This document shows, one piece after another, positions 1 through 64,000 of a stretch of DNA of 64,000 nt (its first letter is position 1; each line of letters opens with the position of its first letter). The stretch is taken from positions 320,001-384,000 of the forward strand of contig CAVTHO010000006.1 in NCBI GenBank assembly GCA_963734545.1. The letters are read 5' to 3'. The position numbers and the translations under genes were made by a program. The stretch is from an uncultured Spirochaetota bacterium. Its GTDB lineage: Bacteria > Spirochaetota > Spirochaetia > SZUA-6 > Fen-1364. The notes beneath the pieces are model-generated. The model saw nothing but the letters and a program-made list of their open reading frames with translations, was not told the origin of the DNA and ran no database searches.

Positions 1-126
1 AGGCGGGGCATCTTGGCGCGGCGCAAGGACGCGCCGCGCGCCCCCCAAATCCCAAAAACGCGCTCCATACTATCCCTTCAAAGACGGTTGTCAATTGAAG
101 ACCCCGCACAAGAGCACTCCGATGGA

Positions 127-3100
127 TCACGCTATTATCGCGTCCAAGACAAACGACTCTATTCTGAGGCCCGAAGATTCGCTTGTGATCGCCTCCGCCT
201 GCCCCTCGAGGTAGGATCTAGCCTTTTGAAGCGTCTTCCACTTAGGGCGATAATCCGGCGGAATCCCTGGAACATCGAAGTATGCAACAACGAAAATGCC
301 GTGGGTCAACCCATTGTCGCGAAGGTAGCGGTCGACAAGCTGGTCACGCATCGCGGTCCTACAAGTGCTGTTGTAAGAGTTCTTCACTTCCACAACGACG
401 CTAAGCATCGTTTGACGAGGTTGCTGTAACGGGACCTGGACCAGTATGTCAGTCTCCTGGCCGGGCTTTCCCCCAAGTTTCCGTGCCACCAGCCGTCTGC
501 GCAACTGCGTTTCTCGTGTGGCCACCAAGAAGTAGTCTTCCCCCTTCTTGCTGATTACGTGAACCAAGTTGTCCGAAACGGCCTCTTCATTTTTTGGCGT
601 TGGAGATTGGCCGCGAGGAAGGTTCCAGAGATTCGATGAGAGCGGAGGCGGTCCGCGCAGGGAGCTCTGATACTCGTCCAACGCATCGACTACTAGGTCG
701 AGAACGTCATCGTTGGATCTTAGCAGCTTTGCGCCGCTATCACGCAAGACCCAGACGACTTCCCGAAGATCAATCGGTGACCAACTTTGCATTCGTTCGT
801 TGCGTTCAGCCTCAGAACGCGCAAAGCGGAGCCATGGATATTCACGACCGTACTTGCTTTCGATATAACGGACGGCGTCCACGGCATCCGGTGTTCCCTT
901 GCCAGCTAGGAGGGAGAGAAGCCTGCTACGTAAAAAGACCGCCGAGTCCGCGGGACCAACAAAGTGTGCGCCTTCGTGCTGCGGATCGTCTCTCGGGGGG
1001 TAGGCCTGAAATAGCAAATCTAGCAACGTGCCTTGCTGTGGATCGCTCATTAGCGACAACCACGCGGTCTCGGTCCCTGGAATATGCGCCAAGCTGGAGA
1101 GGGTGGCCTTACGCACTCCCGCGCGCCGGCTTAGTACGAAGAATACTTTCTCGCAGCTACCGGGCGGGGAGCGACTTTAGGAGAGCCACCGCCGCGCGCA
1201 CGGCGGCATCCGAGCTCGCTGAATTCCGGGAAGAGACCGGCTGAAGCAAAGGGGCATGGCGGTTTCTGGAGCTCTCCTAAGCGACTCATCCATGACAAGG
1301 CTTAGGTTGTCGCCTCTTACCGCCTTGGCATGGATTAGTCGGCATATCGTGCTATTGAGGCGCTCGTCACTGACCTCTCCAAGTGCCTCAAAAATCGAGC
1401 CAAGGACACTGAAGCCTGACGGATCGCACGCAACTACCTTGATCCGCCGCCAAATTGCCTCAGGTAGGATGTCGTACGCAAGTCGCATGAGGAGTCTCTT
1501 GGGCCCCATCGGTTCCTGATCCAGCCGGTATCTGGTTTCTCTAACCACATACCAAATCCATATTTTCCAGATTCTGTTGCTGAGTGACTTCAAGAATGAA
1601 AGATCAACCTCGGCCAGGAGAAAGAAAGCCTCCATGACGCCGTCCATCGGTATGGTAGAGTACTCCTCTTCCTCTACGCGAGATGCCAAGTCGGTACAGT
1701 CCGTGACCAGTCGCTTCGCGGCCTCAACGATCTCCGCCCGGTCCTCTGGGCCCGCTTCTGCCCAACCCTCTGTTCGCACAATGAAGCGCGCAAATCTTTC
1801 TCGCCCGCGTTCGTCCATTGCTATGGCCCGGCGAAAGCCCGGCAAACCAATGAGGATCGTATTGGCATCTGGAAAGATAGCTGGTGACCACTTCCCTCCT
1901 AACGGCGTGTGTTTCCCCTTGCTCCTTTTCTCCCTCTCGCATCAGCCTGAGAAAGCGGCGTCCTGTCTCAGCTTCCTTTGAATCCAGTCGAACCGCAAGC
2001 GGAGGGAAATGGGACACAACAATAGGCTCGGCTCTCGATTGGTAGAGCAGATCAAAGCAGGCGTCATAGTTCTGCCATGGCAGCCAAGCGGCCATCTTGG
2101 CGAAGCTATCGGCCGCCGGCGAGCGACCTGAAATCGCCTTCTGCAGAAGCCATCCGAAATCCTGAACGTCGGCCAGGGCCGGCACCGACCTCAGGCCCTG
2201 GAATAGCTCCATCTCAGATGGGGCAAGCTTGGCAATGCATTCCAGCATAGAGTGCCGAAGTTGAGTATCCCTTTCGAATCTTGAAGCTATGGTCGCAGTA
2301 TCGTTCGTGGTCAGGAGTTCCTTACTCTTTCTATGAAGGAAGAAGGGTGCTGCGCCAACGCTTCCCGCTCGGATCACCCGGCTTGATAACTCCATGCAGA
2401 TCTCGTCTTGATCGGCCAAATCGAGAGCTCGGTAGGCGATAAGGCCAGCGATTTCCGATAATGGATCATCATGATGACGTCTCTTCCCCACTGAAGAAGC
2501 CCATTTGAGCACTTCGAGGTCAATTTGAGGCAGGGGGACAGCGCCCTGCGTCATCATCCACAAGAAATACTTGTAGGGCCCCATGTAGTTGCTGGCCTTT
2601 GGCGGCGAAAGTACTTGCAGGAGCTCTGAATCGCTCATATTCCAAGGCCAATTCAGTTGAAGGGCGAGGCCCTTCAGGTCGTCTTGCACGTCTTCTGGGA
2701 GGCCAACAGATAGAGGTTTGAGAGCACCTTTGCTCGATTCATTCCCAATCTCAGAAATCGCGTGGCCGCATTGAACGCGTGTTGCCAAGGGCAGGCTTTG
2801 GTCCAATGCCATCCGAGCCAAGTCCATGGCAAGTCCGACGAAACCGTTGCTTTCTGCCACCTTAATGGCAAAGGAGTGAACGTCCGCTGTATTCCCTGCT
2901 CTCTCAGCCAGGACTCGCCTTATATCGTCCTCAACTCCGTCATAGAAAAATCCTGATGTAAGGGCTTGATCTTGATGAACCTGAGCCTCCGTAAGACGCC
3001 CTGCCTTGAACATCTCAATTGTGGCTCTGAATGCGACTTTTCGAATTTCGTAGCTAGCAACTTCGCTACGGCCGATGAGCTCCGGGTCAGAAGTCGATAG

Positions 3101-4213
3101 CCAACCGGCAAACTCTGGATTGAAGCTCGCCGCCCACGCAGCGATCTCTTGTAAGGGACCAGCAATTCCGGATGCGTGCCCGCCGTCTCTGCTTAGCATC
3201 GAGCGAACCTGAAAGAGCGGCATTGTTGAGATTTTCTTTCCGGCAAGGAACTCCGCAATCTGCCGGTGTATGAAGCGGGCCCATTGGAACCCGGCACTAG
3301 TGAAGAGACCAGTTTCGCGAAGCGTCCGTAGCCCGTCGGCGTCGAATCCCAAACCCTCGAGCACTGCGATGTCGATTGAGCTTCCCTCAATCGTGCCTGA
3401 CCGAGACAAGCCTATCGACTCAGCCCCGGACAACAGCATCGCCGCGGCTACCTCCCCTGCCAGCCGTACGCAAGCGTCGACATTCGTCACCCGTGCTGTT
3501 CTACGCTCGTGTCGATCGAATGGGTCTTCGCACAGACGCCTAACCGCTCTGTCGAACAACTCGATTCGGCTACTGATTACCAGCCTGCCGGCCTTCCGAA
3601 ACTCGTCGATCAACATCCGCAACGTCATGGGGCGAGTGGCTAGTGAGAGAAGCTTCATTTCTCGGACAGAACGGGCAAACTCCTCAGCCTCAACGCCCTC
3701 TGCTGCCGCCGCTGTCCTGATGTCGTCTATGTCAAGCGGAAGAAGTTCAGCGACATGGACTTCGTCATGACCGTACACCTCGGACAGCGCCCTGACGAGG
3801 AAGCTCGGCCACACAGTGGATCTGCACGCGATTCGCAACGATGGCTTCTGTCCAAGAAACTTAGGGACCCAGTTGGAAAGCACATTCCCAGCCAGCGGAA
3901 CAGGCACCATTGCCTCGTCAAGGGCATCAAGCGCGAGCACGCCTTTACCGTCGGTCTGGGCAGCCAGGCTCTCGATTTCGGCCCTGAGGCCCGCCGCGTC
4001 GCTTACCAGTTCTCCAAGGCTCTTGCTACTGACAAGGCGACCTTGTTCGCGCTCAACCGCCGCAAGAACAGACAGTTCGTGCGTCTTTCCTAGACCAGCT
4101 GCGCCGAGCACGCACACGACCTTGAGCTCGGCCAAGTCGCGGGTGCGGACTTCTCTCTCGGAACCTTTTTCACGAATCGACCAGCGCCGATCTAGCGGCC
4201 AGTTGCTGCTCAA
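127..4213 (-). CDS. Large STAND/NACHT-type P-loop NTPase with helical repeats and C-terminal PD-(D/E)xK-like nuclease domain (split by frameshifts near 1845 and 1120-1250)
   Basis: Walker A LGAAGLGKT, Walker B LALDALDE, ACR and LATRPMTL motifs, FIHRQIAEFLAG winged-helix motif. C-terminal ETDILVQ...VVVEVK. TTG at 4213 follows GGAGGGG. ORFs 1724-4282, 1177-1845 and 127-1116 are collinear. Confidence 0.7.
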
Positions 4214-4636
4214 GCTACCCCTCCAGCACTTCTCTATAGCACATCCCTTCCTCAGAGTATTACGCGCACACGTCCCGTTCAAGCGTCCATGCGATCGTGC
4301 CTTTCAAGGCTGAAGCGACTGAGCGCTTCAGCCTTGAGATAACATAAAGGATTTGGAATCCATCTTGATCCTGAGGGGCTGAAGTATGGTGACCACTCAC
4401 CGTCGTCCCGCCTGATCCAGCTCTCCGCCAACACAACCAAGAAATGCGCAACCTCTTTCCCCAACGTGATGAGGCAGCTGAAAGAGGGCAGCCAGCGTGA
4501 CAATCTTCTGGGTCACCAAGTGTGAAGTATGACGAGTTGGACCGCGGCGCGTCCGTGCGCCGCGCCAAGATGCCCCGCCTACCATGGACGGTAGGCGGGG
4601 ACCGAGGAGGCTGAAGGCGACCGCATGAGGGAGGGG

Positions 4637-4764
4637 ATGCAGCCGACAGGGCTTCTTTCCAGCAAAGCCGTTCTCTACGCCAGAGTCTCCTCCAAGGAAC
4701 AGGAGCGGGACGGCTACTCCATCCCGGCCCAGTGCAAGCTACTTCGCTCCTACGCACGCCGCCA
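4637..4764 (+). pseudogene. Serine recombinase (resolvase catalytic domain) N-terminal fragment
   Basis: AVLYARVSSKEQERDGYSIPAQCKLLRSYA contains the YARVS catalytic-Ser motif; similarity stops abruptly at the repeat. Confidence 0.8.
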
Positions 4765-4968
4765 CGACTCCGGGTGGCCGCTTCCGGGCATCGGTCGCGG
4801 GCCGACCGCGTGCCGACGCGCCCCAACGTCCTGTTGGGGCGCTCATCTGAAGAGGGCCAGAGACACGCGGCAGGGACGCCGCGCGTCTCTGGCCGGGGGG
4901 GGTCATCAAGAAAACAAGCATACTTGGGTGGCAATCCTGTTTCTCTTGCACGATGCCAGTTTGCTGTC
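4765..4968 (+). repeat. Left copy of ~200-bp hairpin-rich inverted repeat flanking the type I R-M operon
   Basis: Near-identical to the reverse complement of 13921-14124 (e.g. ggtcatcaagaaaacaagcatacttgggtg, ctgtttctcttgcacgatgccagttt); three GC stem-loops plus an imperfect dyad. Confidence 0.92.
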
Positions 4969-4985
4969 AAACTATGGCTGACTAA

Positions 4986-7900
4986 TTATATCGGATCATC
5001 TGCCTCGGCGGATTCCGTGCTCAACACCTCCACAAACTCGGCGATGACGGATAGCTCGCCTTCCTCGATGCCCTTAAGCACAATTGGCGTATATGCAGGG
5101 TTGATGGGTAGTAAGCGGATTATGCTATGTTGCCAGGTACCGTCAGCGGAGGCGACCTTCTCGCTCTCGTATCGCTTGACGGTGAACTCGGCGTCGGTAT
5201 CAGGGTCGCGGATGTCTCGGTGTTGGACGAGCACCATGCGCCCTTGCCGGGTACCTTCGACGGGTCCAGCGAAAAGACACCAGGCGCCGTCGGGGATCAA
5301 CGGTTCCATGGACTTGCCGACTACCTGTGCAACGAACATTCCAGGACGCAGACGGTGATTCGCCTCGACAGCTACCCACATCCGATCGTCGTCCTCAACA
5401 TTTTGCGGATTGCTGAATGCACCAGCAGCAGCCTTGAGAGGAACGAGCGGCACGCATGTCACGTAGCGGTCATTCGCATGAGGTTGCACGATTCGGAGTT
5501 TAGGCCTTACTTCTTCTGCGCCAGCTCCTGCTTTCATAGAAGCACTCTTTCCATATGCGTCGCTACGAAGCCTCTTATATGCCTCCGACGCCATCCAAGC
5601 TATAACGACCTTCTGGAAGGGCAGATCGTTCATGTACCGAACGAAGATCTCCTCGTTCTGGTCCATGCGCTCGACGAACAGGTTCTCAAGCAGACTCTTG
5701 AACACCAGCTCGAACTTGTCGCCCGGGTTCACCGCGGCGGCCTGCTTTAAACCGTCGTCCGCCATGGCAGCCTCGACGATCTGATCGAAGAAGAGCTGGT
5801 CTGCCTGGTTGAAGTCAGTGCCGAAGCGCTCGTTTACTATGTCAATGAGCTGGGACAAAGGAATGGGCTGCGGGCGAGCGATGCCGGTGCCCACCTCTGT
5901 AGGACCGTCAAGAGGCTGTGCGTCGCCATCACGCAGACTGATCGAACCCTCGCTGATTTTCTGAAGCCTGTAGTACTCCAAGCGTACATCATCATCGAAC
6001 TGGTAGCCGGGCTCGGTGTGTCGTCTCGGCAGCTTCGAGGCCAGATGTCGAAGGAATACGTAAAGCCGCTCGAGGTCGGAGTCTTGGTAAGGGATTACCT
6101 GGCTGAGGAACCCGTACAGGTTGCGAAACCCCTGAACGTTGCCTCGCCAGAGTTCCGCTTCCTCCTCGTGGTCGGCCTGGAGCGCCGCGAATCGGGAGAC
6201 CGCCGGGTCCAAAGCGGCGTTCATCGCCTGATGGTCGATGGCGCTCTGCTTCGGCTTCGGCTTGAAATAGACGGCACAGAACAGCTCCACCTCTTTGGCC
6301 AGGTAGACCCCCGAAGAATCGAGCTCGCCCTTGAGTTGGTACAGGCGTGCGGGATCCACTTCTTCGCCCATCTCTGCGCCCTCGAAGTAGGTCTTGAACG
6401 CCTCACGGATCTCCTCACGGTCGTTCACGAAGTCGAGAACGAAGGTTTCTTCCTTGAGCGGATGGATGCGGTTCAAGCGCGAGAGCGTCTGTACCGCCTG
6501 GATGCCCGCGAGCCGCTTGTCGACGTACATGGTGTGCAGCAGCGGCTGGTCAAACCCGGTCTGGTATTTCTCCGCGACGAGGAGGACCTGGTACTCCTGC
6601 GTCGCGAACTTCTCGGGGAGCTCCTTCTCTCCGATCCCCTGGTTCATGCCCACTTCGGTGAAGGATACGTTTACGAGCTTGTCGTCTTGAACGATGCCGG
6701 AGAACGCCACCAACGTCTTTATTGGATACCCTTTCTCCTGAATGTACCTATCGAAGCTTTGCTTGTAGCGCACCGCCTCCAGGCGGGAACTTGTCACCAC
6801 CATCGCCTTGGCTCGGCCACCGATCTTGTGACGCGTGAAGGTATTGAAATGCTCGACCATCACCTCGGTCTTCTGCGCGATGTTGTACGGATGGAGCTTC
6901 ATGAAGCGTGCCAGCGCCTTTGCCGCCTTCTTGCGCTCGACGTTCGGGTCGTCCTCGCACGCCTTGAGCAGCTTGAAGTAGATGGCGTAGGTCGTGTAGT
7001 GCTTCAATACGTCGAGGATGAACTCCTCCTCGATTGCCTGCCGCATTGTGTAGCGGTGCGTCGGCTGTCCGTTCCTTCCGAATACGGCCAACGTCTTGTG
7101 CTTGGGTGTGGCGGTGAAAGCGAAGAAACTCAGGTTCGCCTGCCTGCCCCGTTTGGCCATACTGCGAAAAAGCTCCTCCATGTTTTCGACGCCTTCCTCG
7201 ACAGCACGGCGTTGGGCTTCATCACGCAGCGCCTCGCCGCCGAGCACTTCCTTGAGATCGGCAGCGGTCTCTCCGCTCTGCGAGCTGTGTGCTTCGTCGA
7301 TAATCACGGCGCAACGCCGCGTTGGAAGAACGCCCGAGCCGGTCGTCCCTCGCTCCTCGGCCATCTTGAGAAGCTGCCGGGACACAAATGGGAACTTCTG
7401 CAGTGTGGTGATGATTACCGGCACGGCTCTCTCGAGGGCCTCTGCCAGTTGTCTTGATCGCTCGTCGATCTTCTGAACCACACCCCGCTTGTGTTCGAAC
7501 TGGTAGATCGTATCCTGAAGCTGCTGGTCGAGCACAACCCGATCGGTCACTACAATCACACTGTCGAAGACCCGCTTGTTCTCCGCGTCGTGAAGCGACG
7601 CCAGCCGGTGCGCAAGCCAGGCGATGGTATTACTCTTTCCGCTGCCTGCGGAATGTTCGATAAGGTAGTTGTGCCCAATGCCCTCGCGTCTGGCCGCGTC
7701 CACCAGCGTCCGTACTGCCTGCAGCTGGTGGTAGCGGGGGAAGATCATGGTCTCCTTCTTTACCTTACGGCCCTCGTCGTCGCGCTTCTCCTCGATCTGG
7801 ATATGCACGAACCGCGCCAGCAGGTCGAGCAAGCTGTCGCGCTGTAGGACTTCCTCCCAAAGATAGGCGGTGCGATAGCTGCGGCCTGTAGGGTCCGGCG

Positions 7901-8566
7901 GGTTCCCTGCACCACCGTCGCAACCCTTATTGAATGGGAGGAAGTGGGTCGCCGAACCGGCCAGCCGTGTCGTCATCAACACCGCTTCGGTGTCGACGGC
8001 GAAATGTATGAGGGTTCGACGCTTGAACTCGAAGATCGGCTCACGCGGGTCGCGGTCCTGCTTATACTGCCGACGTGCGTCCTCTACAGTCTGGCCCGTG
8101 AGCGGGTTTTTCAGTTCTAGGTAACGATGGGGATTCCGTTAAGACTTAACATGACGTCGAGAGATTTCTCCGACCTTGCCGAGTAGTGGAGCTGCCGAGT
8201 CAAGCCCAAGCGGTTGGCCGCATAGCGGGCTTCCAACTCCAGGTTCAGCTCGTGCGCGGCCTTGAAGAACGCGACATGAAGCGTCCGTCCATAGCACTTG
8301 AACCCGTGACGAAGGGTCGCGATCGATCCATTGGCGTCCATCCATTTGCACAGGTCGATGAGGATCTGCTCCCCCGTCTTCTCGCCGTGCAGCGCCTCCA
8401 GCTTAGCCCACTCCTTAGGCTGGGTCTCACGGATGAAGCCGAGCACCGCCTCAGGGAAGATTGCGCGGCCGCGATCGAAGCCGTAGCGGGCTACATGTAA
8501 ATAGCCGTTCTGGAGGAGGTGCGCCTCGATGACGGTCTCGAAGGCCGCTTCGTTCGTTCGGTTCAT
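4986..8566 (-). CDS. hsdR: Type I restriction endonuclease subunit R with C-terminal LexA/S24 peptidase-like domain (frameshift near 8119)
   Basis: EAAFE start, HSAGSGKS Walker A, IIDEAHSSQ, FTATP, QTGFDQP, QTLSRLNR. C-terminal PLKAAAGAF...VGKSMEP...TVKRY. Confidence 0.92.
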
Positions 8567-9057
8567 TGCTTGGGTCCCAGTACGAAGCGCGCCCGCTCAT
8601 GTCGGAGCATTTCGTATGGCGTCATGCACTTGATTCCAAGACCGATGCAGGCGTCGGGAATCTTGATCTTGCGCGTTGAAGCGGAAGGGACTTCGTGCGT
8701 CACGACTGTATGCTTGCCCGCATGAGCCTGTGCCACCAGGTAGTAGTCGGCCACCTGAAGAAACGTACTGACGGCGGAAGGTTCGTAGCTCTGACCGGTC
8801 GCCCAGGTGCTCACCGCGGCCAGAGAAGGGAACGACGCCGCGTCGGGCCGGAGGAAGAAACCGGCGCCCCGTGCGTCGGCCCATCCCGACAGTTCGTCCG
8901 CCACGGCCTGCACTTCGTCGCCGACCTTCTCGACGCTGAACACCGTGCCGGCCGCGTTGTTCTCGATGAGCCACTCCCAGAACGCCGGGCAGAAGTCGAG
9001 CCCGTAGTGCAGGTTCTTGGCACGGATGAACACGTCGGCATCAAGCAAGTAGGCCAT
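8563..9057 (-). CDS. DUF4411 family PIN-like protein
   Basis: [18 protein letters not shown]...FWEWL...VADYYLVAQA...VVTHE...KIKIPDAC; ATG at 9057 overlaps the upstream stop. Confidence 0.85.
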   Translation of the reverse strand: MAYLLDADVFIRAKNLHYGLDFCPAFWEWLIENNAAGTVFSVEKVGDEVQAVADELSGWADARGAGFFLRPDAASFPSLAAVSTWATGQSYEPSAVSTFLQVADYYLVAQAHAGKHTVVTHEVPSASTRKIKIPDACIGLGIKCMTPYEMLRHERARFVLGPKQ

Positions 9058-10204
9058 CAGAACCCCAACCCCAGGCTGTGTCCTAGATCGCGAAACGTCG
9101 CCATCTTCTTGAAGCCCAGCAGCCGGAAAGCCTCCGTAAAGGACGAGCTGCCTTCCAACGTGCTGACCACCAGAGCGCGGGCGAAACGTTTGCTCGCCCT
9201 TGCGCCGAGCGTCAGGTAGAAGTCGCCGCCGCTTCCCTTCGGAAGCTTGCGCAGCCGATCGAGCTCCGCATCGTATGCCGCCCAATAGGCGTCGCGCGTG
9301 AGCCCGCCCGCATCGTGGATGCGGCGCAGGATGACCAGCGTGCTCACCTTGAAGCGCCGCGCCAGTCGGTCCATCTCGGTGCGCAACTCGGCGCGGCGGT
9401 CGTACTCGGCGCGGAGAACCTCCAGCGGCACGAGCAGCTCGGCGGCGACCTGGTTGCACCAGCGCTCCACCTCATGGTCGGGCACCGAGGCGGCCTGCGC
9501 ATCGGAGAGGGCGGACTGGCCGAGCCAGATATGCACAAGCTCATGTGCCAGCGTGAACATCTGCGCCGCCTTGGTGTCTGCGCCGTTGATGAACACGAGC
9601 GGCGCGAGGTCATCGGCCAGCGCGAATCCGCGGAACTCCTGCGGATCGAGCTTGCGCCGGTTGTTGCTGCCCACGACACCGCTCACCATCACGAGCACGC
9701 CCAGCGCGTCCGCCTGCTCGATGAAGTGGCGCAGCGCGTCGGTCCAGGTCGGCATTCGGCGGCGCTCCTCGACGTCGAAGCCCAGCGCGTGGCGGATCGC
9801 GCGCCGCCGTGCGCACCACGTCGTCCGTCACCCGCACGGAGCCGACGAACGGCAAGCGGCGCCTCTCCCATGGACCGCGCGAAGTCCCGGTACCACTCCT
9901 GGCGCTGCTGGCAGAGGTACAGAGTGTCGAGCAGGTCGGGGCTCGGGCGATCGATGCGCTCGGTTGCGACCGTGCGGAAATCCGGAATCGGTACACGCTC
10001 GACCGGCGGCTCTGGAAGGAAGAGGTAGCCAACCGGCGTGTGCGTGGCCTTGGCGAAACCCTCGAGCTGCTTGAGCGTCGGTTGTTTTTCGCCACGCTCC
10101 CAGGCCGGAAGCTGCGGAATGCGGTGCGCCAGCGCACCGAGTCCAAGCCCCGCACGCTCGCACGCCCAGCGCAGCATCTCCGGCCTGACTTCGACATACA
10201 TCAT
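9057..10204 (-). CDS. XRE HTH - ImmA/IrrE (Peptidase M78/DUF955) metallopeptidase (frameshifted near 9790-9850)
   Basis: N-terminal HTH ([10 protein letters not shown]...[13 protein letters not shown]); FTLAHELVH HExxH motif; [12 protein letters not shown]. Confidence 0.88.
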
Positions 10205-11490
10205 GCCATAGCCTCTTGGACGTCAATCTGGCCTGTCACAGCCGCGCCGATGAGGGCGGCGCGGCGTTCCTTGAGTAGGGCGATTGTGCGTTCAGTTGCG
10301 GCTTGCAGCGCGTCAATCTCGGCTGTCTCCGCGCGGATATAGGCTACGATAGTGCGCTGTTCATCGAGGGGTGGTACCGGGAAGAAAACTTCGAAGAAGC
10401 CCTCGGGATAAAGGCGTAGCCGCGACGACCATACACCCTTTGAGTACCGGGTCACTTCCTGCGCGAAAATGGGGATGCGAACCAATGCATCTACGAACTG
10501 GGGATCAAGTCGAGGGCCGGGCTGGTACACATTGTAGGCGGGGCTGACTATGCCACTCACAGGCGACACGCCCATGGCACCCATCCAAGCCCAAAGTGTA
10601 TTGATAACGAGGTCGTTCGCGTGGCAGATCTTGTACCCTTCTGTTGTCTTTGCTTCGAACATGTTGACATCTTTTTCAGCCCGGGTAGTCACTCCCGTAA
10701 GATGTGAAACGGTTAGTAGCTCCTCCTCTCCGGTCTCCGAGCGTACATCGCGCTCCCGAAAAAGCCACTGCGATCTCTCGACCTCCCAGTGGGTGGGAAT
10801 CTCGTAGAGCCATGGGATGCCAGAATCTCTCAGTGGGGCGCTGGAGTCGAGGCCGCGGGTGACGGCCCGGGTGATGAGCGCCCGACGTTTCTCGGCCAAC
10901 AGCCTGAGTACCCGCTCCTTTTCCGCTACTAGCGCATCCAGATGCGCCGTCTCGCGGTCGAGGTAGAGCGCGACAGCTCTTTGAGTTGGTGGAGGAGGAA
11001 GCAGCACCGCTTGCTCTGCTACCTGCTCCGCGTTCAGCGAAGGCACAGCACCCGGATTGGCAACTTGGCCAAAGTCTACAAGCGCCAAGTTATGGAGCAT
11101 GAACCGTTGGTCAGCACGACTGCTATCGAGAATAAGACCCATCATATTGTTGTCGATGCATGAAGCTTGTCCAAGAAATCTGAACCGGTTCAGCAACAGA
11201 GCTGCACCAACCTTCGCAAACACGATTGTGCCAGCGGGAAAGACGAAGGCTCCGAGTTGCGTAGCGGTATCACGCGATACGGAATGTTCACTGTATATTA
11301 GGCAGCCGTCTATGTTGGCTTCCGCAAGGTGCTTCACTTTAAAGAAAGGCAGTTCTTCGCCCTTCGTTCCTTGCTCGATATCTGGAAAGCCCGCGCCGCC
11401 TTTCAATCGTCCGAGATATCTGAGGCGAATTCGTGGCCACCGCGTTGCTCCAGGCGATACTTGGTCTGTAATCGGGCCAAGTTCACTCAC
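10201..11490 (-). CDS. hsdS: Type I R-M specificity subunit S
   Basis: Two variable TRDs separated by conserved PPPPTQRAVALYLDRET...LITRAVTRGLD and PVPPLDEQRTIV...ALIGAAVTGQI helices. Confidence 0.92.
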   Translation of the reverse strand: MSELGPITDQVSPGATRWPRIRLRYLGRLKGGAGFPDIEQGTKGEELPFFKVKHLAEANIDGCLIYSEHSVSRDTATQLGAFVFPAGTIVFAKVGAALLLNRFRFLGQASCIDNNMMGLILDSSRADQRFMLHNLALVDFGQVANPGAVPSLNAEQVAEQAVLLPPPPTQRAVALYLDRETAHLDALVAEKERVLRLLAEKRRALITRAVTRGLDSSAPLRDSGIPWLYEIPTHWEVERSQWLFRERDVRSETGEEELLTVSHLTGVTTRAEKDVNMFEAKTTEGYKICHANDLVINTLWAWMGAMGVSPVSGIVSPAYNVYQPGPRLDPQFVDALVRIPIFAQEVTRYSKGVWSSRLRLYPEGFFEVFFPVPPLDEQRTIVAYIRAETAEIDALQAATERTIALLKERRAALIGAAVTGQIDVQEAMA

Positions 11491-13476
11491 TCCGTCACCT
11501 CCCGCAGTAGCCGCATGATCTCTTCCTCCGCTATTTTCAGCTCCGCATCTATCTCCTCCAGCGGGCGCGGCGGGGTATACTTGTAGAAGTGACGGTTGAA
11601 GTTGATCTCGTAGCCTACTTTATCTTTGCTTCGATCCATCCAGGCATCGCGCACGTGCGGGAGCACCTCGCGCTCGAAGTAGGTGTCGATGTCGTCCTTC
11701 AGCGGTACGTTCTCGAAGTCGCGCAGGTCGGGGTCGGGCTCGTAACCGTCGTCGCGTCCACCCTTGGCAACCGGCTCAGCTTCGGGGTCCTTCTGCGTGA
11801 AGACGCTACGGAAGAGCTTCTGCTCGGTCGCCTTCCAGCGGGACTTGCGCTTGCTGAAGTAAGTCCTCAATGCGGCTCCACGCCGCGTTCCAGTCACATT
11901 GCGGCTCGCGGCCAAGTGCCTTATCGATGGCCTGAATGTCACCGAGCAGGTGCGGGTATGTGTCGAGGAAGCGAGTTTTGTCCTTGACGGTCATCTGATA
12001 GCACAGCCTCAGAGGCCGTTCGACTGTTACACGGGTGTAACCGAAGTCGGCATTGTCAAAGATCTTTGAGTTGTCGCCGTCGCAGAAACGGCCATAAAGC
12101 CTCACGATTTCCGCGATATCCTTGGAAGACATGTGGCGGCGCTTGTCGCCGAGGCTCCGCTTGGAATCCTCGCTGCCTCCTGGCTGCCACTTGGCGCGGG
12201 TATCGACGAGCAGAATCCTTCCCTTGCGGCGCTTTTCCTTTCGGTTGGTGACGATCCAGATGTATGTGCCGATGCCGGTATTATAGAACATCTGCTCCGG
12301 CAGGGCGATGATGGCTTCGAGCCAGTCGCTCTCTATGATCCACTTGCGGATGTCGCTTTCTCCCGAGCCCGCACCACCGGTGAAGAGGGGTGAGCCGCTG
12401 AAGACGATTGCAAGCCGCGAACCATACTTTTGCTGGTTGGGCAGGACTGGCTCGAATTTACTGATCATGTGCTGGAGGAAAAGGAGAGCACCGTCGTTGA
12501 CGCGTGGAAGGCCGGCGCCGAAGCGGCCGCCGAAGCCGAGCTTGTCGTGCTGCTGCTCGATCTCCTTCTGCTGCTTCTTCCAGTCCACGCCGAAGGGCGG
12601 GTTCGCGAGCAGGTAGTCGAAGGTATCACCTTCGAACTGGTCGTCAGTAAAGCTGTCGCCGAAACGCACGTTGTCGCCGCTGCCGTTGTGGTCCACCTGC
12701 TTCATGAGTATATCTGAGGCTGCGGTCGCAAACGCGCGCTTGTTGTAATCCTGGCCGTAGACGAAAAGTCTGGCTGCCGAGTGATGTTGGCGGAGGTAAT
12801 TCTGGGCTTCGGCGAGCATGCCACCCGTGCCGCAGGCTGGGTCTAGAAGCTTGCGCACGGTACCGGGCGTTGCGAGGAGCTTGTCGTCGTTAATGAACAG
12901 GATGTTCACCATCAACCGGATGACTTCGCGCGGCGTGAAGTGATCGCCGGCGGTCTCGTTGGCGAGTTCGTTGAAGCGCCTGATGAGGTTTTCGAAAATT
13001 AGCCCCATCTGCTCGTTCGGCACCGCGGCCGGATGCAAGTCGACGTCGCAGAACTTTGAAACCACTAGGTAGAGAATATCCGCCTCTCGCATCCTCTCAA
13101 TCTCGTTCTCGAACTCAAAATAGTCAAAAATAGTGCGGACATTGGCGGAGAAGCCCTTTATATAGCTGACCAAATGTCTCTCGATGTTGTCGGGGTCACC
13201 CTTCAGCTTCTCGAAGTCGAGCTGCGAGTGGTTATGTAAGCGCTGTCCGGCGGCCTTGTTCAGGAGCTTGTCGAGCGCATCGTTGTTGAGCCTGCCGCCC
13301 TTTCTCTTCTCGTACTCCGAGACGACCTTGGCTTTGGTCGGCGCGAGCACGCAGTCGAAGCGGCGAATCACGGTCATCGGGAGCATCACACGCTCGTATT
13401 GGGGCGGTCGATAGGGGCCGCGTAGCAGGTCGGCGATCTGCCAGATGAGGTTCGCGAAATAGTTGTGGTCAGGCAT
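11487..13476 (-). CDS. hsdM: Type I R-M m6A DNA methyltransferase subunit M (frameshift near 11850)
   Basis: ANLIWQIADLLRG, GDHFTPREVI, DPACGTGGML, NPPFG; C-terminal YFEREVLPHV...GYEINFNRHFY. Confidence 0.94.
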
Positions 13477-13495
13477 CAGTCACCCCAGCCTAACG

Positions 13496-13762
13496 TTATC
13501 TGATATGTGCCATTTCGCGCCCGGTCTGCGGCGTTCCTGGCAACCCTGCGCCTTCATTGCTGTTTTGCTTCCGGCGGTTGTTGTCATTCCGGCCAGCACT
13601 ACCTGTATGCACCCACTTGTCGACTTCTGATATTTTGAACTTCCACAGCCTACCCACTCGGTGAGCAGGCAATCGTTTGCTCTCGATCCACCGGTAGACA
13701 GAATCCTTCGCGACGCCAAGATGATTCGCGACTTCGTCAACCGAAACCCAAAACTCTTGCAT
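13496..13762 (-). CDS. Excisionase-like HTH_17 DNA-binding protein heading the R-M operon
   Basis: WVSVDEVANHLGVAKDSVYRWIESKRLPAHRVGRLWKFKISEVDKWV; RBS AAGGA. Confidence 0.85.
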   Translation of the reverse strand: MQEFWVSVDEVANHLGVAKDSVYRWIESKRLPAHRVGRLWKFKISEVDKWVHTGSAGRNDNNRRKQNSNEGAGLPGTPQTGREMAHIR

Positions 13763-13920
13763 TGTCTTTCCTTTAAAAGCGCTCTGTCCAGTAAGGCTTT
13801 CGGCTTAAGCCTATATTAGAAACTATCACGGTCTATGAGGATGCACAAGAGCAGATATAAGTGGGTAAGAATCGGCGTCATTAATCGCTTACATGAAAAT
13901 TGATTCGCACTTTCTTTAGC

Positions 13921-14124
13921 GACATAAAAACTGGCATCGTGCAAGAGAAACAGGATTGGCACCCAAGTATGCTTGTTTTCTTGATGACCCCCCCCGGGCC
14001 AGAGACTCGCGGCGTCCCTGCCGCGTGTCTCTGGCCCTCTTCAGAGGAGCGCCCCAACACGGACGTTGGGGCGCGTCGGCACGCGGTCGGCCCCGACCGA
14101 TCCTCGGAAGAGACCACCGGGTCG
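13921..14124 (-). repeat. Right copy of ~200-bp inverted repeat
   Basis: Reverse complement of 4765-4968 with few substitutions or indels. Confidence 0.92.
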
Positions 14125-14149
14125 CGGATCGGTCGAAGAGACGCCAGTC

Positions 14150-14600
14150 TCACGCACGGGCAAGTATCCCCCTCACCGTGTTGGCTTGCCAGACGCCGTT
14201 CTGCTTGGTCGGGATGAGCTTCAGGTTGAGATTGCCGGCGATCTCCCGCAGAGACAGCCCGCCGGCGCGGTACTGCCGCATCATTCGGATCGCCGCTTGC
14301 TCGGCGCTCGTTCTTCACGAGCTGGTGGTTCAGGTAGTCGAAGCCGAAGGGCAGTTGGCCGGTCCGCTTGCGCCCGTTCCCGTTCCGCGGGATGCCGAAT
14401 CGGTCCAGAGCCTCCAGCACCCCCGCGTGGCTCACGCCGACCAGCCGCTCGATCTCGCGGGCGGATAGGTGCTCGCTCGTGTAGAGCCGCTCCAAGGCAG
14501 GCCCTTGCTTCGCAAGGAGCAGACGGGCGGCAGCGGGATAAGGCCCTCAATCAGCGCGGGAGCGCGACCGTGCCCGTTTGCTTTCTGTTGGGCCGGGGGA
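14150..14600 (-). CDS. Small HTH + recombinase-domain protein (frameshifted; start uncertain)
   Basis: LERLYTSEHLSAREIERLVGVSHAGVL...GQLPFGFDY...EQAAIRMMRQYRAGGLSLREIAGNLNLKLIPTKQNGVWQANTV resembles the recombinase domain of large serine recombinases. Confidence 0.6.
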
Positions 14601-14625
14601 GACGAGACCGACTCGAACAGGCCTC

Positions 14626-14960
14626 TCAAACGGCGAGCAGAGCGGGGATTTCCTCGATCTTGTGCTCGTAGCAGTAGGTTCGAAGCTCGTCCAATAGGGG
14701 GAGCGACGGCGAACGGTACGCGAACTGGCTCTTTCAGGCAAACACCTGAGAGAGCCAGTTTCATTTCCGCGTCCATCAGAAGCAGCCTTGAGATCAGCCC
14801 GTGGATGCCCAGCTTGAGGGCTTCCCCGGTTTGATCGAGCACTTTCCGAAGGCTGTATCGGGTGAACTGATCCTCCCGGTGCTTCAGGATGGATTCGGCC
14901 TGACCAATGGCATCGAGGACGAACGTCTATTTCTCTTCGAGCCCCTTCTTGCGCTGCCCC
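14626..14960 (-). pseudogene. C-terminal remnant of a large serine recombinase-like gene
   Basis: Helical segment FVLDAIGQAESILK..., in-frame stop, ending LPLLDELRTYCYEHKIEEIPALLAV*, a tail style typical of LSRs. Confidence 0.4.
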
Positions 14961-15036
14961 GCAAACTTCGGACCAGGGAGTGCCATTGCCCGGATGCGGG
15001 TGCCGAGCACGTACAGTTCTCCGTGGATCTCACGGC

Positions 15037-15828
15037 TCACTCCAGCCGGCCGGTCACAGCGCCGAGGACCAGGACCATCAGCATGACGCCTTCCACCCCG
15101 TGGATGATGACGGACATCCAGTTCGACCGGAACACTCTGGACGGCAGAGCGATGAGAATGCCGCTGATCAGGATAATCGGGATATACGAAGCCTTGTGCA
15201 CGTGGTAGGCCGCAAAGAGGCAGGCATTTGCGAGCCAGTCGAAGCGGCCGAAGACGCCGTTCATCCTCGGAAGCAGGATACCGCGGAAGAGCAGCTCTTC
15301 CCCGAGCAGATAGTTGAAGAGGCAGCTCACCAGCGCGAGACCGACCAGCCACCACGCTCCGAGGAATTGGGGGCTCAGGAGGCCCGAGATCTCGGCGTAT
15401 GCGGGCGTTGCGAGCCCCGGCGCGAGCCTGAGGACAGCCGCCCGAAGCGGTTCCAGGACGCCGGTCTGGCCGAGAGCGAATCCGTAGACGATGACCGGAA
15501 TGACCCAGAGGAAGAGGATGGGCCGGCGCCGCCCCGACTGCGGGTCGGTGGGCACCTTGAGCCAGAGCCGTTTCTTGAGGTTCTCCCAGGTGAGCGGCCG
15601 GACCTCGCGCCGAATCAGGAGCGCCGAGACGACGAACTGCCAGGCCATGCCGAGGACCATCATGACCCAGAAGAAGATGCCGGGGTGAAGCGTCTCCGGC
15701 AGCCGGGGCAGGGCGAGGGGCACCACCACGTAGCGGAAGAGACCCATTGGGGCGGTCACGGCGAGCCAGATCCCCAGGATCTTCGGAAGGGTGTACTGCG
15801 GCTGTTCCACGGCTCGATTGCTGTTCAT
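15037..15828 (-). CDS. CPBP (CAAX/Abi) intramembrane metalloprotease
   Basis: GEELLFRG, FAAYH and IIHG motifs; multiple TM helices; GGAGG RBS before ATG 15828. Confidence 0.88.
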   Translation of the reverse strand: MNSNRAVEQPQYTLPKILGIWLAVTAPMGLFRYVVVPLALPRLPETLHPGIFFWVMMVLGMAWQFVVSALLIRREVRPLTWENLKKRLWLKVPTDPQSGRRRPILFLWVIPVIVYGFALGQTGVLEPLRAAVLRLAPGLATPAYAEISGLLSPQFLGAWWLVGLALVSCLFNYLLGEELLFRGILLPRMNGVFGRFDWLANACLFAAYHVHKASYIPIILISGILIALPSRVFRSNWMSVIIHGVEGVMLMVLVLGAVTGRLE

Positions 15829-15906
15829 AGGAGCCTCCATGGCGAGAGGATAGGAGGCCTCCGGGGAGAAGACCATCGACCGAAGGGTGGATTCGGCCCG
15901 CGGGGC

Positions 15907-15924
15907 CATCGATCAACCGGTTGA
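15907..15924. promoter_or_regulatory. Putative operator CATCGATCAACCGGTTGA
   Basis: TCAA-N4-TTGA palindrome; same motif occurs twice at 18106-18155. Confidence 0.6.
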
Positions 15925-15973
15925 ACCGCTCCGGCGGCCCTTCGGGCCGTCCTCGCGGCCTGCTGGTTGCTGC

Positions 15974-16903
15974 CTACGAGCGGGTCAAGTTGAAGAGCTC
16001 GTAGCGGCTTTTCGTTCCGGTCTTTTCGTAGATGCTGTGGAGGTGAGTCTTTACCGTGGCGAGGCTCACGAAGAGCTTCTCGGCGATCTCCCGGTTGGAG
16101 AGCCCCTTGTTGAGGAGGGGGATGACTTCGCGTTCCCGGGGAGATAACCCGTACTGGTCGACAAAGGTCGGGCCCACAGCGGGAGGCGCCTGCCAGTCCG
16201 CCAGGACATAGGTGCCGAAGTAGTACATCAGGATCCCACCAAAGAGCAGGTGTGGGACGGAGGCCACCATGAAGGAGCTCCCGGCCGGCGTCAACGGAAG
16301 CTCGCGCGCCCCCGCGAGGTATTGGATCATCCCCCAGACATCCGAGAGAAAGGCCACGAGCCCGAAGAGGATCAGAGACCAGATGAGAACGAGCTCACGA
16401 ACCGGGCGGTCCCTCTTCTGACCGGTCAACCCGACGACGAGCAGGTAGGCGAACAACGCAAGGAGCAGGAAGAAGGAGGCGCTCCCGAGGGCAGTGAACC
16501 GCATGGTGGCGCGTGTAAGATCGACGATCCTGGAGCCGGGCAGGAGGCTGAGGATCAGGCCGACCGCATACGCGCCGACCACGATCCGATCGCGCAGCCT
16601 TTGTCCCTTCTCGACGAAGAGCCGGTGGAAGTACAGCGTCCCGATGCACATGAACACCGCGTTGAGCACGTTTCCGATCGTGTGCGTTGCAAGGAAGACA
16701 TCGACGGAAACGGGATGCACGTTCAGGTAGAGGTACTGTTCGACGGCGATGACGGAGATCCTCACCGTCAGTGTGCCGTAGAAGCCGATGAGCAGCCAGT
16801 ACGCTCCGATCCGGGACCTGATTGTGCCGAGGAGGGACACCGCAACGGCGATGAACCCGGTGAGGGCAACGACGACGTAGTAGACGATCATCGCGTGGGG
16901 CAC
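15974..16903 (-). CDS. Membrane-anchored LuxR-family one-component regulator
   Basis: ~7 hydrophobic helices followed by LSPREREVIPLLNKGLSNREIAEKLFVSLATVKTH. Confidence 0.88.
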   Translation of the reverse strand: MPHAMIVYYVVVALTGFIAVAVSLLGTIRSRIGAYWLLIGFYGTLTVRISVIAVEQYLYLNVHPVSVDVFLATHTIGNVLNAVFMCIGTLYFHRLFVEKGQRLRDRIVVGAYAVGLILSLLPGSRIVDLTRATMRFTALGSASFFLLLALFAYLLVVGLTGQKRDRPVRELVLIWSLILFGLVAFLSDVWGMIQYLAGARELPLTPAGSSFMVASVPHLLFGGILMYYFGTYVLADWQAPPAVGPTFVDQYGLSPREREVIPLLNKGLSNREIAEKLFVSLATVKTHLHSIYEKTGTKSRYELFNLTRS

Positions 16904-17018
16904 TGCACTAATCTATGCACCGCGATGGCTTCCGTTCAAGTGGAAACGCGGGGCACCGGGGCGCTCGGCGGAGACGGGCCTGCAGCCGTCATGAGCAAAT
17001 GCAGGCTGAGGGTTATCG

Positions 17019-17054
17019 AAAAAAGAGGTCGCCCACGAGCCTGCGGGCGACCTC
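17019..17054 (-). terminator. Rho-independent terminator
   Basis: GAGGTCGCCC/GGGCGACCTC stem followed by T6 on the minus strand, just past the surface-protein stop. Confidence 0.75.
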
Positions 17055-17095
17055 AAGACAGCTATGGTAGCGAATGCTCGCCTGATTCTTTCGCC

Positions 17096-18021
17096 TTAGA
17101 ACTGTATGCCGACAAACACCCCGGGCCAGAAGCGCCGCTCTTTGCTGCTGAAGCCGAACTCGTATCCGTGAAGGGGTGGAGGGTGATGCTGGTGGCGTTT
17201 GTATTGCTCATGTAGTTGAAGGAAACCCCGCCGATAAGCGAAAAGAAAGAGAAGTTGTATCCCAGGTAGACCCTGGCTCGAAAAAGGCTCTCATACTCTA
17301 CGGCGATAGCATCCCGGGGGGAGACCACGCTGTAGATCCCCTCGACGTTGAGAAACACCTTGTCCAGGGGGATATGAACTCCCATACCAAGTCCAGCGGT
17401 CAGATCTTTGCCCTGGCTGTCCACGCCCACTGTGTAGATGTTGTAGACGGTCTTCGTCCCGTGTATCAGGGCCAGATTCGTCAATCCCATTTCATCGTAC
17501 CAGGATTGCGCATGGGTCTGTCCGTTCTTGAGCACAATACTGACCAGTCCTATGGGTATGCCGTCATTTTCTTCCGCGACATTGACCACACCCAGTTGAA
17601 CGCCTCTGGCGCTCTTGCTGATATTCACCACTCCGGCCTGGGCAAAGGGCGTGCTTTTTGCATAGTTGAGCACCCCAGCCTGAGCGCCATTCGCCGTGCC
17701 TAAGACTGTGTTGACCACACCGGCCTGGACTCCGGTGAGATCCCCGGACACCCAGTTAGCCACCCCGGCTTGAACTCCCCCTGCATCTTCTCCGATGATG
17801 CTGACCACCCCGAGGGCCGCTCCTCTGAGCACATCGGCGTATCCGGCCACGACGTTCAGTTGTACGATGTTGATCGTCTTGTTTCCGGCGGCCTGCCCAA
17901 AGCTGATCATGGGAACCAGGGAAAGATTGACCGGTACCACAGCGTAGCTGTCCTCCGCGATCACCGTTGTGGATGCCACCGCTGCGAGAAGCAGTACCAA
18001 TAGAAAACCTCTCTTGTTCAT
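17096..18021 (-). CDS. Secreted/outer-membrane protein with G(V/A)QxG(V/L)(V/L)N repeats (LA_2272-like); frameshift near 3' end
   Basis: Signal peptide; repeats GVQAGVAN, GVQAGVVN, GAQAGVLN; corrected C-terminus FWPGVFVGIQF* ends in Phe. Confidence 0.75.
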
Positions 18022-18105
18022 TGTCCTCTCCTTGTTCTGATGAGTTTGTTGTCTATCTCCTACAGAGATCTGTGCCAATAGAAACCCGAAACGGGTGTCG
18101 AAAGA

Positions 18106-18155
18106 CATCGATCAACGGATTGAGAAGGGCGCCGGAGCATCGATCAACGGGTTGA
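18106..18155. promoter_or_regulatory. Two putative operators CATCGATCAACGG(A/G)TTGA, 32 bp apart
   Basis: Copies at 18106-18123 and 18138-18155, matching 15907-15924. Confidence 0.62.
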
Positions 18156-18281
18156 TTCGTGCACTTCGCGTAGGAGATGTGGCGTCGTTTGACGGCGGGG
18201 CGCTTTGTGGATGGAGCACGGAACGCTTGAGCGCCGTACGGCAGGTGAGCACAGACGACTAATCGGGACGCGCCCGCGGGC

Positions 18282-19148
18282 TTACCCCTTCACGGCTCCG
18301 AAGGTCAGCCCCCGCACCAGGTATTTCTGGAAGAAGAGGGTCAGGATGACTCCCGGGAGGATGGCGATCAGGGACAACGCCGAGATCTCCCCCCAGGGGA
18401 TCTCGTGCCCTCCGGTCATGCCTGCAAGCGTAATGGGAAGGGTCACCGCATGTGAGCGTGTGAAGATGAGCGCGAACAGGAACTCGTTCCAGGAAAAAAT
18501 GAAGACGAAGAGGGCCGTGACCGCAATGCCCGGAACGGCAAGGGGAAGGACGTATTTGCGGAACGCATGGAACCTCGAGTATCCGTCCAGAAGCGCGGCA
18601 TTTTCTATTCCCTGGGGAATGTCCTCGAAGAAGCCTTTCATGATCCAGACGGCAAAGGGCATGTTGATGAGGATGTAGGAAAGGAAGAGAACAGGGTACG
18701 TGTCGAGTACCTTCAGCGTCTTCCAGATCATGAACAGCGGCATGGTGGCGATGACGGGAGGGGCGAACAGGAGCGAGAGAACGAAGAAGCTCATGTTGTC
18801 CCCGCCCACCTTGAAGCGCCCCATGCTGTAGGCCAGGAGGACGCCGAAGCCTATCACCAGGACGGTATTGGCGAGCGCGACGACCAGGCTGGAAACCAGA
18901 GCCTCTGCGCCGCCAAAGGTCGTCAACCCCCTGACGAAGTTTTCGAAATCGAAGTGGCTCGGCCAGAAGATCGGCGGATAATGGTAGAACTCCCCTTCCA
19001 CCTTGAACGCGCCGACCGCGATCCAGTACACGGGGAACAGGAAGATGACGAAGAAGATGAGGATGAGGAGGAAGCGCAGCACCGTGAAGAGCGTGCGGAT
19101 GCGCTTCCGCCGGGCGAGCTCTTCCCTGTTCAAGGCGATCGTGTTCAT
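18282..19148 (-). CDS. Carbohydrate ABC transporter permease (MalG-like)
   Basis: EAA loop IENAALLDGYS; FIFSWNEFLFAL; LVRGLTFGAVKG. Confidence 0.92.
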   Translation of the reverse strand: MNTIALNREELARRKRIRTLFTVLRFLLILIFFVIFLFPVYWIAVGAFKVEGEFYHYPPIFWPSHFDFENFVRGLTTFGGAEALVSSLVVALANTVLVIGFGVLLAYSMGRFKVGGDNMSFFVLSLLFAPPVIATMPLFMIWKTLKVLDTYPVLFLSYILINMPFAVWIMKGFFEDIPQGIENAALLDGYSRFHAFRKYVLPLAVPGIAVTALFVFIFSWNEFLFALIFTRSHAVTLPITLAGMTGGHEIPWGEISALSLIAILPGVILTLFFQKYLVRGLTFGAVKG

Positions 19149-20053
19149 GACTCCTTGCCCTCCCTGCGATTCATGACAATGCCGATGAAGAGCTTGGCGA
19201 TGACCGTGATGATGATGAGCTGGACCACCGCGATGGCGGCCGACATGCCCACGTTGAAGCTCTTGAACCCCATGATATACGTGAGAACGCTGAGAGTTTC
19301 AGTCGATACTCCGGGGCCGCCGCCGGTGAGGATCTGGACCGGGTCGAAAATCTTGAAGATGAAGATGATCCTCAGGAGGACGACCAGCGTGAACATGGGC
19401 CGCAGGAGCGGCATGGTCACGCGCCAGAGGGTCTCGCGGGCGGATGAGCCGTCGACGCTGGAGGCTTCGTAGACCTGCTTGGGAATGGCGGAGAGACCGG
19501 CCAGAAGGACGACCATGACGAAGGGCGTCCACTGCCAGGTGTCCATGATGAGAATCGAGGCCATTGCGAGAAGCGGCTTGGCCAGCCATGCCGGGGGAGT
19601 TACTCCGAAGAAGCTCAGCAGGTAGTTGAGCGGTCCGAACCGGTTGTCCAGGATGATCTTCCATTCGAAGCCCGCGACCACCGGGGTGATCATGACGGGG
19701 ATCAGGAACAGGGCGACGATGACCCTGCTGCCGGGGAACTTCTTGTTGAGGAGGAGGGCCAGGACCAGGGCGAGGAACGACTGAACCGGGATGCCGATCA
19801 CCATGATGATCATGCTGTTCAGGAAAGCGTTCCAGAACCGGCCGTCAGTGAACAGGTTCCCGTAGTTCTCGAACCACGCGAAGCGCGGCGGCATGGGTGT
19901 GGCCAGGGTTTTCACGAAAAAGCTGTTGAACAGCATGTAGGCCAGGGGACCGACGACAAGGAGGATGAGAACGACCATGCCGGGGAGCGCCACGAGGCGC
20001 GCAAAGCGCTTCTGGCTCTTCTCAAGAGTGAGGATGTTTTCCAAGCTCGCCAT
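19145..20053 (-). CDS. Carbohydrate ABC transporter permease (MalF-like)
   Basis: DTWQWTPF, VYEASSVDGSS, LTGGGPG. Confidence 0.92.
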   Translation of the reverse strand: MASLENILTLEKSQKRFARLVALPGMVVLILLVVGPLAYMLFNSFFVKTLATPMPPRFAWFENYGNLFTDGRFWNAFLNSMIIMVIGIPVQSFLALVLALLLNKKFPGSRVIVALFLIPVMITPVVAGFEWKIILDNRFGPLNYLLSFFGVTPPAWLAKPLLAMASILIMDTWQWTPFVMVVLLAGLSAIPKQVYEASSVDGSSARETLWRVTMPLLRPMFTLVVLLRIIFIFKIFDPVQILTGGGPGVSTETLSVLTYIMGFKSFNVGMSAAIAVVQLIIITVIAKLFIGIVMNRREGKES

Positions 20054-20133
20054 AGCCGATCTCCCCCCCGCAAGGGCGCCGCTCACGCCGTCCCTGGCTG
20101 CGGTGCCCCTCGCCATCCTTGGCTAGGAAAGAG

Positions 20134-20162
20134 AGCCCGCCGCCGAGGCGGCGGGCTTTTTT
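20134..20162. terminator. Stem-loop after the solute-binding protein gene
   Basis: AGCCCGCCGCC/GGCGGCGGGCT stem flanked by T/A tracts. Confidence 0.6.
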
Positions 20163-20175
20163 CCGTCCTTCGAAT

Positions 20176-21612
20176 CTAGTCCTTCCAGAACCCGTGCTTC
20201 TTCCACATTTCGAGCATTGAGTTGTAGATCTTCTTCTGCTTCGCCGCGTCGAGGTTCTGCGTGATCTTGTCCCACGACGCCGCGGCCGTGTTGAGCGCCT
20301 TGGCCGGGTCAGCGGTGCCTGACAGCGCGCTTGTCACCGCTACATCCAGGGCATCCAGGTAATCGGCGGAGCCGGGGATGTTGATGTCGGGGAAGATGTG
20401 GTTGAGGTTGTCACCGACTGCATCGAGGTATTCCTTGGCGTCCGCCGCGGATCCGAACTTCTCCCATGCCTTGATGTTCTTGAAATGAGAGATGCGGTAA
20501 GGATCCTCACCTGCGTCATTCGACGTGACGGCCTTGATGCTTTCGTCATTGCTGAGCATGGATGCCACCCAGAAGGCCTCCTTGGGATGCTTGGTGGTCG
20601 TGGGGATGCCGAGGACGCGGCCGACAGGCGCGGCGGCGCGGAAGTAGATGGACCCGTCCGCCTGCTTCACGCCGGGTACCTGGGAAACGCCCGCGTTGTG
20701 GAGGATGAACTTCGTGGAGAACTTGGGGTCATTGGCCTTCTTCCAGACGTCGGACCACTGGATCATCGTGGCAACGCGGCCCTGGAGATATGCGTTCATC
20801 AGCTCCGTGTACCCGAAGCTCATGACGTCGGGAGGGCAGTACGGCATGAGGTTTTTCAGGATGTTGATGGCCTGGACTCCCGCCGGGGAGTTGATCTGGG
20901 GCTTCATGTTCCTGTCGAAGTAGGCGCCGCCGAGAGACCCGAAGACGTTGCTCCACCAGGCATACGCGAAGCCGCGCGCCCCGAGGAACGCAAAGCCGTA
21001 GAAGTCCTGGTCCAGCGTCTTGCCCGCCAGCATCTCGCCCTTCTTGCGCGTGAAGAACTGCGCGACCTTGGCCAGGTCATCCCAGGTCCTGGGCACCGCG
21101 AGATTCTGGCCGAACTTCGCCTTGAACGCCGTCTTCTCCGCCGCGTTTGAGAAGATGCTCTTCGCGTAGTACAGGTTCAGGATATCTCCGTCGTAGGGCA
21201 GGGCGTACGTCTTGCCGTTGTACATGTCATAGAGGTCGCGGTACGCGGGGATCACGTCACCCATCATGGGATCATGGACGGAGAACAGCGGGTCCAGCGG
21301 CTGGAGGTAGCCGAACTCGGCGAACTCGCCGACGTACGGGGGGTAGAAGATGACCACGTCGTACGCGCCCGTGCCGCCGACGAACTCGGTCTTCAGCTTC
21401 TCATAGACCGAGGTGAACGGAACGCCCACAACATCGATGGTGATTCCCCTCGCGGCTGCCAGGGGCTTCAGCCACTCCACCGGGTTGAGGTTCTGGCCCT
21501 CGTCACCATAGACCGTGATCGTCACCTTGGCCTGGGAGAACACCGGCAGGGCGGCGATCATGAGCGCGGCGACAAGGATCAGGAAGAACTTCTTAGTGCC
21601 GATCATACTCAT
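20176..21612 (-). CDS. Carbohydrate ABC transporter substrate-binding protein
   Basis: Signal peptide; YALPYDGD, VPRTWDDL, INSPAGVQA; AGGAGGTG RBS. Confidence 0.9.
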   Translation of the reverse strand: MSMIGTKKFFLILVAALMIAALPVFSQAKVTITVYGDEGQNLNPVEWLKPLAAARGITIDVVGVPFTSVYEKLKTEFVGGTGAYDVVIFYPPYVGEFAEFGYLQPLDPLFSVHDPMMGDVIPAYRDLYDMYNGKTYALPYDGDILNLYYAKSIFSNAAEKTAFKAKFGQNLAVPRTWDDLAKVAQFFTRKKGEMLAGKTLDQDFYGFAFLGARGFAYAWWSNVFGSLGGAYFDRNMKPQINSPAGVQAINILKNLMPYCPPDVMSFGYTELMNAYLQGRVATMIQWSDVWKKANDPKFSTKFILHNAGVSQVPGVKQADGSIYFRAAAPVGRVLGIPTTTKHPKEAFWVASMLSNDESIKAVTSNDAGEDPYRISHFKNIKAWEKFGSAADAKEYLDAVGDNLNHIFPDINIPGSADYLDALDVAVTSALSGTADPAKALNTAAASWDKITQNLDAAKQKKIYNSMLEMWKKHGFWKD

Positions 21613-21653
21613 CACCTCCTAAGAATGTTGAGTCTCACTCGACGAACGTCGAG

Positions 21654-22751
21654 TCAATGGCCAGGACGCATCCGCATCGTGGTCTCCACGTCATAGAACA
21701 GGACCTTCTCGGGCTCGAAGGAAAACGAGACTGCCTGGTCGAGCTCCAGGCGCAGGCCCGCATCGCCGACTTTGAACACCAGGTCCCCCGCGCCCAGGGT
21801 GAGGGAGGCAAGGGTGAAATCTCCGAGCACCTCGAACGTGTGCACGCGGCTGTTGATGTACCCCGGGCGTCCCGCCGTCCCCACCAGCAGGTTCTTGGGA
21901 CGGATGCCGATGATGAACTTCGGCTTGTCGGGGACCGCAGGAAGGCGCAGGTCGCTCAGGGCCACTTTCTGTCCCGCGATCGAAAGCAGGTCCCGTCCGC
22001 CGTCTCTCACACGCTCGACGGGGAACGTGTTCATGGCCGGCTCGCCGACAAAGCCGGCCACGAAAAGGTTCTCCGGGGTATCGTAGATCTCCTCCGGAGT
22101 CCCGATCTGCTGCAGCTCGCCGTCGTTCATGACGATGATCCTGTCCGACATGGCAAGCGCTTCAAGCTGGTCATGCGTGACGAACAGGGCCGTGAGCTTC
22201 ATGAGCTTCTGCACCCTGCGGATCTCCCCGCGGAGCATGACGCGTTCGTTCGCATCCAGGTGCGAGAGGACCTCGTCCAGGAGAAAAACGGAGGCGGACC
22301 GCACCAGTGCGCGCGCGAGGCCGGTCCGCTGCTGCGCCCCGCCGCTCAGGGACGAGGGACGCTGATTCTTGTAGGCCGCGATTCCCAGGGAGTCGCACAT
22401 GGCGTTGACCTGGCGCTCGATCTCGCTCTCCGGGGTTTTTCGGATTCTCAGGGGATAGGCGATGTTCTCGAATACGGTGAGGTGCGGGTACAGCGCGTAG
22501 GACTCGAAGGCCATCGCGATATTGCGGTCGCCGGGCTCCAGCTCGTTCACCCTGATGCCGTCGATCAGGACATCGCCCCTCGATATCTCCTCCAGCCCCG
22601 CGATCATCCGCAGGGTGGACGTCTTCCCGCAGCCCGACGGCCCGAGCACGGAGATGAACTCCCCCTCGTTCACCGTCGCGGAGATCCCCTTCACCGCCTC
22701 GAAGTGGTTGTCGTAGATCTTCCAGACCTGTTTCAGCTCCACGGTTCCCAT
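21654..22751 (-). CDS. Sugar ABC transporter ATP-binding protein (MalK-like)
   Basis: GPSGCGKT, LSGGAQQR, VTHDQLEA, TOBE tail. Confidence 0.92.
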   Translation of the reverse strand: MGTVELKQVWKIYDNHFEAVKGISATVNEGEFISVLGPSGCGKTSTLRMIAGLEEISRGDVLIDGIRVNELEPGDRNIAMAFESYALYPHLTVFENIAYPLRIRKTPESEIERQVNAMCDSLGIAAYKNQRPSSLSGGAQQRTGLARALVRSASVFLLDEVLSHLDANERVMLRGEIRRVQKLMKLTALFVTHDQLEALAMSDRIIVMNDGELQQIGTPEEIYDTPENLFVAGFVGEPAMNTFPVERVRDGGRDLLSIAGQKVALSDLRLPAVPDKPKFIIGIRPKNLLVGTAGRPGYINSRVHTFEVLGDFTLASLTLGAGDLVFKVGDAGLRLELDQAVSFSFEPEKVLFYDVETTMRMRPGH

Positions 22752-22752
22752 G

Positions 22753-23844
22753 CTATGCCCCCGCTCCGATCCGCTCGCCGCTCGCGCCGTCGAAAAGGTA
22801 CACTGCGCGAGGGTCCAGTCGGATGAACACGCGCTGATTGATGTCGAAGCGCGTGCCACGCGGCGTGAGGACCTTTACGAGACTGTCGCCAACCATTATG
22901 GAATAGACCCTCGTGTCCTCAATCTGCTCGGAAACGTAGACGGAGCCCTCGATGCAGTTCTCCTCCTCCCGCTGCTGGAGCGCCGCGGTGAAATGACGGA
23001 ATCCCAGAACTACTTTTCCGCGCGCCGGCCCCGCGGAAACGCCCCGCAGGGAGACATTGCGGTCCCCAAAGGACAGGACCAGCCCGCCGTTTTCCGCGCG
23101 GGCGTCCTCGAAGCGAACGAGGTTCATGGGGGGCTCGCCCAGCAGGGTAGCAACGAATATGTTGCGGGGACGGGAGAACACTTCCTCGGGAGGGCCGATC
23201 TGCACCACCTTTCCCTTGTTCAGGATGACCACGGAGTCCGCAAGCGCCAGCGCCTCGCGGTAATCGTGGGTAACGTAGATCATGGTCTTGCCGAGGTCCT
23301 TGTGGATTCGCTTGAACTCGCCCCGCATCCGGTGCCGCAGCTTCGCATCCAGGTGCGCGATGGGTTCGTCCAGGAGGTAGATTTCCGCGTCCCGGATGAG
23401 ACAGCGCGCGAGAGCCGTTCTCTGTTTCTGGCCTCCGCTGATCTGGGAAGGGAGTTTCTCCAGGTGCTCATCGATGCCCAGAAGCTTCGCGGTCCGCTTC
23501 ACCCGGCCATCCAGCTCTTCCCGCGCCACCTTGCGCACCCTCAGAGGCGAAGCGATGTTTTCGTATACGGAGAACGTCGGGTACAGCGCGTAGTCCTCGA
23601 AGACCATCGAGATGTTGCGCTCCTGCGGGCTGATGGACCTGAGACTGGCGCCGTTCCTGATGACATCCCCCGAGGTCTCCTGGAGGATGCCGGCGATGAT
23701 TTTCAGTGTCGTGGTCTTGCCTGCACCGGAAGGCCCCAGGATCACGGTGAAGCTCCCTTCCACGCAGGAGAAGCTCACGTCATCTATTCCCTTGACCCTG
23801 CTGTACTGTTTTATGAGGTTCCTGATCTCGAGGTAATCAGCCAT
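22753..23844 (-). CDS. Second sugar ABC transporter ATP-binding protein
   Basis: GPSGAGKT, ISGGQKQR, LLDEPIAHLD. Confidence 0.92.
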   Translation of the reverse strand: MADYLEIRNLIKQYSRVKGIDDVSFSCVEGSFTVILGPSGAGKTTTLKIIAGILQETSGDVIRNGASLRSISPQERNISMVFEDYALYPTFSVYENIASPLRVRKVAREELDGRVKRTAKLLGIDEHLEKLPSQISGGQKQRTALARCLIRDAEIYLLDEPIAHLDAKLRHRMRGEFKRIHKDLGKTMIYVTHDYREALALADSVVILNKGKVVQIGPPEEVFSRPRNIFVATLLGEPPMNLVRFEDARAENGGLVLSFGDRNVSLRGVSAGPARGKVVLGFRHFTAALQQREEENCIEGSVYVSEQIEDTRVYSIMVGDSLVKVLTPRGTRFDINQRVFIRLDPRAVYLFDGASGERIGAGA

Positions 23845-23892
23845 CGCCGCGATCCTTTCGAGTCAGTAAAGAATGGCTTTCTAGATCGCGCT

Positions 23893-23956
23893 AGTATAGA
23901 GTTCGGAAAAGTCAAATGTCAAGCAAATTGATTTTGTTTCCTGAGAGAAGTAGAAT
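23893..23956. promoter_or_regulatory. Divergent sigma70-like promoters (ABC operon and deoM/deoK)
   Basis: Minus strand TTGACA(23922-17)-18 bp-TATACT(23898-93); plus strand TTGATT(23928)-17 bp-TAGAAT(23951). Confidence 0.55.
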
Positions 23957-24026
23957 ACGACGGCATGATACGCCGCCTCCGGGCCGCCCAGCGGGCTCGG
24001 AGTCCCTTGCATGAAGGGAGGACACA

Positions 24027-25106
24027 ATGACAGGACGGGTCAGCCTGGACAGGAGCGCGTTCACCGACCGGGAGAGGGTCCTCTGCGAGGCGGGCAGCCT
24101 GCGAGCCGTGTCCTTCCTCTTCTCCACGGGCGTCGCCGGATTGCGTCTCGAAAACTCCCGCGGGCACATCGTCGTGCTCCCCTGGCAGGGTCAGCAAGTC
24201 TGGGACGCCGTCTTCGACGGCCGCCGCCTGACCATGCAGACCGTTTTTCCCGAACCCGTGCCCACCGTCCACCTGCTGGACTCCTATGGTGCGTTCCTCT
24301 ACCACTGCGGCGCTCTGCGCATGGGGAACCCCGGGCCCCAGGACAGTCATCCTCTTCATGGCGAGCTCCCGACGGCTCCCTACCAGGAGGCATGGCTCAC
24401 CTTCGGTGAGGACGAGGCCGGAGCCTGGATGGGCGTCTCCGGCGCGTACAGCTACGCGAAGGCTTTCGGCGACAAGTACCGTGCGGTCCCGACAGTGAAG
24501 CTCCACGAGAAGGGGACCGTGCTCGACGTCTCCATGACGGTGGAGAACCTCGCGCACTTTCCCATGGACCTCATGTACATGTGCCACGTGAACTTCCTGC
24601 CTGCGAAAAACGGGGAGATCATCCAGGCCGCGGGGTGGGACACCCGGGACATGACCGTGCGTTCGAGCATCCCCGCCCACGTCAAGCCGACCCCGCAATT
24701 CCTCGCGTTCATGGAATCGCTTTCGAAGAATCCCGGCGTCACGCGGATCATGCGGCCCGAGGACGAGTACAACCCCGAGATCGTCTTCTACATCCGCAAC
24801 CTCAAGCGGGACCCGGGCGGCATGACGCACATGCTCCAGAAGCACCCGGACGGCTCTTCGGACTACGTCGGCTGGGACCCGAAGGTGCTCGATCACGCGG
24901 TACGATGGATCCTCGTGCACGCGGACCAGAAAGTGATGGGCATGGCGCTGCCGTCGACATGTGATCCGGAGGGCTACACGGCAGAGAAGCAGAAGGGCAA
25001 CGTGCGCAGCATTCCGGCCCTGGGAAGCGTCACGTTCGCCGTCAGAGCCGGGTACCTGGACGCCGGGGAAACCCGGAGGATGGAATCCGCGATCCGTTCA
25101 CTGTAA
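24027..25106 (+). CDS. Aldose 1-epimerase-like DUF4432 protein (deoxyribose mutarotase DeoM/DeoX-like)
   Basis: LPWQGQQVW, HPLHGELP, LMYMCHVNF, LPSTCDPEGYTAEK; adjacent to deoK-like kinase. Confidence 0.75.
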   Translation: MTGRVSLDRSAFTDRERVLCEAGSLRAVSFLFSTGVAGLRLENSRGHIVVLPWQGQQVWDAVFDGRRLTMQTVFPEPVPTVHLLDSYGAFLYHCGALRMGNPGPQDSHPLHGELPTAPYQEAWLTFGEDEAGAWMGVSGAYSYAKAFGDKYRAVPTVKLHEKGTVLDVSMTVENLAHFPMDLMYMCHVNFLPAKNGEIIQAAGWDTRDMTVRSSIPAHVKPTPQFLAFMESLSKNPGVTRIMRPEDEYNPEIVFYIRNLKRDPGGMTHMLQKHPDGSSDYVGWDPKVLDHAVRWILVHADQKVMGMALPSTCDPEGYTAEKQKGNVRSIPALGSVTFAVRAGYLDAGETRRMESAIRSL

Positions 25107-25136
25107 GACGTCCCCTGTAGCGATGGAGGAAGCAGA

Positions 25137-26058
25137 ATGGCCAGGCCGAGAATTACCGTCGTGGGAAGCAACATGGTCGATCTCATCACCTATATCCGCC
25201 GGATGCCGAAGGAGGGGGAGACCATCGAGGCCCCTCGATTCGAAATGGGCTTCGGCGGCAAGGGCGCCAACCAGGCGGTGGCGGCGGCGCTCCTCGGCGC
25301 CGAAGTGTGCATGGTGACCAAGGTCGGAGACGACCTGTTCGGGCCCAACACGAAAAAGAACTTCGAGCGCTACGGCATCGACACGAGCCACGTCGATATC
25401 GTGCCCGGAGTTTCGAGCGGGGTGGCTCCCATCTTCGTCGACGAGAAATCGCACAACAGCATCCTCATCATCAAGGGCGCCAACGCGCACCTCACACCGA
25501 AGGACGTGGACAGGGCGAAAGACAGGATCCTGAAGAAGCGACGTCGTGATCATGCAGCTCGAGATCAGCCTGGAGACCGTCTACCACACCATCGAGCTGT
25601 GCGCTTCGCGGAAGGTCCCCGTCATCCTGAATCCCGCGCCCGGGGACCCGGCGCTCGACGTGGGTAAGATTCGAAGCGTCTCCTTCTTCGCTCCGAACGA
25701 GACCGAGCTGCAGACGCTCACCGGCCTGCCGACGGGAAGCCTCGAAGAGGTGAAGGCCGCGGCGCGAACCCTCCTGGCCAAAGGGCTTCCGAAGATCATC
25801 GTGACTCTCGGGGAGAAAGGCTGCCTGCTCCTTACGGCGGAAGGGGAAACGCTCGTGCCGGGCTTCCGCGTGGCGAGCATGGACACCACCGGCGCCGGTG
25901 ACGCGTTCATCGGCTGTTTTGCCGTGTACTTCGTCGAGACCCGGGACGTCGCGAAAGCCCTGGAAACCGCCAACCGGTACGCGGCTCTTTCGACGATGAA
26001 GCCCGGGACGCAGAAGTCCTTCATTGACCGCAAGGGCTTCGAGGCGGCAGACCGGTAA
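25137..26058 (+). CDS. deoK: Ribokinase family, deoxyribokinase-like (frameshift near 25538)
   Basis: VVGSNMVDLITY..MPKEGET..GGKGANQAVAA..SSGVAPIFV..NSILIIKGAN resembles enterobacterial DeoK; DTTGAGDAF PfkB motif. Confidence 0.75.
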
Positions 26059-26446
26059 GGGGAAAAGGGGCGCGCCGCCGCCGTGCAGGACAGGCATTCA
26101 TCGCCCACTCTGAAACCCAGGGACCACCTCGTTCTCCTCCTCCCCTTTCTGCTTATCAAAGGCATCGGTGAGATCAGCTCGATCCCCACGGCTGCCGCTG
26201 TTGCAGGCGCGTACTTTGCGCGGGACGGAAAGCTCAGATCCAGCCTTCCTCTGGAGGGAACGCCGTACAGCAGGTGAGGACAATCGATTGATCGGGACAC
26301 GACCGTCCTTGTTTCCACGAGGGAGGTGTGCCGTTAACGGTTCGAGTCCGGCCTGGGGAGCAGGATTGGACAGGCAGCTCCGGGATCCGGGGCTGCCTTT
26401 TTTGTTTCCCAGGGTGATCCTAACAACAGCGTCATCCGCGGCTATG

Positions 26447-26476
26447 TTGACCGCGGAGAATGGCGGCTCCTATAAT
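26447..26476 (+). promoter_or_regulatory. Sigma70 promoter; likely leaderless mRNA
   Basis: TTGACC-18 bp-TATAAT, ATG 6 nt downstream, no RBS. Confidence 0.65.
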
Positions 26477-26482
26477 GGATCG

Positions 26483-29138
26483 ATGTCCGAGCCGATATTG
26501 GCCACCAAACTCCATATCCCCGCGCCCCGGCCGAAAGCGGTCCCTCGCCCCCGATTGATCGAGCGGTTGAACGAGGGCCTTCACCAGAAACTGACGCTCA
26601 TCTCGGCCCCCGCCGGTTTCGGCAAGACCACGCTGGTCAGCGAATGGATCGCCGGCAGCAGGCAGCCGGCCGCCTGGCTTTCGCTGGACGAAGGGGACAG
26701 CGATCCGACCCGCTTTCTGGCCTATCTGGTCGCTGCGTTGCGGTCCGTCGCGGCAAATATCGGAGAAGGAATATCCGCCGTTCTCCAGTCCCCTCAATCG
26801 CCGCCGACGGAATCGATCCTGACGGCCCTGCTCAATGAAATCGCCGCCATCCCGGAAACCTTCATCATCGTCCTCGACGACTATCACGTCATCGATGCCA
26901 AGCCGGTCGAGGATGCCCTCGCCTTCCTGCTCGAGCACCTGCCGCCGCGGATGCACCTCGTCATCGCCACCCGCGAGGATCCCCGGCTGCCCCTGGCCCG
27001 GCTGCGCGCCCGGGGGCAGATGGCCGAGCTGCGCGCCGCGGACCTGCGCTTCACCCCCGCCGAAACCACCGAGTTCCTCAATCGGATGATGGGGTTGGGC
27101 CTCGCGGCGGAAGACATCGCCGCGCTGGAAACCCGGACCGAGGGTTGGATCGCCGGCCTGCAACTGGCCGCGATCTCAATGCGGGGACATGACGATGCCT
27201 CAGGCTTCATCAGATCGTTCACCGGCAGCCACGGTTTCGTTCTGGATTACCTGGTGGAAGAAGTCCTGGAACGGCAGCCCGAGAGCGTCCAGACTTTCCT
27301 TCTGCGCACGTCGATCCTCGAACGCCTGTGCGGTCCCCTGTGCGACGCCGTCCTGCCCGGCTCCTCCGCCTCCGGCCAGGCGACCCTGGAATACCTCGAA
27401 CACGCCAACCTGTTCATCGTTTCCCTCGACAATGAGCGGCGCTGGTACCGCTATCACCATCTTTTCGCGGAATTGCTGAGGCAGCGGCAGCAAAGGAACG
27501 CCGAATCGACGGCCGAGCTGCACGATCTGCGCCAGCCAGTGGTACGAAGACAATGGCCTGGAAATCGATGCATTCCACCATGCCGCCGCCGCCAACGACA
27601 TCGAGCGGGCGGAGCGCCTGATCGAAGGAAAGGGGATGCCCCTGTACTTCCGCGGCGCCATGGCCCCGGTCCTTCACTGGCTGGAGTCGCTGCCGGCCCC
27701 GGTCCTGGATGCCAGGCCTTCGCTGTGGGTGACGTACGCCTCGTCGTTGATGATGTCGGGCAAACCGGGCGGCGTCGAACCGAAATTGCAGGCCGCCGAA
27801 GCCGCGCTCACAAAGCGCCGAGCCGGACGGCACGACGCGGAACCTCGTCGGACACATCGCCGCCCTGCGGGCCTTGCTGGCCGCCACCCGGAACGAGGCG
27901 GAAACCATGATTGCCCAGTCGCGCCGCGCGCTGGAGTATCTGCATCCCGAAAACCTGTCCGTCCGCACCATCACGTCCCTGACGCTGGGGATCGCCCATC
28001 AGCTCCAGGGAGACCGCGCCGCGGCCGGCCGGGCTTTTGCCGAAGCCATGGCCATCGGCCAGGCGTCCGGGAACATGATGATCGCCGCGGCGGCCGCGTC
28101 CTCTCTTGGCCAGGTGCAGGAATCGGAAAATCAGCTCCATCAGGCGGCAGAGACCTACCGGCGCCTCCTGTCGATGGTCGGCGATCCTGCGCATATGGCT
28201 ACCTGCGAAGCGCACCACGGCCTGGCCCGGATATTCTACGAATGGAACGACCTGGATGCCGCCGAGCAGCACGCGCAGCAGTGCGCCCGACTGGCGCAGC
28301 AGATAGAATGCGACACACTCCGTTGCCTGCGAGGTGCTGCTTGCCCGCCTCAGGCTTGCGCGGGGAGATCCGGCCGGCGCGGCTGCCCTGTTGGCCAAGG
28401 CCGGCGAGACCGCCCGCGGGTCGAACTTCGTCAACCAGATCCCTCACATCGCCGCGGCGCAAGTACATGCGCTGCTTCACCAGGGCAATCCCGCGGCGGC
28501 CGCTCAGGTGGCGCAATCCCATGACATACCCATGAGCCAGGCCCGGGTCATGCTGGCGCGGGGGGACACCGCCGCGGCGCTTGCGCTTTTGGAGCCGATA
28601 CGCGGACAGATGGATGCAAAGTGCTGGCACGATGAGCGGCTGAAGATAATGATCCTGCAGGCGTTGGCGCTCCATGCGCAAGGCGATACGGACGACGCAC
28701 TGCGGCACCTGGGCGACGCGCTCGCGCTGGCACAGCCCGGCGGCTTCATCCGCATCTTCGTGGACGAGGGTCCGCGAATGGCCAGTCTGTTGTCCGAAGC
28801 GGCCGCGAACGGGATCATGCCGGACTATGCGACAAAGTTGCAGGATGGCATTCGAGGCCGAGGAGCGGAAGATCGAGGACGAATCCGATCCGCACCATTC
28901 CCAGGGCCTCGTCGAGCCATTGAGCCGACGGGAGTTGGAAGTATTGCGCCTTGTCGCGCAAGGGCTCTCGAACCACGAGATAAGCGAGCGGCTTTTCCTC
29001 GCCTTGAGCACGGTGAAAGGGCACAATCTGAAGATTTTCGAAAAGTTGCAGGTAAAAAGGCGCACCGAAGCCATAGCCCGCGCCCGCGAACTGGGCCTGC
29101 TGCGGTCGAAAGCACTAGAACTTCTTCATAACCCATAA
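26483..29138 (+). CDS. MalT-like STAND ATPase / LuxR transcriptional regulator (several frameshifts)
   Basis: ILATKLHIP, APAGFGKTT, VLDDYH, RTEGWIAGLQL, YRYHHLF; C-terminal LSRRELEVL...TVKGH. Confidence 0.88.
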
Positions 29139-29204
29139 AACAGTACCTCAAACAATACTTAAGTCTCTATGTCGCGATGCGGTCCCGCGGATAGTCTCCG
29201 CACC

Positions 29205-29429
29205 ATGATCTATCAGATCAGGATCAAGGGCCTTCTGGATCGTCAGTGGACGGACTGGTTCGGCGGCATGACCATCTCTCCGACGGAAGACGGCGACACC
29301 CTGTTGACCGGCCCGGTCGAGGATCAGGCCGCGCTGCACGGGCTGCTGAAAAAGGTGCGGGATTTGGGAATGCCATTGATCTCGGTCGGCCCCATCGAGC
29401 CCGACCGGAGGAGGGAAGCGATGAAGTAG
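29205..29429 (+). CDS. Small conserved hypothetical protein (ACT-like) following the MalT-like regulator
   Basis: YQIRIKGLLDRQWTDWFGGM...DQAALHGLLKKVRDLGMPLISV. Confidence 0.7.
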   Translation: MIYQIRIKGLLDRQWTDWFGGMTISPTEDGDTLLTGPVEDQAALHGLLKKVRDLGMPLISVGPIEPDRRREAMK

Positions 29430-29510
29430 AATCCACTGCCCGCAAGAATCAGTAGAGCAAACTTTCAAAAACAAACCAAGGAGGAAAAGAGATGACAAAC
29501 GAGCAAATCA

Positions 29511-29927
29511 ATGGATAGGAAAGTGCTTCTTTCCACGCTCTGGATATTCGCGATGTTCAATTATCTTTACGCGGATGTGTACACGCTGTTCTTCAATCCC
29601 GTGCTTCAGAAAGAATTGTGGCAGAAATTCGCGGAAGGATTCGCCGGCTCCATTCCAATCACCCAGGGATTCGTGTTGATGACAGCGGTACTGATGGAAA
29701 CGGCGATTGCCATGGTCATCCTGTCCCGGGTATTGAAGTATGGAGCGAATCGCTGGGTGAATATTATCTCCGGCGCATTCCATACTCTGTTCGTCTTCTG
29801 GTCGCTGATCGGGGACCCGGTAAGTCTTTTCTATGTCTTTTTTGCAGTCATAGAAATGGCGTGCACCCTGCTCATCGTCTGGCTGGCAATAAGGTGGAAA
29901 CCGGCGGTAGAGTCCGCGGTCCGCTGA
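29511..29927 (+). CDS. DUF6326-like membrane protein
   Basis: LSTLWIFAMFNYLYADV...NRWVNII...FFAVIE; 4 TM helices. Confidence 0.75.
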   Translation: MDRKVLLSTLWIFAMFNYLYADVYTLFFNPVLQKELWQKFAEGFAGSIPITQGFVLMTAVLMETAIAMVILSRVLKYGANRWVNIISGAFHTLFVFWSLIGDPVSLFYVFFAVIEMACTLLIVWLAIRWKPAVESAVR

Positions 29928-29999
29928 TAAGACAAGACACAGATGCAAAGAGCCGGAATGGCGACAAACCGGCTCTTTGATTGCATACGCCACCATACT

Positions 30000-30200
30000 G
30001 GGAGGCATTTCGGCGGTAGAACGCCTCCTCAATTTCCCCGTCCAGCCTGTCCAGGTAGATTTGGTCGATCCGGTTCTGGAGCTTGGTGCCCGCAGCTCCG
30101 TAGCCCAGATTCTGAAGAACCCCTTCTACACGGGAGACTTCCTGTGGAACGGCGCCCCGATCATCCGCCAGATGTTCGAGCAGTACGCAACTGGGGAAGT
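30000..30200. pseudogene. Scrambled large serine recombinase fragments
   Basis: Minus strand KLQNRIDQIYLDRLDGEIEEAFYRR; plus strand SVAQILKNPFYTGDFLWNG then APIIRQMFEQYATG. Confidence 0.65.
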
Positions 30201-30428
30201 GCGGTGCGCGTCAGGAATCGACCGGAATACTCGAATACCTGAGGCTGTGGTGTGATGTCTCAATGCGGATATGTGAGGAGAACTACTCAGGTTGTCCCGT
30301 GCCGGGAAATCGGCGATTCAAATAAAACGGGGATTCCTGACGATATCACGGCCCCCTCCAGGCGGCGACTATGTGGCCATGACGTCGACGCCTGGCAACA
30401 GCCTGGACTTCGACGCAAGGAGGCTGTC

Positions 30429-30663
30429 ATGAGTCATTCGCTGGTGTGGATCTCAAACGCTGGTCTTCTCCGTGTTCCTGGGCGCAGTGATCCTCTTGAG
30501 CTGGATCAGTTTCGTACGGAAGATCATCACGGGGCGGCGTTCGCGCCAGGTTGAGGGGACCTCGTCCGTGATGGAATATCCACCGTCCGACGATCCCTAC
30601 ATGCCCTACATGCCCTTCATGCTCGAAGATTTCCTTTCCCACTTCGAGGACTTGGACTTCTGA
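30429..30663 (+). CDS. Small hypothetical membrane protein (probable frameshift near 30457)
   Basis: AGGAGG RBS before ATG 30429; one TM helix and an acidic tail. Confidence 0.4.
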
Positions 30664-30681
30664 GACATCGAGGCAGAAGAC

Positions 30682-32307
30682 ATGGACCAATCCGAGTTCT
30701 CAGCCGTTGTCGAGCACTACTACGAGCATCCCGAGCCGGGACGCGTGGTCGATGCGCTGGAGTGGGTGGGCACCGTTGCCAGGCCGGAGGATGCGGTCGG
30801 TGTCGTCTACTTCTTCGCCCGGGTGGGAATGAGCAACCCAGGGATACTCAAGGGGTTTCGCGGGCTGCTGGAGAGAGGACCCACCGAGGCCGGGGAGTTC
30901 ACGCGGGCGGTCCTTCGACTCCTGGAAGGTCGAGGAACAAAGGCGGCGCTGCTCTCCGCGATCCGGGAAAGCGTGGGCGAGGAGACGCGGGCGCTGCAGG
31001 CTTCCCTGGCAAAACTGTCGGGGCCCTCGACTGCAAAGGCAGATCCGCCCGTGGTTGCTCGGATCGAGATGGACTGCACCTGGGGTGAGTTCTACCTCAC
31101 CGGGGATCCCCGTACCGTGCTGCCCATTATCTACGTCCTGGGCTGGCCGGACCTCCTTGGGGCGAAACTAGGCGAGTGGAAGCGCGCCCATTCCGCCGGG
31201 AGGGCGGCCAGACTCGTGAGAGCTCTGCGTGAGAGAGATTTCGATCCGAGCTCAGAGGACCTCGATCTGAGCGCCACGACCCTCTGCATGACGCCATCGC
31301 CGGACCGGTTCGCGGCCGTTTGCAGGGCGCTTCCGTTCCCTCTTGCGTCAGCGGACCTGCAATACATCGCGGCGAAAACCGCTGCGCTGTGGTCAGTGCG
31401 GTCACACGCGGAGAGCCATGCGAGGATTCGCCGCCTCTGCGGTGAGGCGGCAGTCGATGAGCGTGCCCGCCGACGCCTCCAGGAAATCCTCGCCGATCTC
31501 AGCTTTGCATGGGATTGCGACGATGACGCAGCGCGTGGAGCGTCTGACGCCCAGGTGGCGACGTTGGGCGCGCGGGATCTTGCCTGGTTGGCCTGTCCCA
31601 TGGACGCGGGTGCAGGCAGGTTCCTGGGAATCCCTGCTGCCCGCGAGGTCGCCGAGGTCTGCGCGAGCAACGTTCTGGCTGCTTCCTCTTACCTCACCTG
31701 GGTAGCGATCACCAGCCCCGGTGATGAGGGAAAACTGGAATACCGCATAGGGATCGCACACGGCGGACGGGCCCGGGTGGCGCGCCGGGCGCTGCCGGAC
31801 GACGACTACGATGGATGGGTCACCATCGGCGAAAGGCACTGGCCCTTTGGACTCATACCCAGTATTCGGGAACAGGAGACTCGTGAGACGCAGGCCTTGA
31901 GCGTTGAGAGGTTCGCAGAGGTGCTCAGACACGAAGAGCCTCGGACAGTCCAAACGCATTGTCAGGATGACGTGAGCTTCACGGTGCTCACCTACGTGCT
32001 CGATGAAATGCCCGGCGCGCGGTCTTTGGAGGATCTTCCCTCAAGCGCGTGCAGGATCGAGCTCTGGGTACATGAGCCGAGCAAGGTGCTCGCGCGGGCG
32101 GTCCTGGACTCCGCACTCGTTGCGCCGGAGGGGGACGCCGCAGCCATCCACGTGGTGCAGGCGTTCGCCGCCTTCGACAACGCCATTCGAATCGAGTCGC
32201 CGAGCTCAGTCCTGCAGATGAAGCAGGGATTGTGGAGTCGATTCCGCTCCCTGCCGAGGGGCATCATGGAAAGGTTGAGTCAGTGGACAGCTTCCTGGGG
32301 AGCCTGA
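30682..32307 (+). CDS. Hypothetical protein, 541 aa
   Basis: Long ORF with GAGG RBS; no recognisable family. Confidence 0.55.
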   Translation: MDQSEFSAVVEHYYEHPEPGRVVDALEWVGTVARPEDAVGVVYFFARVGMSNPGILKGFRGLLERGPTEAGEFTRAVLRLLEGRGTKAALLSAIRESVGEETRALQASLAKLSGPSTAKADPPVVARIEMDCTWGEFYLTGDPRTVLPIIYVLGWPDLLGAKLGEWKRAHSAGRAARLVRALRERDFDPSSEDLDLSATTLCMTPSPDRFAAVCRALPFPLASADLQYIAAKTAALWSVRSHAESHARIRRLCGEAAVDERARRRLQEILADLSFAWDCDDDAARGASDAQVATLGARDLAWLACPMDAGAGRFLGIPAAREVAEVCASNVLAASSYLTWVAITSPGDEGKLEYRIGIAHGGRARVARRALPDDDYDGWVTIGERHWPFGLIPSIREQETRETQALSVERFAEVLRHEEPRTVQTHCQDDVSFTVLTYVLDEMPGARSLEDLPSSACRIELWVHEPSKVLARAVLDSALVAPEGDAAAIHVVQAFAAFDNAIRIESPSSVLQMKQGLWSRFRSLPRGIMERLSQWTASWGA

Positions 32308-32420
32308 GAGTTGAAAGTTGACCGGCCTACCCAACCGCTGTACCCTACATCGTGAGCTCCGGTCACCGGCGCTGTCTGGATCGTCACCCAAAAACCACCA
32401 GGAATCGTGAGGCCTGAGGA

Positions 32421-35373
32421 ATGCCTCGAACGCGCGGCCCGGCCACAGCTGGCGTGTTCGTGGGGAGAGCGGCCGAGATAGGCTTTCTCCGCCGCACATG
32501 GAAGCACACCGTTTCGGGAAACGGAGGAGTCGTTGCCGTCAGCGGTGAGCCTGGAATCGGCAAGACACGCCTTCTGGATTTCATGGCCGAAGCGCTCGGA
32601 ACGAGACCGCTGGTCCTCAAGGGCGGCTACATGGACGAGAAGGAGGCTCCTCCGTTCCTCGGCTGGCAGGAAGTGGTGCGCTCCCTCCTCGCCGGCCTTT
32701 CTCCCCGAAAGCTTCATGGACTCCTTGTTGACGATGCTGCCGCGATCCGCGAGCTGGTCGGGGGCTCGCTGAAGACCGCCGGGCGGCGGAGCAGTCCCAC
32801 GCCGCCGAGCGCACCTACTCCACAATTCCGGCGCTACAGGGCGGTTGCTGATGTGCTCGCGCGCGCCTCTGTTCATCGGCCCGTGCTGCTCATCCTGGAC
32901 GACCTTCAGTGGGCGGATGCGCCGTCGCTTGCGCTGCTCCGATTCCTCGCACGCGAGCTTCGGCAGTCGCGTATCCTTATCCTGACGGCCTACCGCGAGC
33001 GCGGGCTCGGGCAGGAGCATCCGCTTCGCCGTGCCCTCGGTGAGCTCGCCCGCTTGCCGTTCTGCCACCGCCTTGTCCTGGGGGGATTCTCGCCCGCGGA
33101 GGTGGGGAAGTACCTGCGCGCCGCCTCGGGCAGCGCGCCGTCAGCACGCATTGTAGCCGCGCTCATGAAAAAGACGGCGGGCAATCCATTCTTTGTTTCA
33201 GAGCTCGCGAGGATGCTCCGGGGGAAGCCGGCAGGAGACGCTGCCCTTCCCCTGCCGCCGAAAGCGCAGGACCTGATCAGGTTGTGGATTGACGGGCTGT
33301 CGCGGCGCGCCAGGCACACGCTTGTGGTGGCCGCAATCCTGGGCCAGGCGTTCGCCCTCGATTCCCTGCGGGCCTGCCTCGACGCAACTCAGAGACTCGT
33401 TGTCGCCGACCTCAGCGAGGCAGCGGCCATGGGGCTCCTGGTCGAAGAGCAGGGACACCGCAGGGGTTGGAGATTCGTGCACGACCTTGTGCGCGAGAAC
33501 CTGCTGTCCGGGTTGACCTCGTCTGAACGAGCGGAGCTCCATGCCCGAGCAGCGGACCGATTGCAGGCGTTCTACAAGGGCGGGGCGGCCGAGCATGCGC
33601 TGGAGCTCGCCGGTCATCTCCGACGCGCGGCGAGCATCAGGGGCGTGCACGAATACGTCCGTTACGTCCTGATTGCAGGAGAGAAAGCATTGACGCTGCG
33701 CGGGTACGAGTCCGCGGAAGAGATCTACGCCCGGGCACTTTCGACTCTTCCGGATTCGCGATCTGAAGAGGAAAGCGCGGAGCTTCTCTTCGGACTTGGC
33801 CGCGCCAGGGCCGCGCTGAACAAGCCGGAGGAAGCCATGGAGGCTCTGAGCGCGGCGTTCGAGCGGTTTGTAAACGCGGGCCGTGTCGAGCGGGCAATAG
33901 AGGCAGCGGAGCATCCCTTCCTGGTGTCATTTCGAAAACCCGGGGAAGCACTGTTGTGCCGCCGCGCACTCTCCCTGGCTCCTGCCGGATCGCTGAATGC
34001 CCGGCAAGCTCCAGGGCCAGCTCGGCCTCGCCCTCGCCCAGGAGGAGCGCAATTATCCGGAGGCGAGGATTGCCCAGGCGGCAGCGCTTCGGCTTGCCCG
34101 TCGTCATGCCGACAGGCTCCTGGAGATGCAGTCACTCCTGCTTGGCGCGTTCATAGACCGGGAGGAGTTTTTCCTTCCGCGCAGCCTCGCCCAGAGCGTA
34201 AAGGCTCTCTCACTCGCCGCCCGCGTGCCGGATCCCGTTCGAATCACGGTTGGCCACCACCTTGCGCAGGAAGCCCTGCTCGCCGCGGGGGAGTTTGAGG
34301 AGGGACGCCGCCATGCCGACCAATCCCTTCGCTCGGCGGAGACGGTCCGTGACCGCGTCTGGCTCGGGCTCGCCTATGACTCCTCCCAGCGCTACCAGGC
34401 GGCGCGAGGGAACGCAGAAGCTGCTCGCCGTCTGAGCGATCTGGGTCTGCAGCTCGAGCCGTCCAATCCATTTCACCTTGCGCTCCGGATACGCCTGGAG
34501 CTGGATTGGGGGACACCGGGCGCATGGGAAAGCCTTCTGCGCACATTCCTCGAAGGGCTGAAGCGAAAGACGACTGGGCTCCTCCGAAGCCAGCAGCTGC
34601 AGCTTGCCTCTCTTGCCGTGGTGCTCCCCCTGGTGTACGCGAGGTCCGGGGACGAAAGACTGCTGGACACGGCCGAGGCGGCGGCGCGGCAGGTACTCTC
34701 GTTCCCCCTCGCGACTCCCGAGTGGAGGCTGCGCGCCGTGAGCTGCGCCGGACTCGCGGCCGCGGCCCGGAAAGACGCGGCTTCCTCCGGTGAGTGGTAT
34801 CGGCGGCTGGCGGGCCTCACCTACCGCGAGTCAGCGCCGATCCTCGTCTTCTGCCGCGGCAGCCTGACCTTTCTCCAGTGGCAGCTAGGAACAATGGCGC
34901 GCGCCGCCGGCCTGCAGGACAAGGCTGTCCAGCACTTCCGGTCAGCGTTGACGGATGCACTCCGCGCGCCGCACGAGCCGGAAGCGGCGAGGGTCCGTCA
35001 CGACCTGGCGAGCATCCTCATCGAGATTGGGGGGGCAGGGGGCAGCGAGGAGGCTGCCGGGCTCCTGAAGGAATCGATCGAATCAGCCCGTCGCCTCGGC
35101 CTGGATCACCTCGGCGCCTCTTCAGCCGCGATGCTGGAGGCGACCGACCGAAGGTCCGGCGCGGTGGTGGCCCTGACGAAGCGGGAAACCGATGTGCTGC
35201 GTCTCGTTGCAAAAGGCCGGACCAACAAGGAAATCGCGGCGGAGCTTTTTATCGCCGAACGAACCGCGGGGAATCACGTCGGCAACATCTTGTTGAAGAT
35301 CGGGTGCGGAAACCGCGTGGAAGCCGCGGCGTACGCGCACCAGAATGGCCTGGTTCCGCGGGTCGGGAATTGA
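32421..35373 (+). CDS. AAA-ATPase (STAND) / TPR / LuxR transcriptional regulator (frameshift near 34000)
   Basis: FVGRAAE, GEPGIGKT, LDDLQWAD, TAGNPFF, FVHDLVR; C-terminal LTKRETDVL...NKEIAAELFI. Confidence 0.85.
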
Positions 35374-35392
35374 GCGCACTCCTGGAGCGGCT

Positions 35393-36133
35393 TCAGCGCG
35401 GCTGCATGTGACCGCACGCCGGGCAGTCCGGGTCGCGCGGTATCTCCAGCTCTTCGAAGCTCATCTGAAGACCGTCGAACGCCAGGAGCGTCCCCTTGAG
35501 CAGCCTCCCGAGGCCGGCGAGCAGCTTGATTGCCTCGACGGCCTGGAGCAGGCCGATCACGCCCGGGGTCACGCCGATGACCGGCGTGATCCCGGAAGTC
35601 ACGCGTCCGCGATACAGGCACATCAGGCACGGTGTCACACCGGGCACGATCGTCATCACCTGGCCAAAGAAGCCGAGGGCCGCGCCGTGCACAATGGGCA
35701 CACCCAGGGCGATTGCCGCCCGGTTGACCGCATACCGGGTCGGAAGATTGTCCAGGGCATCGATGATTGCATCGCATCCCTTGATGAGCGCAGGCAGGCT
35801 TCCCTCATCCATTCGCACGAAATGAGGCTCGACCTTGACGTCCCTGTTCAGCTCCCCGATCCTCCGCGCCATTGCCTCGACCTTGGGGCTGCCGATGTCG
35901 CGATCGGAATACACGACCTGCCGGTTCAGGTTGCTGAGCTCGACCACTCCCTCATCGACGATGCGCAACCGCCCCACTCCTGCCGCTGCGAGATACACGG
36001 ACACGCTGCATCCCAGGCCGCCCGCGCCCGCGACGAGCACGGCGGCTCTCGCGAGCCTCTCCTGTTGCGGCTCCCCGAAGCCGTCCATGCGCAGTTGCCG
36101 CGCGTATCGTTCCTTCTCAGATTCGCTCAGCAT
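35393..36133 (-). CDS. moeB: MoeB/ThiF family adenylyltransferase
   Basis: RYARQ, GAGGLG, ELSNLNRQ, CLMC and CPAC Zn motifs. Confidence 0.85.
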   Translation of the reverse strand: MLSESEKERYARQLRMDGFGEPQQERLARAAVLVAGAGGLGCSVSVYLAAAGVGRLRIVDEGVVELSNLNRQVVYSDRDIGSPKVEAMARRIGELNRDVKVEPHFVRMDEGSLPALIKGCDAIIDALDNLPTRYAVNRAAIALGVPIVHGAALGFFGQVMTIVPGVTPCLMCLYRGRVTSGITPVIGVTPGVIGLLQAVEAIKLLAGLGRLLKGTLLAFDGLQMSFEELEIPRDPDCPACGHMQPR

Positions 36134-36190
36134 GACGCACCATCCTCGCATCACTGGCGCGGCCCGCGCAAGGTCTGGTAGAATGGGACC

Positions 36191-36428
36191 ATGGCCGTCA
36201 GCAGCGTCGAGGTGCGTCTCTACGCTTCCCTCCGGAAGTGGCGTCCGAGCTCCCTCAGGTTCGTATGAGCTCGCTGGCAGCATGACCGTGAGTGACCTGG
36301 TGAGGCAGAACGGCATCCCGGAAAGCGAGATCGCGATCGTTTTCATCAACGGGAAACGCGGACAGCTTGCATCGACGCTCGCCACCGGGGACACGGTGAG
36401 CCTGTTCCCGCTCATCGGGGGCGGATAG
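36191..36428 (+). CDS. moaD: MoaD/ThiS sulfur carrier (frameshifted)
   Basis: VEVRLYASLRK...IVFING...GDTVSLFPLIGGG with C-terminal GG. Confidence 0.78.
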
Positions 36429-36432
36429 CGTC

Positions 36433-37557
36433 ATGAAACCGCCGTTCGACGCCGGGAAGCTCGACCGGCTTATGGAGGAAGCCGGCCTCTCCCTGGTGCT
36501 TGCGCATACCCGGCACAACGTGCGGTACCTGTCGGGCGGGTACTACTACCATTTCCACGCCAACTTCACGCGCATGGGAAGAAGCCAGTACCTCCCATTC
36601 GTCGGGATCCCGAGGGGACGGATACAGGAGGCGTTCTATGTGGCTCGGGATGAGGAGCGCGGCCAGCTCGAGACCGAATCTCCCTGGTTTCCCACGCGCA
36701 TCGAGGCGGTCAGAGGCACGGTGACCGCGGCCGAAGGCGCCGTAAAAGGCCTGCGGCAGCTCGGCCTGACCCTGGCCGGATCGGAGTGGAGACCCCGTTC
36801 CTTCCCGCGGACGCCTGGCTCGCCCTGCGCGCCGAGCTCCCTCGGGTGGAGCTCGTCGATGCCACTCCCCTCCTGAACGAGCTGCGGGCCGTGAAGAGCG
36901 AAGCGGAGCTCGAGACAATGAGAAAGGCGTATGCCGGCGTCGCCGAGTCGATACAGGCCGCCTTTCGGAGCAGCGGTCCGGGCGACACGACACGGAAGAT
37001 CGCGCAGCGCGTCGAGCGGGAGATCGCCTCGCGGGACCTCTCCTTCCTGTTCGCGTTCGTGTGCGCCGGCCCGAGCTTCCTGCGTGCCCCGTCATCTGCC
37101 ACGTGGGATTCCGGACAGATCCTGCACATCGACGCGGGCGGCTCGCTGCAGGACTATATCGGCGATATCTGCCGCATGGGCTGCGCCGGGAAACCCGCGC
37201 CGCTGGCGAACGAGCTGTACGAGGCATGCATCGCCGTGCAGAACGAATGTGCGCGGCATGATCCGGGCAGGGGTGCCCTGTCGGGACGTCCTGGCGGCCG
37301 GAGAGCGCGCGTCGCGCGCATACGGCTTCTCCCGGTATGCGCGATTCGTCGTGCATTCGATCGGCATGGTTTCCTATGAGCAGCCCGAGTTCACTCCCGA
37401 CAATCCGCGGCCGCTGGAAGAGGGCATGGTGCTGTCGGTCGAGACTGATTTCCTCCACCCCGAGGTCGGGCACGTGAAGATAGAGGATGCCGTCGTGGTC
37501 CACGAATCAGGCTGCGAAGGCCTCGGGGATATCGGCAGGGAGTGGCAGATTGTCTGA
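36433..37557 (+). CDS. M24 (Xaa-Pro peptidase/creatinase fold) hydrolase (frameshifted)
   Basis: NVRYLSG, LRAVKSEAELE, HIDAGG..YIGDICR, HSIG, LSVETD, VKIED. Confidence 0.8.
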
Positions 37558-37624
37558 CTGGGCGCTGCCAGGCAACCCATAACTCCAACCAGGCCCCGAA
37601 AATAGCCGCTATTTCCTTTTTTTC

Positions 37625-37688
37625 TTGACAGCGCTCTTCTAGCGGCCATATAATGCCGTAATATTACCGATATATCGCAAATATATCA
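37625..37688 (+). promoter_or_regulatory. Consensus sigma70 promoter with adjacent palindromic operator candidates
   Basis: TTGACA-18 bp-TATAAT; palindromes GTAATATTAC (37658-67) and CGATATATCG (37668-77). Confidence 0.75.
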
Positions 37689-37713
37689 GAGCGTATGGAG
37701 GGTTCGCCAGACG

Positions 37714-38403
37714 ATGAGTGAACAGGGCATTGCTCAGGTCGAGGCTCCAGCAAACAATAAAAAGAGCAGGATCTACGAGCTTTTGAAGGAGCGCATCGTC
37801 AAGAATGAGCTGAAGCCCCAGGAATACCTGAACGAGCAGGTTATCGCCAGGGATCTTGGCGTCAGCAAGACTCCGGTCAGGGAGGCGCTCCAGAAACTGG
37901 AGCATGAGCGGCTGGTCGTCATCATCCCGAACAAGGGGACATTCGTCGCCAACGTCAGCATCGACAGGATCCGCGAAGTCTTCGAGATCAGGGAGATCCT
38001 CGAATGCGCCGCTGCGCGACTGGCGGCAAAGCTCCCCGCGAGGGAGCAGTTCGTTTCGATCCTCGACAGCCACCCCTCGTTCACGATCAGTGACGGAGCA
38101 GAGCTGCGCGAGCAGTTCCTGTCCGGATACCAGATTCACACCCGCATCGTCGAGGCCGCGGAGAACAGTTACCTCACGGATTACTACGAGAACATCCTCG
38201 CGCACATCGTCCAGGTGCGCGTCTTTTTCATCCGCCGGTTTGGGATGAGGCGCCTGCATGAGACCGTCGAAGAGCACCGCGTGATACTCAAGGCGATCGT
38301 CGATGGTGACGCGGAGAAGGCGGAGACAGCGATGCGCGACCATCTCAAGCGGTCCCTGGTGAACATCAACCAGCTCATGCTGGGAAGCGGGGGAGAGATA
38401 TGA
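37714..38403 (+). CDS. GntR (FCD) transcriptional regulator
   Basis: LGVSKTPVREAL HTH; EEHRVILKAI...AMRDHL. Confidence 0.92.
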   Translation: MSEQGIAQVEAPANNKKSRIYELLKERIVKNELKPQEYLNEQVIARDLGVSKTPVREALQKLEHERLVVIIPNKGTFVANVSIDRIREVFEIREILECAAARLAAKLPAREQFVSILDSHPSFTISDGAELREQFLSGYQIHTRIVEAAENSYLTDYYENILAHIVQVRVFFIRRFGMRRLHETVEEHRVILKAIVDGDAEKAETAMRDHLKRSLVNINQLMLGSGGEI

Positions 38404-39071
38404 TCCACGTTCGCAGGGAGACGCGCCGGCCCGACGCCGCGATCATCGAGGCTTTCCGCGAGCTGGCTGTTGCGACCGTCTATGAGGCTTCCGGTCGGAA
38501 AGGCTACATCGGGAACGCGGTCAGGCCGATCGCACCGGGAACCCGTATCTGCGGCCCGGCCTACACGGTCCAGTGCGCGCCGGGGGACAACCTGATGCTG
38601 CACAAGGCCCTGCAGCGCGCCGCGCCGGGTGACGTCCTTGTCGCGGCCGCCGGCGGGGCGTACGAGTTCGGCTATTGGGGAGCCCTGATGGCGTCCGCGG
38701 CGGTCGCGCGGAAGCTCGGCGGCCTGGCCATCGACGCATGCGTGCGCGACTCGGCCGAGATCCGGGACATGGGCTTCCCCTTGTTCTGCCGGGGGTTCTG
38801 CATCCGCGGGACCACGAAGGCCGTCCTGGGACTGATCAACTACCCGCTGAACTTCAGCCAGGCCACGATCTTCCCGGGCGATCTCGTGCTCGGTGACGAT
38901 GACGGCATGGTGGTCGTGCGGCTGGATGACTGCAAGGAGGTGCTGGAGAGCTCCTTGAAGAGGGTCAGCGCCGAGGAATCGAAGGTGAAGCAGCTGAAGG
39001 CCGGCGTATCGAGCGTCGAGCTGAACAGCCTCGACAAGGTGTTCGAGTCTCTCGGGCTCGGCGAGGAGTAA
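38400..39071 (+). CDS. ligK: 4-carboxy-4-hydroxy-2-oxoadipate/HMG aldolase (LigK-type RraA family)
   Basis: VATVYEA, PGDNLMLH, GYWG, VRD, GDDDG and the LigK-like C-terminal extension (223 aa). Confidence 0.75.
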   Translation: MIHVRRETRRPDAAIIEAFRELAVATVYEASGRKGYIGNAVRPIAPGTRICGPAYTVQCAPGDNLMLHKALQRAAPGDVLVAAAGGAYEFGYWGALMASAAVARKLGGLAIDACVRDSAEIRDMGFPLFCRGFCIRGTTKAVLGLINYPLNFSQATIFPGDLVLGDDDGMVVVRLDDCKEVLESSLKRVSAEESKVKQLKAGVSSVELNSLDKVFESLGLGEE

Positions 39072-39078
39072 GAACCGC

Positions 39079-40126
39079 ATGAGGGTGAGCGAGAAAGCGC
39101 TCCTGGACTCCACGCAGGAGATACTCGTCCGGCTGGGCGAGGATCAGGCGAACGCAGTGCTCGCTGCCGCGGCCCTCGTCGGTGCCGATATGCGGGGCGT
39201 CACCACGCACGGCGTGAACCTGCTGCGCCTGGTGTCACAGCGGGTGGAGGCGGGCATGCTCGCTCTTCCCACGCGCATTGAAACGCTGAAGGAGGATGCC
39301 GCCACCGCGATCCTGGACGGGAACAATGGGCTCGGGCAGGTTGCGGCATGCCGGGGCATCGGCCCTGAGCGCGGCGAAGGCGAAGCAGGCCGGCCTGGGC
39401 ATGGTGGTGGTGCGCAACACCAACAACCTGGGAGCCCTCGGCTACTACACCGCGCAGGCCGCTTCCCGAGACGGGGTCGTCGCAATCCTCATGACAAACG
39501 GGAACCCCTCCGTGGCGCCCTTCGGCAGCGCGGATCCGTTTTTCGGGACCAACCCTGTGTCCATCGCCATTCCCTCGGCAGGAGGCCGCCCCCTCGTGCT
39601 GGACATGTCGTCGAGCGTCGTGGCCCGGGGAAAGATCCGCGTCGCCGCCACCAGCGGTGAGAACATTCCATTGGGGTGGGCCTGCGACGAGAACGGCGAG
39701 CCCACGACAGATCCGAAGCGCGCGCTGAAAGGCTCCCTGCTCCCACTCGGCGGACCCAAGGGCTCGGGTCTCGCCATGATGATCGACATCCTCTCCGGGG
39801 TGCTCTCCGGCTCTTCGTATGGCCGCGGGCTGAAGAGCTTCCATGAGCTGGACGGGCCGACCGGCGTGGGGACCTGCGTCATCGCCATCGATATCGGCCG
39901 GTTCGTGGATCCGGGCGTCTTTGCGGAGACGATCGGAGCATACGTGCAGGACATCAAGGGACTGAGAAGGCGGTCCGGAATCGAAGAGATCCTTGTGCCC
40001 GGCGAGGTGGAGAGCCTCAAGGAAGAGGAGAACCGGCGCCTGGGGATCGAAGTTCCCGAACCGGTCGCGAAGAGCATGAACGAAATCCTCGCGAAGCTCG
40101 GCGCACGAGCGAGGATCGGCTCATGA
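39079..40126 (+). CDS. Ldh_2 family 2-hydroxyacid oxidoreductase (frameshift near 39350)
   Basis: ADMRGVTTHG, DGNNGLGQ, FGTNP, LDMSSS, GGPKGSGL, PGEVE. Confidence 0.87.
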
Positions 40127-41858
40127 ACACGGTCATCCGCGTGAACACGCGCAGCCGGCAAGGTCACTTCGCACCCCGTCACCGCCGAGGAGACGAGGTG
40201 GGGCGGAAGGTCCTTCATCGCGCACCTGCTCCTGCGCGAGGTGCCGCCGACCTGCGAGCCCACCGGCCGGCACAACAAGCTCATCGTGGCTTCAGGGCTG
40301 CTCGCGGACACCGGCGTTACAACCACCGGACAGCTTTCCATTGGAGGGAAGAGCCCGCTCACCGGCGGAGTAAAAGAGTGCAACACCGGCGGCGCCGCGG
40401 GAAAGCGGCTTGCCCGGCTGGGCATCCGCGCCGTGGTGATCGAGGATACCCCGGCGGCACCGGCCACGGACGTCGTGGTGATCAGCGCGCGCGGATCGCA
40501 CCTGGAGCCCTTCCCCGAGCTGAAGGGGAAGCTCGTCGACGAGACGGTGGCGGCGCTGCGCGCGAAGTACGGCCGGACCGTCGGCATCCTCTGTATCGGC
40601 CCTGCCGGTGAGCTGATGATGTACGGCGCAGGGATCGCCTCTCCCGACAGTGACAGCGTGCAGATCAGGTACGCCGGCCGCGGCGGCCTGGGCGCGTTGA
40701 TGGGATCCAAAGGGGTCAAGGCCATCGTCGTCGATGACACGGACTCCACCTATCGGGCGGAGCCGCACGATCCCGAGCTGCTCACGCGCACATCCAGGTG
40801 GATGAATGACGCGCTCAAGGCTGATCCGAAAACCGAGAACCGTCACCTCTACGGCACGGATGCGATCCTCGCCCTGGCAAACGCCTCTGGCCTGCTGCCG
40901 ACGAGGAACTTCTCCAGCGGGAGCTTCGAAAAGGCGGACGATATCGCGGGCGAGCGGCTTCGCGCGGAGATCCTGGCGCGCGGCGGGGAGGGCAGGGCAG
41001 GCACCTCGTGCGTGCCTGGCTGCGTGATCCAGTGCTGCAACGTCTTTCCCGACAAGAGCGGACGGAAGACCGTCGCATCCATCCAGTACGAGAATATCTC
41101 CCTGCTCGGCTCCAACTGCGGCATCGGGAGCCTCGACGACATCGCCGAGATGAACCATCTCTGCAACCAGGTCGGTGTGGACGCCATCGAGACGGGCGCG
41201 GCAATCGGCGTGGCCATGGAAGCGGGGATCCTCCCGTTCGGGGACGCCGAGGCGGCCAAGGACCTGATCCGCCAGATCGGCAGCGGCACGTATCTCGGCC
41301 GCATTCTCGGGCACGGCGCGCTGCTCGCCGGCCGCGTGCTCGGCGTGCGCCGGATTCCCGTGATCAAGGGACAGGCCATTCCCGGCTACGATCCGCGGGC
41401 GCTCAAGGGAAACGGCGTCACCTACGTCACCTCCCCCATGGGCGCCGACCACACGGCGGGCAACGCGTTCGAGACGCTGAAGACCCTGGACCCGCTGAAG
41501 CCGGCCGGGCAGGTGGCGGCCTCCCGGAGACTTCAGGTCCGGGCAGCCTTGCTGGACACGCCTCGGGCTCTGTCTTTTCGTGCGGCCGCCGTTCGTCAAG
41601 AAGCCCGAGATGTTCGCCAACCTGCTCAACGGCCGGTATGGCTGGGACATGACGGTGCACGACGTGCTCTCCCTCGCCCACGAGGTGATCATGACCGAGC
41701 GTGAGTTCAACCGGCGCGCGGGCGCATCCGAGGAGTTCCACCCGATGCCGGAGTTCATGCAGGACGAGCCGTTGCCGCCGAACGACGTCGTCTTCGATGT
41801 GCCCATGGCGGAGATGCAGGCCCTGTGGGAAGGATACGCGCCCACGGACGAGTTCTAG
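40123..41858 (+). CDS. Aldehyde:ferredoxin oxidoreductase (W/Mo AOR family; frameshifted)
   Basis: GGKSPLTGGVKE, IGPAGE, AGRGGLGALMGSKGVKAI, CVPGCVIQC, YDPR, GADH. Confidence 0.88.
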
Positions 41859-41876
41859 GAGCGCGAAGGAGAAGGC

Positions 41877-42630
41877 ATGGAGCTTGAGGGGAACGTGGCG
41901 ATCGTGACGGGCGCGGGCAACGGGATTGGAGAGGCAATCGCCCGGAAGCTGTTCGCCGAGGGCGCCCGGGTGGCGCTGTGGGACATGAACTTCGAATCAG
42001 TCCAGAAGCTGGCAGCGCTGCTGGATCCGAAGGGAGACAAGGCGGCAGCCTTCAAGGTGAACGTGACCGTGGAAGCGGAAGTTCAGACCGGCGTGCGGCG
42101 AGACGGTAGAGCGGTTCGGCCGCATCGACATCCTGGTCAACAACGCCGGCATCTCCCGGCACAAGCACCATCGAGGAGATGAGCGTCGAGCTTTTCGAGC
42201 AGCGTGATCGCGGTGAACCTGACCGGGCCCTTCATCTGCTGCAAGGCCGTGGCGCCCGTGATGAAGAAGCAGAAGGGCGGGAAGATCGTCAACATCGCGT
42301 CACTCGGCGAGGCAGGACCGGGCGGCCCGGGCGTGGGCGTGAACTATGCGGCCTCGAAGGCGGGGCTGATCGGCATGACAAAGTGCCTGGCGCGCGAAGC
42401 TGGGCCGGAGCAACATCTACGTGAACGCCATCTGCCCCGGCCCCATCCTCACCGAGCAGACGAAGCAGTATTCGAAGGAAGTGTTCGCGTCGTGGAACGC
42501 GGGACGCGCGGTGCCGAAGGACGGGCTGCCCGAGGACGTGGCGGACGCGGTGGTCTACCTTTCCTCGCGGAGGGCGGACTGGGTGACAGGGGTCAGCCTC
42601 GACGTGAACGGCGGCATCTACATCAACTAG
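41877..42630 (+). CDS. Short-chain dehydrogenase/reductase (frameshifted)
   Basis: TGAGNGIG, NNAG, YAASK, VNAICPG. Confidence 0.88.
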
Positions 42631-42642
42631 GACGGAGGAGCC

Positions 42643-43010
42643 ATGGCGAAGGTGAAGGTGGTCGACATCAAGAACGTGACCGGGGAGCGGAAGGGCCCCC
42701 GCCGCGCACCTCCTGGATCCTGGTCTCGGAGAAGACGGTGGGGTCGAAGAACCTCGCCATGGGCGTGAACGAGACCGACCCGGGCAGCATGGTGCCGGAG
42801 CACAAGCACGACACCGAGGAGGAGGTGATGTTCTTCATCTCCGGCAAGGGGAAGTTCGTCACCGAGGACGAGGAGATCCCCCTCGGCCCGGGCATCTGCG
42901 TCTACAACCCTCCCGGGGGGAAGCACAAGATCGTGAACACCGGCACCGAGGTGCTGAAGTTCGTGTGGATCTACGCGCCGCAGCTGCCGTCGCACCGCGT
43001 GCAGCAGTGA
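42643..43010 (+). CDS. Cupin domain protein (frameshift near 42700)
   Basis: PEHKHDTEEEVMFFISGKG...PPGGKHKIVNTG. Confidence 0.85.
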
Positions 43011-43035
43011 CAGCGGGAAAAAGGAGAGTGAGGTC

Positions 43036-44001
43036 ATGAGCGAGTGGAAGTTCCCGCCGGGCGGCGGGCACATGGAGAAGCCTTCGAAGATCTACTACCA
43101 GACGATGACGAAGAAGGACGTCGAGGAGCGCCTGAAGGTGAACGACATTCTCCTCATCCCCTTCGCCTCCACCGAGAACCACGGCGACGCGCAGCCCTAC
43201 GGCGAGGACGGCTTCATCGTCACCCGGATGTGCGAGATGATCGCGCAGAAGACCGGCTGCACCGTGGCCGAGCCGCTCTGGTACGCATCGCACCCCTTCG
43301 CCCACCTCGGGCAGTCGGGCACCGTCCCCATCCCCGACGACCTGACCTCCGCGATAGTGCGCTCGATCGTCTCGGGCTACTGGAACGCGGGGTTCCGCAA
43401 GCAGATCCTGATGAGCAGCCACGGGCAGGAGTACATCATCCCATCCGCCATCCAGGAGTGGGCCAAGAAGTACCAGGTGCCCGCCGTGATCATCTTCCTG
43501 GACGTGATGAAGATCATGGGCGACGCGCTGAAGGACAAGGCGCACGGCGGCCCCTTCGAGACCCCCTTCCGCCACGGCGACGAGGCGGAGAACTCCATCT
43601 GCCTGGCGCTCTTCCCGGAGTTCATCCAGATGGAGAACTGCGTCGACACCAAGACATGGGGCTTCCTGCCCGAGGGCCACATCGACAAGGGCGGGGACAT
43701 CTACAACTACCCCATCCCCGGCCAGAGCCACGTCGGCGGCGGCGGTGTCGAGTTCGCCGTGTACCCGGAAGGCGTGCTGGGCAAGCCGTCGCTCGCCAAG
43801 GCCGAGAAGGCCTACGAGGCCATCGAGAACTACCTGAACTACGTGGTGAAGCTGCACAACGACATCCGGGCGAAGTTCCCTCCGGGGGTGCTTCCGGAGG
43901 CCAAGTACATGACCCAGAGGAGCGAGGAGGAGATCGATCTCCTGCTCAAGGGGCCGGACCGGGGAGGCAGGCACATCTACACGGTCGCCTGGCCGTCCTG
44001 A
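43036..44001 (+). CDS. iolN: Creatininase-family cyclic diketone hydrolase, IolN-like (3-dehydro-scyllo-inosose hydrolase)
   Basis: WKFPPGGGHMEKP..IYYQ..STENHG..GED, SSHGQE, PFRHGDE resemble Thermotoga IolN. Confidence 0.75.
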   Translation: MSEWKFPPGGGHMEKPSKIYYQTMTKKDVEERLKVNDILLIPFASTENHGDAQPYGEDGFIVTRMCEMIAQKTGCTVAEPLWYASHPFAHLGQSGTVPIPDDLTSAIVRSIVSGYWNAGFRKQILMSSHGQEYIIPSAIQEWAKKYQVPAVIIFLDVMKIMGDALKDKAHGGPFETPFRHGDEAENSICLALFPEFIQMENCVDTKTWGFLPEGHIDKGGDIYNYPIPGQSHVGGGGVEFAVYPEGVLGKPSLAKAEKAYEAIENYLNYVVKLHNDIRAKFPPGVLPEAKYMTQRSEEEIDLLLKGPDRGGRHIYTVAWPS

Positions 44002-44123
44002 GCCGCGCCCGGGAGCCGGGAAGGAGGTGGCGAGGTGAAGAAAGTCTTTCCACGTGCCGGAGAGGCAGTTCTGATTATCGGCGCGTAGCGCCGAGCTCGA
44101 AGAGTTTCCGGAAGGAGAACGAA

Positions 44124-45152
44124 ATGAGAAAGATCCTGTTGTTCGTGCTCGTGGCTCTCATGGCGGCGCCCCTGGCAATGGCCCAGCAAAAGTGTACGAG
44201 CTCAAGCTGGCGCATGCCGACTCGACCGACATCAGCGTGTCGCGAAAACACGCCCAGGCGTTGCCTTCGCGGACCTCGTCAACACGAGGAGCGGCGGGAG
44301 AATCAGCGTCAAGGTGTACGGCGGCGGGGCCCTCGGCGCCGAACGCGAGTACGTCGAGTCCATCAAGGCCGGGCACGGTGGAAGCGGGAATCGCCTCGGG
44401 CGTCATTGCCAACTTCTTCCCCTCGGCGATGGTCACCGACATCCCGTTCCTGTTCCCCTCCGGCGAGATAGCCTGGAAGGTCCTGGACGGTCCCTTCGGA
44501 GACAGGCTGCGCGCCGCGTTCCTGAAGGAGACGGGGATGCGCTGCCTGACGTTCGCCGAGGTCGGGTTCCGCAACTTCACGAACAATGTCAGGCCCATCA
44601 GGACGCCCGCGGACATGAAGGGCCTGAAGATCCGGGTGCAGGAGACGCCCCTTTACATCACCTTGATCAAGGCCCTCGGGGCGAGCCCGACGCCCATCGC
44701 CTTCACCGAGCTGTACACCTCGCTGCAGACAAAGGTCGTGGACGGTGAAGAGAACCCGATCGCCGACGATCCTCATGTCGAAGTTCGCCGAGGTGCAGAA
44801 GTACTGCACCCTGGACGGCCACAACTACGGCGTGGACTACTTCGTGATCAACGAGAAGTTCTACCAGAGCCTCCCGCCGGATCTGCAGTACATCGTGCTC
44901 TCAAGCGCTCGGATCAGCGCTGCGGTGGGCCGCGGCGTCCAGCAGCTCGTGGCCGCGGAGGGAGTCCGGGCGCTCCAGGATGCGGGCATGGAAGTCTATG
45001 TACCAACCACGGCGGAGCTTGAGATGTTCAAGCAGGCCACCCAGCAGCCGGTCATCGATTGGCTGAAGACAAAGATCGACCCGAAGCTCATCGCGGAAAT
45101 GCTGCAGGTGGTCAAGGACACCGTTGCGCAGCAGAACAGGGACCTGAAGTAG
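44124..45152 (+). CDS. dctP: TRAP transporter substrate-binding protein (frameshifted)
   Basis: Signal peptide; GFRNFT, DMKGLKIRV, ELYTSLQTKVVDGEENP. Confidence 0.88.
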
Positions 45153-45166
45153 AGAGGACAGAAAAT

Positions 45167-45194
45167 GGAAGCGGGACCGCAAGGTCCCGCTTCC
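45167..45194 (+). other. GCAA-tetraloop hairpin after dctP (mRNA stabiliser/attenuator)
   Basis: GGAAGCGGGACC-GCAA-GGTCCCGCTTCC with no U-tract. Confidence 0.6.
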
Positions 45195-45216
45195 TCCTGA
45201 AGGGAGGAACGGCGGA

Positions 45217-45702
45217 ATGAAGCTCATCGACAGGATCATGCGCGGGATGGAGAATGTCATCATGTGGGCGGCGTACGTCCTGCTTGTCCTGATGGTGATC
45301 AACACGGCCGGCGGCGTGTTCTTCCGATACGTTCTTCACAACGCCATCCCGTGGACGGAAGAGCTGGGACGCTACATGATGATCTACGTCGGCTTCTTCG
45401 GCTGCATCCTGGCCATGGGTACAGACTCCCACGTGGGAGTCCAAATGTTCACCGCTCTGTTTCGCCCGGCAGTCAAGCGCGTCTTTCACATCATCGCCCG
45501 GCTCGTGGTGGCCGTCTTCCTCATCGTCATCCTCATGAAGTGCGGAGAGCAGCTGAGCGCGCTGCGAATCCAGAGGTCGAGCGCCATGGAGATTCCCATG
45601 GTTGTTCCTTATTTTGCCGTGACCTTCGGCATGGCCCTGATGCTCCTCGAGGACCTCGTGCACCTGCTGCGCCTCTTCATCAACAAGGAAGGAACACCAT
45701 GA
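45217..45702 (+). CDS. dctQ: TRAP transporter small permease
   Basis: VFFRYV..WTEELGRY..SHVGV; 4 TM helices. Confidence 0.9.
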   Translation: MKLIDRIMRGMENVIMWAAYVLLVLMVINTAGGVFFRYVLHNAIPWTEELGRYMMIYVGFFGCILAMGTDSHVGVQMFTALFRPAVKRVFHIIARLVVAVFLIVILMKCGEQLSALRIQRSSAMEIPMVVPYFAVTFGMALMLLEDLVHLLRLFINKEGTP

Positions 45703-46983
45703 CACTGTGGCTCGCGATTGGAGCGTTCGTCCTCTGCCTGCTCATCGGCGTGCCCATCGCCTACAGTCTGGGAACAGCGAGTGTCATCTACCTGGTGTTG
45801 AAGGGAGTATCACTCGGGCTGATTGCGCAGCGCCTGTTCACCGGCCTGGACAGCTTTGCCTTCATGGCCATTCCCTTCTTCATCCTGGCAGGAGAGCTGA
45901 TGAACAGCTCCGGCATCACCAAGCGACTGGTCAACTTCGCCTCGCTGTTCGTCGGCCGGCTGAAGGGCGGGCTCGGTCATGTGACCATCCTCACCTCGAT
46001 GCTCTTCGGCGGGGTCACCGGTTCGGCCATCGCGGATGCCTCCGCGGTCGGGGCAATGATGATCCCCGGCATGAAGCAGGAAGGCTTTGACGAGGATTTC
46101 TCCGCGGGCCTGGTGGCCTCGGCCTCGGTCATGGGCCCCATCATACCGCCGAGCATCCCCTTCGTGGTCTTCGCCCTGCTCAGCAGCACGTCGGTGGCAG
46201 CTCTTTTCCTTGGGGGCATCGTCCCGGGCGTCATGATCGCGCTCGGGCTCATGATCGTCACCTACTACATCTCCGGCAAAAGGAAGTACCCGCGCGCGAC
46301 CAAGTGGCCTACGCTCAAGCAGGCCGGCCGTGGCCATCCTGAACGGCATTGTGCCTCTCCTGATGCCGCTCATCATCCTCGGCGGCATCCTTGGCGGCAT
46401 CTTCACCGCGACCGAGGCGTCTGCAGTTGCCGTCGTCTACGCCATGGTGATCGGTTTCATCGTGTACAGGAACCTCGACATGAAGTCGTTCCTCGCTGCC
46501 CTCCTCACCACGGCAAAGACAACGGGCGTGGTCTTTCTGGTCATCGCCTGCTCGAACGTCTTCAACTGGATGCTGGTCGTGGAGCAGGCCCCGCAGGCCA
46601 TGGCGGCTTTCGTGGGGGGCATCATCCATAACAAGGCGCTCCTGCTCCTGGCCATCAATATCGTGCTGCTCATCGTCGGGACCTTCATGGAAGGCACCGC
46701 GGCAATGATCATCCTGGTCCCGATCCTCTTGAAGATCACCGCCGTCTACGGCATTCACCCCGTGTTCCTCGGCGTGGTCGTCGTGCTCAACCTCATGATC
46801 GGGCTGCTCACGCCGCCGGTGGGCTTGTGCCTCTACGTCGTCTGCGGCATGGCGAAGCTCTCCCTGGAGAGAGTGGTCAGGGCGGTCGTCCCGTTCCTGA
46901 TCGCGGAGATCATCGTCTTGTTTCTCATTACATACATAGAGCCGCTGTCCATGTTCCTGCCCAGGGCGTTCGGGTACTTGTAG
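45699..46983 (+). CDS. dctM: TRAP transporter large permease (frameshift near 46325)
   Basis: AIPFFILAGELM, GSAIADA, IIPPSIP, FTATEA, LTPPVG. Confidence 0.92.
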
Positions 46984-47006
46984 CAGCGACCGGAAGGAGC
47001 ACCGCA

Positions 47007-48039
47007 GTGAAAGCGATTGTGAAATACGAGGACAAGCCCGGCGCCGTGAAGGTGATGGATCGCCCGAAGCCCCGCGTCGGGGCCCGTGATGTGCTCATTG
47101 CCATCAAGGCCACCGGGATCTGCTACACGGACATGTCCATCATCAAGGGCGAGTACAAGGGCCGCAAGCCGGTCCCCATCCCGGTGATCCTCGGACACGA
47201 GGGATCCGGGACCGTGGCGGAGACAGGCCGGGAGGTGAGCGGCTACCGGGCCGGCGAGAGAGTGGCCTTCGAGGCGCTGAACGGCTGCGGCCACTGCCTC
47301 AACTGCAGGAACGGCTTCAAGAACATGTGCACGGACTGGACGCATGTCGGCATCACCTGCGACGGAACTTTTGCCGAGTACCTCGCGCTCCCCGACGTCA
47401 TGGTGCACAAGCTGCCTGACAGCGTGTCCTTCGCGGATGCCGCGGTGCTCGAGCCCCTCAGCCTTGTCGTGCGCTCGCTGGAGCACGTTCAACCCGTCCC
47501 GGGGGAGACGGCGGTGGTCATCGGCCCCGGGTCGGTCGGGCTTCTCCACCTCCAGGCACTGAAGGCTTCAGGGGTGGACAAGGTCATCGTCATCGGGATC
47601 GAAAAGGACAGGCAGAGGTTCGAGATTGCCAGAGTCCCTCGGCGCGGACGTGGTCGTGTACAGCGACAAGGAGGATCCTGTGAAGGCGGTGATGGACGCG
47701 ACAGGCGGCCTGGGGGCTGACGTCGTGATCGAGACCGCGAACCACCCCGTGGTGTGGGATTACCTTCTCGACATCGTGGCAGCCCGTGGACGGATATCGA
47801 CCTTCGGCCTGTATCCCGAGGCGAAGATCAAGCCGCTTGCGCTGCTGCGCAAGGGCGCGACGATCTACGGGGATGTCGCGCTCCTGTCCAGGCACTTCGT
47901 GCGCGCCATCAAGTGGCTGGAGACGAAGAAGGTCTCCGGGGAGAAGCTCATCACGAAGCGCTTTGCATTGGACCAGATGGAGGAGGCGTTCAAGGTCTTC
48001 CGTGCCGGGGAGACGATCAAGGTCCTCTTCGAGTTGTAG
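47007..48039 (+). CDS. Zn-dependent medium-chain dehydrogenase (frameshift near 47630)
   Basis: GICYTD, GHEG, CGHCLNC..C, EPL, GPGSVG. Confidence 0.88.
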
Positions 48040-48066
48040 GTCGGCTGCAAACCGCGCGGAGCAATA

Positions 48067-49440
48067 ATGAAGAAGATCAGGTCGATCAATCCCTTCTCCC
48101 GGGAAGTGAACGGCGAATTCGATTCACTGTCAGCGCCGCGGGCCGCGAGAGAGATCGAGGCGTCGCGGACGGCGTTCCGCGCCTGGCGGGCCCTGAGCGC
48201 GCGCGAGCGGGGGAAGTGCATAATCCGCCTGGGCGAGGTCCTGATGGCGGGACAGCGAGGCTACGCGGAAACGATCACCCGGGAGATGGGCAAGCCCATC
48301 AGGCAGTCGCTCCAGGAAATCGAGCGGTGCGCGAATATCGCGGCATATTTCGGGAAGAACGCCGAGGAGCTGACCCGGGACGAGACGGTGTCCACGGCTT
48401 TCAAGAAAAGCTACGTGTCCTTCGAGCCCCTGGGCGTGATACTTGCGATCATGCCCTGGAACTTCCCGGTGATACAGGCGCTCAGGTTTGCCATTCCCAC
48501 CATGACGGCGGGGAATGTCGTCGCGCTGAAACCCGCTTCGAATGTGCCCCTGTGTGGGATGGCCATCGAGGGCATGTTCGCCGAGGCCGGATTCCCGCGC
48601 GGCGCTTTCAAGACGCTTCTCATGGACTCCGCCACCGCGCTGGGCCTCATACGGGACGACCTGGTGGACGGCGTCTCGCTCACCGGAAGCATCAGCGCGG
48701 GCTCGGCAGTCGGCGCCGCGGCCGGGGCGGGCATCAAGACGGCGGTGCTGGAGCTGGGCGGATCCGATCCCTTCCTTGTCCTGGACGACGTCAATGTGGA
48801 CGCGGTCGCTTCCGCCGCCGTCCAGGCGCGGTTCGTCAACGCCGGCCAGAGCTGCGTTGCGGCCAAGCGTTTCATCGTCATGGAAAAGGTTGTCGGGGAG
48901 TTCTCCGAGCGCTTCGTCCACCACCTGCAGGCAATGAAGGTGGGCGATCCCATGGATGAGTCGACGGACATCGGGCCGCTCGCGAGGCCCGAATCACGCG
49001 AGGAGCTCGAACGCCAGGTCGAGGATGCGCGCGCAAAAGGGGGAACCGTGATACTCGGTCCCCTCCCGCCTGCCGGCAGGGCCTTCTTCCGTCCGGCCGT
49101 CATCCTGAACGCGACCCCGGACATGGCGGTTGCGCGCGAGGAGACATTCGGTCCCATTGCCCCGATTTTCGCCGTCAGGGACGAAGAGGAGATGGTCGCC
49201 ATGGCCAACTCGACCAAGTTCGGGCTGGGAGCCACGATCTGGAGCGGGGACATTGCCAGGGCCGAGCAGCTTGCCGCGAGAATCGACTCGGGATTCGTCG
49301 GCATCAATCAACCGGTGAAATCTGATCCCCGTCTGCCCTTCGGAGGCACAAAGAGCTCAGGTATCGGGCGGGAGCTCTCGCACTATGGGGTGAGGCAGTT
49401 CACAAACATAAAGACCGTCGTCGTCCAGAATCCGAGGTAG
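48067..49440 (+). CDS. NAD(P)-dependent aldehyde dehydrogenase (SSADH/Sad-like)
   Basis: MPWNFP, LELGGSD, NAGQSC, EETFGP, PFGG. Confidence 0.9.
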   Translation: MKKIRSINPFSREVNGEFDSLSAPRAAREIEASRTAFRAWRALSARERGKCIIRLGEVLMAGQRGYAETITREMGKPIRQSLQEIERCANIAAYFGKNAEELTRDETVSTAFKKSYVSFEPLGVILAIMPWNFPVIQALRFAIPTMTAGNVVALKPASNVPLCGMAIEGMFAEAGFPRGAFKTLLMDSATALGLIRDDLVDGVSLTGSISAGSAVGAAAGAGIKTAVLELGGSDPFLVLDDVNVDAVASAAVQARFVNAGQSCVAAKRFIVMEKVVGEFSERFVHHLQAMKVGDPMDESTDIGPLARPESREELERQVEDARAKGGTVILGPLPPAGRAFFRPAVILNATPDMAVAREETFGPIAPIFAVRDEEEMVAMANSTKFGLGATIWSGDIARAEQLAARIDSGFVGINQPVKSDPRLPFGGTKSSGIGRELSHYGVRQFTNIKTVVVQNPR

Positions 49441-49500
49441 GCCCCCCTACACCAACAGGCGGTTTCGTGCCATCCTGTGACCGCACAGAGAGGCAGAGGA

Positions 49501-49954
49501 GTGGCGAAGCACATCGCGGTCATTCACGGCCCGAACCTGAACATGCTGGGCAAACGCGAAGTCGGCATCTACGGCGGAAAGTCGATGGAGGACATCAACG
49601 CCGATGTCGCCGCGGAAGCCGGCAGGCTCGGCGTGACCGTGGAGTTCTATCAGAACAACGGCGAAGGTGAGCTGGTCAGCTTCATCCAGCAGTGCCGGGG
49701 CAGGGTCGAACGGGATCCTGTTGAACGCCGGCGCCTACACCCACTACTCGGTGGCCCTGCGGGACGCCATCTCCGCGGCGCAGGTCCCCACGGTGGAGGC
49801 GCACATCTCGAACATCTACAAGAGGGAGAAGTTCCGCCACACGTCGGTGATCGCGCCGGTGTGCATCGGTCAGATCTGCGGTTTCGGCCCGTACAGCTAC
49901 ATCCTGGGGCTTCGCGCGCTGATCGAGGACCGGCTCGACCCCTGGCTGGCGTGA
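49501..49954 (+). CDS. aroQ: Type II 3-dehydroquinate dehydratase, copy 1 (frameshift near 49705)
   Basis: [40 protein letters not shown]. Confidence 0.9.
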
Positions 49955-50411
49955 GGAAGATACTATTGAAGAAGAAGAGCTTCCTGGTCATATCGGGACC
50001 CAACCTGAACCTCCTGGGGACGCGCAAGACCTCGATCTACGGTGAGGGCTCGCTGGAGGACATCCACAAGGGCCTGAAGCTCGCGCGCCGAGGAGCTGAA
50101 CGTGCAGGTGGACTGCCGGCAGTTCAACAGCGAGGGGGCGATCATCGACTCCCTGCAGGAGGCGCCCGGGCATTTCGACGGGGTGATCATCAACGCCGGG
50201 GCCCTCGCGCACTACAGCTACGCGCTTGCGCAGCGCCATCGGGTCCACGCTCCTTCCGTGCGTGGAGGTGTTCATCTCCAACGTCCACGCGCGCGAGGAG
50301 TTCCGGCACACCTCCGTGATCGCGCCGGTCTGCGTGGGGGTCATCGGGGGATTCGGCAAGAAGAGCTACCTGCTGGCCCTGGAAGCATTGGCAAACCTGA
50401 GTGAAGCCTGA
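49951..50411 (+). CDS. aroQ: Type II dehydroquinase paralog, copy 2, with catalytic His replaced (frameshifted)
   Basis: [35 protein letters not shown]. Confidence 0.8.
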
Positions 50412-50426
50412 GGTGAGGCAGCGGGC

Positions 50427-51258
50427 ATGAGCATACTGTGGGGCAAGCAGGTCTCGGAGCTGTCCGGCGCGGCACAGGCGCGCGCGCAGGGCTTCGATTT
50501 CGTGCAGCCGCTGGGAACCCTCGTGGCTGACATGAGCGACCAGGAGTTCCGCGCGGAGAAGGCCCGGATCGCTGACAGCGGCATCCCCCTTGCCGTCTTC
50601 GCAGTTCCTCTTCCTGCGGAGGTGCGTGTGACGGAGCGCGGCTTCAACCTGTATGCGTGGACCGAGCATCTGAAAAAGGCGGTGCCCCGGATGGCCGAGC
50701 TGGGCTGCAGGAAGCTGCTCTGGAGCAACGGCCGGGCACGAGTCCTCCCCGAGGAGGGCAATGTGGCCGGCCTGAAGGCAGCAGGTGGCCCAGTTCCTGT
50801 TCCTGCTCTGCGATGTGGCCGCGAACGCCGGGATCTCCGTTCTCGTCGAGCCGCTGGATCCGCGGCGCACGAACTTCCTGAACTCCATGAAGGAAATCGG
50901 CGAGTTCCTCCACCGGGTGGGAAAGGAGAACCTGGCGTCCATGATCAGCCTGAGGGAGCTGGATGCCATCGGCCTGCCGATCTCCCGGCTCGGCGAGTTC
51001 CGACACCTGATCCGGTACGTGCAGATGGAAAACCCCCTGTCTCGGGAGGGAGCCCGCGCCTGCCCGCGTCGGTCGGACGGCTTCGACTATCGTCCATTCC
51101 TGCGCGCGCTGCAGGATATCGGATACGGCGCCGAGATCGGGCTTCCTGTCGACGCGGATGCGGATACGCTCACGTACTGCCGGGAGCTGGCGGAACAGAC
51201 GTCAGCCGGGTTCCATCGCCGCGACGCCTCTCTTGAGCGTCCCCGCTCCCCCGTGTAG
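50427..51258 (+). CDS. Sugar-phosphate isomerase/epimerase-like TIM-barrel protein (frameshift near 50780)
   Basis: GFDFV, LVEPL...NFLNS, ALQDIGY typical of the AP_endonuc_2 fold; metal ligands look partly degenerate. Confidence 0.7.
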
Positions 51259-51267
51259 TATCCCCGA

Positions 51268-52561
51268 ATGGAAAATCCCCCCGCAGCACAGCGCGCTGAA
51301 CTTGCAGAGGGTGGGCGCCTCGTCACGCCTCTGGCAGCCAGACGCATCACCCGGGTCCTCTTTGCGGCTCAATGCCTGGCCTCGGCTGCTTTCATCGCCA
51401 CATCAACTGTATCCGCCATCGCGGGAATGGCGCTGAGCGGCCAGAGGAGCCTGGCAGGGGTGCCTGCCGCGGCGTCCACTCTTGCGGGATCGGGCGCTGC
51501 CTTCCTCTGGGGTCTGCTCATGGATCGAATGGGCAGGCGGCCGGCCCTTGCGCTGGGCCTGCTCTGCGGCGCAGTGGGATCTGCGGTGTGCATCTGGGGG
51601 ATCACGGCAGGCTCCTTCCTGGTACTTGTCGGCGGCATGATGCTCATAGGAGTGGCGAACGCGGCAGTCGCCTTGAGTCGATTCGTGGCAGCGGAAGTGA
51701 ACATGCCCGAGCGACGAGGCCGGGCCGTGTCCACCGTCGTGCTGGGTGGCACAGTGGGGGCCATCGGAGGTCCCCTTCTGGTGACGCCCGCTGGCCACAT
51801 CGCCATGCAGGCCGGCACAGGCGATCTTGCCGGCGCCTTCGGTGCCGCGGTGATTCTGCTCCTGGTGGCAGGCGCGGTGATAGCCGCGGCGCTCCGTCCC
51901 GAGCCGCTGACACTTGCAGCGGGCGGCGTGAAACAGGCGGGGGCGGCCGGCGAACGCGCCCAGTCCGTCCAGCGGCGCGCCATTTCCGAGATCTTCCGTC
52001 TTCCGGGTGCCGCCGCCGCCGTTGCCGCCATGGTGTTCAGCCAGGTGGTGATGGTGGGCCTCATGGTGATCACTTCCCTCTATATGAAGGACATGCACCA
52101 CGGCCTGGGGGACATCTCCGTCGTGTTCTCCGCGCACACCATCGGGATGTATGCATTCTCCCTGATCTCCGGGCAGGCTCATCGACCGGTGGGGCAGGCG
52201 CCAGGTGATTCTCCTGGGCGCCTCTATACTCCTGGTGGCGTGCCTCACCGCGCCCCTGACAGGAGATACGATTCCGCTTTCCATCTCCCTCCTCCTGCTT
52301 GGCCTGGGCTGGAACTTCTGCTTCGTGGGAGGATCCACTCTGCTCGCAGACCACTTGAGCCCGGCGGAGCGAGGGCGCACGCAAGGCTTCAACGATCTGC
52401 TGGTGGGGCTGGCGGCTGCCGTGGGCAGCCTGGGCAGCGGCCTCGTCTCGGCGAGATTCGGCTACGCCGGCGTCGGGCTGGCGGGAGCCGTGCTCGCGGT
52501 GGCGCCGTTCGTGTTTGTGGCGCGTTGGGTGAGGCAGGGGGCCCGGGGTTCGGCAGCGTGA
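51268..52561 (+). CDS. MFS transporter (frameshift near 52177)
   Basis: LMDRMGRR motif A, RGRAVS, ~12 TM helices. Confidence 0.88.
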
Positions 52562-52623
52562 CAGGGGCGGGGAGCCGCCCGTCCGCATTCGCCTCCCTCG
52601 CGGATCTCACCCATGTTTAGAGC

Positions 52624-54435
52624 TCACCGAACCGGGGATAGTGCAGCCTTGTCGGGGATGGCGCTGTTCTTGCGATTGAACTCCTCGATCTCGCGGCTCA
52701 AAGCGTTCACCATGTCCACGAGCGAGCGTGAGGATTCCGTAATAGTCTGAATCCGCTGCGCGTTGGTTTGCGTGAGCTCGTTGATGGACTCTATCGACCT
52801 GGAAACACCCGCTATGGACGAGCTCTGCTCGTTCATGGCCTGCGTGATGTGCTCCGCTCTTCCTTTGACAAGCTGTGCGCTTTCTTCCACCACCTGGTTG
52901 GCCTGCGCCTGATCCTGCGCGCGCGTGGAGAGCTCGGAGAACGCGGCGACGATGCCGCCAATGTCCTTGATAATGGCGTTGATGCGCGACACCGCCACCG
53001 CGGTGTTCTGCATTCCGCTGCCGATTTCCTTCTCGTTGCGCCGGATCAGGCCATTGATGTTCTTGATGCTCGCGGCCGTCGCGTCAGCCAGTTTTCCTAT
53101 CTCATCTGCAACAACGGCGAAGCTGCGCCCGTACTCTCCTGCCCGGGCCGCCTCGATGGTGGCGTTGAGCGCCAGCAAGTTGATGCGGTCGGAGATGTCA
53201 TTGATGATCTCGATGATGCCGGTGATCTCGGTGGAGCTTCCCTGGATGGTCTGCATGCTCTCGTTCATGATCTTGAGCGATTCCTCGCCCGACCTCGCGT
53301 TGACCGACACTTCGTTGATGACGTTCAAGGCGTGCGACACGGTGCGGGAGAGGGCGTCCGTTGACCCGGTGAGCCTGGTCATGGTCTGTGTCAGGTTCTC
53401 CACGCCCGAAAGCTGCTTTTCGGCACTCTCCTTCACGCTGAGCGCCGAATCGGAGGTTCCCGCGATGGAGGCGCTGATCTCCTCGGTCGCAGCCGCCTGT
53501 TCATGGGAATTGTCCGTGAACTCGGCGATGCTCCGGGAGAGAGACTGGGTGTTGCTCAGGAGGGTCTCCGCGCTCGATTTGAGCACGCCCCGGATGAAAA
53601 GGTTCTGGGTCAGGTTCTTCTCCGCCTCCCGTTGTGCGCGTTCATTCGCCCGCTCCGTGTTGCGCGCCAGGTCCAGGAAGCGCCGCAGGGATCCGCCCAT
53701 GGAGAACAGGATGAAAAGGGTGATCCCGATGGTGAATCGGGAATACTTGACGTCCGGCAAGATGTCAAAAACCACCCGGCTCCCGACGGAATGGGTACCG
53801 ACGATATCTACCGCGGCGCCGTAGATGGCCAGGAGCAGACCGATGAAGGAGGGCAGAAGATACCGCAGCCGGCGACCGCGAATCATGTCCACGAGGAAGC
53901 AGCAGACTGCGTACAGGATCAACAAACCCAGGAAAGCATCCCTTGCGTCATACACGGGTCCCTGCAGGCCCCGACCGTACTCGCCCGGCCTGGTCATCCA
54001 GTCCTCGCGATGGTTGGTCACGGAGATGTACAGGTCCGGCAACAGGAAGGCGACCAGGATGAACCCGACGGCCAGCACAAGACCGCCAAACATCACCACC
54101 CTGTTGGCCTTTTGCCAGCGAGGGCCGATGACGAGCAGGCTTCCCAGCATGTAGGGAATTGCGAAGAGAAAGATGGGCCCTGCCGCCTGCTCGAGGCGGT
54201 TGAACTGCATGGCCAGCATCGGGTTGCCAAGCAAGCCTCCGATCGGCAGGACCATCGATTCTCCGAAGACAAAAACGGCCCCCGCAAAGGCCAGAATCGA
54301 CATGGCCAGGTACAGACGATCCCGCACAGAGAGGTAGATGACGGAGAAAATGAACAGACCCATGAAAAGCAGGCCGAAGCAGATGAGCGGCGGCACAAGC
54401 TGGGAGAGACTCATGGTTTCCTGGAACTGCGGCAT
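52624..54435 (-). CDS. Methyl-accepting chemotaxis protein with multi-TM sensor
   Basis: INLLALNATIEAARAGEYGRSFAVVADEIGKLA hairpin; ~7 N-terminal TM helices. Confidence 0.9.
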   Translation of the reverse strand: MPQFQETMSLSQLVPPLICFGLLFMGLFIFSVIYLSVRDRLYLAMSILAFAGAVFVFGESMVLPIGGLLGNPMLAMQFNRLEQAAGPIFLFAIPYMLGSLLVIGPRWQKANRVVMFGGLVLAVGFILVAFLLPDLYISVTNHREDWMTRPGEYGRGLQGPVYDARDAFLGLLILYAVCCFLVDMIRGRRLRYLLPSFIGLLLAIYGAAVDIVGTHSVGSRVVFDILPDVKYSRFTIGITLFILFSMGGSLRRFLDLARNTERANERAQREAEKNLTQNLFIRGVLKSSAETLLSNTQSLSRSIAEFTDNSHEQAAATEEISASIAGTSDSALSVKESAEKQLSGVENLTQTMTRLTGSTDALSRTVSHALNVINEVSVNARSGEESLKIMNESMQTIQGSSTEITGIIEIINDISDRINLLALNATIEAARAGEYGRSFAVVADEIGKLADATAASIKNINGLIRRNEKEIGSGMQNTAVAVSRINAIIKDIGGIVAAFSELSTRAQDQAQANQVVEESAQLVKGRAEHITQAMNEQSSSIAGVSRSIESINELTQTNAQRIQTITESSRSLVDMVNALSREIEEFNRKNSAIPDKAALSPVR

Positions 54436-54602
54436 AGCTCATCAACCTCTTGTGTGTATTGCCGTATCTCTGGCCGACACCGGCATCTTCAGTATACCAC
54501 TCCGTGCCGGAAATGTTTGGTCGGAAATCCAGACGGTTGACTCGCCCAACAAGCAGCTCAGCAGGGCGGCGTGCCGCCGCCCTGCCGCCGCCCTGCCGCG
54601 TC

Positions 54603-55490
54603 TCAGTCCTTCAGCAGCCCCACTTCTTTCAGCGCGCGCCGCAGGGAATCCTCGAATGTCGGCACGGGGCCGAACAGCTCCGCCTGCACGGCGGTATCGG
54701 CGATGTAGGTGCCCTTCAGGAAGTACCTGAGCATCGCGCCGAAATCCCGCATCCGCGGATTGAAAAGCCCGATCACGCGGAGCATGCCGACCGGCATGGT
54801 CTGAACCTTGATCGGTCGGCCAAGGAGCCGGGCGCATTCTGCGGCAAGGTCGGCTGCTGAAACCGGCCTGTCCATGCCGAGATCGATGCGCCTGCCGAGG
54901 GCGCGGGGCTCGTCGACCGCCATGGCCAGGCACCGCGCCACGTCATCCGGATGAATCGACGTGGAACGCGTCGTGGGAGACCCCATCGCCTGCATGGTGC
55001 CTTTCTTCAGGTTTTTCGCCCACCACCAGGCGTTGAGGAACGCGCCCGGCCGCAACGACACGAACGGAACTCCGCTGGCCTCCAGGTAGTCTTCCGTCAG
55101 TTTCTTCTGCCAGAAGTGCGGTACGTCGCGGGCCAGCTCGCAGGTGAGGATGCTGGTCAGAACGAAACGTCCGAGCTTCGCGCGGCGCGCCGCGTCGATG
55201 AGGTTCCTGTTGCCAAGACCATCGACGCTCTCGAGAGTGTCGCCCGGCTTGCGCGCGCTGTAGCCTATTGCGGTCGTGACTAGGGATGCCGCACCGGCCA
55301 GCGCGCGGTCCAGGGACGGAGGGTCGAGCATGTTCCCTCGAACGATTTCCACTCCCGGGCCGGCCAGCGGACCGGGATCGGTACCGTCGCGGACAAGCGC
55401 CCGTACGGGCTTGCCGCGCGCAACAAGGGCGCGGACCACCCGCTGCCCGAGATAGCCTGTTGCCCCCACGACCAGTACCGGTGCATTCAT
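54603..55490 (-). CDS. NmrA/NAD(P)H-binding atypical SDR
   Basis: VLVVGATGYLG, GNRNLIDAA, LRPGAF. Confidence 0.85.
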   Translation of the reverse strand: MNAPVLVVGATGYLGQRVVRALVARGKPVRALVRDGTDPGPLAGPGVEIVRGNMLDPPSLDRALAGAASLVTTAIGYSARKPGDTLESVDGLGNRNLIDAARRAKLGRFVLTSILTCELARDVPHFWQKKLTEDYLEASGVPFVSLRPGAFLNAWWWAKNLKKGTMQAMGSPTTRSTSIHPDDVARCLAMAVDEPRALGRRIDLGMDRPVSAADLAAECARLLGRPIKVQTMPVGMLRVIGLFNPRMRDFGAMLRYFLKGTYIADTAVQAELFGPVPTFEDSLRRALKEVGLLKD

Positions 55491-55561
55491 GAGCATAAGG
55501 TACTGAGGCGCTGTTCGGCGGGCCACCTGGCCGGATGGGGAGGGAGAGAGTGCAGGGCAGT

Positions 55562-56869
55562 CTACCGGGCCGGAAACTCCAGCCTGTGCGTGCGCTCTAT
55601 GGCCTCGCGCGCGTCGTCCGCAACCCGCGCCTGCTCCGCGTACTCCGGCCACCTCTTCACCGCGGCGCGAACCTCTTCCACGATGGATTCGGCGCGTCCC
55701 CGTTTCATGGAGGTGCTCTTTGCGCAGGCGCGAAAATCCTCCCGCGTGAATCCGTCCCGCTTGCCGTTCATGGTCATCTGGTGGGTTGCGGTCCAGTCTC
55801 CGGCAGGATTGAAGCTGTAGGTCACATCGAAGGCGGGCGCGAGAGACCATCGCCCATCCTTGTCCATGAGGAACGCGATGTTCTTGGCGTGATCGTCCTG
55901 GTTGCGTGCCACGATGTTGAATGCCATGCGGCGGAACTGCTCCTCCACCGTCTCCATGGACAGGTTCAACCGGCGGATGATGAGCAGCGCCTGCTCGTAC
56001 CCGTATGCGCCCGGCTGGTTGAAGTCGAAGTGGGCAAGGGCGCACAACGACTGCATGTGGATCTTCTCTCCACCCTTCCGCCTGTCAAACCGACGGCTCA
56101 TGAAATGACGCCGGCCGTTTTCTTCGAGCAGCCTGCAGTCGCTCATCTGCACGCCTGCTGTCTTTGCCATGAGAGAATAGGCGTACTCGATGGCGCCGTA
56201 GCCCTTTGGATCCTCGAGCTCCTTGTCCTTGTTTCCCGAGACGCCATCGAACTTCAACAGCCAGTATTCGAATCCCGCTCCGGCCGCAATCTGGCCTGAG
56301 CGGACTTCATCTGTATCAGGGTTCCAGGCGATGACTGCCTTGGCCCGCGCGCCGCCCGCAGAGGTGCCGACACGGAGAATGTCCTGGAGGGCCTTCTTTC
56401 TCCTGTCGCTGGAGAAAGCGCCTTTGATGTTCCCGCGTTGATTGAGCACCTCCGAAGCCAGCTCCACCAGCGCGTCAATCTGGATCATGCGGGCGCGCTG
56501 CGGTCTGGGGCCGGTTGCAGGCAGGTACTCCAGCGCACCCATGCCTCTCGTTCCGGTATAGCAGAGCCTTTCCACCGCGTTGAAACTCTCAGGCGTTCTC
56601 CCCTGCGTGGCAAGCCATGCGTTGATCAGCGCATCTCCAAACCTGTCGGGCAGCGAATCCGCCAGGAGGCCGGGCAGACCGTGAAAGGTCCGCTGCGGCA
56701 GGTCCGGAAAAACATGGACCCGGTCTGAGAGTGGAAGGGTGATGGGCGACACCTGGATTCCACTTCGCGCAAATGCAGGATCGTACTGGAAGGCTGCGAT
56801 CCTTGCATCGTCCTCCAATGAAACCGCCCCGATGGTTCGTCCCCAGAGCCTCACCTTCGCGAGGGTCAC
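55562..56869 (-). CDS. hipA: HipA family Ser/Thr kinase toxin
   Basis: LADSLPDRFG, SAGGARAKA, WLLKFD, RRFDR, NQDDHAKN, LAPAFD. Confidence 0.92.
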   Translation of the reverse strand: MTLAKVRLWGRTIGAVSLEDDARIAAFQYDPAFARSGIQVSPITLPLSDRVHVFPDLPQRTFHGLPGLLADSLPDRFGDALINAWLATQGRTPESFNAVERLCYTGTRGMGALEYLPATGPRPQRARMIQIDALVELASEVLNQRGNIKGAFSSDRRKKALQDILRVGTSAGGARAKAVIAWNPDTDEVRSGQIAAGAGFEYWLLKFDGVSGNKDKELEDPKGYGAIEYAYSLMAKTAGVQMSDCRLLEENGRRHFMSRRFDRRKGGEKIHMQSLCALAHFDFNQPGAYGYEQALLIIRRLNLSMETVEEQFRRMAFNIVARNQDDHAKNIAFLMDKDGRWSLAPAFDVTYSFNPAGDWTATHQMTMNGKRDGFTREDFRACAKSTSMKRGRAESIVEEVRAAVKRWPEYAEQARVADDAREAIERTHRLEFPAR

Positions 56870-57294
56870 TGTTCGTCGCCCCCGTGCGCGTCACCCCCGT
56901 GCGCGTCAGCCCTGTCAGCGTCGGCCCCGTTGGCGTCAGCCCTGTCAGCATCGGCCCATTTCCACTTTTCAGGGGATGGATTGGCGATGCGGGGGGCCGA
57001 GGCGCGCTTGCGTGTTCGTCCTCTGAGCTTTAGCTGCGCCACCGGGCTTGGCAGCGGCTCCGGTATCAGCGCTTCGAACCTCTCCAGCAGATCGAGCACC
57101 CGGCACACGCGGATGAAACCCGAGAGTTGTGTGCCCACGCCACCGGATTCCAGCCTCTCAACCGTGCGCTTTGAGACACCGGCCTGCTCTGCCAGTTGGG
57201 CCTGAGTGAGATTCAGATCGAGACGGATCCTGGCCATTCGTGCTCCAAGCTCTCTCATGACTGCATTATCGGAAGCCAGCTTTGTTATTTTCAT
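56866..57294 (-). CDS. hipB: HipB-like XRE antitoxin with repeat-expanded tail
   Basis: NLTQAQLAEQAGVSKRTVERLESG; ends WKWADADRADANGADADRADAHGGDAHGGDEQ; overlaps the hipA start. Confidence 0.85.
   Translation of the reverse strand: MKITKLASDNAVMRELGARMARIRLDLNLTQAQLAEQAGVSKRTVERLESGGVGTQLSGFIRVCRVLDLLERFEALIPEPLPSPVAQLKLRGRTRKRASAPRIANPSPEKWKWADADRADANGADADRADAHGGDAHGGDEQ
56875..56958. repeat. Degenerate 15-bp tandem repeat in the hipB 3' end
   Basis: About 5-6 units such as gcgtcagccctgtca, gcgtcggccccgttg, gcgtcacccccgtgc. Confidence 0.8.
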
Positions 57295-57297
57295 AAT

Positions 57298-57353
57298 ACG
57301 TCAAATATGGCGAATTAAAATATAAATGTCAAGTTATTCGTCAAAAATGACGA
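57298..57353 (-). promoter_or_regulatory. hipBA promoter with two palindromic operators
   Basis: TTGACA(57332-27)-17 bp-CATATT; dyads CGTCA-aata-TGGCG and CGTCA-aaaa-TGACG. Confidence 0.65.
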
Positions 57354-57481
57354 TTAATACTAAATAATAATTGCGGTTGGGAAGCGTCGCGAGGGGATTT
57401 GCGTCCGAGGGCGTCCGAAAAGCAAACGAGCTTCCGTCCGATTCATTGACATATTTATGACCATCCAATATGCTTTTATGC

Positions 57482-57727
57482 ATGAGAACGACAATTGACA
57501 TCCAGGATGACTTACTGGTCGAGCTGAAACGGCTAGCAGCGGAAAGCAACCGAACTCTCAAGGATCTGGTGGAAGACGCCATCCGGGCCGCGCTCGCGCT
57601 GCGTCGATCGGAGGTGACCGGCGCAACACGCCAGGCTCTCATCACTTTCCGGGGAAAAGGCGTCCAGAGAGGAGTGAACCTGGACAGTACGAGCGAGCTT
57701 CTCGACCTCATGGAGGGCCGTGGATGA
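57482..57727 (+). CDS. vapB: VapB-like RHH antitoxin
   Basis: MRTTIDIQDDLL..LKRLAAE..TLKDLVEDAIR; promoter TTGACA-17 bp-TATGCT lies 7 nt upstream. Confidence 0.85.
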   Translation: MRTTIDIQDDLLVELKRLAAESNRTLKDLVEDAIRAALALRRSEVTGATRQALITFRGKGVQRGVNLDSTSELLDLMEGRG

Positions 57728-58155
57728 TTCTCTGCGACGTCAACGTTCTCATCTATGCCCATAGAGAAGAATGTGATCGACACGATGAGTACAAGGCGTG
57801 GATGGAAACGCTGATGCGGAGCGGGTCGGCATACGGCGTTTCGGATCTGGTGCTCAGCGGTTGTCTTCGTATCCTTACCCATCCACGCATTTTCGATCCG
57901 CCGAGCCCTGCGCGAACGGCCATGGCGTTCGTCCGCCAGCTTCGAGAGGACACGCACGCGGTGGTGATCTCCCCAGGACGCCGGCATTGGAGCATCTTCC
58001 AGGAGCTTTGCGAGACGTGCGATGCGCGGGGCAACCTTGTATCAGATGCATACCTCGCCGCGCTCGCCATTGAATCGGGAAGCGAATGGATCAGCACGGA
58101 CCGGGATTTTGCGCGCTTCCCCGGCCTTCGCTGGCATCATCCGCTGGAAAAGTGA
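57724..58155 (+). CDS. vapC: VapC PIN ribonuclease toxin
   Basis: ILCDVNVLIYA, GNLVSDAYLAALAIE, STDRDF. Confidence 0.92.
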   Translation: MILCDVNVLIYAHREECDRHDEYKAWMETLMRSGSAYGVSDLVLSGCLRILTHPRIFDPPSPARTAMAFVRQLREDTHAVVISPGRRHWSIFQELCETCDARGNLVSDAYLAALAIESGSEWISTDRDFARFPGLRWHHPLEK

Positions 58156-58179
58156 AAGAAACGTCCTCCGCGCCGCCGC

Positions 58180-58545
58180 TCACCCGTGAGTTTGCTCGAC
58201 GAACTGAACACTCATGCCGTCAGGGTCCCGGACGAAAAAAAACCGGATGCCCGGGTTGGGCTGGAATGGTCCGCTGTCAATCTGGATTCCCCTGGATCTG
58301 AAATCCTCGAGCGTGGCAGCCAGGTTGCTGACCAGGAATCCCAGCCCTACCGGTGCTCTCAGGTCAACAACGGGATTCTTGCTGTCGCAGATCAACTCTA
58401 CCAGCGTCTCTCCCTCGCCAAGAAAGGCAATCTTCAGACCGGGAGCATCCATCTGGCGCTTCAAGGGAAGCCCTGCAACCTCCTTGTAGAATTTCAGAGA
58501 TTTCTCGAAGTCTGAAACATTCAAAGTTGTCCAAAGGAATTTCAT
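58180..58545 (-). CDS. VOC/glyoxalase family protein
   Basis: TLNVSDFEKSLKFY...FFFVRDPDGMSVQF. Confidence 0.85.
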   Translation of the reverse strand: MKFLWTTLNVSDFEKSLKFYKEVAGLPLKRQMDAPGLKIAFLGEGETLVELICDSKNPVVDLRAPVGLGFLVSNLAATLEDFRSRGIQIDSGPFQPNPGIRFFFVRDPDGMSVQFVEQTHG

Positions 58546-59095
58546 TGAGAGTGCCTCCCTGATTCAAGGCTTGTGTCAGCCGCTTTCCGGATAGCCTCGG
58601 CAATCTCACCGGGTTTTCTGACCATGCAATAGCGCCAAGTCCCGAACCGGCCGTCAGCGTTCACTGCCTTTACCCAGCGGTCTGCCGCCTGCGCCTTGAT
58701 GTCGGCAAGCTCGTCGAATCCTTTGGTCTCCAGTACCAGGTATCGGTCGGGCTCGCCGGCGAGCCTGATGATGAAGTCCGGGACATATTCGTGGGGCTGG
58801 CCATTAGCACAGGGACTTCCGGTTCTTCTCCCTTGCTGGAATCCGGCTTGATGGCTTCCACCAGGCGTTCGATCACCCAGCAGTAGTACGGCGAAAGGAA
58901 GATGTCCAGTACGTCCGCGGGTGGCGTGGCAATCACCTTCTCCTTGAGATATCGCTGCACGACCGCGGCCACCTGGGGGAAAAGCACATGGGCGGGAGGA
59001 TGCGGGCCGCCCTGCGCCAGGCAGTCACGGGTCAGGTCACGGGCAAGCTCGAAAGCAAGCTCCTGCTGACGTCGTCCCTGCCGGTAGGCGTTATG
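58542..59095 (-). pseudogene. C-terminal remnant of a type III restriction (Res) endonuclease
   Basis: RQQELAFELAR..LFPQV..VIERL, then after a frame break YVPDFII..VLETKG..RWVKAVNADGRFGTW. Confidence 0.7.
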
Positions 59096-59127
59096 TTGCT
59101 TCAGGATCTACGGAAACCCGATTCCTG

Positions 59128-59156
59128 TTGACAATTGGGTGACAAGGTGGTACCTT
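59128..59156 (+). promoter_or_regulatory. Sigma70 promoter of the phd-PIN pair
   Basis: TTGACA-17 bp-(TGG)TACCTT. Confidence 0.6.
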
Positions 59157-59176
59157 CGTTCTTGAAGAGGTGACCC

Positions 59177-59464
59177 ATGAGGTTCATTACAGTGCGGGAT
59201 CTGCGCACGACTCCGGCGCAGGTGTGGAAACTGCTTCCCGAAGAACAGGAGATCGTCATTACTAACAATGGGAAGCCCATCGCCCTACTCACGCCACTGA
59301 CTGACGCTGATCTAGAGGACACGCTCGCATCCGTGCGACGAGCGCGCGCGATCAACGCGGTCAAGAAGATGCAAGCTGCTGCCGTAGCGGAAGGAATTTC
59401 TGGCATGACCATGGAGGACATTGATCAGGAGATCCAGGCCTATCGAAAAAACAGAAAGAAATGA
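59177..59464 (+). CDS. Phd/YefM family antitoxin
   Basis: MRFITVRDLR...IVITNNGKPIALLTP. Confidence 0.88.
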   Translation: MRFITVRDLRTTPAQVWKLLPEEQEIVITNNGKPIALLTPLTDADLEDTLASVRRARAINAVKKMQAAAVAEGISGMTMEDIDQEIQAYRKNRKK

Positions 59465-59859
59465 CAGTCGTACTGGATACAAATATGCTCGTCTCTGCCC
59501 TGATCAATCCCGCAGGAGTCCCGGCAACAATCCTAGGTCTGCTTCTGAACGGAAAGCTCACCGTACTCTACGACAACCGTATCCTGGAGGAATACAGGGA
59601 AGTGCTATCCAGGCAGAAGTTCCACTTCAAAAAGAACCTGATCCTTCAACTTCTTGACTACGTCAGGCACGAGGGCGAGTTTATTGCCGTCGAACCGCTG
59701 CGAGTCCCTTCTGTCAGAGAAGATGACAAGATGTTCTACGAAGTTGCAAAGAGCGGAAAGGCTCAATTCCTTGTCACCGGCAACAAGAAGCATTTTCCAA
59801 GTGAGGATATGGTGAGAACGCCCAAGGAGTTTGTTGACATGTATCTGTCCAGAGAGTAG
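59461..59859 (+). CDS. PIN-domain toxin (PIN_3-like)
   Basis: VVLDTNMLVSAL, ILEEYREVL, DDKMF, LVTGNKKHF. Confidence 0.88.
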   Translation: MTVVLDTNMLVSALINPAGVPATILGLLLNGKLTVLYDNRILEEYREVLSRQKFHFKKNLILQLLDYVRHEGEFIAVEPLRVPSVREDDKMFYEVAKSGKAQFLVTGNKKHFPSEDMVRTPKEFVDMYLSRE

Positions 59860-59864
59860 TGCCA

Positions 59865-60115
59865 GGGTTTTCTCTCGGCTCATCACTTCTTCATATTCCT
59901 TTAGGATCCGGCTGCTATAGAGGAGAGTGATCCGACCGTTTATCAAGAGATTGACTATTTGAGCCGGCGTACCTTCGACATTTATCATCCCTGAAATGAG
60001 CACGTTGATCTTCTTCAAAGCGGTGGCTGCGCGCGCGCGTCTCACCGCCGCTGCCGTGTCTTCTATATCGGAGTCACTCAGCGGGGTAAGAAGGGCGATG
60101 GGCTTGCCATTGTTG
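59865..60115 (-). pseudogene. Inverted, internally deleted paralog of the phd-PIN pair
   Basis: NNGKPIALLTPLSDSDIEDTAAAVRRARAATALKK joined directly to NVLISGMIN..GTPA..ILKEYEEVMSR. Confidence 0.8.
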
Positions 60116-60245
60116 GGGCCGGAGCTATCCGATCTCCGGGATTGAAAGGGACCGGCGGATTCGCCCAGAGCGAATGGGGACGACCCTCACGTTTGAGGAC
60201 ACAGCCGTGATAGCGGAGGTGTCTCAGGAGAGTTGTCCTTTTCAC
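60078..60245 (-). pseudogene. hicA: Truncated HicA toxin
   Basis: MKRTTLLRHLRYHGCVLKREGRPHSLWANP then loses similarity; GTGA overlap with hicB. Confidence 0.7.
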
Positions 60246-60472
60246 GAGAGACTGACTACGTCCTGCAGCGCCTCAGCAGACAGACCGCGTTGAGCGTCCT
60301 CCCTCCTTTCCTTGAGGATGAATGCAATCGCGTCTGCGAGATTCTTTTTGCATTCGTCGACTGTCGCACCCTGACCGTTAGCCCCGGGGATCTCAGGACA
60401 ATAGCCGATGTACCACTTGCCATCACGTTCGATGATTGCCGTGAACTCGTTGTGGAGTGTGTGCTTCGACAT
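60242..60472 (-). CDS. hicB: HicB family antitoxin
   Basis: FTAIIERDGKWYIGYCPEIPGANGQGATVDECKKNLADAI. Confidence 0.85.
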   Translation of the reverse strand: MSKHTLHNEFTAIIERDGKWYIGYCPEIPGANGQGATVDECKKNLADAIAFILKERREDAQRGLSAEALQDVVSLS

Positions 60473-60525
60473 GTATCTATCGTACCGCGAGCGGGTTCTG
60501 CGGACAAGTTCCGAGTGCCGTTAAC

Positions 60526-61701
60526 TCATTCGCCTGACGCTCGGGCGGCAGGCGCAAAGCCGCGGTGGAGCATCATGAACGCGCTGGGCGCTGCCAGGGA
60601 AAAGGCCGCGACGATTGCGAACATCCCGCGGATGCCTACCGCATCCGCAAGGATCCCGCCGATCCACGGACCGGTGAACATCCCGACCGCGTAGACAGCC
60701 TGGTGAATGCCCATGGCCGTGCTGCGGTGCGCGGCGTCCACCCTCTGTATCGAGAGCCCGAGAAGGATCGGGAAGAACATGCCGTTTGCCAGGCCCATGA
60801 CAACGGTGGAAACGAAAAGAAGAGGGACCGAATGGCTGAGCGCGGCAAGTATCGCTCCCCCCGCAAAGGCGGCGAAGCTTCCATGCAGGAGCAGGCGCCT
60901 GCCTCCCCGATTGGCGATGAAAGTGGCGAAGAGGTTCGCCGCGGTGTTTGCGGCGATGTTGAGGCTCATGAGCAGGCTGGTGGCCACCGCGCTTGCCCCC
61001 ATCTGCCGGGCCAGCAGGGGCATGAAACCGAAGGTCACGGCCCAGACGCCGAACTGGCAGAGCGCGTTCGTGAAGGAGGGAACCAGGACGTCCCGCCTCC
61101 GAAAGATCGCGAGGACTGATCGCGCGCTGACCGTGCCGCGGTGCGCGGCGTCCCTCCGGGGGATCTTCACACAGGCGATGATGACAGTTGCGGCGAGCGA
61201 AAGACCCGCGGCCGCGAAGAAGGTGAGGCCGTGACCGCCCAGTGTCTGAAGGAAGCCCGTAATGCTGGTTCCGATCATCATGCCGAGAGAACCGGCAAAT
61301 GAGAGCAGGGAAGTGGCGAAGATCGTCTGCTCGGGCGGGAAGTAGCCGGCAAATACGACCATCATGGGCACCCACGCCGCGGCTGCCGCACCAGTAAGCG
61401 CACGGCCAAAAGCCAGCATGCCGATGGACTTCCCGAGCGCCATCACCAGGGCGCCGATTCCCGCCAGGAGAACGCCGCCAACTATGTACGGCTTGTTGCG
61501 GCCTGTTGCGTCCGCCACGACGCCCAGCGGGAGCCGAAGCGCAGCCATCCACAGGCCATACATCGAGAGCACGACTCCGACCGCCGTGAGGCTGGAGGTA
61601 CGCGCCGCGAGATACTCGGGCAGGCTCGGCACGTACGAGTAGAGGGCGACGAAGAACAGGACGGCTGCCCCGAAGAGGGCGGGGATGCGAGAGCGGCTCA
61701 C
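60526..61701 (-). CDS. MFS transporter
   Basis: VADATGRNK motif, ~12 TM helices, GPWIGG. Confidence 0.85.
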   Translation of the reverse strand: MSRSRIPALFGAAVLFFVALYSYVPSLPEYLAARTSSLTAVGVVLSMYGLWMAALRLPLGVVADATGRNKPYIVGGVLLAGIGALVMALGKSIGMLAFGRALTGAAAAAWVPMMVVFAGYFPPEQTIFATSLLSFAGSLGMMIGTSITGFLQTLGGHGLTFFAAAGLSLAATVIIACVKIPRRDAAHRGTVSARSVLAIFRRRDVLVPSFTNALCQFGVWAVTFGFMPLLARQMGASAVATSLLMSLNIAANTAANLFATFIANRGGRRLLLHGSFAAFAGGAILAALSHSVPLLFVSTVVMGLANGMFFPILLGLSIQRVDAAHRSTAMGIHQAVYAVGMFTGPWIGGILADAVGIRGMFAIVAAFSLAAPSAFMMLHRGFAPAARASGE

Positions 61702-62324
61702 AACGGCAGCGAGATATTGAACCGCACGGCGAGCATGCGGACGACAAATGTCGCGGCCACACCCAGGGGAATGGAGATCGCAGACGGCATTCCGAGCCAG
61801 CTGAAGAGCATGTACAGGGTGCAGCCGGCAAGACTGCAGGTGGCGTAGAGCTGGGACTTGCTGAAAACGGTCGGGATCTTGTTGCCCACGATGTCGCGGA
61901 TGACCCCGCCAAAACAGCCTGTGATGACTCCCATGAGGATCGCGATGAAATAGAGGTTCGGATATACCTGCAGCGAGTAGATTGATCCCAGAACGCTGAA
62001 AAGGCCGAGACCGAGCGCGTCGAAGATCGTGACGACAAGAACGAGCGTCTTGCTCTTGCGATCCCTGATCTGCCTCAGAATGGCCACGGATATGATTGAC
62101 AGGACGAGGATTGCGACGCCGTAAGGCCAGTTCTGAATCCAGAAAAGCGGATGGCGCTGCAGAAAGAGATCACGAACAGTTCCTCCGCCGAACGCGGTGA
62201 TCATGGCAAGAGAGTAGACGCCGACGACATCCATCTTCAGGCGCCGGGCCTCGAATATGCCTGTCAGGCTGAATGCCAGCACGCCGAGGACCTCGATCAG
62301 CTTGAGAAAAGTATCGTAGGTCAT
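61698..62324 (-). CDS. TRIC/UPF0126 membrane protein
   Basis: Duplicated TAFGGGTVRD / TGCFGGVIRD motifs; DALGLGLF. Confidence 0.9.
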   Translation of the reverse strand: MTYDTFLKLIEVLGVLAFSLTGIFEARRLKMDVVGVYSLAMITAFGGGTVRDLFLQRHPLFWIQNWPYGVAILVLSIISVAILRQIRDRKSKTLVLVVTIFDALGLGLFSVLGSIYSLQVYPNLYFIAILMGVITGCFGGVIRDIVGNKIPTVFSKSQLYATCSLAGCTLYMLFSWLGMPSAISIPLGVAATFVVRMLAVRFNISLPL

Positions 62325-62327
62325 GAA

Positions 62328-64000
62328 TCAGCGGGCGCCCGCTGTGCCCCGCGCACGCCGTGCCTGGATGGCCGCGAAGATGGCCTCGCAGGTGGCAGGG
62401 GAGGGGAGAGGCACCTCGCCGCCCGGGGGACCAAAGGCGCTGACCGCATCGCGAATGGCTTCCCGGACCGAGATCGCGAGCATGAGGGGCGGCTCTCCTA
62501 CCGCCTTGCTGCCGTGAATCGTTCCTGCCTGCGCTGCCTCGGGCAAAAGGGTGACATGAAACTCCAGGGGCGCATCGCTGATGGCCGGGATCTGGTACGT
62601 GCTTGCGCTGTGCGTCTGCAGCCGGCCGTCCCTGTCCCAGAGCAGCTCCTCCCTGGTGAGCCAGCCCATGCCCTGCACGAAGCCGCCCTCGATCTGGCCC
62701 CGATCCACCCCGGGATTCAGCGAGTCTCCCACGTCGTGCACGATGTCCACCCGCAGCACCCGGTGCATGCCGGTGTAGCCGTCCACTTCCACCTCGCTCA
62801 CGGCCGCGCCGCATGCGAAATAATAGAAGGGACGCCCTTCCGACTTTTCCCAGTTCCAGCCGATGCCCGGAGTGGCGTAGAAGCCGGTCGAGGAAAGGCT
62901 GATCCGCTGGAGGTAGGCCTCCTGGCAGACGTCCACGAACGGAATGCGCGCCGGCGCGTTCGCGGCGCCGGCGGCCTGCCGCGCGAACCCGTCCGCAAAG
63001 GTCACCTCGGAAGCATTGACGGCCGCGCCGATCTTCTTCGACAGCAGGCCGGCCGCGACGGGCGCCAGCCGTTCGCGGAGCGTGACGCAGGCGTTCTTCA
63101 CCGCCCATCCGTTCATGTCAGCGCCGGATGAGGCAGCGGTTGCCGAGGTGTTGGGCACCTTGTCCGTGCTGGTCGGCATCATGCGCACGCTCTCTGCCCG
63201 CACTCCGAGCTCCCGGACAGCCACGCCGAGCACCTTGGTGTGCAGCCCCTGTCCCATCTCCGTGCCGCCGTGATTCACCTGCACGGAGCCGTCCCGGTAG
63301 ATCAGGACGAGCGCGCCGGCCTGGTTGAACGTTGCGAGCGTGAATGAAATGCCGAACTTCTCCGACGTCACGGCAAGACCGCGTTTTATCCCTGTGTGCC
63401 GCGCGTTCCAGGCGTCGATCTCGCGCCGGCGCGCCTCGAATCCCGCCTGTGCCTGGACCCGGCGCCACATGTCCGGGAGCCGGTTGTCGCCGATCTCCTG
63501 GCCGAAGTGCGTGGTGTTCGTCTCTCCGCTGCCGTGGTAGAGATTGCGGGCGCGCACCGCCTCGGGGGCAAGGCCGAGCCTGCGCGCCACCCGGTCCATG
63601 ATCTCCTCCATGACGAGCATTGCCTGCGGCCCGCCGAATCCGCGGAAGGCAGTGTGCGACGTGGTGTTCGTTTTCGCCACACGTCCGGTGAAATGGACGG
63701 CGGGGATGTAGTAGGCGTTGTCCAGGTGGAAGAGACCGCGGTCCAGGATGGGCTGCGAGAGATCGAGGGACCAGCCTCCGTCGGAGACCAGCTCCACGCG
63801 CGCGGCCAGGAGCCTGCCTTCTGCGTCGTAGCCCACCGCGAACTTCGAGTGGAACGGGTGGCGCTTGCCGGTGATCATCATGTCGAGGTCCCGGTCGAGC
63901 TGGATCCGGACCGGCTGGCGTGTCTTGTGAGCGGCAAGAGCCACGAGCGAGGCAAACGTGTTGCCCTGCACCTCCTTGCCGCCGAACGCTCCGCCCATGC
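62328..64000 (-). CDS. xdhB: Xanthine dehydrogenase molybdopterin-binding subunit (5' truncated by window)
   Basis: MGGAFGGKE, AFRGFGGPQ, HGGTEMGQGLHTK, TAASSG, SKAVGEPP. Confidence 0.92.
   Translation of the reverse strand, partial: MGGAFGGKEVQGNTFASLVALAAHKTRQPVRIQLDRDLDMMITGKRHPFHSKFAVGYDAEGRLLAARVELVSDGGWSLDLSQPILDRGLFHLDNAYYIPAVHFTGRVAKTNTTSHTAFRGFGGPQAMLVMEEIMDRVARRLGLAPEAVRARNLYHGSGETNTTHFGQEIGDNRLPDMWRRVQAQAGFEARRREIDAWNARHTGIKRGLAVTSEKFGISFTLATFNQAGALVLIYRDGSVQVNHGGTEMGQGLHTKVLGVAVRELGVRAESVRMMPTSTDKVPNTSATAASSGADMNGWAVKNACVTLRERLAPVAAGLLSKKIGAAVNASEVTFADGFARQAAGAANAPARIPFVDVCQEAYLQRISLSSTGFYATPGIGWNWEKSEGRPFYYFACGAAVSEVEVDGYTGMHRVLRVDIVHDVGDSLNPGVDRGQIEGGFVQGMGWLTREELLWDRDGRLQTHSASTYQIPAISDAPLEFHVTLLPEAAQAGTIHGSKAVGEPPLMLAISVREAIRDAVSAFGPPGGEVPLPSPATCEAIFAAIQARRARGTAGAR

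Follow-up and report, generated by a model that had tools for sequence, protein, structure and literature searches.

A LexA-Like S24 Tail on a Type I Restriction Subunit, Predicted to Be Capable of Self-Cleavage

Introduction

Restriction enzymes endanger the host chromosome when repair or recombination makes unmodified DNA, and the only well-studied safeguard is the ClpXP-dependent degradation of HsdR in a few Escherichia coli systems. Proteolysis of HsdR is the known route of restriction alleviation; Makovets and Murray reportedly traced the alleviation of the EcoKI and EcoAI families to ClpXP degradation of this subunit. The second group of described systems relevant here comprises LexA, lambda CI, and UmuD (MEROPS S24, PF00717). 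All characterized S24 self-cleaving regulators respond, to our knowledge, to RecA-ssDNA filaments (RecA*). The N-terminal fragment of cut LexA ends in Val-Ala-Ala, like the ssrA tag, and Ala at P2 is not known to be needed in CI and UmuD. According to PMC10584840, which cites Neher 2003, the cleavage of LexA reveals latent ClpX-recognition motifs.

Here, we describe a type I operon in which the nuclease subunit HsdR itself ends in an S24 domain. The operon lies in a stretch of 64,000 nucleotides from an uncultured Spirochaetota bacterium, referred to below as the window.

Results

The HsdR–S24 Gene and Its Operon

The main hsdR open reading frame (ORF; table 1) holds an SF2 translocase motor and an HsdR-type domain 3, with the Pfam motor domains SWI2_SNF2 (E 8.3e-28), ResIII (E 2.1e-12), and T1R_D3-like (E 3.3e-11) located at aa 82–516. 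The NCBIfam hsdR profile (TIGR00348) scored 165.9 bits, below its cut-off of 284.55, and was matched at profile positions 215–670, which fits the absence of the N-terminus from this ORF; PADLOC assigned an intact relative (P0004) to REase_I. Both hsdM and hsdS were found in one operon with hsdR, all on the minus strand, in the order hsdM, hsdS, ImmA/IrrE peptidase, DUF4411 protein, and hsdR last. A scan of positions 4300–5100 found no terminators or promoters. No SOS boxes of three common types were found at positions 4000–15000, a range that takes in the operon together with the sequence upstream of hsdM; the host LexA may recognize a motif of another type.

Table 1. Features of the hsdR–S24 operon, in window coordinates
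Feature	Position	Strand	Remarks
hsdM	11806..13476	-	N6_Mtase E 4.5e-54, HsdM_N E 5.2e-24
hsdS	10201..11490	-	Methylase_S (Pfam)
ImmA/IrrE M78 peptidase gene, CapP/RmrA-like	9057..9755	-	PF06114 E 4.5e-18; PADLOC capP 5.5e-13, RmrA 1.8e-11
DUF4411 (PIN-like) gene, between hsdS and hsdR	8563..9063	-	PF14367 E 2.9e-50
N-terminal nuclease part of hsdR, separate ORF	8117..8566	-	149 aa; weak HSDR_N match
1-base deletion relative to relatives, inside the nuclease D...E-x-K motif	8117..8123 (about 8119–8121)	-	no repeat tract
Main hsdR ORF: SF2 motor, helical C-terminal region, linker, S24 tail	4986..7982	-	998 aa
Variable linker, HsdR end (...AYKRLR) to module	5508..5582	-	aa ~801–825
Conserved S24 module, PKLRIV...RYVTCVPL to ...AEFVEVL	5019..5507	-	aa 826–988; column conservation in 228 full modules
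Predicted scissile bond Ala853/Gly854 in KAAA/GAF (aa 850–856)	5421..5426	-	Ala853 5424–5426, Gly854 5421–5423
Predicted nucleophile Ser891 (GKSMEP)	5310..5312	-	aligned to Ser of the LexA G-x-S-M motif
Predicted general base Lys936 (TVKRY)	5175..5177	-	aligned to the LexA position 156 column

A sequence-only reading of the window had claimed that HsdR runs in one frame through a linker into an S24 domain. This is borne out by the translation of the ORF, which is uninterrupted by a stop, and by the Pfam profile Peptidase_S24 (PF00717), which matched aa 847–982 with an E-value of 5.4e-8 and 33.0 bits against a gathering cut-off of 23.3; the same domain scored 37.3 bits in the genome scan. The Ala-Gly site, the Ser in VVGKSMEP, and the Lys in TVKRY named in that reading are all present, the first within PLVPLKAAAGAF (aa 845–856), the others at aa 887–894 and aa 934–938, and the codons of Ala853, Gly854, Ser891, and Lys936 were verified against the DNA. 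The span it had given, 4986..5500, does cover the S24 domain, although the conserved module begins slightly earlier, at about 5507.

To place the fusion among related proteins, we searched separately with the HsdR body and with the tail. Among the 120 closest relatives of the body (aa 1–800; 85–100% identity), 85, all in other assemblies, carry the tail in the same ORF, with a length of 1166–1209 aa when complete. With aa 800–998 as the query, 1630 proteins of 548–1747 aa were matched at E<=0.001; most of the best 120 of these are HsdR proteins of 1166–1209 aa, with HSDR_N, motor, and PF00717 in one chain and from many assemblies. The same fusion is seen in 50 of the best 80 genome loci (of 216). 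These results confirm HsdR–S24 as a real in-frame fusion.

A Frameshift in the Nuclease Part

As assembled, the N-terminal PD-(D/E)xK nuclease domain is not in the same polypeptide as the motor and the tail; it is unbroken in HsdR relatives of 1166–1209 aa. The 149-aa ORF ends in ...SLNGIPIVT*, and its continuation, LELKNPLTGQ, is in the frame of the main ORF. Aligned to an intact relative of 1193 aa (P0009), the short ORF covers aa 5–153 and the main frame follows from aa 150 on, one base being all that is absent from the window hsdR relative to P0009. This upstream frameshift had not been mentioned in the sequence-only reading.

An extra single base behind 8119 is present in a related contig (~81% identical) from a public sequencing run. 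A search of public sequencing runs for the source stretch found none with it (best share of words 0.20), and only contigs of relatives were recovered from the four runs examined over the window. The window's assembly (10 contigs, 89% complete) has recA in two frames and clpX in five pieces, the latter read as four frame changes, and rpoB, gyrB, and dnaK whole, so that two of the five housekeeping genes examined are frame-broken. Because recA and clpX are also broken, the break in hsdR may be an assembly error, which we consider at least as likely as a real inactivation that has left a dead gene.

Residues, Fold, and Conservation of the S24 Module

The tail has the S24 fold and all of the residues that self-cleavage requires and, judging from its residues and modeled structure, is predicted to be competent for it: The Pfam profile score lies above the cut-off, both motifs of the Ser/Lys dyad and the Ala-Gly site were recognized by sequence, and a beta-fold was predicted. 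A phmmer search with the single module sequence found no relevant match among solved structures. A profile of 32 modules retrieved 23 sequences at E<=1, all of them LexA, UmuD, or lambda CI, with 8gms as the best match (E 1.4e-3). In the profile alignment to 8gms and 1jhe, GKSM coincides with the Ser motif of LexA and TVKRY with its Lys motif, with Ser891 aligned to the position mutated in the "LexA S119A" structure entries.

The AF2 model of aa 819–998 is all-beta (pLDDT 84.7, pTM 0.80), and its sole low-confidence stretch (residues 35–44) begins exactly at the predicted scissile bond. When this model was used as a Foldseek query, all 34 matches at E<=0.001 were LexA, CI, or UmuD, the best being 1jhe_A (E 3.8e-5, TM on target 0.70) and TM values on target reaching 0.70–0.73; signal peptidases ranked far below these proteins. 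A homodimer prediction with two copies of the module scored 0.01 against a mark of 0.42, which speaks neither for nor against a dimer.

Conservation was assessed in 228 complete modules, consisting of the window's own and 227 from searches with the window sequence, a set that is not independent of the query. Within it, Ser891 and Lys936 are each kept in 227 modules, Ala852 (P2) and Ala853 (P1) each in 224, Gly854 (P1') in 223, and Phe856 in 222; the P3 position (aa 851) is Ala in 187, Val in 24, and Ile in 10, together 221 of the 228. Trp869 (227), Cys902 (226), and His952 (220) are also near-invariant; they are specific to this module family.

An Optional, Fast-Diverging Tail

The tail is absent from 35 of the 120 closest HsdR relatives, of which 34 are 1006–1040 aa long and one is a fragment of 829 aa. 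Tail-bearing and tail-less relatives have the same median body identity to the window HsdR (85.9% in both cases), and they form one tight family with the same operon type. Because so many of the closest relatives do without the tail at the same identity, it is optional and dispensable for the enzyme. The tail-less proteins end 10–20 aa past ...AYRRLR, and their length is close to that of the predicted cleavage product.

When 123 tail-bearing HsdR proteins were compared (7503 pairs, which are not independent of each other), the median identity was 88.0% between bodies but 71.8% between modules, and there were just 11 pairs in which the module was better conserved than the body; the Spearman correlation between body and module identity over these nonindependent pairs is 0.42. 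In nine pairs, the bodies are at least 94% identical with modules of at most 65% identity. For one pair (P0108 and P0006), 44–50 of every 50 residues are identical along 1000 aa, followed by 26–30 from the linker onward. This is a clean breakpoint at the junction, where the tail has clearly been swapped in some pairs. The window's own tail is a minority variant, whose nearest genome neighbor is found on a Myxococcota HsdR (76% identity, branch support 99).

Distribution of the Module and Its Partners

When 1.84 billion representatives were searched with the module by phmmer, 1824 matches were obtained at E<=0.001, of which 167 were at E<=1e-30, in proteins ranging from about 110 to 1969 aa. 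Partners were identified with Pfam for the 76 proteins of at least 280 aa among the best 150 of the 1824 matches and with PADLOC for 12 examples. They include HsdR of two kinds, Type ISP/IIG enzymes, MmeI- and DrmMI-like proteins, PLD nucleases (DrmC-like), LlaJI, McrBC, the nuclease end of a Type III Res, a Type IV enzyme, giant DruE-like DEAD+MZB helicases, Schlafen AlbA_2 proteins, Schlafen group-3 (DUF2075; Nhi/AbiO-like) helicases, and an HNH-methyltransferase protein. The occurrence of the tail as a portable module on many other enzymes goes beyond the sequence-only reading, which was confined to HsdR.

Species-representative genomes contained 216 loci with a relative of the module. When the best 80 were classified by BLAST to partner examples, 50 belonged to the HsdR family of the window, 17 to Type ISP, and 4 to the DruE-like group, with one locus each for PLD, ResIII helicase-like, and unclassified partners; the remaining 6 have less than 60 aa upstream in frame. 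The module ends at most 27 aa from the stop in 78 of these 80. The loci are spread over Myxococcota, Acidobacteriota, Planctomycetota, Nitrospirota, Pseudomonadota, Actinomycetota, Chloroflexota, Spirochaetota, Verrucomicrobiota, and others, and nearly all of their genome records are metagenome-assembled.

The module is rare among the genomes examined: It was found in 9 of 61 genomes of relatives, the window's own included, in none of 20 genomes of the same genus, and in 8 of 401 genomes of a phylum-level sample. Some genomes encode two or three copies on different enzymes; the genome of the window encodes one, along with a canonical lexA and with recA and clpX. Resolution is poor in the tree of 81 modules, with stars on 6 of its 78 inner branches. 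Partner labels group together on it (18 changes against 29.2 in shuffles), but this topology does not allow a reliable count of partner switches. The phage records searched gave no match. The plasmid records gave one, on the 1.83-Mb replicon of Halomonas sp. PA16-9, where a Schlafen-type helicase ORF and an S24 ORF lie in different frames.

Discussion

A Predicted Off-Switch for Restriction

The reading that we prefer, with a probability of about 0.5, is that HsdR carries a portable, self-cleaving tail of ~160 aa, the RecA*-stimulated cutting of which leads to degradation of the subunit and turns restriction off. DNA damage would give rise to RecA-ssDNA filaments that stimulate the module to cut itself at KAAA/GAF, as in LexA, leaving an HsdR with the C-terminus ...LKAAA-COOH. 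This new end would work like the latent ClpX signal of cut LexA, so that the nuclease subunit would be degraded and restriction would be off for as long as the chromosome holds unmodified repair tracts, amounting to a built-in restriction alleviation. The sequence-only reading had proposed restriction alleviation or a damage-triggered defense through such a cut. This proposal agrees with all of our results, the near-invariant catalytic and site residues make it plausible, and we infer RecA* as the trigger because, as far as we know, the characterized S24 regulators all respond to it.

The predicted cleavage product ends ~30 aa past the stop of natural tail-less HsdR, so that a cut without further steps would yield an enzyme of normal appearance. 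This leaves two options: Either the new C-terminus makes the protein a target of degradation or the tail, until it is cut, inhibits the enzyme. Degradation is favored because the cleavage of LexA uncovers latent ClpX signals, because P2 and P1 are Ala-Ala in nearly all modules, and because the proteolysis of HsdR has a precedent in restriction alleviation.

Several points speak against the off-switch. Inactivation depends wholly on the inferred degron step, since a cut HsdR would be close to the natural tail-less forms. The tail also occurs on modification-dependent Type IV enzymes and McrBC, where an alleviation that protects unmodified sites is inapplicable, and for which a broader rationale or an activation model may apply. 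No SOS box of the three common types lies near the operon, a weak argument, as the host LexA may recognize a motif of another type. In sequence, the module is only distantly related to LexA, and its RecA-binding surface may differ. Finally, the hsdR gene of the window is frame-broken.

Alternative Readings of the Tail

The uncleaved tail might instead keep the enzyme inactive until RecA*, formed on phage or damaged DNA, brings about the cut that yields an active nuclease, a defense set off by damage or infection. The intact catalytic apparatus would serve this reading equally well; the cleavage product would resemble the natural and presumably active tail-less HsdR, and the tail is found on effectors outside restriction–modification (DruE-like, Schlafen/AlbA, and Nhi/AbiO-like helicases), where triggered activation is common. 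If a type I system stayed off until RecA* was formed, however, it would forfeit its first-line restriction of incoming DNA, and the membership of tail-bearing and tail-less HsdR in one tight family with the same operon type also argues against such an activation, which we regard as unlikely.

A self-cleavage that answers to something other than RecA* could be triggered by a phage protein or by a stalled or collided state of the enzyme, or could be a slow, constitutive maturation. The remote similarity of the module to LexA, detected with the profile and not with a single sequence, points in this direction, as do the family-specific Trp869, Cys902, and His952 and the fast divergence and cassette-like swapping of the tail, which one would expect of a component that is in conflict with phage factors. 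The site and the dyad are nevertheless LexA-like, and RecA* is the signal to which the characterized S24 self-cleaving regulators known to us respond; a trigger of another kind appears distinctly improbable.

As the S24 C-terminal domains of LexA, CI, and UmuD dimerize, and type I and ISP enzymes work as pairs, the tail could also be imagined as a noncatalytic dimerization or scaffold domain with protease motifs that are relics. Such relics would decay, and we consider a relic or mere scaffold very unlikely because the dyad and the Ala-Ala-Gly site (223–224 of 228 modules) are strongly constrained in a domain that, these residues apart, diverges faster than the rest of the protein.

That an assembly or indel error joined hsdR to a separate S24 gene, the objection which the sequence-only reading had raised against itself and which the frame-broken recA, clpX, and hsdR of this assembly might encourage, is contradicted by the one-ORF fusion recurring in independent assemblies, both among the closest HsdR relatives and among the best genome loci, and retains next to no probability.

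Possible Scope and Significance

A self-cleaving damage sensor within the nuclease subunit would be a direct means of coupling immunity to genome integrity without transcription. The module recurs on a dozen enzyme classes across many phyla, the natural tail-less alleles of the same enzyme are built-in controls, and the tail would offer a ready-made, portable tag for damage-responsive degradation or activation.

More tentatively, and with somewhat less than even odds, we suggest that the S24 tail is a portable fuse that ties many unrelated DNA-targeting immune enzymes to the RecA* signal at the protein level. Type I, ISP/IIG, III, and IV enzymes, Druantia DruE, DISARM DrmC and DrmMI, and Schlafen-type helicases would then all be wired to it, and one signal would disarm, or arm, the nucleases of a cell. 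The fast divergence and exchange of the tail would, under the same assumption, stem from an arms race in which phages set off or block the fuse, or from adaptation to each new host after transfer.

A full-text literature search, with subscription journals mostly outside its coverage, found no paper on S24 fused to restriction or defense enzymes, and database names of some matches are merely "SOS-response transcriptional repressor LexA." Where a preprint on Druantia III (PMC13192584) refers to LexA, it is as an inhibitor target. As far as found, HsdR–S24 is thus an apparently undescribed domain combination, with a mechanism that can be tested.

Comparison with Known Systems

LexA, lambda CI, and UmuD share with the HsdR tail the fold (top Foldseek matches 1jhe, 3jsp, 8gmu, and 1umu), a Ser-Lys dyad that occupies the same motifs, an Ala-Gly site that precedes the core directly and lies on a strand-loop, and the arrangement of an N-terminal cargo followed by a C-terminal protease. 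Residues P3–P1 of the module (Ala/Val/Ile-Ala-Ala) are moreover like the LexA site. The cargo differs from that of every described S24 protein known to us, being a restriction motor-nuclease of ~1000 aa instead of a DNA-binding repressor domain or a polymerase subunit; the module core is ~30–40 aa longer, its sequence similarity is remote, and its near-invariant Trp, Cys, and His residues set the family apart.

The alleviation reported for EcoKI and EcoAI likewise places a type I enzyme under proteolytic control, with the R subunit degraded once DNA has been damaged, and protects a chromosome with unmodified sites. In those systems, HsdR is attacked in trans while it translocates, by a protease that works without any S24 domain, whereas here the sensor would be within HsdR and the degron step is predicted. 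The ClpX degrons of cut LexA (PMC10584840, citing Neher 2003) resemble the site in HsdR in that a cut at ...AA/G gives the N-terminal fragment an Ala-Ala C-terminus; ...LKAAA-COOH is, in contrast, a putative ClpX signal in these hosts.

The M78 switches ImmA/IrrE, CapP, and RmrA, one of which is encoded in this operon, are also proteases responsive to DNA damage or ssDNA that control mobile-element or defense genes. They differ in being metallopeptidases, with a fold unrelated to S24, that cut a partner repressor in trans.

Conserved Residues and Arrangements of the S24 Module

In an alignment of 228 modules, comprising that of the window and 227 others retrieved by query-derived protein searches, four positions of the LexA-type S24 module carried by the hsdR ORF are conserved: Trp869 (227/228), Cys902 (226/228), His952 (220/228), and Cys843 (189/228).

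The plasmid collection contained a single match to the module, from a cultured strain, Halomonas sp. PA16-9 (NZ_CP040452.1; locus L108, 6977-9447). Here, a 686-aa ORF encodes a Schlafen group-3 helicase, and the S24 module comes after it in a 159-aa ORF of a different frame; the two ORFs overlap by 70 bases, with PIN_8 genes upstream. The arrangement represents a fusion interrupted by a frameshift or else a split form. Among the 80 best of 216 related loci, the open frame of the module has fewer than 60 aa upstream of it in six (L030, L045, L054, L069, L085, and L096), at least one of which, L030, lies away from a contig end. These six may be fusions whose frame is broken in long-read bins, or modules that stand alone.

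Frame Disruptions in the Assembly

The assembly containing the window (G000) encodes recA in two frames and clpX in five pieces, the latter read as four frame changes (recA/clpX on contigs C7 and C3, G000:C7:621968-622679 and G000:C3:495089-496296, outside the window); rpoB, gyrB, and dnaK are intact. Local indel errors are present, and therefore frameshifts in this assembly, without the reads, should not be taken as pseudogenes.

Gene Context of hsdR

The stretch downstream of hsdR looks like a defence island. The 852-aa protein is partly similar to the NACHT antiphage proteins EruA (E 2e-41) and HyoA (E 9e-35), both matches being far below the model cut-offs, and the 236-aa ORF matched no family; neither gene recurs among the 80 best of 216 related loci. 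The inverted repeat has no T tract and was not flagged by the terminator scan, and the weak resolvase-like match of the opposite-strand ORF (E 0.0019, 30 residues) is probably spurious.

Features surrounding and within the hsdR ORF (window coordinates)
Feature	Position	Strand	Remark
852-aa protein	1724-4282	-	Downstream of hsdR, after 236-aa ORF
236-aa ORF	4260-4970	-	Directly downstream of hsdR
Opposite-strand ORF	4625-4981	+	Sub-threshold resolvase N-terminal domain match
Inverted repeat	about 4855-4894		17 bp, imperfect, GC-rich; ~90 bp downstream of hsdR stop
Cys843, Trp869, Cys902, His952	within 5127-5456		Codons of hsdR ORF
ImmA/IrrE M78 peptidase and DUF4411 PIN-like protein	8563-9755	-	Between hsdS and hsdR
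ORF without family match (Pfam, NCBIfam)	9610-10197	-	Between hsdS and ImmA gene

The ORF at 9610-10197 has a 74-aa counterpart (59% identity) just upstream of ImmA in a related locus, L047, and its product may be a repressor-like partner of the M78 peptidase. Of the 80 best of 216 related loci, 10 contain an ImmA relative, which in eight cases lies immediately upstream of hsdR-S24; just two loci of this survey have the DUF4411 partner, and the second gene beside ImmA therefore varies. The nearest PADLOC models to the peptidase of the window are CapP and RmrA, and together with the DUF4411 protein it resembles a Rosmer/CapP-type protease-toxin pair.

Follow-up and report, generated by a model that had tools for sequence, protein, structure and literature searches.

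Which compound is degraded by a gene cluster that combines an IolN-type ring hydrolase with type II dehydroquinases, a LigK-type aldolase and a TRAP transporter? The question is raised by a locus within the window, a 64,000-nucleotide stretch of DNA from an uncultured Spirochaetota bacterium. The region 36433-51258 of the plus strand holds every family named in the first-pass annotation, as identified by Pfam and by tblastn with intact orthologues. The cluster comprises 16 co-oriented genes in 14.8 kb. The genes and their neighbors are as follows; G007 is a genome of the same genus.

36433..37557, +, M24 / creatinase-prolidase-like gene (68-73% identical to the G007 orthologue in three tblastn pieces, frames 1/3/1; 2 frame breaks, at about 36771-36777 and 37238-37246)
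37714..38403, +, GntR regulator with FCD effector domain (Pfam GntR 65 bits, FCD 75.6 bits; intact)
38400..39071, +, RraA-like class II aldolase, HMG/CHA (LigK/GalC) type (Pfam RraA-like 144.6 bits; intact)
39079..40126, +, Ldh_2-family 2-hydroxyacid dehydrogenase (Pfam Ldh_2 over two ORFs, profile positions 2-91 and 77-332; 1 frame break at about 39360-39386, tblastn frames 1 then 2)
40123..41858, +, tungsten-type aldehyde:ferredoxin oxidoreductase, AOR (Pfam AFOR_N and AFOR_C, truncated as assembled; 2 frame breaks, one at about 41560, tblastn pieces 81% (frame 2) and 77% (frame 3) identical to G007, the second probably within the first 10 or so codons, the ATG at 40123 opening another frame)
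41877..42630, +, SDR dehydrogenase (Pfam adh_short pieces over two ORFs; at least 2 breaks: 42180-42182 is an in-frame stop, and the frame changes again at about 42400-42440, tblastn frames 3 then 1)
about 42640..43010, +, small metal-binding monocupin (Pfam Cupin_2 55.8 bits; 1 frame break near 42691-42696, N-terminal 20 or so codons out of frame, 42600-42710 lacking a start codon in frame)
43036..44001, +, IolN-type (creatininase-family) carbon-carbon hydrolase, subfamily A (NF041098; intact)
about 44100..45152, N-terminus approximate, +, TRAP solute-binding protein DctP (Pfam DctP over two ORFs; at least 1 frame break, at about 44709-44764, tblastn pieces 59% (frame 2) and 53% (frame 3) identical to the orthologue in locus L074)
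45217..45702, +, TRAP small membrane subunit DctQ (Pfam DctQ 97.4 bits; intact)
45699..46983, +, TRAP large membrane subunit DctM (Pfam DctM split, profile positions 2-200 and 209-411; 1 frame break at about 46291-46295, tblastn frames 3 then 1)
about 46953..48039, +, Zn-dependent medium-chain dehydrogenase, Zn-ADH (Pfam ADH_N only, as assembled; 1 frame break at about 47455-47630, tblastn frames 3 then 1)
48067..49440, +, NAD(P)-aldehyde dehydrogenase, ALDH (Pfam Aldedh 442 bits; intact)
49477..49954, +, AroQ1, type II 3-dehydroquinate dehydratase (tblastn pieces 76% (frame 1) and 81% (frame 2) identical; 1 frame break at about 49710-49715)
49960..50411, +, AroQ2, type II dehydroquinase paralogue (DHquinase_II; 2 frame breaks, at about 50079-50084 and about 50226)
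50427..51258, +, TIM-a, xylose-isomerase-like TIM barrel (Pfam AP_endonuc_2 over two ORFs; 1 frame break at about 50776, tblastn frames 3 then 1)
51268..52620, +, MFS transporter adjoining the cluster (Pfam MFS_1 68.7 bits; intact)
52624..54435, -, methyl-accepting chemotaxis protein, convergent with the cluster (Pfam MCPsignal 102 bits)

The cluster had been described as GntR-led and co-oriented. The single strand and the listed families stand, but the conserved unit begins upstream of GntR, at the M24 gene. This gene precedes GntR both here and in G007, where the orthologue carries Peptidase_M24 and Creatinase_N domains (Pfam). At the other end, the MFS gene has no NCBIfam match, and an MFS transporter adjoins the cluster at none of 80 loci elsewhere. 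In G007, a chemotaxis protein with a 4HB_MCP_1 sensor sits inside the cluster, between ALDH and AroQ1.

As assembled, 11 of the 16 cluster genes are not open, and at least 15 frame breaks were counted by tblastn with intact orthologues. Only GntR, RraA, IolN, DctQ and ALDH are intact. Such damage could mean that the cluster is a decaying pseudogene array in this genome, whatever its role elsewhere. The absence of breaks in 3.5 kb of rpoB points the same way and shows that errors are uneven; on the fuller count, breaks in the cluster come to about 1 per kb, possibly more than the genome average. However, when the same test was applied outside the cluster, to 82,613 aligned residues, the rate was comparable at 0.35 frame changes per kb, with 60 of 205 genes hit, including rpoC, which carries frame change(s) at 93% identity. 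The broken genes show no excess divergence (50-92% identity to G007 per aligned piece, as against 67-75% for intact genes), and the only nonsense codon is the SDR stop, which lies inside a short out-of-register stretch. In short-read contigs from related wetland populations, one base is absent at or near five break sites among the indels listed: 42691 and 42696 (cupin), 44762 (DctP), 49706 (AroQ1), and 50224 or 50226 (AroQ2). Four of the 12 indels listed, out of 56, coincide with no frame break (42305, 42308, 42326 and 44374). Because comparable breaks occur genome-wide, even in rpoC, the breaks are most likely assembly or sequencing errors rather than gene decay, which makes a pseudogene array very unlikely. 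The organism therefore probably has a working operon.

The same gene order was found again in 79 other loci, those nearest by IolN, with the G007 duplicate L075 left out. The arrangement is far beyond chance, and the order RraA-Ldh_2-AOR-SDR-cupin-IolN is kept across loci. Forty-one of the 79 loci have at least 7 kb on both sides of IolN. In this full-flank set, the co-clustering of iolN with ligK, AOR/Ldh_2 and aroQ proposed earlier is borne out: the RraA/LigK-type aldolase is present in 41/41, Ldh_2 in 39/41, AOR in 32/41 and AroQ in 13-14/41. The cupin occurs in 39/41, SDR and GntR in 29/41 each, DctQ in 28/41, Zn-ADH in 27/41 and the M24 orthologue in 10/41. AOR is thus absent from 9/41, SDR from 12/41 and AroQ from about two thirds. 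A DctP of the orthologous type is found in most loci, and the dehydrogenase pair differs among loci (SDR, Zn-ADH or GFO-type). ALDH, which had been counted as a cluster enzyme, loses that place, as its orthologue was found in G007 only and in 0/79 other loci.

Metagenome-assembled genomes (MAGs) as well as isolates carry the cluster, and their titles place them in at least six anaerobic phyla. The record titles name Spirochaetota, Syntrophales/Thermodesulfobacteriota, NC10/Methylomirabilota, Atribacterota, Chloroflexota, Clostridia and Halanaerobiales; the Clostridia include the isolates Fervidicola ferrireducens and Thermovorax subterraneus. The iolN DNA is near-identical to that of MAGs titled as other phyla. 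The protein is 93-97% identical to IolN of 15 loci whose RraA is only 56-65% identical, and this near-identity across phylum labels is limited to iolN alone.

We consider the cluster, at a probability of roughly 0.55, to be a catabolic operon with which strict anaerobes degrade a cyclic hydroxy-carboxylic acid. The likeliest such acid is quinate, and shikimate, like quinate a plant acid, would enter by way of an accessory module. This reading draws on the observed gene content, order, conservation and family memberships and on the contrast with inositol-type IolN loci; from family membership, we infer the substrate and each reaction. The TRAP transporter would take up the acid. Two NAD(P) dehydrogenases, here SDR and Zn-ADH, would oxidize C3 and C5 to give 3-dehydroquinate and then 3,5-didehydroquinate, a 2-hydroxy-1,3-diketone, whose ring IolN would open by hydrolysis. 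The cupin could then convert the terminal hydroxyketone to a hydroxyaldehyde, to be oxidized by the tungsten AOR with ferredoxin. Ldh_2 would turn the resulting 2-hydroxy acid into the 2-oxo acid 4-carboxy-4-hydroxy-2-oxoadipate (CHA), which the RraA/LigK-type aldolase would cleave to pyruvate and oxaloacetate. Together with an AroE-type dehydrogenase in some genomes, AroQ1-AroQ2-TIM may convert shikimate and dehydroshikimate (or epimers) to 3-dehydroquinate. The predicted sum, quinate + 2 H2O -> pyruvate + oxaloacetate + 8 [H], balances exactly. It would correspond to four two-electron oxidations, one hydrolysis, one isomerization and one aldol cleavage, that is, to the seven conserved enzymes.

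Three proteins, IolN, the CHA-type aldolase and the dehydroquinate-specific AroQ, anchor the proposed chemistry. At 200.7 bits, the aldolase clears the 179-bit cut-off of the NCBIfam model PRK09262 for CHA aldolase but fails the stricter TIGR02798 ligK (186 against 304.5). It aligns over its full length to PDB 3noj (168 bits) and keeps the Arg123-Asp124 pair. The intact G007 orthologue of Ldh_2 (356 aa) best matches sulfolactate dehydrogenase among NCBIfam models, at 259.6 bits and under the cut-off of 500; the closest PDB entries are 2x06 and 1v9n. For AOR they are 9mqx and 1aor, at about 205-214 bits. The SDR orthologue of G007 is also intact (248 aa). In G007, the Zn-ADH orthologue (361 aa) reaches 204 bits on IolM and 214 on Tdh, against cut-offs of 450 and 458, and none of the cluster's dehydrogenases falls into a known quinate dehydrogenase family. 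The cupin has weak PDB matches to TM1287 (1o4t) and to cupin-type sugar isomerases. The best NCBIfam match of ALDH is succinate-semialdehyde dehydrogenase, at 464 bits and below the cut-off of 730. The solved TRAP binding proteins closest to DctP, at about 200 bits, are not, to our knowledge, quinate binders.

IolN itself has 1096 homologues at E<=1e-10. The protein of the window reaches 491.1 bits on NF041098 against a cut-off of 245. This model is named for an inositol diketone, and subfamily A scores as high on it as subfamily B, so that sequence alone does not tell the substrates apart. Two further IolN subfamilies occur in same-genus and same-order genomes, with sugar ABC transporters and IolG/IolM/IolO-type partners. 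The same-genus genome G017 has LacI, IolM (500 bits against 450), an IolN-like protein (305 bits), IolG (406 against 355) and a sugar-binding protein, whereas in G006 and G015 a third type of IolN is accompanied by a CUT2 sugar ABC transporter and by a TIM barrel resembling IolO (252 bits). One genome, G022, has both subfamilies A and C. The context of TRAP, GntR-FCD, aldolase and AOR belongs to subfamily A only. Inositol-type loci thus have sugar ABC uptake, in contrast to the carboxylate-type uptake and CHA-type aldolase seen here.

The AroQ-AroQ-TIM triad joins the core in about a quarter of loci, with AroQ genes in 20-21 of 79 under four phylum labels. The cluster had been credited with two type II dehydroquinases. 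AroQ1 is canonical: its orthologues keep the catalytic N12, R19, Y24, H81, D88, E99, H101, S103 and R112, and the G007 orthologue scores 203 bits on TIGR01088 (cut-off 169.85). AroQ2 belongs to DHquinase_II as well, but Phe replaces the catalytic His101 (window translation VEVFISN) and Ser replaces Asp88. Among 14 AroQ2-type sequences, the His101 position holds Phe in 12, Thr in one and Gln in one, and Ser88 is found in 14/14. AroQ2 is thus not a canonical dehydratase. In G120, a single open frame joins it to AroQ1. In locus L064, the AroQ genes are immediately preceded by an AroE-type shikimate dehydrogenase (TIGR00507, 204.7 against 200.2), which has orthologues in L043, L047 and L066; the window's cluster has no AroE-type gene. 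Elsewhere in the genome (G000), a type I dehydroquinase lies next to an aroE-like gene on contig C9, and chorismate synthase is present. Biosynthesis has its own dehydroquinase, and the AroQ genes of the cluster are therefore extra copies. TIM-a always follows AroQ2. A profile search of the PDB matched it to ketose 3-epimerases, TM0416 and IolI at E about 1e-5, and its AlphaFold model (pLDDT 87.2) has ketose 3-epimerases, YcjR and TM0416 as top Foldseek matches. By sequence and predicted structure, TIM-a resembles ketose 3-epimerases and not dehydroshikimate dehydratase. It also belongs to the accessory module, which removes it as the core isomerase suggested earlier.

These data bear on three other routes. 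In the classical aromatic route, AroQ would yield dehydroshikimate, TIM would be a divergent dehydroshikimate dehydratase, and protocatechuate would be an intermediate or product. The dehydroquinase-then-TIM order does mirror known qui/qsu clusters, AsbF-type dehydratases share the Pfam family of TIM-a (3dx5 matched at E 6.6e-4), and an unlinked open frame has a Dioxygenase_C match (68.8 bits, G000:C4:337925-338284). However, AsbF is outscored by the epimerase-type matches, no dehydratase is among the Foldseek matches listed, the triad is accessory to a conserved IolN-aldolase core, and the operon contains an oxygen-sensitive tungsten AOR. A search of G000 and G007 turned up no LigB-type dioxygenase. 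We consider this route highly improbable. Somewhat less improbable, but still quite unlikely, is a variant of the Thermotoga-type inositol pathway. Here, a neutral cyclitol, either myo- or scyllo-inositol or a related compound, would be oxidized twice and opened by IolN to 5-dehydro-L-gluconate. After isomerization of this product, AOR and Ldh_2 would oxidize it to a 2-oxo-aldarate, which the aldolase would cleave. The passing score of IolN on a 3-dehydro-scyllo-inosose hydrolase equivalog model agrees with this, as do Zn-ADHs that, among named NCBIfam models, score close to IolM (190-220 bits), weak IolO matches of TIM-b (62-74 bits), and a GFO/IDH/MocA gene in 17 loci (at least 40% identical to that of L064). 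Yet no cluster protein reaches the IolG, IolM or IolO cut-off (NCBIfam), and equivalogs with sugar ABC transporters and LacI form the separate loci described above. TRAP uptake and GntR-FCD regulators are typical of carboxylates, the known substrates of the aldolase family are 3-deoxy 4-hydroxy-2-oxo acids while no dehydratase is present, and linkage to AroQ and AroE has no role in inositol breakdown.

A more serious alternative, though on balance still unlikely, is that the core degrades another hydroxy or keto carboxylic acid through a beta-diketo intermediate hydrolyzed by IolN, with AroQ as a side entry in some lineages. A diketo acid derived from ascorbate, a derivative of an aldaric or uronic acid and, once hydrated, the gallate keto tautomer 3,5-didehydroshikimate share this modest likelihood among them. 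The frequent absence of AroQ suits this explanation. In L097, a subfamily-A-like IolN lies in a sugar-acid context, beside galactarate dehydratase, a DHDPS-family protein and a glycerate-kinase-like protein. The combination of Ldh_2, TRAP and a TIM epimerase is reminiscent of the diketogulonate cluster yiaK-yiaMNO of E. coli, and DctQ has a weak YiaM match (33.5 bits). Aerobic gallate breakdown likewise ends in CHA. Against this, two conserved dehydrogenases before IolN suit a polyol ring better than an already oxidized acid and would be superfluous for gallate. The annotated loci share no conserved kinase or dehydratase of the kind typical for sugar-acid routes, and all seven enzymes fit into the C7 balance of quinate.

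The hydrolytic quinate/shikimate pathway put forward in the first-pass annotation is thus favored by co-clustering, by the lack of IolG, IolM and IolO equivalogs and by the exact balance; the details it gave for ALDH, TIM and AroQ2 change. We found no paper on this cluster. Opening the ring of quinate or shikimate with water instead of O2 would probably be a route not yet described.

Pfam searches on open frames and tblastn searches with intact orthologues define the gene row of the cluster. The gene inventory of the first-pass annotation was right, because these searches recover each listed gene in one co-oriented row.

Genes of the cluster and its downstream neighbours, by Pfam and tblastn unless another basis is named
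36433-37557, + strand: M24/creatinase-like gene
37714-38403, + strand: GntR-FCD regulator, intact
38400-39071, + strand: RraA-like aldolase, intact
39079-40126, + strand: Ldh_2 dehydrogenase
40123-41858, + strand: tungsten-type aldehyde:ferredoxin oxidoreductase (AOR), with Pfam AFOR_N and AFOR_C
41877-42630, + strand: short-chain dehydrogenase (SDR)
~42640-43010, + strand: cupin
43036-44001, + strand: creatininase-family IolN, intact
~44100-46983, + strand: DctP, DctQ and DctM of a TRAP transporter (three Pfam families); DctQ intact, DctP and DctM frame-broken as assembled
~46950-48039, + strand: Zn-ADH
48067-49440, + strand: aldehyde dehydrogenase (ALDH), intact
49477-49954, + strand: first DHquinase_II gene (AroQ1)
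~49960-50411, + strand: second DHquinase_II gene (AroQ2)
50427-51258, + strand: AP_endonuc_2 TIM barrel (TIM-a)
51268-52620, + strand: MFS gene (Pfam)
52624-54435, - strand: chemotaxis receptor, convergent with the cluster (Pfam)

All three TRAP genes lie together in the cluster. AOR has both of its Pfam domains and matches PDB entries 9mqx (213.9 bits) and 1aor (205.1 bits). Among solved TRAP binding proteins and cupins, the comparison gave distant matches only and no hint of the substrate. The chemotaxis receptor adjoins the cluster in the window, and the same-genus genome G007 has within the cluster a receptor that bears a four-helix-bundle sensor (L009:15313-17143), which hints at taxis towards the substrate of the cluster. 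A ThiF/MoeB-like gene is located just upstream (35393-36415, - strand) and a ThiS/MoaD-like gene inside the cluster of another locus (L064:14878-15225); these genes may serve the pterin cofactor of AOR. Elsewhere in the window, type I restriction-modification genes occupy 4986-13476 (- strand), where the helicase/restriction subunit has a Peptidase_S24 domain at its C-terminus, and genes for HsdM and an IrrE-like M78 peptidase are close by. Toxin-antitoxin genes span 55562-59859: HipA (55562-56869, - strand), a PIN gene (57724-58155) and a Phd/YefM and PIN pair (59177-59859).

The operon is real, belongs to anaerobes and is conserved widely. At E<=1e-10 IolN has 1096 homologues, and a scan of named genomes gave 468 relatives, of which the nearest 80 were examined with up to 10 kb of flank. 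One of these (L075) duplicates the G007 locus and was excluded, leaving 79 other loci; the 41 with at least 7 kb on both sides were counted, a biased set, because it is composed of the closest IolN relatives. RraA is present in all 41, Ldh_2 and the cupin in 39 each, AOR in 32, SDR and GntR in 29 each, DctQ in 28 and Zn-ADH in 27. AroQ2 occurs in 14 of these loci, AroQ1 in 13, M24 in 10 and ALDH in none (0/41). The six core partners are all found in 17 loci, five in 13, four in 8, three in 2 and two in 1. Across the nearest 80 of the 468 relatives, the gene order RraA-Ldh_2-AOR-SDR-cupin-IolN is maintained, and the record titles name Spirochaetota, Syntrophales/Thermodesulfobacteriota, NC10/Methylomirabilota, Atribacterota, Chloroflexota, Clostridia and Halanaerobiales. 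The dehydrogenase pair differs by locus. The window has SDR and Zn-ADH, Fervidicola has two Zn-ADHs, and in 17 loci there is an enzyme of the GFO type. One DctP orthologue group accompanies the cluster across phyla, its members being 47-71% identical to the protein of locus L074 (the window's, 59%).

By tblastn with intact orthologues, at least 15 breaks divide 11 of the 16 genes (M24 to TIM-a) between frames; GntR, RraA, IolN, DctQ and ALDH are whole. The breaks are very probably assembly indels and not the marks of pseudogenes, as judged from the frameshift load of the genome at large. A crude GC3-based gene caller was unfit for measuring this load, and a tblastn comparison was used instead, in which 364 long open frames from 420 kb of G007 were searched against the whole source genome, G000, producing 213 orthologue-like matches. 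The 82,613 residues aligned outside the cluster contained 86 frame changes, or 0.35 per kb, affecting 60 of 205 genes, a few of which are counted twice because some queries are antisense shadow ORFs; inside the region the same method gave 0.38 per kb. The broken genes include rpoC, which is 93% identical to that of G007, while rpoB is whole. Broken cluster genes resemble G007 as closely as intact ones do, at 50-92% identity per aligned piece compared with 67-75%.

Short-read contigs from four runs provide a further check. The listed contigs are 209-900 bases long, none spans a gene, and they come from related wetland populations 90-99% alike. These relatives have one base fewer at 42691/42696, 44762, 49706 and 50224/50226, and one base fewer on each side of the SDR stop (42166, 42203); each such site is at or near a break. 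Four of the indels listed (42305, 42308, 42326 and 44374) correspond to no break. The contigs support 5 of the at least 15 break sites, because they are short, sequences of other organisms dominate the SDR and iolN bins, and the indels compared are those listed. On inspection of the sequence, long homopolymer runs were not obviously present at the break sites, so a simple error signature was not found there. A large LuxR-type regulator upstream (32421-35373, + strand; AAA_16 ATPase, TPR and GerE by Pfam) is split across two overlapping frames, probably by another assembly indel, and G007 too has split LivM, LivG and MCP genes. Since frame changes occur at about 0.35 per kb in conserved genes of the source genome, rpoC included, gene calls in this assembly need care.

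TRAP uptake and GntR-FCD regulation are typical of carboxylates, and a carboxylate is the expected substrate because the cluster has both. Quinate or shikimate fits best, with a probability of about 0.55 that this predicted function is correct. AroQ enzymes, which are specific for dehydroquinate, occur in 20-21 of the 79 loci under four phylum labels. AroQ1 is a type II dehydroquinase additional to the biosynthetic enzyme of the genome, which is type I and lies on another contig (G000:C9:242227-242859). At locus L064 an AroE-type shikimate dehydrogenase (TIGR00507, 204.7 bits vs 200.2) precedes the AroQ pair, with orthologues in L043, L047 and L066. The aldolase scores 200.7 bits with PRK09262, the model for 4-carboxy-4-hydroxy-2-oxoadipate (CHA) aldolase (cut-off 179), and aligns over its full length with PDB 3noj (168 bits), keeping Arg123 and Asp124, which we take to be the catalytic Arg and the metal-binding Asp of the RraA-fold aldolase. 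With the strict ligK_PcmE equivalog TIGR02798 it reaches 186 bits, short of the cut-off of 304.5.

The proposed route would proceed as quinate + 2 H2O -> pyruvate + oxaloacetate + 8 [H]. It would require four oxidations, one hydrolysis, one ketol isomerisation and one aldol cleavage, which correspond exactly to the seven conserved enzymes. CHA would be formed by oxidising a ring-opened aliphatic acid and not from an aromatic ring, and the aldolase would yield pyruvate and oxaloacetate. The route would be a new form of IolN-type hydrolytic ring opening. It resembles the lower protocatechuate 4,5-cleavage/gallate pathway of LigK/GalC in its RraA-fold class II aldolase and in the pyruvate and oxaloacetate proposed as products. 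Unlike that pathway, it comes with no LigB-type extradiol dioxygenase (PF02900) match in G000 (89% complete) or G007 (84% complete), and no LigI-, LigJ- or LigU-type gene in the cluster by Pfam; one unlinked Dioxygenase_C match exists in G000. Some loci carry further genes next to the cluster. In Fervidicola ferrireducens the genes after it encode carboxyltransferase, OAD-gamma, biotin-carrier and OAD-beta proteins (L085:13334-16909) and make up a sodium-pumping decarboxylase, by which energy could be conserved from a dicarboxylic product. In an Atribacteria MAG, genes for chorismate mutase, DAHP synthase, EPSP synthase and chorismate synthase come directly after it (L054:16723-20724), a weak additional link to shikimate-pathway metabolites.

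The cluster could instead encode a variant of an inositol pathway, which appears unlikely. Thermotoga maritima is reported to open the ring without oxygen by IolN, after two cyclitol dehydrogenations have given a 2-hydroxy-1,3-diketone (PMC5931981). The route proposed here would share these two successive dehydrogenations and an O2-free ring opening by the creatininase-family IolN. The window IolN scores 491.1 bits with NCBIfam NF041098 (cut-off 245), a model that does not fix the substrate because it accepts two other subfamilies as well. The T. maritima pathway reportedly comprises IolG, IolM, IolN and IolO at TM0411-TM0416, as Rodionova et al. are said to have described in 2013. Unlike it, the cluster has no IolG, IolM or IolO equivalogs. 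The G007 orthologue of the window Zn-ADH reaches 204.3 bits with IolM (cut-off 450) and other cluster Zn-ADHs 191-219; Pfam shows no GFO_IDH_MocA domain for the window cluster, and the GFO gene of L064 gives 142.3 bits with IolG (cut-off 355); and IolO gives 32.9 bits for the G007 TIM-a (cut-off 300) and 62-74 bits for TIM-b, a different TIM barrel found in some cores. Uptake and regulation are by TRAP and GntR-FCD, whereas Thermotoga has a sugar ABC transporter and LacI. The downstream enzymes are AOR, Ldh_2 and a CHA-type aldolase, whereas those of Thermotoga are an epimerase and uronate enzymes.

In 16 of 41 genomes of the order the NCBIfam IolN model is passed, by three subfamilies. Subfamily A (491 bits in G000, 522 in G007) is located in the cluster described here, and is 35-55% identical to the two subfamilies found in inositol contexts. 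Subfamily B, found twice in the same-order genome G006 and once in G015, scores ~521-524 bits, is 52-55% identical to A, and is accompanied by a CUT2 sugar ABC transporter, a Zn-ADH and an IolO-like TIM barrel (252 bits); one such locus (L122, G006:C7:163001-183000) holds the transporter, IolN and IolO-like genes together with Amidohydro_2 and DUF6282 genes. Subfamily C scores ~295-316 bits and is 35-37% identical to A. In the same-genus genome G017 it occurs in the order LacI-IolM-IolN-IolG (L117, G017:C2:391501-411500), with IolM at 500.4 bits (cut-off 450), IolG at 406 (cut-off 355) and a sugar-binding protein, which by its gene content is a Thermotoga-type inositol locus. The subfamilies appear to be paralogues with different jobs, because G022 carries A and C and G015 carries B and C. 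Putative metal and catalytic residues, which we equate with those of creatininase, are invariant across all three in the sequence comparison. Thirteen positions are fixed in subfamily A alone, including K26, Q93, G229, K250 and Q294.

An acid other than quinate or shikimate is a less likely substrate, and one locus speaks for it. In a Clostridia MAG (L097:702-11821), a subfamily-A-like IolN (526 bits) is paired with galactarate-type genes: a galactarate/altronate dehydratase, a DHDPS-family protein and a glycerate-kinase-like protein. A hydroxyacid dehydrogenase and DctQM are also present there, and the contig ends soon after. A sugar-acid operon of known type, the E. coli yiaK-S/yiaMNO cluster for 2,3-diketo-L-gulonate, is similar in joining a dehydrogenase of the Ldh_2 family with a TRAP transporter and a TIM-barrel epimerase in one keto-sugar-acid operon. 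However, the present cluster lacks the kinase, decarboxylase and class II epimerase/aldolase of that E. coli route, and the E. coli operon has no counterpart of IolN, AOR or the CHA-type aldolase. The Ldh_2 protein also scores lower with the 3-dehydro-L-gulonate 2-dehydrogenase model (139 bits) than with sulfolactate dehydrogenase (260 bits).

The classical route of quinate catabolism uses quinate dehydrogenase, catabolic dehydroquinase and dehydroshikimate dehydratase, followed by protocatechuate cleavage. The cluster resembles classical qui/qsu/qut catabolism in having a type II dehydroquinase additional to the biosynthetic enzyme, a TIM-barrel gene after it and, in some loci, an AroE-type dehydrogenase beside AroQ; in the window cluster no AroE/YdiB-family quinate/shikimate dehydrogenase was found by Pfam and locus comparison. 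It differs in its carriers, which are anaerobic and have a tungsten AOR within the operon, in the fixed pairing with a His-less AroQ paralogue, and in having no recognisable dehydroshikimate dehydratase or linked ring-cleavage dioxygenase. No such dehydratase had been recognised from the sequence. TIM-a, which follows AroQ2, belongs to the same superfamily as the dehydroshikimate dehydratases of the AsbF/QuiC/QsuB type. Its profile matches ketose 3-epimerases, TM0416 and IolI at ~1e-5, with AsbF behind the epimerases at E 6.6e-4. Ketose 3-epimerases, YcjR and TM0416 are closest among the Foldseek matches listed for its model (pLDDT 87.2), and no dehydratase is among them. Because profile and structural matches favour ketose 3-epimerases and TM0416, we read TIM-a as a probable epimerase acting beside a keto group rather than a dehydroshikimate dehydratase.

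Two type II dehydroquinases had been proposed. Both genes belong to DHquinase_II, and AroQ1 is canonical, with all catalytic positions kept (its G007 orthologue scores 203 bits vs 169.85 with TIGR01088). The second departs at the active site. In type II dehydroquinases the general acid is presumably His101, acting with Glu99 (M. tuberculosis numbering). AroQ2 has lost this His, yet its Pfam and NCBIfam scores pass: Phe takes its place in the window and in 12 of 14 AroQ2-type sequences, and Thr or Gln in the other two. Ser replaces Asp88 in 14/14, while His is kept in 20/20 canonical sequences. AroQ2 may catalyse a reaction other than dehydration or act as a non-catalytic partner, because the acid catalyst is lost and the enolising residues are kept. 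Among 300 genomes sampled across the phylum, AroQ2-type matches (74-76% identical) occur only in G120; the other 43 matching genomes have single matches at 45-56% identity, which by similarity we read as probably of the canonical type. In G120 the two proteins share one open frame (as at L125:4342-5262, - strand) and do so at two loci, one beside the IolN cluster and the other away from it, with the TIM gene, a gene for aldo-keto reductase and iron-sulfur domains, and a flavoprotein. This natural fusion argues that AroQ1 and AroQ2 would function jointly. The His-less paralogue is a separate, testable curiosity.

Another curiosity beside the route is a near-identical iolN allele across phylum labels. 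At 15 loci, whose record titles read NC10, Syntrophaceae, Deltaproteobacteria and Spirochaetales, the IolN protein is 93-97% identical to that of the window, and the adjoining RraA only 56-65%; for same-genus G007 the values are 68% and 75%. At the DNA level, iolN is ~91-92% identical to MAGs titled NC10, Syntrophaceae and Spirochaetales, and its third codon positions are 90% identical to those of L035, one of the compared loci. The block of high identity is confined to 42956/43020-44001, with flanks at 68-76%. Contig depth in the short-read data is 87-155 on iolN vs mostly <30 on other genes, only the SDR bin being higher, and a 95% identical iolN piece lies at a contig end in G022. Consensus contamination of the source assembly is the less favoured explanation. 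A real exchange of iolN between phyla is favoured, because some carriers are short-read assemblies from other projects.

Our literature search found no paper on the cluster or on a hydrolytic quinate route, and no genes assigned to quinate or shikimate use by strict anaerobes without an aromatic ring. The portion of PMC11572103 consulted treats quinic acid solely as a product of chlorogenate esterase, and the part of PMC10054779 consulted predicts salvage of quinate to chorismate. AroE and AroQ might serve such salvage on the side, which would imply that dehydroquinate is handled here too.

Taken together, a tentative reading, at slightly less than even odds, is a widespread O2-free route without an aromatic intermediate. 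IolN-type hydrolysis would open the ring of quinate, and of shikimate, and the route, of which a tungsten AOR would be a constant step, would end at CHA, cleaved to pyruvate and oxaloacetate. It would operate in anaerobes of at least six phylum labels from wetlands, sediments and digesters. It would include a His-less dehydroquinase paralogue that forms a fixed pair with the canonical enzyme and in one genome is joined to it as a fusion, and an iolN allele exchanged nearly unchanged between phyla. It would also be the missing pathway of the 'hydroaromatic' fermenters reportedly described by Brune and Schink in 1992. Ilyobacter insuetus is reported to be a quinate/shikimate fermenter. Quinate and shikimate rank with the most abundant soluble acids of plants, whether free or in the form of chlorogenic acids, and reach anoxic soils, peat, sediments, rumens and guts. 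If the reading is true, the database name '3-dehydro-scyllo-inosose hydrolase' is spreading over at least three subfamilies of different contexts, which is a warning for annotation. The cluster would provide a gene marker set for quinate/shikimate carbon flux in wetlands and a physiological job for a tungsten AOR, and it would extend IolN-type hydrolytic C-C cleavage from inositols to carboxylated cyclitols.
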